IMG/VR virus record: IMGVR_UViG_3300045988_056051
Coordinates: 1 to 35,523 of that record
From: a virus
DNA length: 35,523 bases
Reading direction: 5' to 3' (one strand)
The notes under the pieces were generated by a model. The model was not told the DNA's origin. It saw nothing but the letters and a program-made list of their open reading frames with translations, and ran no database searches. Made by a program: the position numbers and the translations under genes. This document shows positions 1-35,523 of the stretch, in pieces; within the stretch, counting starts at the first letter, position 1; each line of letters starts with the position of its first letter.

Positions 1-119
1 ATGCTGTCGTTGACCAAGGCGGCGTGACGGGGGCTACTGGCGGCGGCAAGCCGCACAACAACCTTCCTCCATATCTGGTCGTGTTCATGTGGAAGCGGGT
101 AAGCTAAGCACAAAAAAGG
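1..119. repeat. Terminal direct repeat, copy 1 (identical to 35405-35523); most likely the assembly overlap of a circularly closed genome
   Basis: Read directly: bases 1-119 (atgctgtcgttgaccaagg...gcacaaaaaagg) recur exactly at 35405-35523. This copy carries the last 107 nt (stop taa 105-107) of the CDS that ends at 35511. Confidence 0.9.
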
Positions 120-143
120 CGGGTAGCACTACGCTATCCGCCT
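117..143 (+). terminator. Weak hairpin downstream of the receptor-binding protein gene
   Basis: AGGCGG (117-122) pairs with CCGCCT (138-143) across a 15-nt loop. It is preceded by an A-run and followed by atgtttgtc, which is only a poor U-tract. Confidence 0.3.
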
Positions 144-160
144 ATGTTTGTCTATATTCT

Positions 161-216
161 CTGTCTGTTTATCATCGCGTTCCCTATAAATCTGGCACAA
201 GATGATAAACATTTAG
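161..216. other. Candidate attP core for the adjacent serine integrase
   Basis: Perfect 10-bp inverted repeat gtttatcatc (167-176) / gatgataaac (201-210) flanks a 24-bp AT-rich spacer. The total is about 45-55 bp, the usual size and symmetry of large-serine-recombinase attP sites. It lies directly at the 3' end of int in the only sizeable non-coding gap at the int/tail-gene junction. Confidence 0.4.
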
Positions 217-1691
217 ATTCTGAGAGTTACGCGCAGGCGTGGGTTCAATCCCGTGCCGCGCTCGGTCTTTTCATATTCTATTCGTTCCGCCATGCCTTTC
301 AGCAGGCGGTTGCGGTCTTCACTGTCGAGTGTCCAGTATTCGTCCAATGCCTTTGATAGTACCGGGATTCGTTTCAGGTCGTGTTCCGGTTCGGAGTCCT
401 GGAGGGTTTCGAGCCGTGCGAGTAGTTCCGCCTTTTCCGCGTTGACCTTTTGCACCCTTTGCAGGTATGTGGTTCTATCGTATATGCCTGTTTCGTAGGC
501 TTCGCAGGCGCGTTCGAGCATTTTCTGCCGTTTGTCTATCTCTGCCTCTAGGACTTGCAGTTCGTTGGTGTTGTCATTCGCTTTTGTTTCGTATCCCGCC
601 CACACGTAGGTCAGGCGTTCCAATTCAGCTTGTATGGCGTCCACCGTCAGCCGTTCCACTATGTCGAGTTTCGTGCTTTTGGTCGCGCAGCCGAAAGTCT
701 TGCATATGAGGTATTCGGCTTGCGCGCCGTTGGTGCGTTGCATGGTCTTGCCGCATTGAGAGCACGCGACCAACGATGCGAGCGGGTTGCGGTTGGTGTG
801 CGCGTGGCGCGTGCGCGTCTCCATCGTCTTCAGTCGCGCGGAGCATTGGTCGAACGTGTCTGCGCTGACTATCGGCTCGTGTCGGCCTTGCACGTACTCC
901 ATACCACCGTTTCGAACATATGTCTCCTTTATCTCGCCGTCGATTATCCGGCGGTTTTTTATTTTCCGTTTGGTTTGCAACTCACCGAGGTATGTTCGGT
1001 TTCGTAGTATTTCGCCGATTCTCGTTCGTGTGAATTCGTTCCCCGTGCGTTGCCTTACGCCCGAAGCTTGCAGTTCGCGGAGTATGTCGTTGATTTTTGC
1101 GCCTTCTGCGTATCGGTCGAATATGAGGCGCACGACTTGCGCCTCGCTAGGGTCAGGGCATAACGTCCACCCTTTTCCGTCCTTGCGTTTCCCGTAGCCG
1201 TATGGCGGTGTGCTGCCGATGAAATACCCGTCTTTTTGCGCTTGCAGTCGGCCGCGCAGTAGGCGGCGTTTAATCATCTTGTATTCGCGTCTCGACATGA
1301 ACAACCCGAATTCGAAGAATTCCTCGTCGAATTCATCGTCGCCCGCAAGGTCGTAAACCTTGTTCAGGGTGATTATTTTCGTGCCGCTGAATTGGAATGT
1401 TCGGAGTATGCGTGCTTGGTCCTCCCCGTTTCCACGGCTGAGGCGTTCGAGTTCGACGCATAGGACGCCGGTATACAGTCCCATCTCCACGGCCTTCAGC
1501 AGGCGTTGCATTTGAGGGCGCGCGTCTATGCTCTCTCCCGATACGATTTCTCTGTATATGTGTCTTTCGTCTATGTGTATTCCCATGTTCGCGGCCATGT
1601 CGCGGAGCATGGTTTCGTGTTTGCTTAGCGTGTTCTCTATCCCTGCTTCTTCATCTATGCGGGATTTCCTTAAGTACATCGCGTATGCCAT
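213..1691 (-). CDS. int: Large serine recombinase (phage integrase)
   Basis: 492 aa. N-terminal resolvase-type catalytic domain (MAYAMYLRKSRIDEE... with the catalytic Ser in RKS, then VLCVELERLSRGN). A recombinase domain follows, then a zinc-ribbon (CSQCGKTMQR...CKTFGC) and a C-terminal coiled coil. Confidence 0.93.
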   Translation of the reverse strand: MAYAMYLRKSRIDEEAGIENTLSKHETMLRDMAANMGIHIDERHIYREIVSGESIDARPQMQRLLKAVEMGLYTGVLCVELERLSRGNGEDQARILRTFQFSGTKIITLNKVYDLAGDDEFDEEFFEFGLFMSRREYKMIKRRLLRGRLQAQKDGYFIGSTPPYGYGKRKDGKGWTLCPDPSEAQVVRLIFDRYAEGAKINDILRELQASGVRQRTGNEFTRTRIGEILRNRTYLGELQTKRKIKNRRIIDGEIKETYVRNGGMEYVQGRHEPIVSADTFDQCSARLKTMETRTRHAHTNRNPLASLVACSQCGKTMQRTNGAQAEYLICKTFGCATKSTKLDIVERLTVDAIQAELERLTYVWAGYETKANDNTNELQVLEAEIDKRQKMLERACEAYETGIYDRTTYLQRVQKVNAEKAELLARLETLQDSEPEHDLKRIPVLSKALDEYWTLDSEDRNRLLKGMAERIEYEKTERGTGLNPRLRVTLRI

Positions 1692-1697
1692 GCATAT

Positions 1698-1997
1698 CTA
1701 GTCCTTTCGTCGGTGTAGTAAAAATTGTGCAAATAGTTGTATTTCTTCAAGTTCTTTGTCGGTGTAAATCCGGTTTGAAAAAGTTATCTCCCGTTGTGGC
1801 GTGCCGTGCACTAATTCCTCAATCGTTACACCGAAATACTCAGATAATTTAAGCAATGTCGGCAAGCTGATATTTTCGGCGCTCCGGTTGAACCATGAAT
1901 TTACCGCCGATGGGCTGATGCCGCAGTCTGCCGCCATCTTTCGACGTGATACGCCTTTTGCGCTCATAAGTGCGCGAAGATTGTCGCAAAATGCCAT
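1698..1997 (-). CDS. XRE/cI-like HTH repressor
   Basis: ORF 1698..2042 trimmed to the ATG at 1997, which has a GGGGG SD 9 nt upstream on the - strand. HTH motif: SRRKMAADCGISPSAVNSWFNR. It lies 6 nt upstream of int, is co-oriented with it, and is divergent from the cro-like gene. Confidence 0.85.
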   Translation of the reverse strand: MAFCDNLRALMSAKGVSRRKMAADCGISPSAVNSWFNRSAENISLPTLLKLSEYFGVTIEELVHGTPQREITFSNRIYTDKELEEIQLFAQFLLHRRKD

Positions 1998-2053
1998 GTC
2001 GTAAAACCCCCTTTCGTGTCGAAACGTCATCGTTCCGTGCATTTCGCCTCTTT

Positions 2054-2082
2054 AATATATCATGTGCGATTTGCAATGTAAA
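2054..2082 (-). promoter_or_regulatory. Candidate leftward promoter for the repressor-integrase operon
   Basis: On the - strand: TTTACA (rc of 2077-2082), a 17-nt spacer, then TATATT (rc of 2054-2059), upstream of the repressor SD/ATG. Confidence 0.45.
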
Positions 2083-2146
2083 CACAATCGTGCGCAAAAT
2101 TGATAGAAATTTTTGCAAATCTGACTAAATTGTGTTGCAATTTGAA
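2071..2146. promoter_or_regulatory. Operator-like repeats in the cI/cro divergent region
   Basis: Three direct repeats about 21-22 bp apart: tgcgcaaaattga (2091-2103), tttgcaaatctga (2112-2124) and gttgcaatttgaa (2134-2146). There is an extra TTGCAA at 2071-2076 and an inverted pair ACACAAT (2083-2089) / ATTGTGT (2129-2135). The repeats overlap both candidate promoters. Confidence 0.5.
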
Positions 2147-2163
2147 ATTTATGGGTGTATAGT
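2135..2163 (+). promoter_or_regulatory. Candidate rightward early promoter (cro side)
   Basis: -35 TTGCAA (2135-2140), 17-nt spacer, -10 TATAGT (2158-2163). It is about 60 nt upstream of the cro-like start. Confidence 0.55.
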
Positions 2164-2224
2164 GGAGCCATACGAGATGCACACGAATGTGCGCATCGTG
2201 AACACATATGAGGAGGTGCAATGT

Positions 2225-2446
2225 ATGTATCGCAATCTGAAAGCGGAGATAGCTCGCGCAGGCATGACCACTTGCGAGTGTGCGGAAGCCGCAGGAGTAA
2301 GCCTTGGGACTTTCTACAGGCTGCTAAATGGCTCCAGCGAGTGGAGGCTTGACGAAATGCTCAAGCTGTCACAGGCAATCGCCATGAAAAACGGCCACGC
2401 CGGCTTGGACTATCTCTTCGGGGGTGATTCGGACGGAACGACATAA
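2225..2446 (+). CDS. Cro-like small HTH regulator
   Basis: ORF 2132..2446 trimmed to the ATG at 2225, which has a GAGGAGG SD (2210-2216). 73 aa. HTH motif: MTTCECAEAAGVSLGTFYRLLNG. Divergent from the repressor. Confidence 0.8.
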   Translation: MYRNLKAEIARAGMTTCECAEAAGVSLGTFYRLLNGSSEWRLDEMLKLSQAIAMKNGHAGLDYLFGGDSDGTT

Positions 2447-2465
2447 ACCCACTAAGGAGCATCTG

Positions 2466-2573
2466 GTGGCACTCTATGACCTGATAAACGAGCTACTGCC
2501 TGATGCGCCAGTCTACTACACCGACGAAGAATTGAAAGAACTAACCAATAAGGAGGGAATCGAACTGTTATGA
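2466..2573 (+). CDS. Possible 35-aa small protein, translationally coupled to the next gene
   Basis: GTG at 2466 lies 6 nt after AAGGAG (2454-2459). The frame is open to a TGA at 2571-2573 that overlaps the ATG at 2570 (ATGA). Peptide: (M)ALYDLINELLPDAPVYYTDEELKELTNKEGIELL. It is too short for the ORF track. Confidence 0.3.
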   Translation: MALYDLINELLPDAPVYYTDEELKELTNKEGIELL

Positions 2574-3052
2574 GTATGAGCATTTACGACATCGATGGCG
2601 CAATCATCAAGCTGGTTGACGCGGACACCGGCGAGATTACCGACGAAGAGTCCTTCGACGCTTTGCAGATGGAGCGCTCGAAGAAGATTGAGAACACGGG
2701 CCTTTATTACAAGAACCTCGTTGCCGAGGCGAAGGCAATCAAGGACGAGGAAAAGGTGCTTTCCGAGCGCCGCAAGGCAGTGGAGAACAAGGCCGAGCGC
2801 ATCAAGAACCTTCTCGTTTACGCGCTGAAGGGCCAGAAGTTCGAATCTCCAAGGCTCCGTTGCAGCTACCGCAAAGCCAAGAGCGTTCAGGTCGATGATT
2901 CTTTCGTCGCATGGGCGCGCGAGAACGCCTGCGATTTGCTGACCTTCAAGGAACCTACGCCCGACCGCACGGCAATCAAGGCGGCTCTTGCCGACGGGCG
3001 CGAAATCGAGCACGCCGAAATCGTCACCAACGAGAGCCTTCAGGTGAAGTGA
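2570..3052 (+). CDS. Siphovirus Gp157-like protein (recombination-module accessory, coiled coil)
   Basis: 160 aa. N-terminal IYDIDGAIIKLVD...EESFDALQMERSKKIENTGLYYKNL plus a coiled-coil pattern, sitting directly upstream of the annealase. This matches the Gp157-family arrangement as I recall it. Confidence 0.6.
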   Translation: MSMSIYDIDGAIIKLVDADTGEITDEESFDALQMERSKKIENTGLYYKNLVAEAKAIKDEEKVLSERRKAVENKAERIKNLLVYALKGQKFESPRLRCSYRKAKSVQVDDSFVAWARENACDLLTFKEPTPDRTAIKAALADGREIEHAEIVTNESLQVK

Positions 3053-3053
3053 C

Positions 3054-3560
3054 ATGCGCGAGCTGAGGGCAGACGAAATCGAGGTGCGCGTGGCGCAATG
3101 CAGCCAGAAGGGCGTGGCTCTTCTTCTTTATAAGGACAGCCGCTGCGACATGCGCATCCTCGACGAGACTTTCGGCATGACGGGGTGGCGCGACAGCTAC
3201 CAGAGCATCAACGGCGAGCTGTTCTGCACAATCGAAATCTGGGACGCGGAAAAATCCCAGTGGATTGCCAAGCAGTCGAACGGCACGCCTTCCAACATGG
3301 AAGCCGAGAAGGGGCGCGCCTCGGACGCATTCAAGCGTGCCGGTTTCATGCTGGGAATAGGGCGCGAGCTTTACACAGCGCCTTTCATCTGGGTTCCCGC
3401 CGATAAGTGCAACATCAAGCAGGGGAAGAACGGCCGCTTTCAATGCTATGACAATTTCCGCTGCGAGAAGGTCAGAATCGAGAGCGGCCAGATTACCGGG
3501 CTGAGCATCTACAACGATACGAAGGGTTGCAGGGCATACGTCTTCGCAACCGGCAAATAG
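3054..3560 (+). CDS. Rad52/Sak-family single-strand annealing protein
   Basis: 168 aa. Motifs: YKDSRCDMRILDETFGMTGW and EKGRASDAFKRAGFMLGIGRELY, characteristic of the Rad52/22 family. Confidence 0.85.
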   Translation: MRELRADEIEVRVAQCSQKGVALLLYKDSRCDMRILDETFGMTGWRDSYQSINGELFCTIEIWDAEKSQWIAKQSNGTPSNMEAEKGRASDAFKRAGFMLGIGRELYTAPFIWVPADKCNIKQGKNGRFQCYDNFRCEKVRIESGQITGLSIYNDTKGCRAYVFATGK

Positions 3561-3569
3561 AGAGGAACG

Positions 3570-3815
3570 ATGAAAATGGAGTACAACATGGTACAAATCG
3601 CGACCGCAGAATACAAGAATCTGCTGAAGGCGAAGTTCGACCTTGAGATGGCCAAGGACGTCCTGCTCAACAGGGCGGGCACCGATTGGTCGGGGAAATA
3701 TCTCACATGGAACGATGAGACCACCAGCGCCGTTTTCCGCCACATCATGGGGGACGCATACGACAAGAAGCTCGAAGAGCTGAACGGCAAGGGGGCGTCT
3801 ACTAATGAGCGTTAA
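3570..3815 (+). CDS. Hypothetical protein
   Basis: 81-aa ORF with a GAGAGG SD 5 nt upstream, overlapping the ssb start by 11 nt. GC-rich third codon positions match the neighbouring genes. Confidence 0.7.
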   Translation: MKMEYNMVQIATAEYKNLLKAKFDLEMAKDVLLNRAGTDWSGKYLTWNDETTSAVFRHIMGDAYDKKLEELNGKGASTNER

Positions 3816-4248
3816 TCATGTTGCATTAGTAGGAAATTTGACGAGGTCACCAGAGCTTCGCAGCACGGCAAGCGGCACGCCTGTGCTGAGCTTCGGCATC
3901 GCTGTGAATGACCGGCGCAAGAACGCTTCGGGGCAATGGGAGGACGTTCCCAACTTCTTCGAGTGCGTAACCTTTGGAAACCGCGCCACGGCGCTGAGCG
4001 ACATCCTTACGAAGGGCATGAAGGTCGCAATCGCGGGCAAGCTCCACTATTCGAGCTGGGAGAAGGACGGCCAGAAGCATTCCAAGGTCGATATCATCGC
4101 GCAGGAAATCGAGCTAATGCAGAACCGCAAGCCGCAGCAGGACTATCAGCCGCAGCAGCAGGCGCAGCCCGAGCCGCAGTGGAACGCCCGGCAGGCCTAC
4201 GCCGAGGCCCCGCAGCCCGAGTTCTGCGACGAGGATTTGCCTTTTTAA
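3805..4248 (+). CDS. ssb: Single-stranded DNA-binding protein
   Basis: 147 aa. OB-fold N-terminus (VALVGNLTRSPELR...), a Gln/Pro-rich linker, and the canonical acidic tail DEDLPF. Confidence 0.95.
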   Translation: MSVNHVALVGNLTRSPELRSTASGTPVLSFGIAVNDRRKNASGQWEDVPNFFECVTFGNRATALSDILTKGMKVAIAGKLHYSSWEKDGQKHSKVDIIAQEIELMQNRKPQQDYQPQQQAQPEPQWNARQAYAEAPQPEFCDEDLPF

Positions 4249-4339
4249 AGACTGAAACGGGGCGGGGTGCTCTGAAGCATTCCGCCCACTCGCCTATGTA
4301 GTGGTACATAAAGAGTCTAATCAGGGAGGACGCGGAAAG

Positions 4340-4648
4340 ATGTTCGCAGTAATGTATGAGCCAGAACGCATGAACAGAGGCCTTGTAGAGGGCGGTGTAA
4401 CGCACGCGGTAAACGTAGACCGCATAGAGGACATTTACTTCTGGGGAGACATGGCGCGTGTTTGCCTTGTTTCGGGCGCGCAGTTCAACGTAACAAGGGC
4501 GGATGCGATTGCCATTCTGGATGTGCTCGACAATTGCCGCGGCGGCGCTTCAAAGGCGATTGCCGAGACGGAGGACGCTGGCAGGAGCCACGAGAGCGCG
4601 ATGAGCGACGTTGCAAATCTGAAGGGGGTGACGCGGGATGATTGGTAG
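4340..4648 (+). CDS. Hypothetical protein
   Basis: ORF 4301..4648 trimmed to the ATG at 4340, which has a GGGAGG SD. No motif recognised. Confidence 0.65.
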   Translation: MFAVMYEPERMNRGLVEGGVTHAVNVDRIEDIYFWGDMARVCLVSGAQFNVTRADAIAILDVLDNCRGGASKAIAETEDAGRSHESAMSDVANLKGVTRDDW

Positions 4649-5102
4649 CACGATTGGAACAGCCGAGGAGATAATCCATTGGCTTTTCGAGCAGCCGAAG
4701 GGCGAGCAGCTTTATGAAATCAAGGAGCGCAAGCGCAAGCGCACGCTGACACAGAACGCCTACTATTGGTCGATGGTCAACCAGCTCGGCAGGGTCTTGA
4801 GGATACCGACTTCAGAGCTTCATTTCCGCATGCTGAGGGAGCACGCGCCTTTCGAGGTCGTGAGCGTGCGTTCCGACATCGACGTGTCCGGCTACTTTCG
4901 CTATTACGAGGAAATCGGAACGGGATTCGCTGGCGGGCGCGAGTTCACCCATTACCGCGTCTACAAGGGTTCCTCGCACATGGATTCGGCGGAGTTCTCG
5001 CGCCTTATCGACGGGGCGCGGGAGGAATGCGAGGCGCAGGGCATCCCGGTTCTCACCCGCGAGGAAATCGCACGGCTGAGGTACGTGGATGGCGAGGGAT
5101 GA
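4638..5102 (+). CDS. ninB: NinB/Orf-like recombination mediator
   Basis: 154 aa. ERKRKRTLTQNAYYWSMVNQLGR parallels lambda NinB ERNRSLDQNRKLWACLGDVS. KGSSHMDSAEFSRLIDGAREECEAQGIPV parallels QSTSRMRVGEFAELLELIQAFGTERGV. Confidence 0.75.
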   Translation: MIGSTIGTAEEIIHWLFEQPKGEQLYEIKERKRKRTLTQNAYYWSMVNQLGRVLRIPTSELHFRMLREHAPFEVVSVRSDIDVSGYFRYYEEIGTGFAGGREFTHYRVYKGSSHMDSAEFSRLIDGAREECEAQGIPVLTREEIARLRYVDGEG

Positions 5103-5413
5103 AGGAGCACAGCATTCTCGGGTGCGGCGAATGGTACGACGAGCGTCACGGGGTCTTGATTCGCTGGTACGACGAGCGTGAGCCGTGGCTCGTGCGGCAC
5201 GAGGTCTTCCACGGCCCGAACCGCAAGAAGTCAATCGAGCTTGGTCTGTATGTCTTCCTGCCGCCCGAAGCCCACAACATGAGCGACTATGCGGTGCACT
5301 TCAACAGACCGTTCGAGAAGTACCTGCAAGAGGTCTCGCAGCAGAGGGCGATGGAGCACTACGGATGGACAATTGATGAATTTATAAGCATATTCGGGCG
5401 TAACTACGCATAG
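5099..5413 (+). CDS. Conserved phage protein with a degenerate HNH/zinc-finger-like core (function unknown)
   Basis: The real part of ORF 4766..5413 starts at the ATG at 5099, overlapping the ninB stop. Motif: RHEVFHGPNRKKSIELGLYVFLPPEAHN...FGRNY. It resembles small Firmicutes-phage proteins of the form C..C...RHHIFGG.NRK.SE.yGL...LC..CH, but the Cys ligands are replaced here. Confidence 0.6.
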   Translation: MKEHSILGCGEWYDERHGVLIRWYDEREPWLVRHEVFHGPNRKKSIELGLYVFLPPEAHNMSDYAVHFNRPFEKYLQEVSQQRAMEHYGWTIDEFISIFGRNYA

Positions 5414-5428
5414 AGAGAGGGGGCAACG

Positions 5429-5668
5429 ATGATGAGCCAAAAGAAGATGGTTCTCGACTACATCGGGGAGTTCGGAAGCATCACGCCGCTGGACGCATTC
5501 AAGGACTTGGGGGTCACAAGGCTCGCGGCGGTCATCTTCGAGCTTAAGGAGGACGGCCACGACATACACACGGAGCGGGAGCGTAGCAAGAACCGCTTCG
5601 GACAGCCCACAAGGTACGCACGCTACAGCTTCGGGAAGGGTGAAGGCAATGGCAGCACGGGGAAGTAA
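5429..5668 (+). CDS. Winged-helix DNA-binding protein (HTH_39-like)
   Basis: 79 aa. KKMVLDYIGEFGSITPLDAFKDLGVTRLAAVIFELKEDGHDIHT...YARY fits the small phage wHTH pattern. Confidence 0.65.
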   Translation: MMSQKKMVLDYIGEFGSITPLDAFKDLGVTRLAAVIFELKEDGHDIHTERERSKNRFGQPTRYARYSFGKGEGNGSTGK

Positions 5669-5984
5669 GTACCACGCTAAAAAGACCGAGATAGACGGCA
5701 TCGAGTTCGACAGCGCCAAGGAAGCCAAGCGGTATACCAAGCTCAGAGATATGGCGGAAGCGGGCGTGATTCAGGACTTGCGCCTTCAGGTTCCGTTCGA
5801 GCTTTTGCCGAGCTTCGAATGCGAAGGAGTGAAATACCGTGGCATGAAGTACGTCGCGGACTTCGTTTACCATCGCGGCGGCAAGGTTGTCGTGGAAGAC
5901 TGCAAGGGATTCAAGACAGCCGAGTACAAGATGAAGAAGAAGCTCATGGCGTACCTAAATCACATCAACATCGAGGAGTCTTGA
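5649..5984 (+). CDS. DUF1064-like PD-(D/E)XK-fold nuclease (putative junction/recombination nuclease)
   Basis: ORF 5640..5984 (GTG); the ATG at 5649 is preferred. Motifs: KYHAKKTEIDGIEFDSAKEAKRY and YVADFVY...VVVEDCKG (D...E/D-x-K). Confidence 0.7.
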   Translation: MAARGSKYHAKKTEIDGIEFDSAKEAKRYTKLRDMAEAGVIQDLRLQVPFELLPSFECEGVKYRGMKYVADFVYHRGGKVVVEDCKGFKTAEYKMKKKLMAYLNHINIEES

Positions 5985-6060
5985 TGCTATAATTTAAGAA
6001 CGCGAGGGTAGCGGCCTTGCAATGACATAGTTTTCAAGCCTTCACGGCATGAAAAATAGA

Positions 6061-6100
6061 AAGCCCCACCACAGCCGCTACCTGTGATGGGGCTTTCTCA
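6061..6100 (+). terminator. Hairpin with partial U-tract after the recombination block
   Basis: aagccccaccaca (6061-6073) pairs with tgtgatggggctt (6083-6095) with one mismatch and a 9-nt loop, followed by tctca. Confidence 0.4.
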
Positions 6101-6113
6101 TAGGTGGTGCAAA

Positions 6114-6839
6114 ATGGCATTTTTACGCAAGGAGCACAAGGAAAACTACACGTGCATCAGCAACGACGTTTTCAAGAGCGATTTGTCGCTCAAAGCTCGC
6201 GGGATGCTATGCACGATGCTGTCACTTCCCGACGATTGGGAGTTCAGTGAGAACGGGTTGCAAGCGATACTAAAGGACGGCCAGACTTCGATAAGGTCAG
6301 CAATCAAGGAGCTCGAGGTGGCCGGGTTCCTATCACGCACGAGAGAGCGCGACGAGAGCGGGAGAATGGGTAAATGCGTCTGGATTGTGTGCGATTATCC
6401 ACGCTTTGAAAACCCCAACTTGGTAAATTCCAACTTGGGGAATGGACCCCAATTAAGTACTAAACAACAAAGTACGAATAAACCAACTACTAAAGAATCA
6501 AAGAGAGAGACGCGCCACAAGTACGGAGAGTACCAGAACGTCCTTCTCTCAGACTCAGACGTTGAGAAGCTCAAAGACGAGTTCCCAACGGACTGGGAAG
6601 AGAGAGTCGAAAGGCTCAGCTCCTACATGGCATCAAGTGGTAAGAGCTACAAGAACCACCTAGCAACGATTCGGAACTGGGCACGGCGCGACAGGGACGC
6701 AAATAGGGGCACCGTCTCACGTGAAACATCAAGCGGATTCGACAAGAAGGTAGACGCCGATTACTACTACCAGAGCACCGGCGATGAAGAGGTCGACAAG
6801 GTTCTCGGACTCGGCAAGTACGCGCCGAAGAACGAGTAA
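6114..6839 (+). CDS. Replication initiator / replisome organizer (N-terminal wHTH, DnaD-like C-terminal region)
   Basis: ORF 6084..6839 trimmed to the ATG at 6114 (AGGTGG SD). N-terminus: NYTCISNDVF...LKARGMLCTMLSLPDDWEFSENGL...IRSAIKELEVAGFL. C-terminus: YMASSGKSYKNHLATIRNWARRD. Confidence 0.75.
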   Translation: MAFLRKEHKENYTCISNDVFKSDLSLKARGMLCTMLSLPDDWEFSENGLQAILKDGQTSIRSAIKELEVAGFLSRTRERDESGRMGKCVWIVCDYPRFENPNLVNSNLGNGPQLSTKQQSTNKPTTKESKRETRHKYGEYQNVLLSDSDVEKLKDEFPTDWEERVERLSSYMASSGKSYKNHLATIRNWARRDRDANRGTVSRETSSGFDKKVDADYYYQSTGDEEVDKVLGLGKYAPKNE

Positions 6840-6853
6840 GGAGGATAATCGAT

Positions 6854-7693
6854 ATGGATACAAGCGGAATCATCGAGGGGCTTGCCAAGGCGGCAGTCCA
6901 GAACCATAAACCGCAGGAGGGCGACTACATCAAGGACGGCCTGCTCTACTGCGGGAAGTGCCACACTCCGAAGCAGTGCGAGATTGAGTGCGGCGGCAGG
7001 GTACTCAAGCCGTATTGCATGTGCAGGTGCGAGGTCGAGCGGGAGGAAAGGCTCAAGGAAGAGGACAGGGCACGCGAGAGGATGCAGCGCGTTGACAGGA
7101 TGCGCCGCACAGGCTTCCCAGACTCAGAGATGCGTGACTGGACGTTCGCCAACGATGACGGCAAGGATTCGAAGACGATGGCCGCGATGAAGCGCTACGT
7201 CGAGAAGTTCCCGCAGATGCTGGAGAACGGCACGGGGCTGATGCTCTACGGCAACGTCGGCAGCGGGAAGAGCTTTGCGGCCGCGTGCATAGCGAACGCG
7301 CTCATCGAGAGCGGCACGCCATGCCTCATGACGAACTTCCAGCGCATTGTCAACAAACTGCAAAACGGGTTCGCCGGAAAGCAGGAGTACATCGACAGCC
7401 TTCAGAAATTCGATTTGCTGATTATTGATGATTTTGCTACCGAGCGCAGAACCGAGTACATGACGGAGCAGGTTACGGCAGTCATCGACGCCCGCTATCG
7501 CTCGAAGCTGCCACTGATAGTCACGACCAACATCAACCCCCGCGACCTCATGGGTGCCGATGGGATAGGGGAGCAGCGAATCTACAGCCGCATCATGGAC
7601 ATGTGCGTCCCCGTGGCCTTCAACGGGCAAGACCGCCGACGCTCGGACTACGCTGCGAGGACTGCGGCAGCCAAGGAGCTTCTCGGGCTGTGA
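6854..7693 (+). CDS. DnaC/IstB-like AAA+ helicase loader
   Basis: 279 aa. Walker A is GNVGSGKSF and Walker B is LLIIDDFATE. There is a Cys-rich N-terminus (CGKCHTPKQCEIECGG). AAGGAGG SD. Confidence 0.88.
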   Translation: MDTSGIIEGLAKAAVQNHKPQEGDYIKDGLLYCGKCHTPKQCEIECGGRVLKPYCMCRCEVEREERLKEEDRARERMQRVDRMRRTGFPDSEMRDWTFANDDGKDSKTMAAMKRYVEKFPQMLENGTGLMLYGNVGSGKSFAAACIANALIESGTPCLMTNFQRIVNKLQNGFAGKQEYIDSLQKFDLLIIDDFATERRTEYMTEQVTAVIDARYRSKLPLIVTTNINPRDLMGADGIGEQRIYSRIMDMCVPVAFNGQDRRRSDYAARTAAAKELLGL

Positions 7694-7995
7694 CGGAGCG
7701 CGAGCTTTCGCAGGCCGTGCATCTCAAGGCTGAGCTGGACGCACTCCGCAGGGTTGCAGCCGAAGAGAGCAGCGAGGACGTGCTGAGGGCGATTGACGCT
7801 CAGGCGCGGGCGGTCGAAGCCGCAAGGCTGGAGGTCATGGCCTTCATAGCGACGGTTCCAGACGCGAGGGCCAGGGCGATAGCGGTCATGAGGTTCCTCG
7901 AAGGGAAGAGCTGGGAGACGATAGCGAGACGGATGCACTACGAGAGAACAAGCCCAGCCAAGCAGCTCCGCAGGTTCCTCCGTGGTAGAATGTAG
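7690..7995 (+). CDS. Sigma-70 region-4-like HTH regulator (possible late/middle gene activator)
   Basis: Its GTG at 7690 overlaps the dnaC-like stop (GTGA). The upstream part of ORF 7603..7995 overlaps dnaC in another frame. C-terminal ARARAIAVMRFLEGKSWETIARRMHYERTSPAKQLRR looks like a region 4.2 HTH. Confidence 0.55.
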   Translation: MTERELSQAVHLKAELDALRRVAAEESSEDVLRAIDAQARAVEAARLEVMAFIATVPDARARAIAVMRFLEGKSWETIARRMHYERTSPAKQLRRFLRGRM

Positions 7996-8024
7996 CCGCA
8001 CCTATGTCGGTGCTACTTTCTCTA

Positions 8025-8069
8025 GCGGCCCGCAAGTCCCGACCTTGCGGGCCGCGCCCATATATGGGC
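8025..8069 (+). other. Two adjacent GC-rich hairpins/palindromes after the regulator gene
   Basis: gcggcccgcaag (8025-8036) pairs perfectly with cttgcgggccgc (8044-8055). A perfect palindrome gcccatatatgggc (8056-8069) follows, and then an A-run rather than a U-tract. Confidence 0.5.
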
Positions 8070-8076
8070 AAAAAAG

Positions 8077-8158
8077 TTTCGGATTCTCGCTTGCGACTGC
8101 TCGGTATAGGTATATACTAGTAACCGCAATAGGGGAAAGCGAGAGAAAGGAACCCCAA
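8077..8158 (+). promoter_or_regulatory. Repeated promoter-leader cassette, copy A
   Basis: tttcggattctcgc (8077-8090), TTGCGA (8091-8096), 16-nt spacer, TATACT (8113-8118), purine-rich leader with GAGAGAAAGGAA (8141-8152), then ATG at 8159. Alignable along its length with copies B and D. Confidence 0.6.
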
Positions 8159-8344
8159 ATGGCAAACACAATCTTCGATACTGACTTCCAGCCCGACGAT
8201 GAGGTTCTTCTTTACGAAGGCTCACGGTTCCATTGGAGCGGAAAGGTCGGTGACATGACGGAATCCGACAAGGAGGATTACGACGTGGCAACGTGGTTCC
8301 TTCTGGATAAGGTTGAGGATTACAAGGCGCTCTTCGTAAGGTAG
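8159..8344 (+). CDS. Small acidic hypothetical protein (61 aa)
   Basis: The ATG at 8159 lies inside ORF 7982..8344, directly after the conserved leader. Peptide: MANTIFDTDFQPDDEVLLYEGSRFHWSGKVGDMTESDKEDYDVATWFLLDKVEDYKALFVR. A strong terminator follows. Confidence 0.7.
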   Translation: MANTIFDTDFQPDDEVLLYEGSRFHWSGKVGDMTESDKEDYDVATWFLLDKVEDYKALFVR

Positions 8345-8347
8345 AGG

Positions 8348-8380
8348 AAGCCCCCCAGAAATGGGGGGCTTTTTTATTTT
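8348..8380 (+). terminator. Intrinsic terminator
   Basis: aagcccccc (8348-8356) pairs with ggggggctt (8363-8371) across a 6-nt loop, followed by ttttttatttt. Confidence 0.85.
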
Positions 8381-8386
8381 GAAAAA

Positions 8387-8467
8387 TTTCCGATTCTCGC
8401 GTGCGCAACGTGGATATAGGTGTATACTTGCAATAGCAAGAGGGGAAGAGAGAGAAAGGAAACCCCA
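8387..8467 (+). promoter_or_regulatory. Repeated promoter-leader cassette, copy B
   Basis: tttccgattctcgc (8387-8400), GTGCGC (8401-8406), 16-nt spacer, TATACT (8423-8428), GAGAGAAAGGAA (8450-8461), then ATG at 8468. Confidence 0.6.
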
Positions 8468-8623
8468 ATGAAGGTTACGACGTTCAGCATCAACACCACG
8501 GACGGCAAGCGCTACGGGCTCAAGAACGCAAAGACTGGACAAGTTCTCTACGGAGCCACCGCAAAGTACAAGACCGAGAGCGGAGCAGTCAACTACGCAA
8601 AGCGCCACGGATACGAGTTCTAA
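8468..8623 (+). CDS. Small basic hypothetical protein (51 aa)
   Basis: The ATG at 8468 lies inside ORF 8420..8623, after the conserved leader. Peptide: MKVTTFSINTTDGKRYGLKNAKTGQVLYGATAKYKTESGAVNYAKRHGYEF. Confidence 0.65.
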   Translation: MKVTTFSINTTDGKRYGLKNAKTGQVLYGATAKYKTESGAVNYAKRHGYEF

Positions 8624-8679
8624 CCGTAAGCCCTCGGAAACGGCGGCTTTTCCATGCCAGGAATTGCCGCTTAAAAAAT

Positions 8680-8806
8680 CACCGAGAAGGCTTCCCTTTT
8701 CTTAAATATCAGTATATACTTAGATACATCAGGAAGGGAAAGGGCAAACGGCACATACCATCGAGATACAGGCCGTCACTGCGAATCCCAGAGAGAAAGG
8801 AACGTT
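8680..8806 (+). promoter_or_regulatory. Partial/diverged copy C of the promoter-leader cassette
   Basis: caccgagaaggc (8680-8691), TATACT (8715-8720) and GAGAGAAAGGAA (8791-8802) precede the ATG at 8807. The -35 is poor and the leader is longer (about 85 nt) with a direct AGATACA repeat. Confidence 0.4.
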
Positions 8807-8992
8807 ATGGAGAAAGTGGACGGGCGCGAACGCTACGAGGTGCGCGGGATACGACACACGCGCTTCCCGTGGCAGCTCAGGGCCGCTGGCGCAGCGGTCG
8901 GGTTCATCGGACTCTGCTGGGTTATCGAGTACGTGTTGATACCGGCTGTGTTGTGGGCGGTACTCGCTCTGTTCGGGGAGGTTCCGGCATGA
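8807..8992 (+). CDS. Small membrane protein (61 aa)
   Basis: Basic N-terminus followed by a hydrophobic stretch, AAVGFIGLCWVIEYVLIPAVLWAVLALFG. Its stop overlaps the rusA start (ATGA). Confidence 0.65.
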   Translation: MEKVDGRERYEVRGIRHTRFPWQLRAAGAAVGFIGLCWVIEYVLIPAVLWAVLALFGEVPA

Positions 8993-9378
8993 CGGCCCGC
9001 ATCGAGTTCTCGGTCGGTCTCGTGGCTGGCCTGAGAGCAGAGAGGGAAGTCACGGCGGCATGCGAGGAGGCGATGGGCGCGGCAGATATCAAGGCCCCGG
9101 CCTTCGGTCCGCACGAGCCGGTGATAGCCGCCATCGACGTCTACAGGCCGCTGCCGGACAGCAGACAGAGGTGCGTGCGCTCGGAGCCGGACACCTTCAA
9201 GCCCGACGCCGTAAGCGAGGCCAAGCTGGTCATTGACGCGCTGACCGGGGTTGCGTGGGCCGACGATGCGCAGGTTGTAGACCTGCACGTGAGGAAGCAC
9301 CCGAGGGTGCGCGGGCAGGCCGAGCGCATGGACATAACGGTAGCGCCGGGATGGCGCGGTAACGAAACGGAGGACTAG
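8989..9378 (+). CDS. rusA: RusA-family Holliday junction resolvase
   Basis: ATG at 8989 inside ORF 8869..9378. The motif KPDAVSEAKLVIDALTGVAWADDAQVVDLHVRK matches the RusA signature (KPD.DN..K...DAL......DD.qV). Confidence 0.8.
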   Translation: MTARIEFSVGLVAGLRAEREVTAACEEAMGAADIKAPAFGPHEPVIAAIDVYRPLPDSRQRCVRSEPDTFKPDAVSEAKLVIDALTGVAWADDAQVVDLHVRKHPRVRGQAERMDITVAPGWRGNETED

Positions 9379-9380
9379 CT

Positions 9381-9890
9381 ATGGCATACAGCGACTACGG
9401 CGCGTTCGTGTACCTCAACGGCGAGCGCAGAACCGATAAGGAGGACGTGGGCGTATACGACACCGACGAGGCTTCCCTGCCTACTGGACTACGCGTGTAC
9501 GTGAACATCATGAAGCACCCTGACGGATTCGAGTGGTTCGAGTTCTCGCACCATGGAGTCATGGGAGACGGCATCGTCCGCGTCGGGTGCTACAAGCAGT
9601 ATTGGCCGGAGGTCTACGAGTGGGAGGACGGCAAGGACAAGCCGACCGTATACACGTTCGATGACCTTTCCCGCAAGTTCGGGTGGGACGATTACGAGGA
9701 GTACGGCGACACGAGGTACGCCGCCGACAAGTACGACGAGGAGTTCGACTTCCTTGGATGGCACTTCCACTTCTGGGGCAACGATTCCGACGATACCCCG
9801 AGGTACGGTGCGACCATGAGCCGCGACGGAGAGACCTGGGAGTGCGACTACGACTGTATGTTTGGAGCTGGTTTCGATGACATTCACTAG
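9381..9890 (+). CDS. Hypothetical acidic, aromatic-rich protein
   Basis: 169-aa ORF with a GGAGGA SD. No motif recognised. Confidence 0.7.
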   Translation: MAYSDYGAFVYLNGERRTDKEDVGVYDTDEASLPTGLRVYVNIMKHPDGFEWFEFSHHGVMGDGIVRVGCYKQYWPEVYEWEDGKDKPTVYTFDDLSRKFGWDDYEEYGDTRYAADKYDEEFDFLGWHFHFWGNDSDDTPRYGATMSRDGETWECDYDCMFGAGFDDIH

Positions 9891-10065
9891 CGAAGAGCGC
9901 TGCGAGGTGGCGCAAGAGCTGAGAAAGCAAGCTGCGTATTGCGACGGCTCATTATCCGAATGGTGGCAGCGGTTGCAAGATACCGTGACGGGTGAGGTTG
10001 ATTTCGCAGACCCGAAAGCGACCTTCAATGCTATTGCAGACCTTATCGACATTACCGATGAATAG
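9877..10065 (+). CDS. Hypothetical small protein ending in the ADLID motif
   Basis: ORF 9862..10065 trimmed to the ATG at 9877. Sequence: MTFTSEERCEVAQELRK...WWQRLQDTV...AIADLIDITDE. Confidence 0.6.
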   Translation: MTFTSEERCEVAQELRKQAAYCDGSLSEWWQRLQDTVTGEVDFADPKATFNAIADLIDITDE

Positions 10066-10085
10066 CGATGCGAGGTGAATGAGTG

Positions 10086-10508
10086 ATGCAGGACTACCAA
10101 ACGCTGGCCCTGAGCTACGCCGAAGAGCTGTCCGACCTAAAGCGTCGGTACGCAAACCTTGAGTGCCACTGCCGAGGACTCGAATCGAAGCTATCCAAGA
10201 CGCGCGGCCGCATGAAGATGTACCGCACGAGGTGTAAGGCGTGGGAGAGGGCGTTGGCCAACGTGGACAGTCTTCATTGGTGCTTTATGCGTGATGAAAA
10301 ACCAGCGTCATCGGATATGGCATATGGCGTAGCGGCATGCGCCGCGCTCATCCGCAAAGAGGTGGCGCCGACCTATCCGAGTGCCGATTGCGCGGAGCTG
10401 CGCACCAAGGTTCTCAACCGATTCCCCTCACCAGAGGTGGACAAAAACGGCATATTTCCAATGAGCAAAGGAGAGAACAATGGCAAACTACACACCGACT
10501 TGCAGTGA
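10086..10508 (+). CDS. Hypothetical coiled-coil protein
   Basis: ORF 10083..10508 (GTG). The ATG at 10086 lies 8 nt after GAGGTG. No motif recognised. Confidence 0.65.
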   Translation: MQDYQTLALSYAEELSDLKRRYANLECHCRGLESKLSKTRGRMKMYRTRCKAWERALANVDSLHWCFMRDEKPASSDMAYGVAACAALIRKEVAPTYPSADCAELRTKVLNRFPSPEVDKNGIFPMSKGENNGKLHTDLQ

Positions 10509-10947
10509 GTACAGCATCGATGTACCGGCACCGAAGGATGCCGAGGGCCGCAGGGTGCTTCTGGATACCAAGGTGATGTACAACGACGCCGGTGTCGAGT
10601 ACATGGTCAGCGGTTTCGTCTTCGATACGAGAAAACTTGCCGCAGGCTGGGACGTTAAATGCTTCACGCCGTCCGATGACATCGTGTACACGCGCCAGCT
10701 CGATTCCATGCACCTAGAGAAGCCGGACAGCCTCAAGCAGCTAGCGGAAGACCTCAACCGCGTGCAGGCCAAGCACGACGCCAACGGCACTCTCTACAGG
10801 GAGCTGGTATGCTGCTATGTTGGACGACTCGGCGTGACGTGTATGTGTAATGGGTGCCGACTCAATTGCGGAGACAAGACGTGCTTCGAGGCTATGATGG
10901 CCGACATCGTATCGCGTGTGAACCGTCTGGCCGGTGATTCCGAATGA
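10480..10947 (+). CDS. Hypothetical Cys-rich protein, tandem paralog 1
   Basis: 155 aa with an AGGAGA SD. It shares with the next gene: P(K/R)DA.G..(V/I).LDTKV(M/L)Y, PDS..(Q/K)L.EDL.R, and a Cys cluster followed by (M/R)DI(V/A)SR(V/I).(R/K)L.G. Confidence 0.75.
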   Translation: MANYTPTCSEYSIDVPAPKDAEGRRVLLDTKVMYNDAGVEYMVSGFVFDTRKLAAGWDVKCFTPSDDIVYTRQLDSMHLEKPDSLKQLAEDLNRVQAKHDANGTLYRELVCCYVGRLGVTCMCNGCRLNCGDKTCFEAMMADIVSRVNRLAGDSE

Positions 10948-11357
10948 TTGAGCTACCTAGAGACGCTAATGGCCATGTGATCCCGCTTGATACCAAAGTG
11001 CTGTACAGGAAAGACGGAACCTTGGTCGACGTGGATGAGTTTAACTTCAGCACGGGATACTCAGACCCTGAACACAAGTGGACTGTCAGGCTTATGAACT
11101 GTGCAGTCTTTTTCACAACGAAAATGTTCCTAAACCCGCCGGAGCCGCCCGACAGCTGGGAGAAGCTTGAGGAGGACTTGGCAAGAGCGGCGGAAGCGCT
11201 GAATTACGAAGTCTGCGCCTATCTTGGCGAGAGTGCGTGCGACTGTTCATCATGCATCGCCGGCAAAAGCGGAACCTGCGAAAGGGTTGTCATGCGCGAC
11301 ATCGCATCCCGCATCCGAAAGCTGAGGGGCGAGGTTTCAACATGGCGAACGCCATGA
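10944..11357 (+). CDS. Hypothetical Cys-rich protein, tandem paralog 2
   Basis: 137 aa with an ATGA overlap to paralog 1. It has the same three conserved blocks as 10480..10947. Confidence 0.75.
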   Translation: MIELPRDANGHVIPLDTKVLYRKDGTLVDVDEFNFSTGYSDPEHKWTVRLMNCAVFFTTKMFLNPPEPPDSWEKLEEDLARAAEALNYEVCAYLGESACDCSSCIAGKSGTCERVVMRDIASRIRKLRGEVSTWRTP

Positions 11358-11394
11358 AGATGGACGTGAACGACCTAGTTGTGAAGGGGAACGA

Positions 11395-11757
11395 ATGATT
11401 ACCGATAAGGAGCGCCACGAGAGGGCCAAGAACTTTCGAGATATGATTAGCGCTAGGAACTATGGTATACCTGGGGCGCTCGGCTCCTTCGTCGACATCG
11501 ATGACGTGCTTTCGGAATTGCTAGACCGCCGAGTGTATGACAGCGAGAAGGCTATCGATGCTTGCGACGCTCTTGGAATTGCCGACCTAATCGACCGCCC
11601 GACATGCCTCTTGGAACTTACCGACGTTGAGACCCACGGAAACGCCAAGGTAAGAATCTACGAATGCAGCGAGTGCGGCAGGACTTGCGAAGAGATATAC
11701 GGCAAGTATGAGCGCTGCCCGCATTGCGGGGCGGTGACTGTAGATGCCGAGCACTAA
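11395..11757 (+). CDS. Hypothetical protein with C-terminal zinc ribbon
   Basis: 120 aa. It contains GIADLIDRPTC and CSECGRTCEEIYGKYERCPHCG. Confidence 0.7.
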   Translation: MITDKERHERAKNFRDMISARNYGIPGALGSFVDIDDVLSELLDRRVYDSEKAIDACDALGIADLIDRPTCLLELTDVETHGNAKVRIYECSECGRTCEEIYGKYERCPHCGAVTVDAEH

Positions 11758-11959
11758 GGAGAAGCGCGAGGCCGTCGAGTTCCTGCGAACCCACAGGTGC
11801 GCCGACGAGGGCAGCGCGTACAAGACCGTAGGCAACTGCTACGGGTGCATCAAGGCGAGCAGGGCGCTGTTCGGGAACGATGACGCGCTCTGCAACCTAG
11901 ACAGCTCGGGGCCGGGAATGTGGCAGAGGCTGGCAGACCTAATCGAAGGGAAGAACTGA
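11744..11959 (+). CDS. Hypothetical small protein ending in ADLIE
   Basis: 71 aa. C-terminus: GMWQRLADLIEGKN. It overlaps the neighbouring genes on both sides. Confidence 0.6.
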   Translation: MPSTKEKREAVEFLRTHRCADEGSAYKTVGNCYGCIKASRALFGNDDALCNLDSSGPGMWQRLADLIEGKN

Positions 11960-12318
11960 TGAATCAGGACGCAATCAAGGAAATCGCGAAGCAGTTGGGC
12001 GTGGGGGCGAACTATCTCGCCGAGCACCTCGTGGACTTCGCGCCGCAGTGGGGCATGTTCAAGGCGATTCAGGACTTGGCGGGAGTCCTGCCGATGGGTT
12101 TCATCCTCGCGCTCATCGTCTTCGTCATGCGCAAGGCCTTGAAGACGGAAGGCGACGAGGCATGGGGCTACGACAAGCCCTTCGTCGTGGTCGTACTCAC
12201 TGCATTCGGATTGGTTGCGCTCGTAATCTTCGGGTGCTTCGCCGTGGACGCCGTTATGCATCTGGCCGTTCCGCAAGTGGCGATGATTAACGACATGCTG
12301 GAGATGGTGCAGCAATGA
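11959..12318 (+). CDS. Membrane protein (2 predicted TM helices)
   Basis: ATG at 11959 inside ORF 11920..12318, overlapping the previous stop. Hydrophobic segments: LAGVLPMGFILALIVFVM and PFVVVVLTAFGLVALVIFGCFAV. Confidence 0.7.
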   Translation: MNQDAIKEIAKQLGVGANYLAEHLVDFAPQWGMFKAIQDLAGVLPMGFILALIVFVMRKALKTEGDEAWGYDKPFVVVVLTAFGLVALVIFGCFAVDAVMHLAVPQVAMINDMLEMVQQ

Positions 12319-12370
12319 TGAGGGACACCGACATGCTGGCAGACTTAATCGACAACCGGAGGTGATGCGC

Positions 12371-12544
12371 ATGGCAACTGAAGCGCAAATCAAGGCCCAG
12401 AAGAAGTACGACGCGGAGAATACGCGGCAGGTTCACCTGAAGCTGAACCGCCGCACCGACGGGGATGTTCTGGAAAAGCTAGACAGCGTGCCCAGCAAGC
12501 AGGGCTACATCAAGAAGCTGATACGCGCCGATTTGAAAAAATAG
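12371..12544 (+). CDS. Ribbon-helix-helix (Arc/CopG-like) DNA-binding protein
   Basis: The ATG at 12371 lies 8 nt after GGAGG (12358-12362). 57 aa. Pattern: KKYDAENTRQVHLKLNRRTDGDVLEKLDSVPSKQGYIKKLIRADL (beta strand plus two helices). A strong terminator follows. Confidence 0.65.
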   Translation: MATEAQIKAQKKYDAENTRQVHLKLNRRTDGDVLEKLDSVPSKQGYIKKLIRADLKK

Positions 12545-12550
12545 GAACTA

Positions 12551-12584
12551 ACGGGAATCCGAGAGGGTTCCCGTTTTTTATTTT
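12551..12584 (+). terminator. Intrinsic terminator
   Basis: acgggaatcc (12551-12560) pairs with gggttcccgt (12565-12574), including one G-U pair, across a GAGA loop. It is followed by ttttttatttt. Confidence 0.85.
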
Positions 12585-12591
12585 GAGAAAA

Positions 12592-12672
12592 CTTCCGAGG
12601 TGAGCCTGCATAAGGTCGTTATATGTGTATACTAGTATCAGCAAGTGAGGAAGAGAGAAAGGAAACCATAAA
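12592..12672 (+). promoter_or_regulatory. Repeated promoter-leader cassette, copy D
   Basis: cttccgaggtgagc (12592-12605), CTGCAT (12606-12611), 16-nt spacer, TATACT (12628-12633), GAGAGAAAGGAA (12653-12664), then ATG at 12673. The preceding terminator tail TTTTTTATTTTGAGAAAA matches that of copy B. Confidence 0.6.
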
Positions 12673-12891
12673 ATGGAAATCCAAGCTTACAAGTACGGAA
12701 TGCGCCTGCGCCCCTACGACATCGGTTGCCAGCCAAAGGATGGGTTCGTATGCGTGGCGGAAGGCGGAACAGCCGATGGCAACAGGTACCACAACTTCAT
12801 CTACTACATCAGCAAGCTCGATAGGGAGACCGCAGACAACTACGACCTCGATTACCTCGGAGTCAAGTTTCTCAAGGCAGAAGAGATGTAA
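12673..12891 (+). CDS. Small hypothetical protein (72 aa), candidate anti-defence/accessory protein
   Basis: Sequence: MEIQAYKYGMRLRPYDIGCQPKDGFVCVAEGG...YHNFIYYISKLDRETADNYDLDYLG. It is driven by cassette D and followed by a terminator. Confidence 0.7.
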   Translation: MEIQAYKYGMRLRPYDIGCQPKDGFVCVAEGGTADGNRYHNFIYYISKLDRETADNYDLDYLGVKFLKAEEM

Positions 12892-12912
12892 AAGCAGAAA
12901 GAGATGCAGCAT

Positions 12913-12945
12913 GAAGGCCCCAGCAATGTGGCCTTCTTTATCGTT
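12913..12945 (+). terminator. Intrinsic terminator candidate
   Basis: gaaggcc (12913-12919) pairs with ggccttc (12930-12936) across a 10-nt loop, followed by tttatcgtt. Confidence 0.5.
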
Positions 12946-12976
12946 CCCGCAATTCCCGCTCCGCGTGTCGTATAAT
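12944..12976 (+). promoter_or_regulatory. Candidate lysis/late promoter: perfect -10 box with tandem TTCCCGC repeats in place of a -35
   Basis: TATAAT at 12971-12976. Direct repeat TTCCCGC-AA-TTCCCGC at 12944-12959. No recognisable -35 hexamer at 17-bp spacing. Confidence 0.45.
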
Positions 12977-12998
12977 CAAGTGAGTGTAATAAACCAAT

Positions 12999-13406
12999 TT
13001 GAAAAGAGCTGAATTGCAGGGATTTTGGGAGAAACTGCTGTGGGTATGCATCCCGTCCGCGCTGGCAGCGACCGCAACGCTCGTGTCGAAGCCGGGACTC
13101 GATTCGCAGTTCGCAATTTACTCGGGGGCGGCAGTTGTCGCTCTCCTTGGCGTAACGCTGTCGAACAGGCGCGTCGAGAAGGAGAAGGCCGAAGAGGAGA
13201 ACGAGCTTTTCAAATCGGCTTTGCGGGCGCTGCTGAGAAGCGAGCTCATGCGGACACATCATCATGCCGTGCGCGACGGCCACGCCTCGACGGTCGACAA
13301 GGAAGTAATGGAGCGCACCTATCAGAGCTACCACAGGCTAGGCGGCAACGGCATCGCCACGAACCTCCACGACGAGATGATGGCGTTGCCGACAAAGGAC
13401 GATTAG
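12999..13406 (+). CDS. Membrane protein of the lysis cassette (2 N-terminal TM segments; holin-associated, function unknown)
   Basis: 135-aa ORF. The only possible starts are TTG at 12999 or 13014, so the start is uncertain. TM-like segments: LLWVCIPSALAATATLV and FAIYSGAAVVALLGVTL. It ends 13 nt before the holin. The competing frame 13025..13423 is Arg-rich junk. Confidence 0.6.
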   Translation: MKRAELQGFWEKLLWVCIPSALAATATLVSKPGLDSQFAIYSGAAVVALLGVTLSNRRVEKEKAEEENELFKSALRALLRSELMRTHHHAVRDGHASTVDKEVMERTYQSYHRLGGNGIATNLHDEMMALPTKDD

Positions 13407-13419
13407 GAAGGTGGAAAGA

Positions 13420-13644
13420 ATGAAAGAGTACATCATAAACGACAAACTGTATCACGTGCTGAAATGGCTCGGGCTTATCGCATGCCCGGCAGTAGCGACT
13501 TTCGTGGGCGCGGTCTTCCCGGCGTGGGGCATTCCGAACGCCGATGCGGTCGTGCTCACGCTCAACGCGACCGGGGTGCTTATCGGTGCCCTGATTGGAG
13601 TAAGCGCGGCAACCTCGAAGCAGGTATCAGAAAGGACTGAGTAG
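13420..13644 (+). CDS. Holin (r1t-holin-like pattern)
   Basis: ATG at 13420 inside ORF 13411..13644 (GGTGG SD). 74 aa. YHVLKWLGLIACPAVATFVGAVFPAWGIPNADAVVLTLNATGVLIGALIGVS gives two TM helices. It lies immediately upstream of the endolysin. Confidence 0.8.
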   Translation: MKEYIINDKLYHVLKWLGLIACPAVATFVGAVFPAWGIPNADAVVLTLNATGVLIGALIGVSAATSKQVSERTE

Positions 13645-13646
13645 AT

Positions 13647-14612
13647 ATGGCAATGCAGGGAATCGACATTAGCGGATGGCAGGCGGGAATCGACCTCTCG
13701 AAGGTTCCATGTGATTTCGTAATCGTAAAGGCGACGCAGGGCGTGAATTTCGTTTCTGGCTCCTGTGACTCGCAGGTGCAGCAGGCCATTGCCCTCGGCA
13801 AGCCGTTCGGCTTCTACCATTACGTGGACGGCTCTGGAGCACAGGCAGAAGCTGACTTCTTCATCGACCATTGCGCGGGATACTTCGGCAATGGCATCCC
13901 ATGCATCGACTGGGAGAAAGATGAAAATTCCGCGTGGTGCAATACCGGCTACCTCAAGCAGCTTGTCCAGCGAGTCATCGACCGCACGGGAGTAAAGCCG
14001 CTCATTTACGCTTCGGCTGGACCCTTCCCGTGGGACGTCGCGAAGGCTCTCAATTGCGGCGCATGGGTCGCGCAGTGCGCCGACAACAACGCCACCGGCT
14101 ATCAGGATGCTCCATGGAACGAGGGAGCCTACTCCTGCGCCATTCGCCAGTACTCTAGCCATGGCAGGCTCCCCGGCTACTCTGGCAACCTCGACCTCGA
14201 CAAGGCATACATGGATGCCGCCGCGTGGGCAAAGTACGTGGGCGCGTCGAGCGCCCAGCAGACCGGCTGGATTAAGCAGGATGGCCGCTGGTGGTACAGG
14301 CATGCAGACGGCTCGTATACCAAGAGCGGTTGGGAGAAGATTGACGGCAAATGGTACCTCTTCGATGCTGACGGCTGGATGCTGACCGGATGGCAGCAGG
14401 TCGGCGGCAAGTGGTACTACCTCACCGATTCCGGCGCGATGGCAACCGGATGGGTGAACGACGGCGGCAAGTGGTACTACATGGACCCTGGCACGGGAGC
14501 GATGCACGCGGCTGACGTCGAGAGCATCGGCGGAAAGTGGTATGCCTTCGGCGCGGACGGCGAGATGCAGTATGGCGTGGGTTCCGATGCAAGCGGCGCA
14601 CTGAAGGTGTAG
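13647..14612 (+). CDS. Endolysin: GH25 muramidase plus choline-binding-type cell-wall-binding repeats
   Basis: 321 aa. N-terminus: MQGIDISGWQAGIDLSKV..DFVIVKATQG...FGFYHY. C-terminus: five to six GW..(D/V)GKWYY-type repeats (GWIKQDGRWWY, GWEKIDGKWYLF, GWQQVGGKWYYL, GWVNDGGKWYYM, IGGKWYAF). Confidence 0.93.
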   Translation: MAMQGIDISGWQAGIDLSKVPCDFVIVKATQGVNFVSGSCDSQVQQAIALGKPFGFYHYVDGSGAQAEADFFIDHCAGYFGNGIPCIDWEKDENSAWCNTGYLKQLVQRVIDRTGVKPLIYASAGPFPWDVAKALNCGAWVAQCADNNATGYQDAPWNEGAYSCAIRQYSSHGRLPGYSGNLDLDKAYMDAAAWAKYVGASSAQQTGWIKQDGRWWYRHADGSYTKSGWEKIDGKWYLFDADGWMLTGWQQVGGKWYYLTDSGAMATGWVNDGGKWYYMDPGTGAMHAADVESIGGKWYAFGADGEMQYGVGSDASGALKV

Positions 14613-14633
14613 GCGGCAAGACAACTGAGCAAG

Positions 14634-14678
14634 ACCACCAAGCGGGTCTCGTCTAGTCGGCGAGGCCCGCTTGGTGGT
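14634..14678 (+). other. Long perfect hairpin between the endolysin and HNH genes
   Basis: accaccaagcggg (14634-14646) pairs perfectly with cccgcttggtggt (14666-14678), a 13-bp stem with a 19-nt loop. There is no U-tract. The right arm covers the possible HNH start codons. Confidence 0.6.
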
Positions 14679-15072
14679 TGAAGGGAGGACGCACACGGGA
14701 GCATACAGGGCCTGCAGCAGGTGCGGGAAGATGCATGCATACGGTGAGCCTTGCCCGATGAAGAAGCCAGCCTACAGCTACGAGAGGACGGGAGCGGACA
14801 GGCTGCGCTTCACGTCACGGTGGAAGAGGAAGAGCCTACAGGTCAGGGACGATGCGCACTGGATGTGCGAGGTGTGCCGAGACCAAGGGAAGGTCACGAC
14901 CGAAGGGTTGCAGGTCCACCACATCGAGAAGCTACGCGATGACCCGGACGGGCTGATTGAGGACGGCAACCTCGTGTGCCTATGCATGATGCATCACAGG
15001 ATGGCGGACGATGGCGAGCTTACGAAGTATTACCTGCGCGGGCTTGCGGCCAAGAGGATTGAGGGCTACTAA
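14671..15072 (+). CDS. HNH endonuclease (packaging-associated type)
   Basis: 133 aa. N-terminal zinc knuckle CSRCGK...PCP. HNH core: CEVCRDQGK...VHHIEKL...NLVCLCMMHHRM. The start is uncertain (TTG 14671 or GTG 14674, both inside the hairpin arm). The position upstream of a P27-type terS is typical of cos phages. Confidence 0.85.
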   Translation: MVVEGRTHTGAYRACSRCGKMHAYGEPCPMKKPAYSYERTGADRLRFTSRWKRKSLQVRDDAHWMCEVCRDQGKVTTEGLQVHHIEKLRDDPDGLIEDGNLVCLCMMHHRMADDGELTKYYLRGLAAKRIEGY

Positions 15073-15099
15073 CGCGGGCTATCGTCCTTGGCGGGATGG

Positions 15100-15156
15100 C
15101 ATAGGGGAACGCTGTGGATAACTTGGGGGGGGGAACAATCCCCCCCCTACCCTATG
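15100..15156. other. Nested palindrome with G9/C8 homopolymer arms; candidate cos/terminase recognition element
   Basis: Outer arms CATAGGG (15100-15106) / CCCTATG (15150-15156). Inner arms G9 (15125-15133), AACAAT, C8 (15140-15147). It lies in a 283-bp non-coding region (15073-15355) that also has ATAGGGGAACGC (15101), TATGGGGAA (15152), rc-TATGGGGGAACGC (15306-15319) and GCGATTATC twice. Confidence 0.4.
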
Positions 15157-15355
15157 GGGAATTCGGGCGCGCTGCCGCGCTATCAACAAGCCCCCCACTA
15201 GACACTAAATTTCTTATCTGCTGGGCTTTTTTGGAAAACGGCGGTTTTTGGGCTTAAAACTGCGATTATCATTCAATAAGGGCGATTATCGGGGGATTCT
15301 TTCGAGCGTTCCCCCATAGCGGCTTTCAGAACATAGAGAAGGGAGTTTTCGAGAC

Positions 15356-15949
15356 ATGGAGAAGACAAAAGTCACCTACATGGACGTTGATTCGCTCATT
15401 CCGTACGCGAACAATCCGAGATTGAACGACAACGCGGTTGATGCGGTGGCCGCGAGCATCAAGGAGTTCGGCTTCAAGGTTCCCATCGTCGTTGACGGCG
15501 AGAACGTCATCATCAACGGGCACACGCGGCTGAAGGCTGCGCACAAGCTGGGGTTGAAGCAGGTTCCCGTCATCGTGGCGGACGATTTAACGCCCGAGCA
15601 GGTGAAGGCGTTCCGTCTGGCTGACAACAAGACCAGCGAGCTTGCGGAATGGGATTTGGGCAAGCTGGACATCGAGCTTGCGGAAATCCAAGACCTCGAT
15701 ATGAATGACTTCGGTTTCGATGAGATAGAAGCGAGCGTCGATGACTTCGGCACGGACTTCGAGCTTCCCGACGGCGAGAAAGGCGAGATATGCCAGATGA
15801 CTTTCGCGCTCCACGAGAAGCAGAAAGAGCTGATTGAGTACGCAATCGGGCTAGTGAAGGACGATGTGACGGAGACGTTCGGAAACACGAACCAGAACGG
15901 AAACGCGATATACGAGGTGGTGCGCCAATGGGCAGAGCAAAGGAAATAG
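15356..15949 (+). CDS. ParB/Srx N-terminal (ParB-like nuclease) domain protein
   Basis: 197 aa. Motifs: VDSLIPYANNPRLNDNAVDAVAASIKEFGFKVPIVVD and VIINGHTRLKAAHKLG. The C-terminal half is acidic. No MTase or HTH motif was recognised. Confidence 0.85.
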   Translation: MEKTKVTYMDVDSLIPYANNPRLNDNAVDAVAASIKEFGFKVPIVVDGENVIINGHTRLKAAHKLGLKQVPVIVADDLTPEQVKAFRLADNKTSELAEWDLGKLDIELAEIQDLDMNDFGFDEIEASVDDFGTDFELPDGEKGEICQMTFALHEKQKELIEYAIGLVKDDVTETFGNTNQNGNAIYEVVRQWAEQRK

Positions 15950-16665
15950 AGGTAAGGGTCATCCCGTCATCAATTGCAAACCCCTTTATCAGGCGGCATC
16001 ATTACAGCGGCAAGGTGGTGAATAATTCGAGCCTTCACTTTGGAGCGTTTTTAGACGGCAAGCTTCACGGAGTCCTTTCGTATGGCCCATCCCTCGATAA
16101 GAGTCATATGCTCGGTTTGGTAGAGGGAACCGAATGGAACGGGTTCCTGGAGCTGAATCGCATGGCGTTCGACGAATACCTGCCGAGGAACAGCGAGAGC
16201 TACTGCATCTCAAAGACGCTTAAGTTGATTAAGAAGAACGCGCCGCAAATTAAATGGGTGGTTTCTTTCGCGGACGGATGTTCCTGCGGTGACGGGACAA
16301 TCTACCGTGCAAGCAACTTCGTGCTAACCGGGATAAAGAAAAATAAAGACCTCGCAGTCCTTCCGAGCGGCGAGAAGATTCACAAGATAACGCTTGCTTC
16401 AAACCCAACGATGCCGCGCCCCGAGTTGGGCGGCAGGACATTCTTCGATGTGAACGGAGGAACGTACAATTTCAAAAAGTACGTTGATGCTGCGGGCGGG
16501 ACGGTACTCGTGGGATACCAGCTCCGATATATCTACTTCATCGACAAGAGCTATCGGCAGCGGTTGACCGTCCCCGAGATCCCTTTCTCCAAGATTGACG
16601 AAATCGGGGCGGGTATGTACAAGGGGCAAAAGGTAACGCTGGCCGAACGGCACGTCGGAAAGTGA
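15928..16665 (+). CDS. Mom-like (GNAT-fold) putative DNA base-modification enzyme
   Basis: 245 aa, overlapping the ParB-domain gene by 22 nt (GAGGTGG SD). Motif series: FIRRHHYSG, FGAFLDGKLHGVLSYGP, LELNRMAF, SESYCISKTLKLIKK, VVSFADG...GTIYRASNF. As I recall, this is the pattern of the phage Mu Mom family. No SAM-MTase motifs (DPPY/NPPY/FxGxG) were seen. Confidence 0.6.
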   Translation: MGRAKEIEVRVIPSSIANPFIRRHHYSGKVVNNSSLHFGAFLDGKLHGVLSYGPSLDKSHMLGLVEGTEWNGFLELNRMAFDEYLPRNSESYCISKTLKLIKKNAPQIKWVVSFADGCSCGDGTIYRASNFVLTGIKKNKDLAVLPSGEKIHKITLASNPTMPRPELGGRTFFDVNGGTYNFKKYVDAAGGTVLVGYQLRYIYFIDKSYRQRLTVPEIPFSKIDEIGAGMYKGQKVTLAERHVGK

Positions 16666-16671
16666 TATAAT
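16663..16671 (+). promoter_or_regulatory. Extended -10 promoter upstream of the tRNA-like gene
   Basis: TGaTATAAT at 16663-16671, a perfect TGnTATAAT. The palindrome CGGGCGA-AA-TCGCCCG (16675-16690) follows, and the tRNA-like gene starts at 16695. Confidence 0.55.
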
Positions 16672-16694
16672 TAGCGGGCGAAATCGCCCGACAT

Positions 16695-16769
16695 GCGGCG
16701 CTAGCTCAGTGGCAGAGCGCCCCGAGACCATCGGGGAGACGGGGGTTCGATTCCCACCGCACCGCTCCA
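16695..16769 (+). tRNA. tRNA-like gene (Gly-like scaffold) with a non-canonical anticodon loop; possibly a pseudo- or specialised tRNA
   Basis: Hand-folded. Acceptor GCGGCGC/GCACCGC (one C-A mismatch), discriminator U, encoded CCA. D-arm GCTC-AGTGGCA-GAGC. Anticodon stem CCCCG/CGGGG with loop AGACCAU (G at position 33 instead of U; nominal anticodon ACC). T-arm GGGGG-TTCGATT-CCC(A)CC with a bulged A. Confidence 0.55.
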
Positions 16770-16798
16770 TTACACTACGGAAAAGGGCGGTGGTTTAA

Positions 16799-17173
16799 TT
16801 GGCTGAAAAGCTATCTTTGAACGAGCAGGCGGTCGAGATTCTGCGCATTGCGGAAGAGACTGGCGTGCAGACGAATTTCTTCTTCGTGACAACTTTCAAA
16901 CGGTATCAGGTGCAGCTGAGCAACCTCTCCGAGCTTGAGAAGGCAATCAAGGAGACTGGAACGCTAGTCACGAAAGAGTACGTGAAGGGCCGCGCCAACA
17001 TCTACGTGAACCCAGCGGTCACGGAGTACAACAAGACCACGGACAGCGCGAACCGCACGGTCACCACGCTCATGAAAATCATCAAGGGGTTCGCCAAGGA
17101 GGACGAGGAACGAGATGCGGACTACGACCCGCTCATGGCGATAATCAACGGTGACAGCGATGGCGAGCAATAA
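16799..17173 (+). CDS. terS: Terminase small subunit, P27 family
   Basis: 124 aa with a TTG start (GGTGG SD 6 nt upstream; no in-frame ATG nearby). Motifs: LNEQAVEILRIAEETG...FKRYQVQLSNLSELEKAI...VNPAVTEYNKTTDSANRTV. It overlaps the terL start. Confidence 0.8.
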   Translation: MAEKLSLNEQAVEILRIAEETGVQTNFFFVTTFKRYQVQLSNLSELEKAIKETGTLVTKEYVKGRANIYVNPAVTEYNKTTDSANRTVTTLMKIIKGFAKEDEERDADYDPLMAIINGDSDGEQ

Positions 17174-18845
17174 GGGCTACGAGTATTGCGAGCGTGCGAT
17201 AGACGCGGAAACCACACCGTGCTACGTTAAGAAGCAGATGCGCCTGTGGATGGACGTTTGCGACGGAAAGAGCGACAAATACTTCGTCAGCGACGAGAAG
17301 ATTCGGCAGGTCGAATCAATCCTGAAGCTGCTTATCATGCCGAAGGGCCTGAAGACTGGACAGACGCTCTACGAATGCACGACCGGCTACCAATGGCTGC
17401 TCTACATCGCCGTCCTCTGCACCGTCTACCGTGACAACCCCGAGAAGCGGCGCTACGAAATCGGGCTGCTGGAAATCGCCCGCAAGAACTTCAAGACGTA
17501 CACGGTGGCAACCATCTTCATCATCCTCATGCTGACCGAGCCACGATTCGCGGAGTTCTTCTCTGTCGCGCCAGACGGGGCGCTTTCAAGGCAGATTCGC
17601 GAAGCAATCTCGCAGACGCTGCGCTCGTCCCCGCTAGTCTACGAGTACAAGGGAAACAAACGCTTCAAGATTCTGAACCCGTCAATCACATTCAAGCCGA
17701 AGAGTTCGACATACGTCCCCCTGAGCTATTCAACGTCTCGAATGGATGGCAGACTCCCCAGTGCCTTCTGCGCGGACGAGGTCGGCGCTCTTCCCACGAG
17801 CTACGCGGTCGAAGCGATGAAGTCTGGACAGCTCAACATTCTGAACAAGCTCGGCTTCATCATCAGCACCAAGTATCCGACCATCGACAACCCATTCGAG
17901 GACGAGGTGGCATACGCCAAGAAGGTTCTCGACGGCATTGCCGAAGACGATACGCTGTTCGCCTTGCTCTATGAGCCAGACGAGACGAAGGATTGGATGA
18001 CCGACGATTTGGTCATGCGCCACGCCAACCCCGTGAGTTTGGAGATTTCCGAAATCTGGGAAGACCTGAAGAAGAAACGCGCCTACGCAATCGCGGTCGA
18101 ATCGGCACGCGAGAACTTCCTAACCAAGCACTGCAACATCATCTATCAGGGGCAGGGCACCGAGACGTTCATCGACGTTGCCGACGTTCAGGCCTGCAAG
18201 GTTTCCAACATCGACTGGCGCGGGCGCGTGGTGTATCTAGGCTTAGACTTGTCGGAGACGAACGACAACACGGCGGTCGCTATGGTTGCCGCAGACGATG
18301 ACGGAAACATCCTCGCCGATGTTTTCGCGTTCGTGCCAGAGGGACGCATCCCCGAGAAGAACGCCTACGAGAAGATTGACTACAACGAGTTCGTCAGGGC
18401 TGGGAAGTGCATCGCCTGCGGTGACAGGGTAATCGACTACAAGGTGGTAGAGGACTTCATCCTCGGCATCGAGGAAAAGTACGGCGTGCAGGTGCAGGCA
18501 ATCGGCTACGACCGCTGGAACGCTCTCAGCACCGCGCAGAAGCTGGAGGGCGCGGGATACAACACCGTCGAAATCAGGCAGCATTCGAGCGTGCTCCATA
18601 GCCCGACAAAACTTCTGAAAGAAAAGGTGCTAAACGAAGAGTTTGAATATACGGATAACAAGCTGCTTGAAATAAATTTTCAAAACGCTCGATGCACATA
18701 CGACACGAACCGCAACATGTACGTTACGAAAAAGAAGTCGAAGGGCAAAGTGGACATGTGTGTCGCTCTCATAAACGCTTTATACTTATTGCAACAGGAC
18801 GTTGTTTTCGGTCAGATGCCCGACTTCACCGTTCAAGTCATATAG
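17160..18845 (+). CDS. terL: Terminase large subunit
   Basis: ORF 17151..18845 with the ATG at 17160, about 560 aa. Terminase_1-type layout: an ATPase N-terminal half and a nuclease half (VVYLGLDLSETNDNTAV...GYDRWN...). It sits between terS and portal. Confidence 0.9.
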   Translation: MASNKGYEYCERAIDAETTPCYVKKQMRLWMDVCDGKSDKYFVSDEKIRQVESILKLLIMPKGLKTGQTLYECTTGYQWLLYIAVLCTVYRDNPEKRRYEIGLLEIARKNFKTYTVATIFIILMLTEPRFAEFFSVAPDGALSRQIREAISQTLRSSPLVYEYKGNKRFKILNPSITFKPKSSTYVPLSYSTSRMDGRLPSAFCADEVGALPTSYAVEAMKSGQLNILNKLGFIISTKYPTIDNPFEDEVAYAKKVLDGIAEDDTLFALLYEPDETKDWMTDDLVMRHANPVSLEISEIWEDLKKKRAYAIAVESARENFLTKHCNIIYQGQGTETFIDVADVQACKVSNIDWRGRVVYLGLDLSETNDNTAVAMVAADDDGNILADVFAFVPEGRIPEKNAYEKIDYNEFVRAGKCIACGDRVIDYKVVEDFILGIEEKYGVQVQAIGYDRWNALSTAQKLEGAGYNTVEIRQHSSVLHSPTKLLKEKVLNEEFEYTDNKLLEINFQNARCTYDTNRNMYVTKKKSKGKVDMCVALINALYLLQQDVVFGQMPDFTVQVI

Positions 18846-18859
18846 CGCAAGGCAGAGAC

Positions 18860-19489
18860 ATGAGTTATACGGTATACATGCACATAACACCAAGCGGTAA
18901 AAGATATATCGGCATTACATGCAGGAAGCCAGAATACAGATGGAACAACGGCAAGGGATATGAAGCCAATAAGCACTTTCACAACGCGATTAATAAATAC
19001 GGTTGGGACAACATAAAGCACGTAATCGTATTGAGCGGAGTTTCGAAAGAACGCGCTTGTGAAGTCGAAAAGAACCTTATAAACAAGTTCGACACAACAA
19101 ACAGCGAGAAGGGATACAACCACAGCACTGGCGGTGAATGCGGTGGCGCTGGAGTTGCTTTCACGAAAGAGCGCAGGCGCAAGATAGGTGAAGCCCATAA
19201 GGGCATGAAACATACCGCCGAAGCAAGAAAGAAAATGAGCGAAGCGCATACTGGCTTGCAGACATGGAACAAAGGTCGGCATTGGACGTCAGCCGAAAAA
19301 GAAGTAATGGCGGCAGCTCAAAGGACTCACAAGGAAATTAGATGCGTTGAGACGGGGGCGACATACCTGAGCACAAGGGACGCAGAGAGAAAAACGGGGA
19401 TAAACCGCTCTTCGATATGCGGCTGCTTGCGCAAGAGGAAGAACTGCAAAACAGCAGGCGGTTACCACTGGGAATACGCGCAGAATTAA
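18860..19489 (+). CDS. Free-standing GIY-YIG homing endonuclease with NUMOD-type DNA-binding repeats
   Basis: ATG at 18860 inside ORF 18692..19489. Motifs: YTVYMHITPSGKRYIGIT (GIY-YIG), EKGYNHSTGG, repeated K.GEAHKGMKHT/KMSEAHTG (NUMOD3-like), and C-terminal GGYHWEY. It is visibly AT-richer than its flanks. Confidence 0.88.
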   Translation: MSYTVYMHITPSGKRYIGITCRKPEYRWNNGKGYEANKHFHNAINKYGWDNIKHVIVLSGVSKERACEVEKNLINKFDTTNSEKGYNHSTGGECGGAGVAFTKERRRKIGEAHKGMKHTAEARKKMSEAHTGLQTWNKGRHWTSAEKEVMAAAQRTHKEIRCVETGATYLSTRDAERKTGINRSSICGCLRKRKNCKTAGGYHWEYAQN

Positions 19490-19504
19490 CGAAGGGGTGA
19501 TTCT

Positions 19505-20737
19505 ATGGGATGGTTCAGCGATAGATGGGAGCGCAAGCGCTCCGCCGAGAACGTCATCGGCAACGACGGCACGGTGAACGACGTGCTCCTGCGCGCATTG
19601 CTCGCAAACGAGCCAATCGACCGGAACAAGGCGATGATGCTCCCCGCAGTATCTGGCGCCGTTGACTTCATCACGAGCGCCGTGGCGTGCATGCCCGTGC
19701 GACTGTACCGCACCAAGAAGGGTGTGGTCGAAGAGGTGGAAAACGACCCGCGAACGAAGATGCTCAACGGGGACACGGGTGACACGCTGGATGGGTTCCA
19801 GCTCAAGAAGGCGATGGTCGAGGACTACCTCATGGGCAAGGGCGGCTATTGCTACATCGAGCGCAGCCGAAACGACGTGACGGGCCTTTATTACGTGAAG
19901 TGCGACGCGGTGAGCATCAACATCAACAGCGACCCGATTTACAAGTCGTACGACATCATCGTCGGTGACGGGACGTACAAGCCATTCGAGTTCATCAAGA
20001 TTCTCCGCAACACGAAGGACGGCGCAAGCGGCGTCGGCCTTACGGTCGAGGTCGCCAAGGCCCTTGAGACGGGATACCAGACGCTCATGTACCAGCTCGG
20101 GCTGGTAAAGGCGGGCGGCAACAAGCGAGGGTTCCTGAAGAGCCAACGCAAGCTGGGACAGGAGGAAATCGACGCGCTAAAGAGCGCATGGTCGAACCTT
20201 TACGGCAACAGCGAGGAAAACGTCGTGGTACTCAACAACGGCTTGGAGTTCCAAGAGGCGTCGAGCACTTCCACAGAGATGCAGCTTAACGAGAACAAGC
20301 GGACGATGGCCGATGAGATTAACGGCATCTTCCACATCAAGGACAACTTTGAGGAGACGTGGAAGTTCGCAATCTACCCCATCGTGCGGGCTTTCGAGAC
20401 GGCGCTAAACCGCGACCTTCTTCTTGAGCGCGAGAAGCGAAATTACTTCTTCGCATTCGACAGCCGTGAAATCATCAAGGCGAGCTTCAAGGAGCGTTAT
20501 GAGACGTACCAGCTTGCAAAAGAATGTGGCATAATGACAATCAACGAAATGCGCCGCAACGAGAACATGAACGAGGTTCAGGGGCTTGACATCATCGACC
20601 TCGGACTCGGCTCCGTTCTCTTCGACACCGCCACGGGAGAGACGTACACCCCGAACACGGACTCCACGAAGGCGGCTGGCATTTCGGATTCTGGCGGCGC
20701 AATTCAGGCGCAAGGGGGTGAAGCAAATGCAGATTAA
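19505..20737 (+). CDS. Portal protein (HK97 family)
   Basis: 410 aa. The position and size fit a portal, and so do the motifs (LPAVSGAVDFITSAVACMPVRLY, GGYCYIER, RGFLK...LGQEEIDALKSAWSNLY). Confidence 0.88.
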   Translation: MGWFSDRWERKRSAENVIGNDGTVNDVLLRALLANEPIDRNKAMMLPAVSGAVDFITSAVACMPVRLYRTKKGVVEEVENDPRTKMLNGDTGDTLDGFQLKKAMVEDYLMGKGGYCYIERSRNDVTGLYYVKCDAVSININSDPIYKSYDIIVGDGTYKPFEFIKILRNTKDGASGVGLTVEVAKALETGYQTLMYQLGLVKAGGNKRGFLKSQRKLGQEEIDALKSAWSNLYGNSEENVVVLNNGLEFQEASSTSTEMQLNENKRTMADEINGIFHIKDNFEETWKFAIYPIVRAFETALNRDLLLEREKRNYFFAFDSREIIKASFKERYETYQLAKECGIMTINEMRRNENMNEVQGLDIIDLGLGSVLFDTATGETYTPNTDSTKAAGISDSGGAIQAQGGEANAD

Positions 20738-21353
20738 CATCCGTGAGGACAGCGTTGAAATCGAGGGCTACGTCAACGCCGTCGAGCGAAACAGCAAGCC
20801 GCTGCTTTCGCGCATGGGCAAGTTCATCGAGCGAATCAAGAAGGGCGCGTTCGCGCGTGCCCTGAAGCGCAACGACGATGTTCACGTCCTGCTCAACCAC
20901 GACTGGCAGCGCGACCTCGGCAGCACCAAGAAGGGCAACCTCGAGCTGACCGAGGACAACATCGGGCTTCGCGCCAAATGCACCATTTCCGACAAGGAAG
21001 TCATGGAGATGGCGAAGCGCGGTGATTTGGTGGGCTGGTCTTTCGGTTTCTACGACCGAGACGTGAAGAACGGCGTCGAGAACGGCATGCTCACCCGCGA
21101 GGTGAACGACCTAGACCTCGAAGAGGTTTCCATCCTCGACCGCTCCAAGGTGCCAGCCTACGACGGCACGCTCATCATGGCACGCAGCGAGGATTCCGAG
21201 AACGACATGTTTCTGTCGGAATCCTTCGACGGGGATGCCGAACCGCCCGAGACGCGGGATGACGGACAGCAGCAGGAACCGCAGCAAGAACCGCAGCAGG
21301 AAATCAATTACGACAAGTACAAGGCAATGATTGCCGAGATGAAGGAGGGCTAA
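20727..21353 (+). CDS. Prohead maturation protease (HK97/S78 family)
   Basis: ATG at 20727 inside ORF 20586..21353. Motifs: VEIEGYVNAVERNS, VHVLLNHD, LGSTKKGNLELTEDNIGL, GDLVGWSFGF. The C-terminus is a low-complexity QQQEPQQEPQQE tail. Confidence 0.85.
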   Translation: MQINIREDSVEIEGYVNAVERNSKPLLSRMGKFIERIKKGAFARALKRNDDVHVLLNHDWQRDLGSTKKGNLELTEDNIGLRAKCTISDKEVMEMAKRGDLVGWSFGFYDRDVKNGVENGMLTREVNDLDLEEVSILDRSKVPAYDGTLIMARSEDSENDMFLSESFDGDAEPPETRDDGQQQEPQQEPQQEINYDKYKAMIAEMKEG

Positions 21354-21354
21354 C

Positions 21355-22536
21355 ATGCCGAAGATTTTCCACACCCGCTCCCTGAGCTACAAGAACCTCA
21401 TGGAGCTGAAGAACGACAAGATTGAGAAGGCCGAGAAGATTCTCGCCGACGCCGAGGTGAACAAGCGCGAGCTTACCGAGGACGAGGCCGCAGAGCTTGC
21501 AGAGATTCGCGACGATGTGAAGCGCATCAAGGAAGCGCTCAAGATTGGCGACGAGCTTGACGATTCCAAGGACAAGCAGCCGAAGCAGGAGCCTGCGCCC
21601 GCTGGCGGCGAGCCGAAGCCGACTCAGGAGCAGCAGGAGCGCCGCGCCTTCGAGAACTACATCCGTGGCCGCATCGTTCACGAGCGTGCTGGCGAGCTGA
21701 CCAAGACCGACAACGGTTCGGTCATCCCGACCACAATTGCCCAGCAGATTATCAAGAAGGTTTACGACATCTCTCCGATTCTTGAGAAGTCGCAGAAGTA
21801 CAACGTCAAGGGCAAGCTCCAGATTCCGTACTACGACACCACGGACGGCGGCATCACCGTTGCTTACGCCGAGGAGTTCAAGCCGCTGACTCCCAGCAAC
21901 GGCAAGTTCAAGAACATCGAGCTTGACGGCTTCCTAGCCGGTGCGCTTTCCAAGATTAGCAACTCGCTTATCAACAACAGCCAGTTCGACATCGTTTCCT
22001 TCGTGGTCAACCAGATGGCCGAGGATATCGCGCGTTTCATCGAGCACGAGCTGCTTATCGGCACGAGCGACAAGGTGACCGGCCTTTCCACCATGCAGAA
22101 CAAGGTGACCGCAGCGGCTGCTAACGCTATCACCTCCGACGAGGTTGTGAAGCTGAAGGACAGCATCAAGGACGTTTACCAATCCAACGCGATTTGGATT
22201 ATGTCCACTGCGACCCGCACGGCGCTCCGACTGCTGAAGGGTTCCGATGGCCACTACCTGCTTCAGGACGATATCACGTCCCCGTTCGGTTCCACGCTGC
22301 TCGGCAAGCCCGTGTACGTTTCCGACAACATGCCCGAAATCAAGGCTGACGCTACCGCAATCTACTACGGCGATATGACTGGCCTTGCCACTAAGTTCTC
22401 GGAGAACATCACGACGCAGGTTCTTCGCGAGAAGTACGCAGACGAGCACGCCACTGGCGTTGTCGCTTGGTTCGAGTTCGATTCCAAGGTGCAGAACGAG
22501 CAGAAGCTCGCCAAGCTGGTGATGGCCAGTGCATAA
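21355..22536 (+). CDS. Major capsid protein (HK97 fold) with N-terminal scaffolding-like coiled coil
   Basis: 393 aa. It has a delta-domain-like charged coiled coil (residues about 15-100), then a typical HK97-family body (FENYIRG..., TDNGSVIPTT, LAGALSKISNSLINNS, WIMSTATRTAL). Confidence 0.92.
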   Translation: MPKIFHTRSLSYKNLMELKNDKIEKAEKILADAEVNKRELTEDEAAELAEIRDDVKRIKEALKIGDELDDSKDKQPKQEPAPAGGEPKPTQEQQERRAFENYIRGRIVHERAGELTKTDNGSVIPTTIAQQIIKKVYDISPILEKSQKYNVKGKLQIPYYDTTDGGITVAYAEEFKPLTPSNGKFKNIELDGFLAGALSKISNSLINNSQFDIVSFVVNQMAEDIARFIEHELLIGTSDKVTGLSTMQNKVTAAAANAITSDEVVKLKDSIKDVYQSNAIWIMSTATRTALRLLKGSDGHYLLQDDITSPFGSTLLGKPVYVSDNMPEIKADATAIYYGDMTGLATKFSENITTQVLREKYADEHATGVVAWFEFDSKVQNEQKLAKLVMASA

Positions 22537-22705
22537 GGCGCTGAAGTCCTTCAGCGGCGCAATCTCGATGCACGAGGGCGAGACGCGCGAGATTGACAAC
22601 GCCGAGCTGGTGGCAGACCTGCTGAAGGCTGGCTACATCGAAGAGGTCAAGCCCAAGCGCGGCAGGAGCGTCAAGAAATCTGGGGAGCCGAATCCCCAAG
22701 AGTAA
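22529..22705 (+). CDS. Possible small head-associated protein (58 aa, or 45 aa from the ATG at 22568)
   Basis: Not in the ORF track (<60 aa). Starts at GTG 22529 or ATG 22568 and stops at taa 22703-22705. Sequence: ...SMHEGETREIDNAELVADLLKAGYIEEVKPKRGRSVKK... A hairpin CGCTGAAG/CTTCAGCG (22539-22556) lies between the two candidate starts. Confidence 0.4.
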   Translation: MHKALKSFSGAISMHEGETREIDNAELVADLLKAGYIEEVKPKRGRSVKKSGEPNPQE

Positions 22706-22717
22706 GGGGGAAACGAC

Positions 22718-23044
22718 ATGAACCAGATTGCGAAAGTCTCGGAGGTCACTTCGACCGACCTTGCGGAATACCTGCGGGTCGGCGAGGTGACTCCGTACGA
22801 GGATGGATACCTCAGCACTCTGATTGGCGCGTCGACAGCCTACATGTGCAAGTACACGGGTCTTACGACCGCGCAGCTTGACGAGTCTCAGGACTTCGTC
22901 CCAGTGCTTTTGGTGCTTTGCCAAGACATGTACGACAACCGCGCGCTGTACGTAGACTCCGCGAACGTCAACAGAATGGTGCAGAGCATCCTCGACATGC
23001 ACTCCGTCAACCTTCTTCCATCGGCGGTGAAGCAAGATGATTAA
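22718..23044 (+). CDS. Head-tail connector (gp6-like)
   Basis: 108 aa. TSTDLAEYLRVGEVTPYEDGYLSTLIGASTAYMCKYTG fits the gp6-like connector pattern. It is the first gene after the capsid. Confidence 0.75.
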   Translation: MNQIAKVSEVTSTDLAEYLRVGEVTPYEDGYLSTLIGASTAYMCKYTGLTTAQLDESQDFVPVLLVLCQDMYDNRALYVDSANVNRMVQSILDMHSVNLLPSAVKQDD

Positions 23045-23366
23045 CGCGGGGAAGTACAGCCACCGCATACAAATCGTCAAGCCTAAGGTATCGCACGACG
23101 CTGAGGGGTTCCCCACCACGGTTGACGAGCCTGTGCTGGAGGCCTATGCGAGCGTGAGAACGACGAGAGGCTACACGCTCATCAAGAGCGGCACGAGCTT
23201 CGAAGCGGCAACGACTAACTTCACGATTCGCTACCCGCCTGAAACGAGAATTGACCGCGATATGGTCGTTCTGTTCGGCGGAAGGCGATACGAGATTCAA
23301 TATCTCAATAACATCAACTACGCCAACGTAGAGCTTGAGATACAAGGAGCGGAGGTGACACACTGA
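23037..23366 (+). CDS. Head closure / head-tail adaptor protein (SPP1 gp16-like)
   Basis: 109 aa. Motifs: YSHRIQIVKP....DAEGFPT...VLEAYASV and RYEIQYLNNIN. Confidence 0.75.
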   Translation: MINAGKYSHRIQIVKPKVSHDAEGFPTTVDEPVLEAYASVRTTRGYTLIKSGTSFEAATTNFTIRYPPETRIDRDMVVLFGGRRYEIQYLNNINYANVELEIQGAEVTH

Positions 23367-23785
23367 TGGCAACATTTGACGAACAGCTCCCGACCGAGCT
23401 TATGGAGCAGTTCGAGTTCCTTGACAAGAACACCGACACGATGCTCAAGGAGATGACGCGCGAGGGGGCGAAGAAGGTCTTGGCGAACGTCAAGGCCAAC
23501 GTCCCGTCGAGCTTCATGAAGTCGGGCATCATGAAGTGCCTGAAGCTGACCCGCTCGTACAAAACGCCATCCGATGACGGCGTTGCCACCAAGGTCGCGT
23601 TCTACGGATACTTTTATAACGAGGACGGGACGAGAACGCCAGCGCCTTTGGTGTGCAACCTTTTCGAATACGGTCGCCACGGTTCGCCGTACCCTCGGCA
23701 CCCTTTCATGCGCCGCAGCTTCGTGAGCAGCGAAATCGAATCGGCAATGAAAAAGGTGCAGGACAAGTACCTGCCGAAGGGGTGA
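23366..23785 (+). CDS. HK97 gp10-family neck/tail-attachment protein
   Basis: 139 aa. GAKKVLANVKANVP... and FEYGRHGSPYPRHPFMRRSF match the gp10-like pattern. Its start overlaps the previous stop (TGATG). Confidence 0.65.
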   Translation: MATFDEQLPTELMEQFEFLDKNTDTMLKEMTREGAKKVLANVKANVPSSFMKSGIMKCLKLTRSYKTPSDDGVATKVAFYGYFYNEDGTRTPAPLVCNLFEYGRHGSPYPRHPFMRRSFVSSEIESAMKKVQDKYLPKG

Positions 23786-23789
23786 GCCG

Positions 23790-24137
23790 ATGAACGATGA
23801 AATAGTCAAGATTTTCGACGGCTTCACCGTCGGCGGCAAAGAGGTTCCCGTGCGGTTCATGGCCTACGAGGGACATGGCGAGCCTTACGTCATCTTCAGC
23901 CGCGAGTATGACGATAGCTCGTATTCCGGCGATGATTCATTGCTGGGGTACGTGACGTATTACGACTTCGATGTGTACAGCAAGGGCAACCACACTGCAC
24001 TCGTGGAAGCAGTCAAGAAGGTTCTCGAAGACGCGGGATGGACTTGGCAGCCGTCCCGCTCTTCTGGGGACATGTACGAGAGCGACACGGGATACTTCCA
24101 CGTGACGCTCAGTTTCGCAAAGGAAAGAGGGATTTAG
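23790..24137 (+). CDS. Tail completion/terminator-like protein (putative)
   Basis: 115 aa, lying between the gp10-like and major tail genes. No specific motif was recognised, so the call rests on synteny only. Confidence 0.5.
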   Translation: MNDEIVKIFDGFTVGGKEVPVRFMAYEGHGEPYVIFSREYDDSSYSGDDSLLGYVTYYDFDVYSKGNHTALVEAVKKVLEDAGWTWQPSRSSGDMYESDTGYFHVTLSFAKERGI

Positions 24138-24710
24138 ATGGCAAAAATCGGCCTTACTAACATCTGGTGGGGAAAACTCACTGAAGCCGAGGACGGAGCA
24201 CCGACCTACGATGGCGCGAAGTCTTTCGGCAAGGCGGTGTCCTGCAAGGTTTCCGTGACCAACAACGACGCGACGCTCTACGCAGAGGACGCTCTTGCCG
24301 AATCCGACAAGAGCTTCAACAGCGCGTCCGTGACGCTCGGTGTCTCCGACGATGATGACACGATTTTCGCGCCCATCCTCGGTCACACCGTCAATGACGC
24401 CTCGGAAGGCAAGGGCGAGATGGTGCGCAACGCCAACGACGTCGCACCGTACATCGGCCTCGGTCGCGTCATCACCAAGATGGTCAACGGCGCCCTGAAG
24501 TACAAGGGCGAGTTCCTGTACAAGGTCAAGTTCTCGGAGCCGTCGCAGGAAGACCAGACGAAGGGCGAGAAGGTCGACTTCAAGACGCCCGAAATCGAGG
24601 GGTCTGCGGCGAGCCTTGCGAACGGCAACTGGTCTGCTGCGCAGACGTTCGACACCAAGGAAGCCGCCGTCACCTGGGTCAAGGACAAGCTCAAGGCGGC
24701 CAGCGTCTAA
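24138..24710 (+). CDS. Major tail protein (phi13-like)
   Basis: 190 aa. The sequence MAKIGLTNIWWGKLTEAEDGAPTYDGAKSFGKAVSCKVSV..., the position, and the terminator after it fit a major tail tube protein. Confidence 0.8.
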   Translation: MAKIGLTNIWWGKLTEAEDGAPTYDGAKSFGKAVSCKVSVTNNDATLYAEDALAESDKSFNSASVTLGVSDDDDTIFAPILGHTVNDASEGKGEMVRNANDVAPYIGLGRVITKMVNGALKYKGEFLYKVKFSEPSQEDQTKGEKVDFKTPEIEGSAASLANGNWSAAQTFDTKEAAVTWVKDKLKAASV

Positions 24711-24735
24711 CGGCGCGGCCTAAAGGATGTGCGAT

Positions 24736-24770
24736 AATGGGTCATGGCAATCGCCGTGGCCCATTGTTTT
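24736..24770 (+). terminator. Terminator/attenuator after the major tail gene
   Basis: aatgggtcatggc (24736-24748) pairs with gccgtggcccatt (24753-24765), a 13-bp stem with two G-U pairs and loop aatc. It is followed by gtttt. Confidence 0.6.
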
Positions 24771-24787
24771 AAGGAGGAAGGAACTAC

Positions 24788-25135
24788 ATGAAAAGCAAGT
24801 TGCAGGTAATCGAGTACAAAGACAAGACGTACAAGCTCGCTTTCGACCTCAACGTCATGGAGGCAATCCAAGACGAGTACGGGAGCATCGAGGCGTGGGG
24901 CAAGCTCGTGGAGCCTGAAGATGGTGAGCCTAACATCAAGGCGCTCGTTTTCGGAGCCACGCAGATGATTAACGAGGGCATCGAAATCGCCAACGACGAG
25001 GACGGCACCGACGAGAAGCCGCTGACACATCGCAAGGTGGCCCGCATCCTGACGGCAGTCGGCCTTGAATCCGTGACGAGCAAGGTGCAGCAGACAGTGG
25101 TCGATTCAGCAGCAGATGATTCAAAAAACGCATAG
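24788..25135 (+). CDS. Tail assembly chaperone (G-like, zero-frame product)
   Basis: 115 aa, acidic, immediately upstream of the tape measure gene. It ends 6 nt after a slippery heptamer. Confidence 0.8.
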   Translation: MKSKLQVIEYKDKTYKLAFDLNVMEAIQDEYGSIEAWGKLVEPEDGEPNIKALVFGATQMINEGIEIANDEDGTDEKPLTHRKVARILTAVGLESVTSKVQQTVVDSAADDSKNA

Positions 25136-25380
25136 TCCACGACGAAGACGTGATTTTCGATTATGACCCGACCATTAACTTCGCGTGGTACTACTTCATC
25201 GGGCGGACGCGCTTGGGGCTTTCGTCCGACAGGGAAGTCGGGAGACTGACGCTCAGACGGTTTCGGGCGCTTTACCAAGCGTACAAGGACACGTTCGACA
25301 TCGAGACGCAGCTGAGGGCGAGCGGGTCGACGTATGCCAAACTCGAAGCGCAGTCAATGAGCGACGAGGAATGGTTTTAA
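24788..25380 (+). CDS. Tail assembly chaperone G-T fusion produced by a -1 frameshift at 25123-25129
   Basis: After the slip the reading is aaa aaa cgc ata gtc cac gac gaa gac gtg att ttc..., joining G to the 76-aa ORF (…IFDYDPTINFAWYYFIG...). That ORF has no SD or ATG of its own (only an internal GTG). Confidence 0.7.
25123..25129 (+). promoter_or_regulatory. -1 programmed ribosomal frameshift site (A AAA AAC)
   Basis: aaaaaac is in the X XXY YYZ register relative to frame 24788 (tca aaa aac gca tag). The -1 frame stays open from here through 25380 and is the frame of ORF 25150..25380. Confidence 0.75.
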
Positions 25381-25395
25381 CTAAGGGGTGGTTAT

Positions 25396-28077
25396 ATGGC
25401 AAGTTTCGGTGGCGCGGTCAAGCTGCAAGGCGAGAGCGCGTACCGCGCCGCGCTGCGCAACATCACGCAGAACCTCAAGGAGGTTTCATCCGAGCTGAAG
25501 CTCGTGTCCTCGCAGTACGACAAGAACGACATGAGCATCGAAGCGCTGACCGCGAAGCAGACGGCGCTGACCCATCGACTCGAAGAGCAGAAGGCGAAGC
25601 TTTCCACGCTGCGCGAGCAGTATGAGAAGATGGGCGGCGAGTACCAGCAAAACAAGGAGAAGCACGAGCAGCTGGTCGCTTCGTACAACCGCGAGAAGTC
25701 CGAGCTTGAACGTATCGGGCGCGAGCTAGGAACGACCTCGCCCGAGTACAAGCAGCAGGCGGAAGTGGTCGAGAAGCTGAAAGAGCAGGTCGATAAATCG
25801 ACCACGGCGAACGACCAGAACGAGCGCTCAATGTCGCGTATGCGCACGCAGATGAACAACGCGCAGGCGGACATAAACAAGACCGCGAGTGAAATCAAAG
25901 ACCTCGAATCGCAGATGGGCAAGTCCGCAACTTCAAGCGGCAAGCTCGGCGAATCGGTCGAGGAAGCCGGGGAGAAGGCGCGGAACGCAGAGGGCGGGTT
26001 CACCGTCCTGAAGGGCGCCCTTGCCAACCTCGCTGGCAACGTGATTCAATCCGCAATCAGCGGCATACAGAATCTCGTGGGCGAAGCCATCGACGGCTCG
26101 GACTCGCTCAAGAAGTTCGAGTCAACCATGAGCTTTGCTGGCTACGACGATTCGGCAATCTCCAAAGCAAAGGACGATATGAAGACGTACGCCGACCAGA
26201 CGGTGTACGACCTCGACACGGTTGCCAACACGACCGCGCAGTTGGCGGCAAACGGCATTCAGGACTACACGGGTCTGACGCAGGCCGCAGGCAATTTGAA
26301 CGCCGTCGCTGGCGGCAACGCCGACACGTTCAAAAGCGTGGCGATGGTTCTCACGCAGACGGCGGGCGCTGGCAAGCTCACGACGGAGAACTGGAACCAG
26401 CTCGCGGACGCGATTCCCGGCGCTTCCGGCAAGCTGCAAGAAGCGTTGCAGAAGAACGGCGCATACACGGGCAACTTCCGTGACGCTATGGAGAAGGGAC
26501 AAATCACAGCCGACGAGTTCAATCAGGCAATCATGGATTTGGGCTTCACCGACGCCGCACAGCAGGCCGCTACCTCCACGTCAACTTTCGAGGGCGCGGT
26601 GGGAAACATGCAGGCGGCTGTCACTGACGGTCTCATGCAAATTTACGATGCAATCGGCTCCGAGAACGTCACGGGCTTCATCAACTCAATCAGCGACGGC
26701 GTCTCCAAGGTCATCCCGCCAATCAAGAAGGGCATCTCGTGGCTGAAGGACAACCTTCCGACGATAGCTCCGCTGCTGGCGGGAATCTCCGCAGCGTTGG
26801 GCGGCATCATGGTCGCGCAGAAGGTCGAAGCGCTGGTTAGCGCGTTCAGAAGCTGGAAGGCCGCGACCGAGGGAATGACAGTGGCGCAGAAGCTTCTCAA
26901 CGCAGCGCAGCTCTCGTCCCCAATCGGGCTTGTGGTCGGGCTTGTCGCAGGGCTTATCGCCGCGATAGTCGTACTCTGGAACACCAACGAGGGTTTCCGA
27001 GACGCGGTCATGAACGTGTGGAATGGCATCAAGGACTTCATCGGCGATGCGGTTCAGGCAATCGGGGACTTCTTCTCTAACCTCGGCACAACAATCTCGC
27101 AGCTGCCGCAGATGTTCGCCGACTGGCTGAACAACGTCATCGCAACGGTTACCGGATGGGTTTCGGACATGGCATCGAACGCCGTGAGCGCCGGTTCGCA
27201 GTTCGTCGGCAACGTCATCAACTTCGTACAGAATCTTCCGTATAACATCGGCTACCTGCTGGGGACTGTCATCGGCAACGTCATCTCGTGGGTTTCCAAT
27301 ATGGCGAGCAACGCCGCTTCGGCTGGCTCGCAGTTCGTGGAGAACGCCATCAACTTCATCCAGAACCTTCCCGCGAACGTCGCGAGCTTCCTGAGCAACG
27401 TCATTTCCAACGTCGTCGGCTGGGCTTCGAACATGGCATCCAACGCTTCACGCGCTGGCTCGCAGTTCCTGAACAACGCAATCAACTTCGTCTCGCAGCT
27501 GCCCGGGCGCATCGCAAACTTCTTGGGCAACGTCATCTCGAACCTCGGTTCGTGGGCCGGGCAGATGGCGAGCAAGGGCGCAGCGGGCGCAAGGAGCATG
27601 TTCAACGCGGTGGTCAACGGGTTGGCCTCGCTGCCGGGTCGCGTTCTCAGCATCGGCGGTGACATTGTGCGCGGCATCTGGAACGGCATCAGCGGTGCCG
27701 CTGGATGGCTGGCTGGCCAGGTGAAGAGCTTCGCGTCCGGCATCCTCGACGGCATGAAGGACGCCCTCGGCATCCACTCGCCTTCGCGCCTGTTCCGCGA
27801 CCAAGTCGGCAAGTACATCGCCCAAGGCATCGGCGAGGGCTTCACCGACGAGATGGGCAGCGTTGTCGGCCAGATGCAGGACGCAATGCCCGACCCTTCG
27901 GCTTTCGTGAGCGACCAGCAGATTGCATACGGCGGCTATTCCGCAGCTGGGGTGGTTGCCAATTCCAGCGTAGTTGATGCGGTCATCGAAGCTTTGGAGC
28001 GCGTGCATATCGTGCTCGATGACGAGGTTGCCGGCAAGTTCGTGGAGCGCACGGTCACAAACGCGATTTACGCATAG
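25396..28077 (+). CDS. Tape measure protein
   Basis: 893 aa. It has an N-terminal coiled coil, hydrophobic central segments, internal 44-aa repeats, and sits after the G/GT genes. Confidence 0.93.
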   Translation: MASFGGAVKLQGESAYRAALRNITQNLKEVSSELKLVSSQYDKNDMSIEALTAKQTALTHRLEEQKAKLSTLREQYEKMGGEYQQNKEKHEQLVASYNREKSELERIGRELGTTSPEYKQQAEVVEKLKEQVDKSTTANDQNERSMSRMRTQMNNAQADINKTASEIKDLESQMGKSATSSGKLGESVEEAGEKARNAEGGFTVLKGALANLAGNVIQSAISGIQNLVGEAIDGSDSLKKFESTMSFAGYDDSAISKAKDDMKTYADQTVYDLDTVANTTAQLAANGIQDYTGLTQAAGNLNAVAGGNADTFKSVAMVLTQTAGAGKLTTENWNQLADAIPGASGKLQEALQKNGAYTGNFRDAMEKGQITADEFNQAIMDLGFTDAAQQAATSTSTFEGAVGNMQAAVTDGLMQIYDAIGSENVTGFINSISDGVSKVIPPIKKGISWLKDNLPTIAPLLAGISAALGGIMVAQKVEALVSAFRSWKAATEGMTVAQKLLNAAQLSSPIGLVVGLVAGLIAAIVVLWNTNEGFRDAVMNVWNGIKDFIGDAVQAIGDFFSNLGTTISQLPQMFADWLNNVIATVTGWVSDMASNAVSAGSQFVGNVINFVQNLPYNIGYLLGTVIGNVISWVSNMASNAASAGSQFVENAINFIQNLPANVASFLSNVISNVVGWASNMASNASRAGSQFLNNAINFVSQLPGRIANFLGNVISNLGSWAGQMASKGAAGARSMFNAVVNGLASLPGRVLSIGGDIVRGIWNGISGAAGWLAGQVKSFASGILDGMKDALGIHSPSRLFRDQVGKYIAQGIGEGFTDEMGSVVGQMQDAMPDPSAFVSDQQIAYGGYSAAGVVANSSVVDAVIEALERVHIVLDDEVAGKFVERTVTNAIYA
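27148..27675 (+). repeat. Four tandem 132-bp (44-aa) in-frame repeats inside the tape measure gene
   Basis: Units start at 27148, 27280, 27412 and 27544: VTGWVSDMASNAVSAGSQFVGNVINFVQNLPYNIGYLLGTVIGN; VISWVSNMASNAASAGSQFVENAINFIQNLPANVASFLSNVISN; VVGWASNMASNASRAGSQFLNNAINFVSQLPGRIANFLGNVISN; and a fourth, more diverged copy. Confidence 0.85.
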
Positions 28078-28089
28078 GAGGTGTTTCAT

Positions 28090-29160
28090 ATGATTAACTA
28101 CGTCGAGCTGAACGGCGAGAAGAGCACGAGCGTCAAGGGGCTGATAATCCAGTCCCTTCCGCCAATCAGCAAGCCGAAAATGCGCACGTCCATTGAGACA
28201 ATCGACGGACGCGACGGGGATGTAGTCACGAAGCTGGGCTATTCCGCCTACGACAAGCAGCTGAGCATCGGCCTTCACGGTGACTTCGACATCGACGATG
28301 CAATCTCGTTCTTCGATTCGGAGGGTGAGGTCGTTTTCGGCAACGAGCCAGACAAGTACTACCGCTACCAGATTCTCGACCAAATCGACTTCGAGCGCCT
28401 GATACGGTTCCGCACGGCTAAGGTGAAGTTGCACGTTCAGCCGTTCAAGTATGATGCGGTGGACAGGACTTTCGATATCGTTAACCAGTTCCTGCACGTC
28501 TGTGATTCGACGGTCAGCAAGTTCGGCATAACGGTCACTTCTAGCGACGGCAGCATCATGGTCGCTGGCAAGGCAACTAGCGATGTCGATATAGAGGTTC
28601 CAGTCGAGCGCATGCCGCTCTCTGGCAGCTACACACTCATCGCTTCGGCTAGCGGCAGCGCCGCTGGGTGCGCGCTAAGGCTCATCGACGGCTCACCGTC
28701 CAAGTCTTTCGGCGGCTCGTACATGGAGCTGAAGAGCAACGGCGATTCGACCATGACCGCGACGGCTGACTCGAACGCCGAGTATGACGCGCTCTGGCTC
28801 GACATTAGGGCCGGGACTTCTGTAGACTTCACGTTGAGCGTCACAATGGCGAGCAACAGCTTCAGCGAGATTTCGCTGACGAATCGCGGGAACGTCGTGT
28901 CAAGGCCGACCGTCACGGTGTACGGGAGCGGCAACGTCGAGCTTTCAATCAACGCGGTCACCGTGCTATCTTTCCTAATCGAAGGCGGCAGCATTACGGT
29001 AGATGCTGAGGAAATGAACGCGTACCATGGCGATGCCCTGATGAACCGACACGTCACGGGCGATTACGCCGACTTGCGCCTGAAAGTCGGCGAGAACGTC
29101 TTATCATGGAGCGGCGATGTTACCGGAATCAAGGTCGAAGATTTCTCGAGGTGGTTATGA
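28090..29160 (+). CDS. Distal tail protein (Dit) with C-terminal extension
   Basis: ORF 28081..29160 with the ATG at 28090, 8 nt after AGGAGG. N-terminal siphovirus tail-component pattern: ELNGEKS...LPPISKPKMRTSIETIDGRDGD...KYYRYQILDQIDFE...VKLHVQPFKYD. About 200 extra C-terminal residues follow. Confidence 0.75.
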   Translation: MINYVELNGEKSTSVKGLIIQSLPPISKPKMRTSIETIDGRDGDVVTKLGYSAYDKQLSIGLHGDFDIDDAISFFDSEGEVVFGNEPDKYYRYQILDQIDFERLIRFRTAKVKLHVQPFKYDAVDRTFDIVNQFLHVCDSTVSKFGITVTSSDGSIMVAGKATSDVDIEVPVERMPLSGSYTLIASASGSAAGCALRLIDGSPSKSFGGSYMELKSNGDSTMTATADSNAEYDALWLDIRAGTSVDFTLSVTMASNSFSEISLTNRGNVVSRPTVTVYGSGNVELSINAVTVLSFLIEGGSITVDAEEMNAYHGDALMNRHVTGDYADLRLKVGENVLSWSGDVTGIKVEDFSRWL

Positions 29161-29513
29161 TGCGAACTAATTTCACGATGGAGGACAAGTACATCCGCAT
29201 GACGCGCGGTGATACCCTTTCCTTCGGGATTCAGGTCTGCGACGAAGAGGGAGCGCCTTTCGGGCAGGATTTGGAGCGAGCCTATTTCACCTGCAAATCC
29301 AACCGCAGTGACAACCGATTCCTCTTCAAGAAGTCTCTTTCGGACGGCGTTTCCAAGGTCGGTCAGGGTTCTTACGTTGTGCGGGTCGCGCCGAGCGACA
29401 CGGCAAACGCGAAACCCGGGAAGTACTTCTACGACTTCGAAATCGGCTGCAACGGCGATGTTTTCACGGTCATGCGCGGGGTCATCGAAATCATGCAGGA
29501 CATTACTTTCTAG
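29157..29513 (+). CDS. Hypothetical tail-associated protein (118 aa)
   Basis: The ATG at 29157 overlaps the Dit stop (ATGA). Sequence: MMRTNFTMEDKYIRMTRGDTLSFGIQV...GKYFYDFEI..., a beta-rich pattern. Confidence 0.65.
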   Translation: MMRTNFTMEDKYIRMTRGDTLSFGIQVCDEEGAPFGQDLERAYFTCKSNRSDNRFLFKKSLSDGVSKVGQGSYVVRVAPSDTANAKPGKYFYDFEIGCNGDVFTVMRGVIEIMQDITF

Positions 29514-29524
29514 GAGGTGTTTGA

Positions 29525-29869
29525 ATGGCGAAGATAGACGAGACCGTCAAGGTGATGCTCCTCAAAGGGGAAGCTGGAGCGAGCATCGAGTCAATCTACA
29601 AGACCGCTTCGGACGGCCTTGTAGATACGTACACCGTCAAGATGACTGACGGGACGGAGAGCAGTTTCTACGTCAAGAACGGGCGCGACGGCGAGAAGGG
29701 CGAGAAGGGAGACACCGGAAGCTCAATCTCGGTGCCCGTTTCTGGACTTTTCAACCTTGGCGTCGATTCTGACGGAAATCTAATCGCAAGCTATAATGAT
29801 GCAGGCACGGGCGAAGCACCCAAGTTCGAATATGACCGCGAGAGCGGAAACGTATACTACATAATCTAG
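29525..29869 (+). CDS. Short fibre-module protein (shared N-module, mini collagen stretch, shared C-module)
   Basis: 114 aa with an AGGAGG SD. N-module: GASIESIYKTASDGLVDTYTVKMTDGTESSFYVKNG. Then GEKGEKGDTG. C-module: VPVSGLFNLGVDSDGNLIASYNDA...PKFEYDRESGNVYYII. Confidence 0.8.
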   Translation: MAKIDETVKVMLLKGEAGASIESIYKTASDGLVDTYTVKMTDGTESSFYVKNGRDGEKGEKGDTGSSISVPVSGLFNLGVDSDGNLIASYNDAGTGEAPKFEYDRESGNVYYII

Positions 29870-29882
29870 ATGGGGGTATTCT

Positions 29883-30800
29883 GTGGCTAAAATTCTAGTT
29901 GGAAACGTAAAGGGAGACAAGGGTGAGGACGGGCGCGGAATCTCAAAAATCGAGAAGACCGCTAGTTCTGGGCTTGTAGATACCTACACCGCCACTTTTT
30001 CTGACGGCAGCGCCGCTGGCAGCTTCACCGTCACCAACGGCGCGAAGGGCGCGAAGGGAGACACAGGAGCACAAGGGCCGAAGGGTCTCAAAGGAGACAC
30101 CGGAGCGACCGGCCCACAAGGGCCGCAGGGTATCAAGGGAGACACCGGAGCGACCGGCCCCAAGGGCGCGACCGGTGCTCCGCTAAAAACATCGTCCATC
30201 CAGTACCAAGCGGGGGCGAGCAACACCACACCACCCTCGGGGACGTGGAGCAACAGCGTAGTGTCAGCCCCACAGGGTCAGTACCTTTGGACTAAGCTCA
30301 CCTATTCTGACGGTTCAGTATCCTACAGCGTCGCAAGGCAGGGGCATGACGGGGCTACCGGCGCGAAGGGAGACAAGGGAGACACAGGCCCACAAGGGCC
30401 GCAGGGTCTCAAGGGGGCCACAGGCCCACAAGGGCCGCAGGGTCTCAAGGGAGACACAGGCGCACGAGGGCCGCAGGGTCTCAAGGGAGACACAGGCCCA
30501 CAAGGGCCGCAGGGTCTCAAGGGAGACACAGGCGCACAAGGGCCGCAGGGTCTCAAGGGAGACACAGGCGCACAAGGGCCGCAGGGTCTCAAGGGAGACA
30601 AGGGAGACAAGGGAGACACAGGCGCAAAGGGAGACAAGGGAGATGCAGGTATTACAGTGCCTGCATCTGGGCTTTTCTCGCTTGGTGTAGATAACGATGG
30701 GAACCTTGTCGCATATTACAGCGACGCAGCAAGCACCCCACCAAGATTCGAATACGATAGAAGCACTGGAAACGTCTATTATATAATTCAGGAGGGATAA
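29883..30800 (+). CDS. Collagen-like tail fibre protein
   Basis: 305 aa with a GTG start (MAKILVGNVKG, paralogous to the neighbouring N-termini). It has two G-X-Y tracts (about 30049-30180 and 30350-30650) flanking a globular insert (IQYQAGASNTTPPSGTWSNSV...GQYLWTKLTYSDGSVSYS). The C-module is the same as in 29525..29869. Confidence 0.88.
   Translation: MAKILVGNVKGDKGEDGRGISKIEKTASSGLVDTYTATFSDGSAAGSFTVTNGAKGAKGDTGAQGPKGLKGDTGATGPQGPQGIKGDTGATGPKGATGAPLKTSSIQYQAGASNTTPPSGTWSNSVVSAPQGQYLWTKLTYSDGSVSYSVARQGHDGATGAKGDKGDTGPQGPQGLKGATGPQGPQGLKGDTGARGPQGLKGDTGPQGPQGLKGDTGAQGPQGLKGDTGAQGPQGLKGDKGDKGDTGAKGDKGDAGITVPASGLFSLGVDNDGNLVAYYSDAASTPPRFEYDRSTGNVYYIIQEG
30396..30611 (+). repeat. Six tandem 36-bp repeats encoding GPQGLKGDTG(A/P)(Q/R)
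   Basis: Near-identical units gggccgcagggtctcaagggagacacaggcgcacaa start at 30396, 30432, 30468, 30504, 30540 and 30576. They are in frame in the collagen-like CDS. Confidence 0.9.
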
Positions 30801-30801
30801 C

Positions 30802-31515
30802 ATGGCTAAAATCATCATTGGCAACGTCAAGGGCAAGGACGGGCGCGGCATCTCGAAAATCATCAAGACCGCGAGCACGGGGGCCGTCGATACCTACACA
30901 ATCACATACACCGACAACACCACGAGCACTTTCACCATCAACAACGCAGACAACATTTCGCTTCAGCGACAAATCGTCCCGAGCGCGGCGGTGGAATCTT
31001 CTGCAACCGCCTCGCAGGCGTACGCGGCTGGCGATTACGTGGTGGTCAACGGCGGTCTGCGCAAGGTGAAGGCTGCAATCTCCAAGGGCAATACCATCGG
31101 CAATTCGAATTCGACTGCCACGACGGTAACGGGGGAGCTTGCTACCATCGGGAAGTCCGTATCCCCGAGTGCGTACTTCAAGCTATACGATAGTGAGAAT
31201 AGCGGCGATGTAATATTCTACGCCAGAGGATGCATGGCGACACTTACAGTTAGTGGCGTTACTGGTGTAGCCGTGGGAACGCCGTGGAAGATATCTGAGA
31301 TAATTCCTGAAAAGTTTAGGCCGGACACTGGTTTTTACAGCGTGTTGGCACACAGGCAGAGCAACAACATTGGTCAAATTTGGGTTCCAGCTAAAGCAGA
31401 CAAGGACCCTCATGTGTACATATATGCAGGAGTTGCCCCTTCTGGAAGTGCCAACTCGCTATACGGCACGGTATCTTGGATATATACTGAACCAGATGAT
31501 TTAGAAGCAAAGTAG
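30802..31515 (+). CDS. Fibre/receptor-binding protein (shared N-module, distinct C-terminal head)
   Basis: 237 aa. N-module: MAKIIIGNVKGKDGRGISKIIKTASTGAVDTYTITYTDNTTSTFTINN. Then the fibre-like motif ATASQAYAAGDYVVVNGGLRKVKAAISKGNTIG. The C-terminal third is AT-richer by eye. Confidence 0.8.
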   Translation: MAKIIIGNVKGKDGRGISKIIKTASTGAVDTYTITYTDNTTSTFTINNADNISLQRQIVPSAAVESSATASQAYAAGDYVVVNGGLRKVKAAISKGNTIGNSNSTATTVTGELATIGKSVSPSAYFKLYDSENSGDVIFYARGCMATLTVSGVTGVAVGTPWKISEIIPEKFRPDTGFYSVLAHRQSNNIGQIWVPAKADKDPHVYIYAGVAPSGSANSLYGTVSWIYTEPDDLEAK

Positions 31516-31529
31516 TGATAGGGGAAACT

Positions 31530-31850
31530 ATGTCAAAGACCTACAAATTCGCAGACGGAAAGACCATCGATTTCACTGACGGGGGCACAGCACTCGATTG
31601 CGTGGCTGTCGTTAAGACCTTCGCTGAGCTTGACGCTATCCGCGCGGAGTTCACCGAGGACAACCTGAAGGGTGCGGAGTTCGACGGTACCGTTGTGCAG
31701 CACCTCGTGCCCGTTTCCGTGAAGGCCGAGACGGACGGCGAGAACGTCGTTGCCCATTTCACCAGCCGCGTGAAGGGACAGGACGAAATCAACGCCGAGC
31801 AAATCAGCGAGCTACAGGAAGCTGTAGCGACCATCGTGGAAGGGGCATAG
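31530..31850 (+). CDS. Hypothetical protein (tail/fibre accessory by position)
   Basis: ORF 31515..31850 trimmed to the ATG at 31530. 106 aa, acidic. No motif recognised. Confidence 0.65.
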   Translation: MSKTYKFADGKTIDFTDGGTALDCVAVVKTFAELDAIRAEFTEDNLKGAEFDGTVVQHLVPVSVKAETDGENVVAHFTSRVKGQDEINAEQISELQEAVATIVEGA

Positions 31851-31851
31851 A

Positions 31852-31971
31852 ATGGGTTACATCTACGCGCGACTGATTTACAAGGGGCTTCGCACTTTCG
31901 ACAGCGTTCCCGAGAAGTACAAGGACGCTACGAAGGCCGCATACAAGGACATTTACGGCATCGAGCTTTAG
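31852..31971 (+). CDS. Small conserved phage protein (39 aa; XkdX/CD1375-like pattern)
   Basis: Not in the ORF track. Peptide: MGYIYARLIYKGLRTFDSVPEKYKDATKAAYKDIYGIEL. It resembles the tiny proteins found next to tail-fibre genes in Firmicutes phages (I..G..tf..VP...k..v...). Confidence 0.5.
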   Translation: MGYIYARLIYKGLRTFDSVPEKYKDATKAAYKDIYGIEL

Positions 31972-31994
31972 GGCCGTAGAAAGATTGAACGCTC

Positions 31995-32018
31995 AGGGGG
32001 TGCAGCGATGCGCCCCCT
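31995..32018 (+). terminator. Hairpin after the fibre cassette (weak terminator candidate)
   Basis: agggggtgca (31995-32004) pairs with tgcgccccct (32009-32018), including one G-U pair, across a GCGA loop. No clear U-tract follows. Confidence 0.3.
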
Positions 32019-32040
32019 TGTCATATAGGGAGGTGCATCT

Positions 32041-33687
32041 ATGATTAGGGTTTTCGAAGCTACCGACAAGAGCTTCACCACCAACGGCGATATAGTCGTT
32101 CTTCCGACGAAGGCCAAGGTGACAAAGAAGGACAACGGCGATTACTACCTAGACCTTGAAGCGAGCACGAAGTACGCCGACTATCTGACCAGCGGGAGGA
32201 TAATCGTGGCCGACACGCCGCAGGGGGCGCAGGCGTTCCGCATATCGGACGTGACCAAGAAGAGCACCAAGGTTTCGCTGAAGGCGTGGCATGTGTTCTA
32301 CGATTCCAAGAACTACCTCATCGCGGATTCGTACGTCGTTGACATGACGGCAAACTCGGCGCTCGACCACCTGAACGAAGCGACGGAGCCGAAGAGCGAG
32401 TTTGCCGTCATCTCTGACGTGCAGACGATTGGCTCGTTCCGCTGCGTCCGCAAGTCGCTTTACGAGGCAATCCAGACGGTCATCGAGCGCTGGGGCGGGC
32501 ATCTGGTGCGCGATAATTTCCGCATCGAGCTTCGCCAGTCAATCGGGGCAGACAATGGCGTGACCGTCAGGTACCGCAAGAACCTGAAGGAACTAACGTG
32601 CAAGTACGATTGGAGCGGCGTCGTAACGAAGCTGCTGCCAGTCGGCAAGGACGGCATTCTGCTGAACGACCAAGACCCGAGCGCGTCAATCTACGTCGAG
32701 AGCGAGCAGAAATGGGACATACCGTTCACCAAGACCGTCTCGTTCTCGCAATCCTCAATCGAGAAAGACTATTACGGCAACGACGAGACGGCATACCGTA
32801 AAGCCCTTGTCGATGACCTGAGAAGGCAGGCACAGGATTACGTCAACGCAAACTGCGTGCCGAAGGTCAACTACACGTTGAAGGCCAACCTCGAACGCGT
32901 GACCGACATCGGTGACACCGTGGAAGTCATCGACGAGCGCCTTGGCGTGCACATCCTGACAAGCGTCATCGGGTTCACCTACGACTGCATTCTCGGCAAG
33001 TACACCGAAATCGAGTTCGGGAACTTCCAGAAGACGCTCAGCGGGCTTGCTGGGTCGCTCCAATCGTCAGCACAGAGCGCCGCCCAGAGCACGGTCAACA
33101 GCGCTATTCAGGGCGTTACGGATACGGTCACGCAGACCATCACGCAGTCGATGGGCGCTTCGTACGTCATCTACGACGGCTCGAAAATCATGGTGCTGGA
33201 CTCGCTGCCGAAGGAGGACGCGCACAACGTCATCATGATTAACGATAACGGTATCGCCTTCTCGCGCAACGGCATCGCGGGCGCCTTCGAGAGCGCGTGG
33301 GGCATCGACGGAACGATGAACATGCAGCACATCAACGTCATCAACTTCGTGGCCGATTTAATCAAGGGTGGCACGCTGAAGCTGGGCGGAAGCGGCAACG
33401 GCAACGGCGTGATGGAGGTTCGCTCTGCTGGCGGCTCGCTGCTGGGACAGCTCGACAAGGACGGGCTTCGCATGTGGGCCAACGACGGCTCGCGAATCGA
33501 AATCAACGCTTCGCAGGGGCTTGTCGGCTACGACGCGCAGGGAAACGCGACCTACGGCGTTACCGACGGCGTGTTCTACATGGCGAACGGGTACATCAAC
33601 AGCTCGCTCGCTGTCGGCGGCTTGCTCAAGATGGTACCCATCAAGACGGACGCGAGCACGGGAATCGCGTTCGTAGCACTCGCATAG
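32041..33687 (+). CDS. Tail-associated lysin-type / minor structural protein (Tal, N-terminal-region family)
   Basis: 548 aa with a GGGAGG SD. N-terminus: MIRVFEATDKSFTTNGDIVVLPTKAKVTKKDNGDYYLDLE...GRIIVADTPQGAQAFRI..., typical of siphovirus Tal/prophage-tail N-terminal regions. Confidence 0.75.
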   Translation: MIRVFEATDKSFTTNGDIVVLPTKAKVTKKDNGDYYLDLEASTKYADYLTSGRIIVADTPQGAQAFRISDVTKKSTKVSLKAWHVFYDSKNYLIADSYVVDMTANSALDHLNEATEPKSEFAVISDVQTIGSFRCVRKSLYEAIQTVIERWGGHLVRDNFRIELRQSIGADNGVTVRYRKNLKELTCKYDWSGVVTKLLPVGKDGILLNDQDPSASIYVESEQKWDIPFTKTVSFSQSSIEKDYYGNDETAYRKALVDDLRRQAQDYVNANCVPKVNYTLKANLERVTDIGDTVEVIDERLGVHILTSVIGFTYDCILGKYTEIEFGNFQKTLSGLAGSLQSSAQSAAQSTVNSAIQGVTDTVTQTITQSMGASYVIYDGSKIMVLDSLPKEDAHNVIMINDNGIAFSRNGIAGAFESAWGIDGTMNMQHINVINFVADLIKGGTLKLGGSGNGNGVMEVRSAGGSLLGQLDKDGLRMWANDGSRIEINASQGLVGYDAQGNATYGVTDGVFYMANGYINSSLAVGGLLKMVPIKTDASTGIAFVALA

Positions 33688-33702
33688 GAAGGGGGGAATC
33701 GA

Positions 33703-35511
33703 ATGGCATCAAGCGGAAGCATCACAGGCGCATATCGCGGCTACACGCTACGCGCTGATTGGAGCGCGGTTCAGAACGCGGCTGGCAATTATTCCGACGT
33801 GACGGTCAAGCACACGCTCGTCATCGGCCCCGCGTACTCGCTGAACATCGCTTCTCGCACGAACACATGCTCTGTCGGAGGTGTCTCGCAGGGATACACT
33901 TCTGGGGCCATCAACCAGAAGGGCGGCTCCGTCCTTCTCGGTACGACCGTCCACAGGGTGTCGCATGACGCGGACGGAACCAAGGTCGCGCAGCTTATCG
34001 ACACGTTCAACATCAACGCCACGATTGACGGCAAGAAGGTCGGGAGCATCACGGCATCTGGCTCAATCACCCTCGACAGGATAGCCAGAAACGCGACCAT
34101 CGTGACCGCCAACGACTTCACCGACGAGACGGACCCGACGCTCACCTACAGCAACCCGTCTTCGTTCTCGTGCGACGTCTCAATCGAGTTCGAGGGCGGG
34201 AGCATCACGAGGGCCGGAGCGATAAGCGGGGCAAGCGGCTCGTACACGATGCAGCTCACCGATTCGGAGCGCACGGCCCTGCGCAACGCGAGCAAGAAAT
34301 CGCAGACGCTGAAGGTCACATACGTTCTGGAAACGACCATCGACGGCACGGCGTACTACTCGCGCGCTGATAGGAAGATGAACATCGTCGATGCGGCGCC
34401 CGAGCTTGGGGCGGTCTCATATGAGGACGCCAACGCGGCAACGGTGGCGGTGACTGGGGATAAGTCGCGCATCGTCCAGAACCATTCGACGCTTGCGGTG
34501 AAAGTGCCCACCGCGACAGCAAAGAAGGGCGCGACCATCGCGAGCTACACCGTCGCATTCGGTGGGGTATCAAAGACAGTTAAGAGTTCTGGGACAGTCT
34601 CGCTCGGTGCTGTTGACGTCTCGTATTCTCAGGCGCTGACAGTCACGGCAACGGACAGCCGTGGGTTCACTGCGAGCAAATCGGTTCAGGTGACCGTCGA
34701 TGATTACAGCGCACCTACTGCGGTCATCGACCTGCACCGACTGAACAACTTCGAGCCTACGACGTACATCACCGCGAACGCGCGCTACTCGTACCTGAAC
34801 GGCAAGAACGCCGTGACAATCGCCGCGAAGTTCAAGAAGGTCTCGGATTCGAGCTACGGAACGCCAATCGAGTTGGCCGATTCAATCCAGTCCACGGTGA
34901 CGTGCGACAGGGATTCCGCCTACGACTTCGTCGTGACCATCGCGGACAGGCTGGAATCGACCGACTACAACCTCACGCTTGGAAAGGGCATCCCGTCGTT
35001 CTTCATTGACACCCAGAAATCGAGCGTCGGCGTGAACTGCCTGCCGAGCCAATCGGACGTTTTGCAACTCGGCGATTCGGCATGGCTCACAGCGCAGGGA
35101 GCCTACCCGGTCGGGGCAATCTACCTATCAGTGACCGATACTGACCCGGCTACCCTCTTCGGCGGCACTTGGGAGCGAATCTCGCAAGGTCGATTCCTCA
35201 TTGGTTCTGGAGCCAACGCAGCGAATACGACCGACTACTGGGGCGAGTACCCCGCCGGTAAAGAGAATTTCCCTGCCGGTGAGATGGGCGGCGAAGTTGA
35301 GCATACTCTCACAGTGGACGAGATTCCGGCGCACACTCACTCCGAGAGACTTGAGTGGAGCAACACCAAAGCGTGGGGACTTACCGGAACCGGGGAAGGC
35401 GCGAATGCTGTCGTTGACCAAGGCGGCGTGACGGGGGCTACTGGCGGCGGCAAGCCGCACAACAACCTTCCTCCATATCTGGTCGTGTTCATGTGGAAGC
35501 GGGTAAGCTAA
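33703..35511 (+). CDS. Baseplate/receptor-binding protein with tail-collar-like C-terminal domain
   Basis: 602 aa. N-terminus: YTLRADWSAVQNAAGNYSDVTVKHTLVIGPAYSLNI...VGGVSQGYTS...VHRVSHDADGT (DUF859-like pattern). C-terminus: PVGAIYLSVTDTDPATLFGGTWERISQGRFLIGSG...GGEVEHTLTVDEIPAHTHS...GGGKPHNNLPPYLVVFMWKRV. Confidence 0.8.
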   Translation: MASSGSITGAYRGYTLRADWSAVQNAAGNYSDVTVKHTLVIGPAYSLNIASRTNTCSVGGVSQGYTSGAINQKGGSVLLGTTVHRVSHDADGTKVAQLIDTFNINATIDGKKVGSITASGSITLDRIARNATIVTANDFTDETDPTLTYSNPSSFSCDVSIEFEGGSITRAGAISGASGSYTMQLTDSERTALRNASKKSQTLKVTYVLETTIDGTAYYSRADRKMNIVDAAPELGAVSYEDANAATVAVTGDKSRIVQNHSTLAVKVPTATAKKGATIASYTVAFGGVSKTVKSSGTVSLGAVDVSYSQALTVTATDSRGFTASKSVQVTVDDYSAPTAVIDLHRLNNFEPTTYITANARYSYLNGKNAVTIAAKFKKVSDSSYGTPIELADSIQSTVTCDRDSAYDFVVTIADRLESTDYNLTLGKGIPSFFIDTQKSSVGVNCLPSQSDVLQLGDSAWLTAQGAYPVGAIYLSVTDTDPATLFGGTWERISQGRFLIGSGANAANTTDYWGEYPAGKENFPAGEMGGEVEHTLTVDEIPAHTHSERLEWSNTKAWGLTGTGEGANAVVDQGGVTGATGGGKPHNNLPPYLVVFMWKRVS

Positions 35512-35523
35512 GCACAAAAAAGG
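35405..35523. repeat. Terminal direct repeat, copy 2 (identical to 1-119)
   Basis: Exact 119-nt identity with the window start, read directly. Confidence 0.9.

Follow-up and report, generated by a model that had tools for sequence, protein, structure and literature searches.

Homologous promoter-like and leader cassettes preceding exchangeable small genes in a human-gut temperate phage

The window analysed here, i.e. the whole 35,523-nucleotide stretch of viral DNA in IMG/VR record IMGVR_UViG_3300045988_056051, belongs to an uncultured temperate phage of the human gut whose lysis genes are of the Gram-positive type. Small genes in two slots of this phage, and at the head of an intervening operon, are preceded by related promoter-like segments (A to D), whose surroundings are organized as follows:

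7690..7995, + strand: HTH protein gene, 101 aa (130 aa from an upstream GTG at 7603); left border of slot 1
8025..8069, + strand: double hairpin between this regulator gene and cassette A (-34.5 kcal/mol, z = -5.3), no U tract
8070..8158 (extent also given as 8060-8158), + strand: cassette A, with an A/T-rich stretch and TTTCGGATTCTCGC in its 5' part
8091-8096, + strand: -35-like TTGCGA of cassette A
8113-8118, + strand: -10 TATACT of cassette A, preceded by TATAGGTA
8141-8152, + strand: Shine-Dalgarno GAGAGAAAGGAA in the purine-rich 40-nt leader of cassette A
8159..8344, + strand: gene A, 61 aa, an acidic orphan
8344..8380, + strand: predicted intrinsic terminator of gene A (-24.8 kcal/mol), C6/G6 stem, its U6AUUUU tail being the 5' end of cassette B
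8369..8467, + strand: cassette B, a T tail followed by GAAAAATTTCCGATTCTCGC
8401-8406, + strand: -35-like GTGCGC of cassette B
8423-8428, + strand: TATACT of cassette B, preceded by TATAGGTG and followed by the leader
8450-8461, + strand: Shine-Dalgarno of cassette B
8468..8623, + strand: gene B, 51 aa, a basic, lineage-restricted orphan
8630..8653, + strand: imperfect hairpin after gene B (GCCCTCG-GAAA-CGGCGGC-TTTT), one mismatch, four U
8690..8806, + strand: diverged cassette C, weak -35, TATCAGTA then TATACT at 8715-8720
8791-8802, + strand: Shine-Dalgarno in the 86-nt leader of cassette C
8807..8992, + strand: gene C, 61 aa, C terminus hydrophobic by eye; first gene of the 8807-12544 operon
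8989-9378, + strand: RusA gene, second in the operon headed by C
12371..12544, + strand: 57-aa protein gene, bordering slot 2 on the left
12550..12586, + strand: predicted intrinsic terminator of the 8807-12544 operon (-19.4 kcal/mol), 11-bp stem and U6AUUUU, its U tail being the 5' end of cassette D
12576..12672, + strand: cassette D, a T tail followed by GAGAAAACTTCCGAG
12606-12611, + strand: -35-like CTGCAT of cassette D
12628-12633, + strand: TATACT of cassette D, preceded by TATATGTG and followed by the leader
12653-12664, + strand: Shine-Dalgarno of cassette D
12673..12891, + strand: gene D, 72 aa, a stand-alone DarA_C domain
12913..12936, + strand: hairpin after gene D (-16.4 kcal/mol, z = -1.9), weak U tract
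12971-12976, + strand: TATAAT promoter-like site, separate from the cassettes, for a 130-aa gene, holin and lysin

A repeat search of the window recovered A, B and D as a single repeat family (8060-8143, 8370-8453 and 12575-12658) with 63-71% identity, and re-reading of the sequence agreed with the coordinates and motifs given for these segments in an earlier note made from the sequence alone. That note had described the three as aligning along their length and had proposed comparison with shuffled controls; local alignment against 500 dinucleotide shuffles yielded z-scores of 27.5 (A-B), 26.8 (B-D) and 16.6 (A-D). Profile searches with nhmmer matched A at 8055-8165 (E 1.4e-28), B at 8366-8474 (E 8.6e-31) and D at 12568-12677 (E 5.4e-25), and the Shine-Dalgarno 12-mer occurs exactly four times (8141, 8450, 8791 and 12653), with 0.25 occurrences predicted by shuffles and none of 100 shuffles reaching four. 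The spacer between the -35-like hexamer and TATACT is 16 nt in all three copies, the terminator tail TTTTTTATTTTGA(A/G)AAA is common to B and D, and translation gave small genes of 61, 51, 61 and 72 aa, all as previously described. Judged by their sequence, A, B and D are homologous cassettes of promoter-like and leader DNA; they form the three clear copies, and C is a degraded one.

The overall similarity of C to the other copies is marginal (z 4.4-5.0 in local alignment against shuffles); the profile match is split between 8706-8740 (E 0.09) and 8790-8811 (E 1.4), and its leader is about 50 bases longer than in the other cassettes. The relatives nevertheless mark it as a real diverged member, because its counterpart in the related locus L060 retains TTGCTT-N17 and GATATAGGTATATACT; the long leader is itself conserved in L060, L076 and L077. 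Hence, the earlier proposal of a diverged copy keeping TATACT holds as regards homology, the likeness over its full extent being slight. Gene C, in turn, had been taken for another moron-like single-gene unit. Alignment shows it to be a deletion-derived fusion of what are two separate genes in L077 and L060, with a stop codon overlapping the start of RusA (ATGA) at 8989, so that C heads a 13-gene operon. By this predicted gene organization, C is not a moron.

The view of A, B and D as single-gene units with hairpins or terminators at their flanks is supported, with some qualification of the earlier statement that hairpin terminators bracket all three. Hairpins lie at every flank and are canonical upstream of B and D, whereas the double hairpin upstream of A is not a canonical intrinsic terminator, since A6GTTT follows it, the one after B is imperfect and the one after D has a weak U tract. 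Sub-threshold Rfam matches at 8344..8380 are to leader families which contain terminators. The mismatched stem position of the gene B hairpin is C-G in L077 and A-T in L076, and the folding energy of the region around this hairpin is -27.7 kcal/mol (z = -3.4). Over the cassettes compared, a hairpin with a T run precedes 55 of 80 cassettes and follows 41 of 80 cargo genes.

Remote-homology searches and structure prediction, both proposed in the earlier note, were applied to the cargo. The gene A protein has no match in Pfam, PHROG or PDB, although its family is the commonest slot-1 cargo in the relatives. Homologues of gene B form only 26 clusters, all unnamed; its AlphaFold2 model (pLDDT 93) has a beta-beta-alpha fold with no significant match in PDB or BFVD. 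The product of gene D matches Pfam PF18789 (DarA_C) with 40.1 bits (cut-off 27; E 5e-10), and this family name provides a hint, at most, of a possible anti-defence role. At the borders of the slots, the 101-aa HTH protein, whose gene is also called as 101 aa in L075, matches phrog_36 'transcriptional regulator' (E 4e-7) and weakly, below threshold, Sigma70_r4_2 (E 0.035), while the 57-aa protein matches phrog_14312 (unknown function) and is ribbon-helix-helix-like by eye only.

A motif search over related phages, likewise suggested in that note and performed here as a pattern scan and profile search of viral and human-gut metagenome contigs, which for most relatives supply partial loci only, recovered 139 copies of the cassette from 69 related loci, 83 being distinct. 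They precede 25 different small-protein families (34-144 aa) in two genome slots. In distant relatives the cassettes show 75-86% nucleotide identity, where shared proteins are 40-60% identical and 14-36% of the locus matches at all. Between close orthologues the divergence of the cassette core (0.11-0.14) is only slightly less than that at third codon positions (0.09-0.21). No exact cassette match was found in 185,579 species genomes, in which the best TerL match is 61%.

Comparison of these loci revealed recombinant junctions within the cassettes themselves. Gene A is missing from L076, L077, L078 and L031: L077 and L078 carry a chimeric cassette that is A-type up to the Shine-Dalgarno and B-type beyond, L031 carries one with the upstream flank of A and B-type sequence from TTTCCGA on, and in L076 gene A is replaced between 8062 and 8354. 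Gene A was lost twice independently, in L077/L078 and in L031, with differing crossover points. In L002 gene D has been deleted (junctions 12598 and 12936), and in L031 it is replaced, a leader-only remnant being kept; homologues of gene D lie in slot 1 of L016 and L060, and the cargo families DarA_C and MMNANTV are present in both slots. The suggestion that the duplicated regulatory DNA could serve recombination and cargo shuffling is thereby directly supported by comparison. About 3% of the sequence holds about 13% of the homology endpoints, which are not independent events, and homology breakpoints are about equally common at other, ordinary gene boundaries. As the repeats flank variable single genes, they might alternatively be thought of as site-specific recombination or mobile-element sites, such as integron-like attachment sites or transposon ends. 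However, the crossover points differ by event (5' A-run, upstream A/T-rich region, leader or Shine-Dalgarno region), no recombinase gene adjoins the slots, and neither terminal inverted repeats nor target duplications were seen by eye at cassette flanks and recombinant junctions; this alternative is disfavoured and we give it hardly any credence.

Another reading is that A, B and D are classical morons, i.e. genes expressed constitutively while the prophage is repressed and useful to the lysogen (e.g. superinfection exclusion, defence), rather than early lytic genes. In favour, every unit possesses a promoter-like site of its own and is followed by a hairpin, A and D are polymorphic for presence or absence among close relatives, and no consistent immunity-region operator-like sequence overlaps the cassettes. 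Against this, while deviant GC belongs to morons as described in the literature (PMC3594210), the GC and GC3 of genes A, B and D are inside the range of the remaining phage genes. Furthermore, the units are located on the lytic strand, within the early/middle lytic part of the genome; a promoter of this type (C) stands at the head of the RusA operon, which is expected to be silent in a lysogen, and the domain of gene D is named after a virion anti-restriction protein, a family-name hint that suits infection over lysogeny. Classical morons are thus a rather unlikely description of A, B and D.

The leader is an unstructured purine tract with a long Shine-Dalgarno and no conserved RNA structure. 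Its length from TATACT to ATG is fixed at 39-44 nt (32 variants), and the long Shine-Dalgarno is specific to the cassettes, given that other phage genes use GGAGG-type sites. The retention of leader sequence and length before unrelated genes, the two GGA motifs about 10 nt apart, and the capacity of the A and B leaders to form a GGGG/CCCC stem presenting the Shine-Dalgarno in its loop might point to an element acting at the RNA level, namely a riboswitch, attenuator, sRNA target or protein-binding site (e.g. CsrA-type on the GGA motifs). Yet RNAalifold on 23 leader variants gave 0 consensus pairs, folding is no better than that of shuffles (z -1.3 to +1.2), several variants are purine-only without any C after the Shine-Dalgarno, and an Rfam search found no family matching the leader. 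An RNA-level regulatory leader is accordingly disfavoured and appears very improbable.

The most conserved bases of the cassettes are non-canonical for sigma-A contact: the invariant TATAGGTG block ahead of the -10 hexamer, CAGCAAG near +1, and GATTCTCGC preceding the -35. These blocks, conserved as much as the hexamers or more, could be read by a phage or host protein, making the cassettes a phage regulon of factor-dependent promoters, rather than plain sigma-A promoters, switched together, whether by activation, by repression or through an alternative or sigma-like factor. In B and D the -35-like hexamer is weak, agreeing with TTGACA at just 2 of 6 positions, and candidate factors lie close by, as the HTH protein with faint sigma region-4 likeness is directly upstream of slot 1 and, in 51 loci, the ribbon-helix-helix-like 57-aa protein immediately precedes the slot-2 cassette. 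Moreover, C would drive RusA and 11 further genes, with a separate predicted promoter for the lysis genes, so some control in the lysogen is needed. The cro promoter of the window also carries TATGGGTGTATAGT and shares with the cassettes GGTRTATAST (3 occurrences, 0.05 expected) and TATRGGTRT (3 occurrences, 0.13 expected). This confirms the -10 context reported earlier, but the likeness spans only 10-14 bases, is not significant cassette-wide (z 0.3-1.9) and is confined to this window. Where relatives have another immunity region (CI about 70% identical, Cro about 52%), their PR lacks the block and their cassettes keep it, for which reason the block is unlikely to be a CI or Cro operator; the candidate immunity operators ACACAATCGTGCGCA and ACACGAATGTGCGCA are likewise not in cassettes A or D. 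Similarly, the cassettes persist in L006, L035 and L014, where the 101-aa regulator is truncated or undetected. Tests of co-occurrence of cassettes with regulators are weak because most relatives are partial loci. We therefore regard dependence on a factor as unlikely.

We consider it probable, instead, that the repeats represent, in paralogous copies, one portable, insulated sigma-A-type expression cassette of about 100 bases that is at the same time a substrate of homologous recombination. Promoter activity, terminator activity, timing and the choice of sigma factor are here predictions at the level of consensus. Such a cassette would comprise the U tail of an upstream intrinsic terminator, doubling as an upstream element rich in A/T; a promoter of the housekeeping-sigma type (nTGCAn, 16 nt, TATACT) inside the near-invariant block TATAGGTGTATACT; a purine-rich unstructured leader of fixed length; and a long Shine-Dalgarno, AGAAAGGA, complementary to the 3' tail (CCUUUCU) of 16S rRNA of the Gram-positive type. 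Every copy might shield its unit from upstream transcription, restart transcription and provide efficient translation of the downstream gene, with A, B and D each driving one small accessory gene ending in a hairpin and the degraded C restarting transcription for the RusA operon. Expression would most likely be early after infection or induction. Given a likeness of 65-85% between the copies across about 100 bases, and phage genes for Gam, an Erf-like annealing protein, SSB, NinB and two resolvases, it is likely that the cassettes act as homologous recombination substrates, through which related phages might delete, replace and move cargo genes between the two slots. The closest known concept is that of the PeSL cassettes of T4-like phages, a functional match to those described here, which in contrast occur in a temperate phage with Gram-positive-type lysis genes. 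An accessory gene may also sit in a slot without a cassette, as the DUF4406 gene does in slot 1 of L076.

The repeated cassettes are a real and well-supported feature of this genome, and the interpretation of them in an earlier, sequence-only note is largely sensible. Cassettes A (8060-8158), B (8369-8467) and D (12576-12672), ~100-base units of terminator, predicted promoter and leader lying ahead of small ORFs named after them (gene A, 8159-8344, 61 aa; gene B, 8468-8623, 51 aa; gene D, 12673-12891, 72 aa), were grouped as one family by a repeat search of the window. Their local alignments, scored against dinucleotide-shuffled controls, yielded z values of 27.5 (A-B), 26.8 (B-D) and 16.6 (A-D), bearing out the claim of that note that they align along their length; the distance from the -35-like hexamer to TATACT is, as it had also stated, an identical 16 nt in A, B and D. 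Further, the 12-mer GAGAGAAAGGAA occurs exactly four times in the window against an expectation of 0.25. The diverged copy C (8690-8806; gene C, 8807-8992, 61 aa) is marginal when taken alone (z ~4.5-5; split profile matches with E-values of 0.09 and 1.4). In related loci from other contigs its ~86-nt leader is conserved, and the copy in locus L060 retains TTGCTT-N17 and GATATAGGTATATACT; on the evidence of these relatives C is a genuine, diverged member of the family. The cro promoter, said to use the same -10 context, does have a block in common with the cassettes (GGTRTATAST, 3 occurrences against 0.05 expected; TATRGGTRT, 3 against 0.13), but this spans only 10-14 nt. With no wider similarity (alignment z 0.3-1.9, no profile match) and the block missing from the cro promoter of relatives, its membership in the cassette family was rejected.

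The first 119 bases of the window (1-119) are 100% identical to the last (35405-35523). The window thus represents an entire phage genome (35,404 bases), and the duplicated end could be a terminal repeat or result from overlap in assembly. Its genes are arranged as follows:

Gene content of the phage around the cassette region
213-1691, minus strand: integrase
1698-2042, minus strand: CI-like repressor
2225-2446, plus strand: cro
3' of cro, plus strand: recombination module with Gam, Erf-like annealing protein, SSB, NinB and resolvase
Between the recombination module and the cassette region, plus strand: replication initiator and IstB/DnaC-like loader
3' of the cassette region, plus strand: Dp1-type holin and GH25 lysin with choline-binding repeats
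3' of the lysis genes, plus strand: ParB_N- and Mom-like genes, terminase, portal and structural genes

Contigs identical or near-identical to the window are present in human-gut metagenomes. No isolate phage matches it at the DNA level, and the nearest isolate TerL proteins are those of Lactobacillus delbrueckii phages (71%). A host search of species-representative genomes recovered no exact match to the cassette, and the TerL relatives in these genomes are only 56-61% identical (Candidatus Improbicoccus, a Bacillota MAG), while every cassette match in metagenomes lies on a contig of at most 36 kb. The lysis genes point to a Gram-positive host.

Scans of viral contigs with the pattern TATACT-N18-40-GAGAGAAAGGAA and of metagenome contigs with a stricter one both brought up numerous contigs of 30-35 kb that held between one and three matches. 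From 37 distinct copies a profile was then constructed, which carried the motif search through this genome and related phages and detected 139 copies (83 distinct) across 69 loci, with three cassettes plus the diverged one in the window and one to four per related locus. Behind them lie small proteins (34-144 aa) of 25 unrelated families, nearly all unannotated. Slot 1, the region of cassettes A and B, is found 3' of the IstB-like gene and a 101-aa HTH gene, and slot 2, the region of cassette D, 3' of a conserved 57-aa gene and just 5' of the lysis genes. Given that the 57-aa gene (12371-12544) directly adjoins the slot-2 cassette on its 5' side in 51 loci, its product is a possible regulator. 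A Pfam search with this protein returned no match; by eye it is ribbon-helix-helix-like, with a strand (QVHLKL) followed by two helices. Among close orthologues the cassette core has a divergence of 0.11-0.14 as against 0.09-0.21 at third codon positions, so that constraint on the cassette looks mild, and the argument for it rests on the distant relatives. In these (e.g. L022 and L014) no more than 14-36% of the locus can be matched to the window, even as protein, with identities of 40-60%, and the cassettes are still 75-86% identical in nucleotide sequence.

Canonical terminators directly abut the 5' side of cassettes B (-24.8 kcal/mol) and D (-19.4 kcal/mol), and their U6AUUUU tails together with the GAAAAA that follows form the 5' part of the repeat. 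Ahead of cassette A there is a double hairpin of very high stability (-34.5 kcal/mol), which has no U tract. Gene B is followed by an imperfect hairpin with a single mismatch in its stem, at a position occupied by C-G in L077 and by A-T in L076, and gene D by a hairpin of -16.4 kcal/mol with a weak U tract. Across the family a hairpin with a T run precedes 55 of 80 distinct cassettes. The promoter-like element of cassette A is TTGCGA-16-TATACT, matching the consensus at 9/12 positions, and that of the family as a whole is nTGCAn-16-TATACT with T/A runs 5' of it. The full consensus reads: T-run, AAAAA, TTTCnGATTCTCGC, nTGCAn, 16 nt ending in TATAGGTG, TATACT, ~6 nt, CAGCAAG, nGAGGGA, GAGAGAAAGGAA, 5-9 nt and ATG. 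The distance from TATACT to ATG is constant (39-44 nt), with GAGAGAAAGGAA located 5-9 nt 5' of the start codon in each of the four copies and in 32 variants of the leader. The invariance of TATACT and of the 12-mer is partly an effect of ascertainment, since the loci were retrieved by a pattern demanding both; TATAGGTG, CAGCAAG, TGCA and GATTCTCGC were not demanded by the first scan. Loci L085, L096 and L108 contain variants in which CAGCAAG is replaced by TTGCAAG and GAGAGAAAGGAA by GGGAAAGGAA, indicating that the cassette family is wider than the search pattern.

The leader is a purine tract devoid of conserved structure. RNAalifold predicted 0 consensus pairs in 23 variants, folding was no better than that of shuffled sequences (z from -1.3 to +1.2), and an Rfam scan at gathering thresholds recovered a tRNA alone and no leader family, E-value scans adding sub-threshold, terminator-like matches at 8281-8382 alone. 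A known RNA family or a structured cis-regulatory leader was rejected on these grounds. Since AGAAAGGA is complementary to ...CCUCCUUUCU, the form of 16S rRNA 3' end typical of Firmicutes and Actinobacteria, the best reading of the 12-mer GAGAGAAAGGAA is that of a long Shine-Dalgarno sequence free of surrounding structure. The remaining phage genes have GGAGG-type sites.

By combining the nTGCAn-16-TATACT promoter-like element with an upstream terminator and a long Shine-Dalgarno sequence, the cassette could constitute an insulated, self-sufficient expression unit. Its promoter would probably be recognized by the housekeeping sigma factor and the units expressed early after infection or induction, as suggested by their position and strand, by the same type of promoter (that of C) restarting the RusA operon after two terminators, and by the persistence of cassettes where the neighboring HTH gene has been lost. 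Cassettes are kept in L006, L035 and L014, which lack an intact 101-aa HTH gene, thereby weakening the case for dependence on that protein. The most conserved bases are TATAGGTG (8 nt 5' of the -10), CAGCAAG near the expected start site and GATTCTCGC 5' of the -35, none of which is a canonical sigma-A contact; the TG of the cassettes directly abuts the -10 hexamer, whereas one base intervenes in the extended -10 element. These conserved non-canonical blocks are unexplained by sigma-A contacts and would be compatible with a factor-dependent promoter in place of a plain sigma-A one, a live alternative though an unlikely one. The window's cro promoter contains TATGGGTGTATAGT, but in relatives whose immunity region differs the cro promoter is TTGCAA-N17-TATAAT and lacks the block, while their cassettes retain it, which argues against it being an operator of CI or Cro. 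Housekeeping sigma recognition is the preferred reading of the promoter. A broader proposal, in which TATAGGTG, CAGCAAG and GATTCTCGC would be read by a phage or host factor and the cargo would form a single co-regulated set of counter-defence plug-ins exchanged by recombination, strikes us as doubtful.

Comparison of the loci provides several clues regarding the exchange of cargo at the cassettes, for which the earlier note had suggested the duplicated regulatory DNA as a potential mediator. In L077 and L078 the cassette follows A as far as the Shine-Dalgarno sequence and B beyond it, and in the slot-1 cassette of L031 the upstream flank of A is joined to B-type sequence from TTTCCGA onward; gene A is gone from all of these, and they represent two independent deletions of gene A with different crossover points. 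In L076 a DUF4406 gene without a cassette replaces both cassette A and gene A, between 8062 and 8354. Gene D is absent from L002, where the 5' part of the cassette is joined to the sequence after the D hairpin, and is replaced in L031, where there remains only a leader and Shine-Dalgarno remnant fused behind the 57-aa gene. This remnant (ATAGCAAGAGGGAAAGAGAGAAAGGAACC; ~2695-2650, minus strand of the locus) directly follows the 57-aa coding end and is free of terminator and promoter, implying that the 3' sub-module of the cassette can exist alone. Moreover, homologues of the DarA_C protein encoded by gene D in slot 2 of the window are found in slot 1 of L016 and L060, and the MMNANTV family is present in both slots. 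Together, the chimeric cassettes, the replaced or deleted cargo and the families present in both slots favor the suggested role in cargo shuffling. The varied crossover points are in keeping with homologous recombination, a reaction that the Erf-like system of the phage itself could catalyze, and led to the rejection of site-specific recombination. The role of the cassettes in breakpoints is nonetheless not to be overstated: breaks in homology are also frequent at ordinary gene boundaries (e.g. near 4600, 5600, 6100, 6500, 9350, 10050 and 10400), and the cassettes hold ~13% of the breakpoint endpoints, which are not independent events, in ~3% of the sequence.

Gene C has a distinct history. 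Comparison with L077 and L060 shows it to be a deletion-made fusion of the ~11 first codons of a DUF3310-like gene with the C-terminal ~50 residues of another protein, which by eye has a hydrophobic C terminus; both parent genes are intact in the relatives (L077, 2963-3560; L060, 5600-6020). The stop codon of gene C overlaps the start of RusA, so that C is no independent unit and heads the 13-gene block at 8807-12544, a predicted operon that ends at the terminator 5' of D.

With respect to the cargo proteins, gene D encodes a stand-alone DarA_C domain (Pfam PF18789; 40.1 bits against a cut-off of 27; residues 4-60 aligned to profile positions 2-66 of 70). The name of this domain derives from the phage P1 anti-restriction protein DarA, whose domains have been described as obscure in their precise biochemical activity, in an account that does not characterize DarA_C itself (PMC5512222). 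Protein B, of 51 aa, is lineage-restricted (26 clusters, all unnamed); its structure is confidently modeled as beta-beta-alpha (pLDDT 93), with no significant structural match, the best BFVD matches having E-values of 0.2 or worse. A few of these sub-significant matches were named restriction alleviation or DUF1508 and were not counted as evidence. Proteins A and C had no family match in Pfam and PHROG searches, and A, B and D no sequence match in PDB. In base composition A, B and D do not stand out from the rest of the phage: their GC contents are 0.505, 0.538 and 0.525 with GC3 of 0.66-0.75, compared to 0.54-0.67 and 0.64-0.83, respectively, for its other genes.

The nearest known counterparts are the promoter-early stem-loop (PeSL) elements of T4-like myoviruses, which are composite cassettes of terminator and promoter (Arbiol et al. 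2010, PMC2839356; Comeau et al. 2014, PMC4122927). In these, ~100 conserved bp combine an A/T-rich region and a sigma-70 promoter with a stem-loop, a Shine-Dalgarno sequence and a start codon; they precede orphan genes, and leave chimeric cassettes upon deletion (PMC2839356, PMC4122927). The cassettes described here likewise form a ~100-bp repeat with an A/T-rich region upstream of a predicted sigma-70-like -35/-10 promoter, a stem-loop terminator, a Shine-Dalgarno sequence and a start codon; they mostly lie 5' of small orphan genes in variable regions and bound indels between close relatives, with one chimeric cassette remaining after a deletion, as in L077/L078 and L031, alongside the replacements and deletions in L076, L002 and L031. 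However, there is no sequence relationship between the two. PeSLs belong to lytic T4-like myoviruses of Gram-negative bacteria, where ~50 are spread over many hyperplastic regions, whereas the present phage is a temperate one of ~35.4 kb that encodes an integrase and a CI/Cro switch along with Gram-positive-type lysis genes (Dp1-type holin, GH25 lysin), and has 3-4 copies in two slots. Further, the stem-loop here is that of the gene before and invariably lies upstream, while that of PeSLs can be inside the promoter, and the leader, Shine-Dalgarno sequence and 8-nt block 5' of the -10 are part of the conserved unit. The promoter and terminator activity of PeSLs and their mini-circles have been experimentally demonstrated, whereas promoters and terminators are predicted from sequence here. 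Hence, given matching features at the sequence level, a different type of phage and no homology, the cassette probably works like a PeSL but is an independent instance rather than a homologue. Among the papers searched, the PeSL term occurs mainly in those on T4-like and other large lytic phages, with a single occurrence each in a haloarchaeal-virus paper and an unrelated review.

The morons of lambdoid phages, reportedly described by Juhala/Hendrix in 2000, are a further point of comparison. Like them, A and D are single genes with their own predicted promoter and terminator signals that are present or absent between collinear relatives (gene A is absent from L077, L078 and L031, gene D from L002); such signals are clear for A, include an imperfect hairpin for B and a hairpin with a weak U tract for D, and for C do not include a terminator. 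Unlike morons, which are defined singly and are not known to share a cassette, these genes have a common regulatory cassette, and A, B and D do not deviate in GC, although a GC content differing from that of the surrounding genes is expected of morons (PMC3594210). Expression from the prophage is a defining property of morons. The moron label, which had been extended to all four genes as autonomous units, would thus fit A and D in part, as extra DNA with its own signals, and not C, which as a diverged copy survives scrutiny but as a unit heads an operon without a terminator of its own.

The early promoters of T4 and the host-takeover module of SPO1 consist of clusters of near-identical early promoters with small host-takeover genes. 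They resemble the cassettes in being short units with a strong uniform promoter (a predicted one here), a strong ribosome-binding site, a terminator and small orphan proteins, and differ in being lytic systems of tens of units, as opposed to the few units of a temperate phage with cargo exchange between them. Another parallel is seen in the start-associated sequences of cluster K mycobacteriophages, a conserved 12-13-nt motif a few bases 5' of some start codons: the leader and Shine-Dalgarno part in L031 similarly occurs without a promoter. However, start-associated sequences are found at many genes and are not known to be coupled to a promoter or terminator, whereas here the motif makes up the 3' portion of a larger cassette with a predicted promoter.

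A shared regulatory cassette doubling as a recombination handle has so far been documented for lytic T4-like phages (PMC2839356, PMC4122927), and the concept may now be extended to an uncultured lineage of temperate phages from the human gut that have Gram-positive-type lysis genes. The cassette provides a sequence tag for locating accessory genes in these phages, with the two slots marking where they tolerate new genes and the 25 small cargo families offering a list of candidates for counter-defence or host-takeover functions. It could also serve as a compact expression part in the host of the phage.

Certain other observations pertain to the remainder of the genome. In the immunity region (2043-2224) candidate operators are seen at 2082-2096 (ACACAATCGTGCGCA) and 2181-2195 (ACACGAATGTGCGCA). 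Relatives whose CI is ~70% identical (L066, L053, L098 and L009) have a different switch region; the spacer of its CI-side promoter contains CTATAGGTGTTCAC, a sequence similar to the core of the cassette. A G8...C8 hairpin (GGGGGGGGAACAATCCCCCCCC) occupies ~15127-15148 in the ~280-nt non-coding gap 5' of the ParB_N-like gene, and ARAGORN predicts a tRNA-Gly with the unusual anticodon ACC at 16695-16769 (Rfam tRNA score of 29.9 against a gathering threshold of 29). Gene calls of a near-identical contig include a Mom-like gene (PF25680) at 15928-16665 and a weak GIY-YIG/NUMOD3 homing-endonuclease-like gene just 3' of TerL (~18860-19489); some relatives instead have a ParB_N-methyltransferase fusion. 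Finally, 29680-30650 is densely filled with repeats of 9-nt periodicity (GGAGACAAGGGAGACACAGGC and similar; families D1-D3), from which a late-region ORF with a collagen-like stretch of Gly-X-Y might be expected.

What the first reader, a model, noticed from the sequence alone, without database searches (positions are those of the whole stretch)
15356..16665. Overlapping ParB-nuclease-domain gene and Mom-like (GNAT-type) gene: candidate two-component DNA hypermodification / anti-restriction module between HNH-cos and terS
Seen in sequence: two genes overlap by 22 nt. The first (197 aa) has ParB/Srx N-domain motifs (LIPYANNPR, INGHTRLKAA) and an acidic tail, but no methyltransferase or HTH domain that I can see. 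The second (245 aa) lacks SAM-MTase motifs. It carries the ordered motifs RRHHYSG, FGAF-DGKLHGVLSYGP, LELNRMA, SESYCISKTLK and VVSFADG..GTIYRASNF, which I associate with the phage Mu Mom family (acyl/GNAT-like fold). Established knowledge: Mu Mom converts adenine to N6-carbamoylmethyladenine and protects phage DNA from restriction. ParB-like domains are frequently fused to phage DNA methyltransferases. Inference: here the usual MTase partner of a ParB domain is replaced by a Mom-like enzyme encoded as a separate, translationally coupled gene. This would be a DNA-modification system whose chemistry, target and need for the ParB partner are, to my knowledge, uncharacterised. The pair also interrupts the normally tight HNH-cos-terS arrangement, which is typical of acquired cargo.
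Basis: partly seen in the sequence, partly recalled or inferred. Interest (0 to 1): 0.78.

Follow-up and report, generated by a model that had tools for sequence, protein, structure and literature searches.

The report
Phage ParB–Mom–tRNA-Gly DNA modification cassette
Just ahead of its DNA-packaging genes, this gut-bacterial phage carries an enzyme of the phage Mu Mom family (which attaches glycine from charged tRNA to DNA adenines to block restriction), overlapped by a ParB-like helper gene and followed by its own odd glycine tRNA; the same three-part layout recurs in many unrelated phages and looks like a self-supplied DNA-modification kit.

Summary
Two ORFs overlap by 22 nt: a 197-aa ParB/Srx N-domain protein and a 245-aa Mom-family GNAT (Pfam Mom E=6e-51; the model's top PDB match is Mu Mom 8bv8).

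This matters because Mu Mom was recently shown to use Gly-tRNAGly as its glycyl donor.

In three divergent clades a ParB gene abuts Mom in 73-80 of about 80 loci each; in the Mu clade, 0 of 44. Three of three ParB homologs retrieved independently also sit next to Mom. A tRNA-Gly-like element lies within 300 nt in 63%, 60% and 19% of loci, and in 0% of Mu-clade loci.

These tRNAs keep the GlyRS identity elements. Most lack U33 and have an irregular T-stem, so they are probably donor tRNAs rather than decoders.

ParB-linked Moms keep six catalytic residues but never have Mu's essential R151, nor W48 or W181. The ParB resembles the helper that phage thymine dioxygenases require.

The module occupies a conserved slot upstream of terS-terL and is not random cargo.

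Verdict: a real, widespread and uncharacterised variant of momylation. ParB dependence, tRNA dedication and the chemical product are inferred, not shown.

The parts
15356..15949 (+). ParB/Srx-type partner gene (197 aa). It has a nucleotide-binding N-domain (res ~1-92), an acidic disordered linker (~93-150) containing a conserved ELPDG motif, and a small two-helix C-terminal domain (~151-197). It has no HTH DNA-binding domain.
   Evidence: Pfam ParB_N E=1.6e-7. phrog_620 E=7e-55 and phrog_498 (ParB-MTase fusions) E=4.7e-44. AF2 model: N-domain pLDDT 70-87, residues 93-150 below 50. In Foldseek the N-domain superposes on CTP-bound MxParB 7bnk/7bnr (rmsd 2.3-2.4 A), Noc, BsParB, CcParB and KorB, over only ~92-105 aligned columns. 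Invariant positions N19 N20 R22, G55 H56, D90 N91, L137-G140 and the CTD motif come from the 59-sequence alignment.
15928..16665 (+). Mom-family GNAT gene (245 aa), the predicted aminoacyl-tRNA-dependent DNA adenine N6-glycyltransferase. It keeps the equivalents of Mu H58, Y59, R111, S124, D149 and Y159. It has Cys at Mu R151, Ser at W48 and Lys at W181. It carries a C-terminal extension (~205-245, the 'GAGMYKG' motif) that Mu Mom lacks.
   Evidence: Pfam Mom PF25680 E=6.3e-51. PDB 8bv8 E=2.6e-26. AF2 model pLDDT 88, pTM 0.82. Foldseek top hit 8bv8, E=1.8e-19, TM 0.64-0.77 over 219 columns; the next GNATs score about 3e-5. Residue table.
15928..15949 (+). 22-nt overlap between the ParB 3' end and the Mom 5' end, consistent with translational coupling.
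   Evidence: Overlaps of 22/28/34 nt (window clade), 17/14/4 nt (Microbacterium clade) and 22/28/14 nt (Psychrobacter clade) are the rule.
16662..16694 (+). Conserved leader between the mom stop codon and the tRNA. It holds an extended -10-like TGATATAAT that overlaps the stop codon, then a GCGGGCGAAATCGCCCG hairpin. It is a candidate promoter or processing signal for the tRNA.
   Evidence: Read from the sequence. Nearly invariant (one substitution, in L317) in the four closest relatives. The generic sigma-70 scan found no full -35/-10 promoter, so this assignment is weak.
16695..16769 (+). tRNA-Gly-like gene (75 nt, CCA encoded). G1-C72, C2-G71, G3-C70, U73, C35 and C36 are present. The anticodon loop is AGACCAU (G33 in place of the universal U33; A34). 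An unpaired A (or mismatch) disrupts the T-stem, and the acceptor stem has a C5.A68 mismatch. It is the predicted glycyl donor for the Mom-like enzyme.
   Evidence: ARAGORN tRNA-Gly(acc). Rfam tRNA 29.9 bits against a gathering score of 29. The loop and T-stem are identical in four relatives, whose overall nt identity to the window is 95-97% for the tRNA versus 81-87% for mom. Family-wide linkage to ParB-Mom pairs.
14671..15072 (+). Context: HNH endonuclease gene upstream, followed by a 283-nt non-coding region (15073-15355) that may hold cos.
   Evidence: phrog_144 HNH endonuclease E=1.3e-17. No Pfam hit at E<=1e-3.
16799..18845 (+). Context: terS-like gene (16799-17173) and terL (17151-18845) immediately downstream. 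This is the conserved 'ParB-terminase' position of the module.
   Evidence: Terminase_4 E=2e-4 (weak); TerL_nuclease E=9e-42 plus TerL_ATPase. The same order is seen in relatives and holds in at least 62% of loci.

Best explanation
This is a three-part phage cassette for tRNA-dependent hypermodification of DNA adenine ('momylation'). It is a ParB-linked variant of the Mu Mom system.

Proposed mechanism:
1. The ParB-like gene and the Mom-like gene are expressed together, coupled through their 22-nt overlap. They sit just before the packaging genes, so they are probably expressed late.
2. The adjacent tRNA is made and is charged with glycine by the host GlyRS. It keeps the bacterial glycine identity set (G1-C72, C2-G71, G3-C70, U73, C35, C36, 3' CCA).
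3. Its anticodon loop (G33, A34) and its disrupted T-stem make it a poor substrate for EF-Tu and the ribosome. The charged tRNA is therefore a reserved glycyl donor, like the non-proteinogenic tRNAGly that feed the Fem transferases in Staphylococcus.
4. The Mom-like GNAT transfers the glycyl group to N6 of adenine in double-stranded phage DNA. As in Mu, the adduct then rearranges to N6-carbamoylmethyladenine and blocks host restriction enzymes.
5. The ParB-like protein has a nucleotide-binding N-domain, a disordered acidic linker and a small C-terminal domain, but no DNA-binding domain. It acts as an obligatory or stimulatory partner that assembles or activates Mom on DNA. The model is the ParB-like partner required by a subclass of phage thymine dioxygenases. 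It would compensate for what ParB-linked Moms lack relative to Mu Mom: R151 and the W48 dimer contact.

Shown here: family memberships, fold, conserved catalytic residues, the gene linkages and the tRNA features.

Inferred: glycine as the group transferred, the product, ParB dependence, exclusion of the tRNA from translation, and timing.
For: Mom membership:
-.
- H58, Y59, R111, D149 and Y159 are invariant, and S124 is Ser or conservatively Thr, in 212 distinct sequences from four clades.
- Published mechanism of Mu Mom: Gly-tRNAGly donor, dsDNA adenine N6, on-base rearrangement; R111, S124, D149 and R151 essential; W48 needed for dimerisation (PMC13219725).

ParB linkage:
- ParB lies immediately upstream in 78/81, 80/81 and 73/79 loci of clades only 26-50% identical in Mom, against 0/44 in the Mu clade.
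- Overlapping stop/start is the rule.
- Three of three ParB homologs retrieved independently have Mom next door.
- One contig encodes a ParB-N-domain::Mom in-frame fusion.
- ParB-linked Moms never have Arg at Mu R151, nor W48 or W181, whereas the Mu, JD024, pAEv1818, PX29 and SWEP2 clades (no ParB) keep R151.

ParB type:
- Same architecture and substitutions as the ParB-like activators of phage 5mYOX: N-domain + unstructured segment + CTD, no DBD; Mx Q52->N20, E93->H56, E126->D90, R130 not conserved.
- The ParB linker and CTD track Mom divergence better than the N-domain does (rho 0.61 and 0.53 versus 0.23; weak evidence).

tRNA linkage:
- Of the tRNAs ARAGORN calls within 300 nt of a pair, 47 are Gly-like and 2 are other. 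Further away the counts are 3 and 15 (Fisher p=2.9e-10).
- With an nhmmer profile, a tRNA-Gly-like element is present in 42/67, 32/53 and 12/63 unique loci, and in 0/22 Mu-clade loci.
- It occurs downstream on the same strand, downstream on the opposite strand, or upstream of ParB, which argues for linkage rather than a single ancestral accident.

tRNA features:
- Stems covary (12/16 pairs compensatory) while G1-C72, C2-G71, G3-C70, C35 and C36 stay fixed; T at the discriminator position (U73) is near-invariant (>=90% of sequences).
- U33 is present in only 13/34 distinct sequences, against 14/17 control tRNAs.
- A canonical 5-bp T-stem is present in 5/31, against 16/20 controls; in 20 a single unpaired A restores 5 bp.
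- Rfam tRNA scores are 26-53 bits, against 48-68 for controls.
- Some anticodon arms are collapsed to a triloop.
- The tRNA is the best-conserved DNA in the neighbourhood.

Precedent: the GlyRS determinants, the control of EF-Tu affinity by T-stem pairs 49-65, 50-64 and 51-63, and dedicated non-proteinogenic tRNAGly are all documented in PMC7826273.
Against: - There are no experimental data for any ParB-linked Mom.
- Two metagenomic Mom homologs were active alone in E. coli (PMC13219725). I could not determine their class, so ParB may be dispensable.
- Mu Mom works with all host tRNAGly isoacceptors, so a phage tRNA is not strictly required. About half of the ParB-Mom loci, and 81% of the Microbacterium clade, show no adjacent tRNA-like element.
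- Some Mom-adjacent tRNAs look fully canonical, for example Microbacterium phage Bush tRNA-Gly(ccc).
- The window's tRNA has an acceptor-stem mismatch that its relatives lack and is borderline for Rfam, so this particular copy could be impaired.
- Loss of R151 is not exclusive to ParB-linked Moms: Melnitz and Polaribacter phages lack both R151 and ParB.
- The loci are the 80 best matches per query from metagenomic viral contigs, de-replicated only at the nucleotide level, so the counts are phylogenetically non-independent.
- NTP binding by this ParB is inferred from fold and partial motif conservation only (GHTR in place of GERR).
Confidence: 0.6

Rival explanations
1. The module has two components only. 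The tRNA-Gly is an ordinary phage decoding tRNA. It either rides along in the hot spot upstream of terS or simply tops up the host tRNAGly pool that momylation drains. It is not a dedicated, non-decoding donor.
For: - Mu Mom uses any host tRNAGly isoacceptor.
- About half of ParB-Mom loci have no adjacent element.
- Some adjacent tRNAs are canonical: Bush tRNA-Gly(ccc), the L081 loop CU[CCC]AG, and five with regular T-stems.
- Phages commonly carry tRNAs.
Against: - Isotype specificity is extreme (47 Gly-like versus 2 other near the pair; p=2.9e-10) and independent of orientation.
- 21/34 lack U33, 26/31 have irregular T-stems, some have 6- or 8-nt loops or no anticodon loop at all, and the non-bacterial anticodon ACC recurs in three clades.
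- The GlyRS identity elements stay fixed meanwhile.
- A pool-replenishing tRNA would still count as functionally part of the module.
Confidence: 0.2
2. The ParB-like protein works independently of Mom. It might act in packaging or pac/cos recognition, in partition of a plasmid-like prophage, or as a nuclease or anti-defence factor. The two genes are neighbours only because both sit in the 'ParB-terminase' slot, and Mom acts alone, as in Mu.
For: - ParB-terminase loci exist with other cargo such as methyltransferases.
- ParB diverges much faster than Mom and appears to be shuffled: ParB is 34-66% identical where Mom is 62-78%.
- Some loci carry two tandem ParB genes.
- Published homologs were active alone.
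Against: - Adjacency is near-obligate and overlapping in three clades, including Microbacterium phages, where in phage Bush the pair sits among replication genes rather than packaging genes.
- The reciprocal test gave 3 of 3, and a natural ParB-N::Mom fusion exists.
- Residues essential in Mu Mom are systematically lost only where ParB is present or, rarely, elsewhere.
- This ParB has no DNA-binding domain.
- There is a direct experimental precedent: the same kind of ParB is required by phage 5mYOX.
Confidence: 0.2
3. The Mom-like enzyme of the ParB-linked class has diverged in chemistry or target. It might use a different acyl or aminoacyl group, stop at glycyl-adenine without rearrangement, modify another base, or act on RNA or protein. 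In that case the product would not be Mu-type N6-carbamoylmethyladenine.
For: - R151, essential in Mu and placed next to the flipped adenine in the published AF3 model, is never Arg in this class. W181 and W48 also differ.
- This class has an extra conserved C-terminal extension.
- The co-substrates of GNATs cannot be predicted from structure.
Against: - Six other active-site residues are invariant or, at S124, conservatively Ser/Thr, across all clades.
- The fold, including the Mom-specific insertion, matches 8bv8 over 219 columns.
- The linked tRNA is specifically tRNA-Gly, which points to glycine.
- In Mu the rearrangement is an on-base, energetically favourable step that needs no extra enzyme.
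Confidence: 0.12
4. The tRNA-like element is not a donor. It could be an RNA-processing or insulating signal between the mom and terS transcripts, or a tRNA whose altered anticodon loop evades or decoys host anticodon nucleases.
For: - It sits at a fixed position 3-30 nt after the mom stop codon, usually on the same strand.
- It has a conserved leader hairpin.
- Phage tRNAs with altered anticodon loops that escape host tRNA-cleaving defences have been reported (from my own knowledge; not checked here).
Against: - Neither idea explains why the element is always glycine-type, with fixed acceptor identity elements, U73, C35C36 and often an encoded CCA.
- Neither explains why it can lie on the opposite strand or upstream of ParB.
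- Neither explains why it is absent next to ParB-less mom genes.
Confidence: 0.08

Closest known systems
Phage Mu Mom (methylcarbamoylase; PDB 8bv8; Pfam PF25680)
   Same: - Same family and fold: 34% identity, Foldseek E=1.8e-19, TM up to 0.77, including the Mom-specific insertion.
- H58, Y59, R111, S124, D149 and Y159 are conserved.
- Expected to share the same donor (Gly-tRNAGly) and target (N6 of adenine in dsDNA), per PMC13219725.
   Different: - Mu mom stands alone at the genome end under Com/Dam/OxyR control, with no ParB gene and no tRNA (0/44 and 0/22).
- The window enzyme lacks Mu's essential R151 (Cys here), the dimerisation residue W48 (Ser) and W181 (Lys).
- It has a ~40-aa conserved C-terminal extension.
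- It overlaps a ParB-like gene and lies next to terS-terL.
ParB-dependent phage thymine dioxygenases (5mYOX clade E plus a ParB-like regulator; O'Toole et al., bioRxiv 10.1101/2025.08.14.668559)
   Same: - A short phage ParB with a nucleotide-binding N-domain, a 30-50-aa unstructured segment and a C-terminal domain, but no DNA-binding domain.
- Closest structures are MxParB and CcParB.
- The same substitutions: Q52->N, E93->H or D, R130 lost.
- It is paired with a post-replicative DNA base-modifying enzyme, and a ParB-independent sister class exists.
   Different: - The partner enzyme is a GNAT aminoacyl-transferase acting on adenine, not an Fe/2OG dioxygenase acting on thymine.
- ParB dependence is demonstrated for 5mYOX but only inferred here.
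- No tRNA is involved in the 5mYOX system.
Phage ParB-methyltransferase fusions and the 'ParB-terminase large subunit locus' (Iyer/Aravind; PMC4738411)
   Same: - Same type of ParB N-domain (phrog_498, E=4.7e-44).
- Same genomic slot immediately upstream of the terminase genes, predicted to modify DNA in connection with packaging.
   Different: - Here the modifying enzyme is a separate, overlapping gene and is a Mom-type GNAT rather than a SAM methyltransferase.
- I could not read the original 2013 paper, so I cannot exclude that Mom was already listed among the cargo of such loci.
Non-proteinogenic tRNAGly of Staphylococcus feeding the FemX/FmhB-FemA-FemB transferases (PMC7826273)
   Same: - Extra tRNAGly genes keep the GlyRS determinants (G1-C72, C2-G71, U73, C35, C36).
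- They have T-stem features that weaken EF-Tu binding, so that Gly-tRNA is channelled to a GNAT-fold aminoacyl-transferase outside translation.
   Different: - The Staphylococcus tRNAs are cellular, keep a normal anticodon loop and have weak but regular T-stem pairs. Their acceptor substrate is the peptidoglycan precursor.
- The phage tRNAs are virus-encoded, often lack U33 or even a 7-nt loop, and carry an unpaired A or mismatch in the T-stem. The presumed acceptor is DNA.
- The phage tRNAs' charging and EF-Tu behaviour are untested.
DpdA-DpdB of the bacterial 7-deazaguanine DNA modification system (from my own knowledge; not checked with the tools)
   Same: A ParB-like NTPase (DpdB) is required for a DNA base-modifying enzyme (DpdA) to act on double-stranded DNA.
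   Different: - The enzyme family (tRNA-guanine transglycosylase-like), the base (guanine) and the biological role (host restriction-modification-like island) all differ.
- No tRNA donor is involved.

Membership tests
Mom family (Pfam PF25680; prototype phage Mu Mom) | Significant full-length match to the family profile | tested here: met
   PF25680 E=6.3e-51, 173 bits against a 27.1 cut-off, profile positions 2-202 of 202. phrog_1384 E=8e-52.
Mom family (Pfam PF25680; prototype phage Mu Mom) | GNAT fold with the Mom-specific insertion, closest in structure to Mu Mom | tested here: met
   AF2 model pLDDT 88. Foldseek top hits 8bv8_B and 8bv8_A at E=1.8e-19 and 6.7e-19, TM 0.64-0.77 over 219-220 columns; the next GNATs score E~3e-5.
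Mom family (Pfam PF25680; prototype phage Mu Mom) | Active-site residues H58, Y59, R111, S124, D149 and Y159 | tested here: met
   All are present in the window protein. Five are invariant and S124 is Ser or Thr in 212 sequences from four clades.
Mom family (Pfam PF25680; prototype phage Mu Mom) | R151 (essential in Mu), the W48 dimer contact, and W181 | tested here: not met
   The window has C, S and K at these positions. R151 is never Arg in ~176 ParB-linked sequences but is always Arg in the Mu clade. These residues therefore define the Mu-like subgroup rather than the Pfam family. Melnitz and Polaribacter Moms also lack R151.
Mom family (Pfam PF25680; prototype phage Mu Mom) | Uses Gly-tRNAGly to modify N6 of adenine in dsDNA, giving N6-carbamoylmethyladenine | not testable with these tools
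   Indirect support only: a specifically linked tRNA-Gly gene. LC-MS and in vitro assays are needed.
ParB/Srx superfamily (Pfam PF02195 ParB_N) | ParB N-terminal domain by sequence and fold | tested here: met
   PF02195 E=1.6e-7, above its cut-off. Sequence hits to Noc and ParB structures. Foldseek to MxParB, Noc, BsParB, CcParB and KorB at rmsd 2.2-2.6 A.
Canonical partition ParB (ParABS CTPase clamp) | GERRxRA CTP-binding box, the Q of box I, and ENLQR box III | tested here: inconclusive
   The window has GHTRLKA, ANNPR and DNKTSE. The Gly, one Arg and the Asn are retained, while the catalytic Q and E are replaced by N and H. The same pattern is seen in 5mYOX-associated ParBs that are functional activators. 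Nucleotide binding is untested.
Canonical partition ParB (ParABS CTPase clamp) | Central HTH parS-binding domain; a partner ParA; a parS site | tested here: not met
   Only ~92-105 residues align to ParB structures; the next ~55 residues are disordered. There is no HTH Pfam hit. No parA-like gene was noted among the features examined near the pair, though ParA was not searched for specifically. This is not a partition ParB.
ParB-like activators of phage DNA-modifying enzymes (5mYOX-associated ParB type) | NBD + unstructured segment + CTD architecture without a DBD; Q52->N and E93->H/D; encoded next to the enzyme | tested here: met
   for architecture and motifs. for adjacency.
ParB-like activators of phage DNA-modifying enzymes (5mYOX-associated ParB type) | The partner enzyme is inactive without ParB | not testable with these tools
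   Inferred from the loss of R151 and W48 in ParB-linked Moms and from one natural fusion.
tRNA-Gly (bacterial type) | Cloverleaf with covarying stems; GlyRS identity set G1-C72, C2-G71, G3-C70, U73, C35, C36; 3' CCA | tested here: met
   ARAGORN and Rfam calls. 12/16 pairs covary while the identity positions stay fixed in 31 diverse sequences. The determinants are as listed in PMC7826273.
Elongator (decoding) tRNA | 7-nt anticodon loop with U33 and purine 37; regular 5-bp T-stem; a bacterial Gly anticodon (GCC/UCC/CCC) | tested here: not met
   The window has G33, the anticodon ACC, and a T-stem with 4 canonical pairs plus an unpaired A. Class-wide, U33 is present in 13/34 and a canonical T-stem in 5/31. 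Rfam scores are 26-53 bits against 48-68 for controls. Actual decoding ability is untested.

The most novel reading that the evidence does not exclude
Many phages encode a self-contained DNA-aminoacylation kit made of three parts:
- a Mom-class GNAT that is catalytically incomplete on its own;
- a DNA-binding-domain-less ParB-like NTP switch that assembles or activates it on DNA next to the packaging machinery;
- a virus-encoded, non-decoding tRNAGly that host GlyRS charges but translation ignores.

The tRNA would be the first viral 'non-proteinogenic' tRNA dedicated to DNA modification. If this is right, the linked-tRNA signature (and any variants with other identities) could be used to predict the amino acid that Mom-like enzymes install on DNA.
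Probability: 0.4. Interest if true: 0.85.

Novelty: new variant of a known kind. Interest (0 to 1): 0.74.

Why it matters
- **Independent support for the Mom mechanism.** Mom was a decades-old puzzle. Its use of Gly-tRNAGly was published only in 2023/2026, and for a single enzyme described as 'scavenging' host tRNA. The gene linkage found here is independent, purely genomic support for that mechanism across several bacterial phyla.
- **A large uncharacterised class.** Each query found 379-433 relatives among viral contigs, and the protein searches saturated at 8000 hits. Hosts range from gut Clostridia to Treponema, Prevotella, Pasteurellaceae and Actinobacteria. This class differs from Mu in three testable ways: a ParB-like partner, loss of R151 and W48, and a private tRNA.
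- **A more general role for ParB-like helpers.** If ParB dependence holds, ParB-like NTP switches would become a general accessory for phage DNA-modifying enzymes (methyltransferases, dioxygenases, now aminoacyl-transferases).
- **A new kind of viral tRNA.** If the tRNA is a dedicated donor, it is a new class of viral tRNA with a non-translational job. That would explain some 'degenerate' phage tRNAs that tRNA finders miss.
- **Practical consequences.** Such phage DNA would resist many restriction enzymes and would give unusual nanopore and SMRT signals. This is relevant to gut virome sequencing and to phage engineering.

Tried and rejected
- **NCBIfam.** It has no model that hits the Mom-like protein.
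- **Promoter scan.** The generic sigma-70/terminator scan found no promoter in 14600-17300. The extended -10 I note upstream of the tRNA is my own reading of the sequence and is weak.
- **My script for the 71 tRNA-like elements.** The quick script that extracted acceptor, anticodon-loop and T-stem features mis-registered many non-canonical elements. I discarded its statistics and rely on the ARAGORN-anchored tables.
- **Covariance model.** I did not build one for the tRNA class, because MAFFT mis-aligns the T-arm indels. I used iterated nhmmer instead.
- **Published active homologs.** I tried to determine whether 'Homolog A/B' of the Mom paper are ParB-linked. The supplements are not held and the sequences are not in the text.
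- **Iyer et al. 2009 and 2013.** I tried to read these Aravind-lab papers for a prior ParB-Mom description. They are not held. Full-text searches for ParB+Mom or Mom+tRNA-Gly linkage found nothing relevant.
- **tRNA as an integration site.** Rejected. The serine recombinase gene is 15 kb away, and the tRNA keeps its position next to mom in unrelated phages.
- **L030 as a second ParB-Mom fusion.** Rejected. It is a rearranged or duplicated locus with tandem mom copies.
- **Strict 'no ParB means R151' rule.** Rejected. Melnitz and Polaribacter phages lack both.

Full report
**Observation**

The two ORFs exist exactly as described. ORF 15356-15949 (+, 197 aa) and ORF 15928-16665 (+, 245 aa) overlap by 22 nt, and all quoted motifs are present.

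Profile searches confirm both assignments. The first protein matches Pfam ParB_N (E=1.6e-7), phrog_620 (E=7e-55) and the N-terminal part of phage ParB-methyltransferase fusions (phrog_498, E=4.7e-44). The second matches the whole Pfam Mom profile (PF25680, E=6.3e-51) and phrog_1384 'Mom-like'. By sequence it hits only one PDB entry, the Mu Mom crystal structure 8bv8 (E=2.6e-26).

A confident AF2 model (pLDDT 88, pTM 0.82) has 8bv8 as its top structural match by far: E=1.8e-19, TM up to 0.77, 219 aligned columns. Generic GNATs follow at about 3e-5.

The window is a temperate phage or prophage of the gut-Clostridia type. It encodes a large serine recombinase, a holin and a GH25/choline-binding endolysin. 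The order then runs HNH, ParB, Mom, terS, terL, a GIY-YIG homing endonuclease and portal. Relatives of the Mom-like protein occur in Oscillospiraceae, Christensenellales, Treponema, Prevotella and other genomes.

ARAGORN finds a single tRNA in the window. It is a tRNA-Gly at 16695-16769, 30 nt after the mom stop codon.

This matters because of recent work (bioRxiv 2023; Nat Commun 2026, PMC13219725). That work showed that Mu Mom takes glycine from Gly-tRNAGly and puts it on N6 of adenine in dsDNA. The adduct then rearranges on the base to N6-carbamoylmethyladenine. R111, S124, D149 and R151 are essential, W48 is needed for dimerisation, and a Mom-specific insertion is required.

That paper never mentions ParB or phage-encoded tRNA. 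It describes Mom as scavenging host tRNAGly.

**ParB-Mom linkage**

I fetched the 80 closest viral-contig loci for four Mom queries: the window protein, Mu Mom, a Microbacterium-phage homolog (27% identical to the window protein) and a Psychrobacter-phage homolog (50%).

A ParB-like ORF lies immediately upstream on the same strand in 78/81, 80/81 and 73/79 loci of the three non-Mu sets, and in 0/44 of the Mu set. The ParB stop and Mom start overlap in nearly all cases.

From the ParB side, three homologs retrieved with a ParB profile all have a Pfam-Mom gene overlapping their 3' end, followed by a small gene, terL and portal (five places, including Rodentibacter prophages). One contig encodes a ParB N-domain fused in frame to Mom. 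Six loci have two tandem ParB genes.

The module sits directly upstream of a terL-like gene in at least 62% of loci in all three clades, with a median gap of 360-470 nt, enough for terS. The window's closest relatives have the same holin-lysin-HNH-ParB-Mom-tRNA-terS-terL-portal order. This is the 'ParB-terminase locus' slot described earlier for phage methyltransferases (PMC4738411). It is not a cargo insertion.

**Two classes of Mom**

I aligned 212 distinct Mom sequences. H58, Y59, R111, D149 and Y159 are invariant in all four clades, and S124 is Ser or, conservatively, Thr. Mu R151 is Arg in 36/36 Mu-clade sequences and never Arg in the ParB-linked clades (C/T; Q/N/S/V; T/C/A/S). W48 and W181 are likewise confined to the Mu clade.

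Further ParB-less phage Moms (JD024, pAEv1818, PX29, SWEP2) keep R151. Melnitz and Polaribacter phages lack both R151 and ParB, so the rule runs one way only.

ParB-linked Moms of the window and Psychrobacter clades also share a conserved C-terminal extension that Mu lacks.

**The ParB partner**

The AF2 model shows a ParB N-domain (residues 1-92), a ~55-residue disordered acidic linker and two C-terminal helices. Only the N-domain matches solved structures: CTP-bound M. xanthus ParB, Noc, B. subtilis and Caulobacter ParB, and KorB. There is no HTH DNA-binding domain.

Relative to MxParB, the window protein has N20 for Q52, H56 for E93, D90 for E126, and no R130.

This is exactly the architecture and substitution pattern reported for the ParB-like proteins without which a subclass of phage thymine dioxygenases (5mYOX clade E) is inactive. 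For that family a ParB-independent sister class also exists (bioRxiv 10.1101/2025.08.14.668559).

An ELPDG motif in the linker and a TFxLHxxQ...NxNGNA motif in the C-terminal domain are invariant in 59 homologs. The linker and CTD track Mom divergence better than the N-domain does (rho 0.61 and 0.53 versus 0.23; weak evidence).

**tRNA linkage**

Counts below use unique loci.
- Of the tRNAs ARAGORN calls within 300 nt of a ParB-Mom pair, 47 are Gly or Gly-like and 2 are other.
- Further away the counts are 3 and 15 (Fisher p=2.9e-10).
- An nhmmer profile iterated from 31 of these tRNAs finds many that ARAGORN misses.
- Final occupancy is 42/67 (63%), 32/53 (60%) and 12/63 (19%) in the three ParB-linked clades, and 0/22 in the Mu clade.
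- None of six other ParB-less Mom phages has a tRNA-Gly-like element next to mom.

The element is usually 3-30 nt after the mom stop on the same strand. It can also be on the opposite strand (for example Microbacterium phage Bush) or upstream of ParB.

**tRNA features**

The 31 aligned sequences are only 66% identical on average. G1, G3, C35, C36 and the 3' acceptor G71-C72 are invariant in the 31-sequence alignment; C2 and the T at the discriminator position (U73) are near-invariant (>=90%). The D stem, the anticodon stem and acceptor pairs 4-7 covary (12/16 pairs with compensatory changes). G1-C72, C2-G71 and G3-C70 never change partner type.

These fixed positions are the bacterial GlyRS identity elements (PMC7826273).

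By contrast, the decoding features are degraded:
- U33 is present in only 13/34 distinct sequences (A16, G4, C1), against 14/17 control tRNAs from the same loci.
- Position 37 is a pyrimidine in 13/34.
- The non-bacterial anticodon ACC recurs in all three clades.
- Some elements have 6- or 8-nt loops, or an anticodon arm reduced to a triloop hairpin.
- Only 5/31 have a regular 5-bp T-stem, against 16/20 controls. In 20, a single unpaired A in the 3' strand restores 5 bp with covarying flanks.

That irregularity lies within the three T-stem pairs that set EF-Tu affinity. Rfam tRNA scores are 26-53 bits for Mom-adjacent tRNAs, with several undetected and the window at 29.9. Control tRNAs score 48-68 bits.

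The window's own tRNA, with loop AGACCAU and the unpaired A, has an identical loop and T-stem in four relatives. Their tRNA and flanking intergenic DNA are 95-97% identical to the window, whereas mom is 81-87% and parB ~91%. The tRNA region is thus the best-conserved DNA there. The window copy has one acceptor mismatch (C5.A68) that the relatives lack.

**Interpretation**

The best-supported reading is a three-part momylation cassette:
- a Mom-class glycyltransferase;
- a ParB-like accessory of the kind already shown to activate another phage DNA-modifying enzyme;
- a phage tRNAGly selected for charging but not for decoding.

The tRNA is analogous to the staphylococcal non-proteinogenic tRNAGly that supply the Fem transferases.

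Shown here: family membership, fold, residue conservation and loss, gene linkage and tRNA anatomy.

Inferred: glycine transfer, the final product, ParB dependence, NTP use by ParB, escape of the tRNA from EF-Tu, and the anti-restriction role.

**Main caveats**
- Two published metagenomic Mom homologs are active alone, and their class is unknown to me.
- About half of the ParB-Mom loci lack a detectable tRNA-like element.
- Some linked tRNAs are canonical.
- The loci are best-hit samples and are phylogenetically non-independent.
- I could not read Iyer et al. 2013, which may already list Mom among ParB-terminase cargo.
- Full-text searches found no paper linking Mom with ParB or with a phage tRNA-Gly gene.

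**Verdict**

The system is a new variant of a known kind: ParB-linked, tRNA-equipped momylation. It is widespread and directly testable. Interest is about 0.74.

Noticed in passing
window 18857-19489 (+): A GIY-YIG/NUMOD3 homing-endonuclease gene sits between terL and portal. The terL-portal gap is 659 nt here but only 11-29 nt in the four closest relatives (L317-L320). This is a window-specific mobile insertion.
   Followed up: partly
L042:4842-4916, L044:3434-3510, L052:4973-5045: A second odd tRNA-like family lies 230-530 nt upstream of ParB in some window-clade loci. Its acceptor is GCAGACG...CGUCUGC with discriminator A and CCA. All three lack U33, and ARAGORN calls them Ile(aat) or Arg(ccg). 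Their T-stems are regular. Identity and function are unknown.
   Followed up: no
L007, L010, L011, L013, L020, L025 (e.g. L007:266-967 and 865-1557): Six loci carry two tandem ParB-like genes upstream of Mom, in the order tRNA-Gly - ParB1 - ParB2 - Mom. This may indicate a heterodimeric ParB partner.
   Followed up: no
L053:5671-6705 (same contig as L264): A single 345-aa ORF fuses a ParB N-domain (~95 aa, without linker or CTD) in frame to a full Mom domain, and the usual tRNA-Gly-like element follows. It is seen on only one metagenomic contig, so a deletion or assembly artefact cannot be excluded.
   Followed up: partly
L030:354-3236: This locus has three Mom-like ORFs. Two are in tandem, and one ends with the ParB C-terminal tail sequence. 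ParB fragments are also present. It is a duplication/rearrangement or a mis-assembly.
   Followed up: no
window 16662-16694: An extended -10-like TGATATAAT overlaps the mom stop codon and is followed by a GCGGGCGAAATCGCCCG hairpin just before the tRNA. The segment is nearly invariant in four relatives (one substitution). It may be a tRNA promoter or processing signal, although the generic promoter scan did not call it.
   Followed up: partly
window 15073-15355 (hairpin 15127-15145; terminator-like 15241-15263): The 283-nt non-coding region between HNH and ParB holds a perfect G7-loop-C7 hairpin (GGGGGGGAACAATCCCCCC) and a terminator-like stem-loop. It gave only a sub-threshold Rfam hit (Ocean-VII, 16 bits). 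This could be the cos region or a transcription boundary.
   Followed up: no
L136:1526-1599, L150:2175-2245, L190:1986-2053 and others (Microbacterium clade): In several loci the stop-to-stop Mom ORF runs through the tRNA-like element, so the homology ends about 70-80 nt before the stop codon. L150 also has a second copy of the element at its left end, apparently a terminal repeat of the contig.
   Followed up: no
L243:4771-4843, L272:4775-4845: These tRNA-Gly-like elements have an anticodon arm collapsed to a 6-bp stem with a 3-nt loop and no CC. They keep the GCG...CGCUCCA acceptor and the T-stem with the unpaired A. If they are charged, GlyRS would have to rely on the acceptor alone.
   Followed up: no
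L326 (Arthrobacter phage SWEP2, 2468-3334); L324 (Melnitz, 2492-3301); L002 (Microbacterium phage Bush gp48): Mom-family genes are annotated in public records as 'endolysin', 'DUF465' and 'acetyltransferase'. According to its genome paper, Psychrobacter phage Y8A has a second, separate Mom homolog (ORF69) in addition to the ParB-linked one.
   Followed up: no
L324 (Melnitz), L325 (Polaribacter phage P12002L): These Mom homologs lack both Arg at Mu position 151 and a ParB gene within 2.5 kb. In Polaribacter the upstream neighbour is a DNA methyltransferase. They may represent a third mode of operation.
   Followed up: partly
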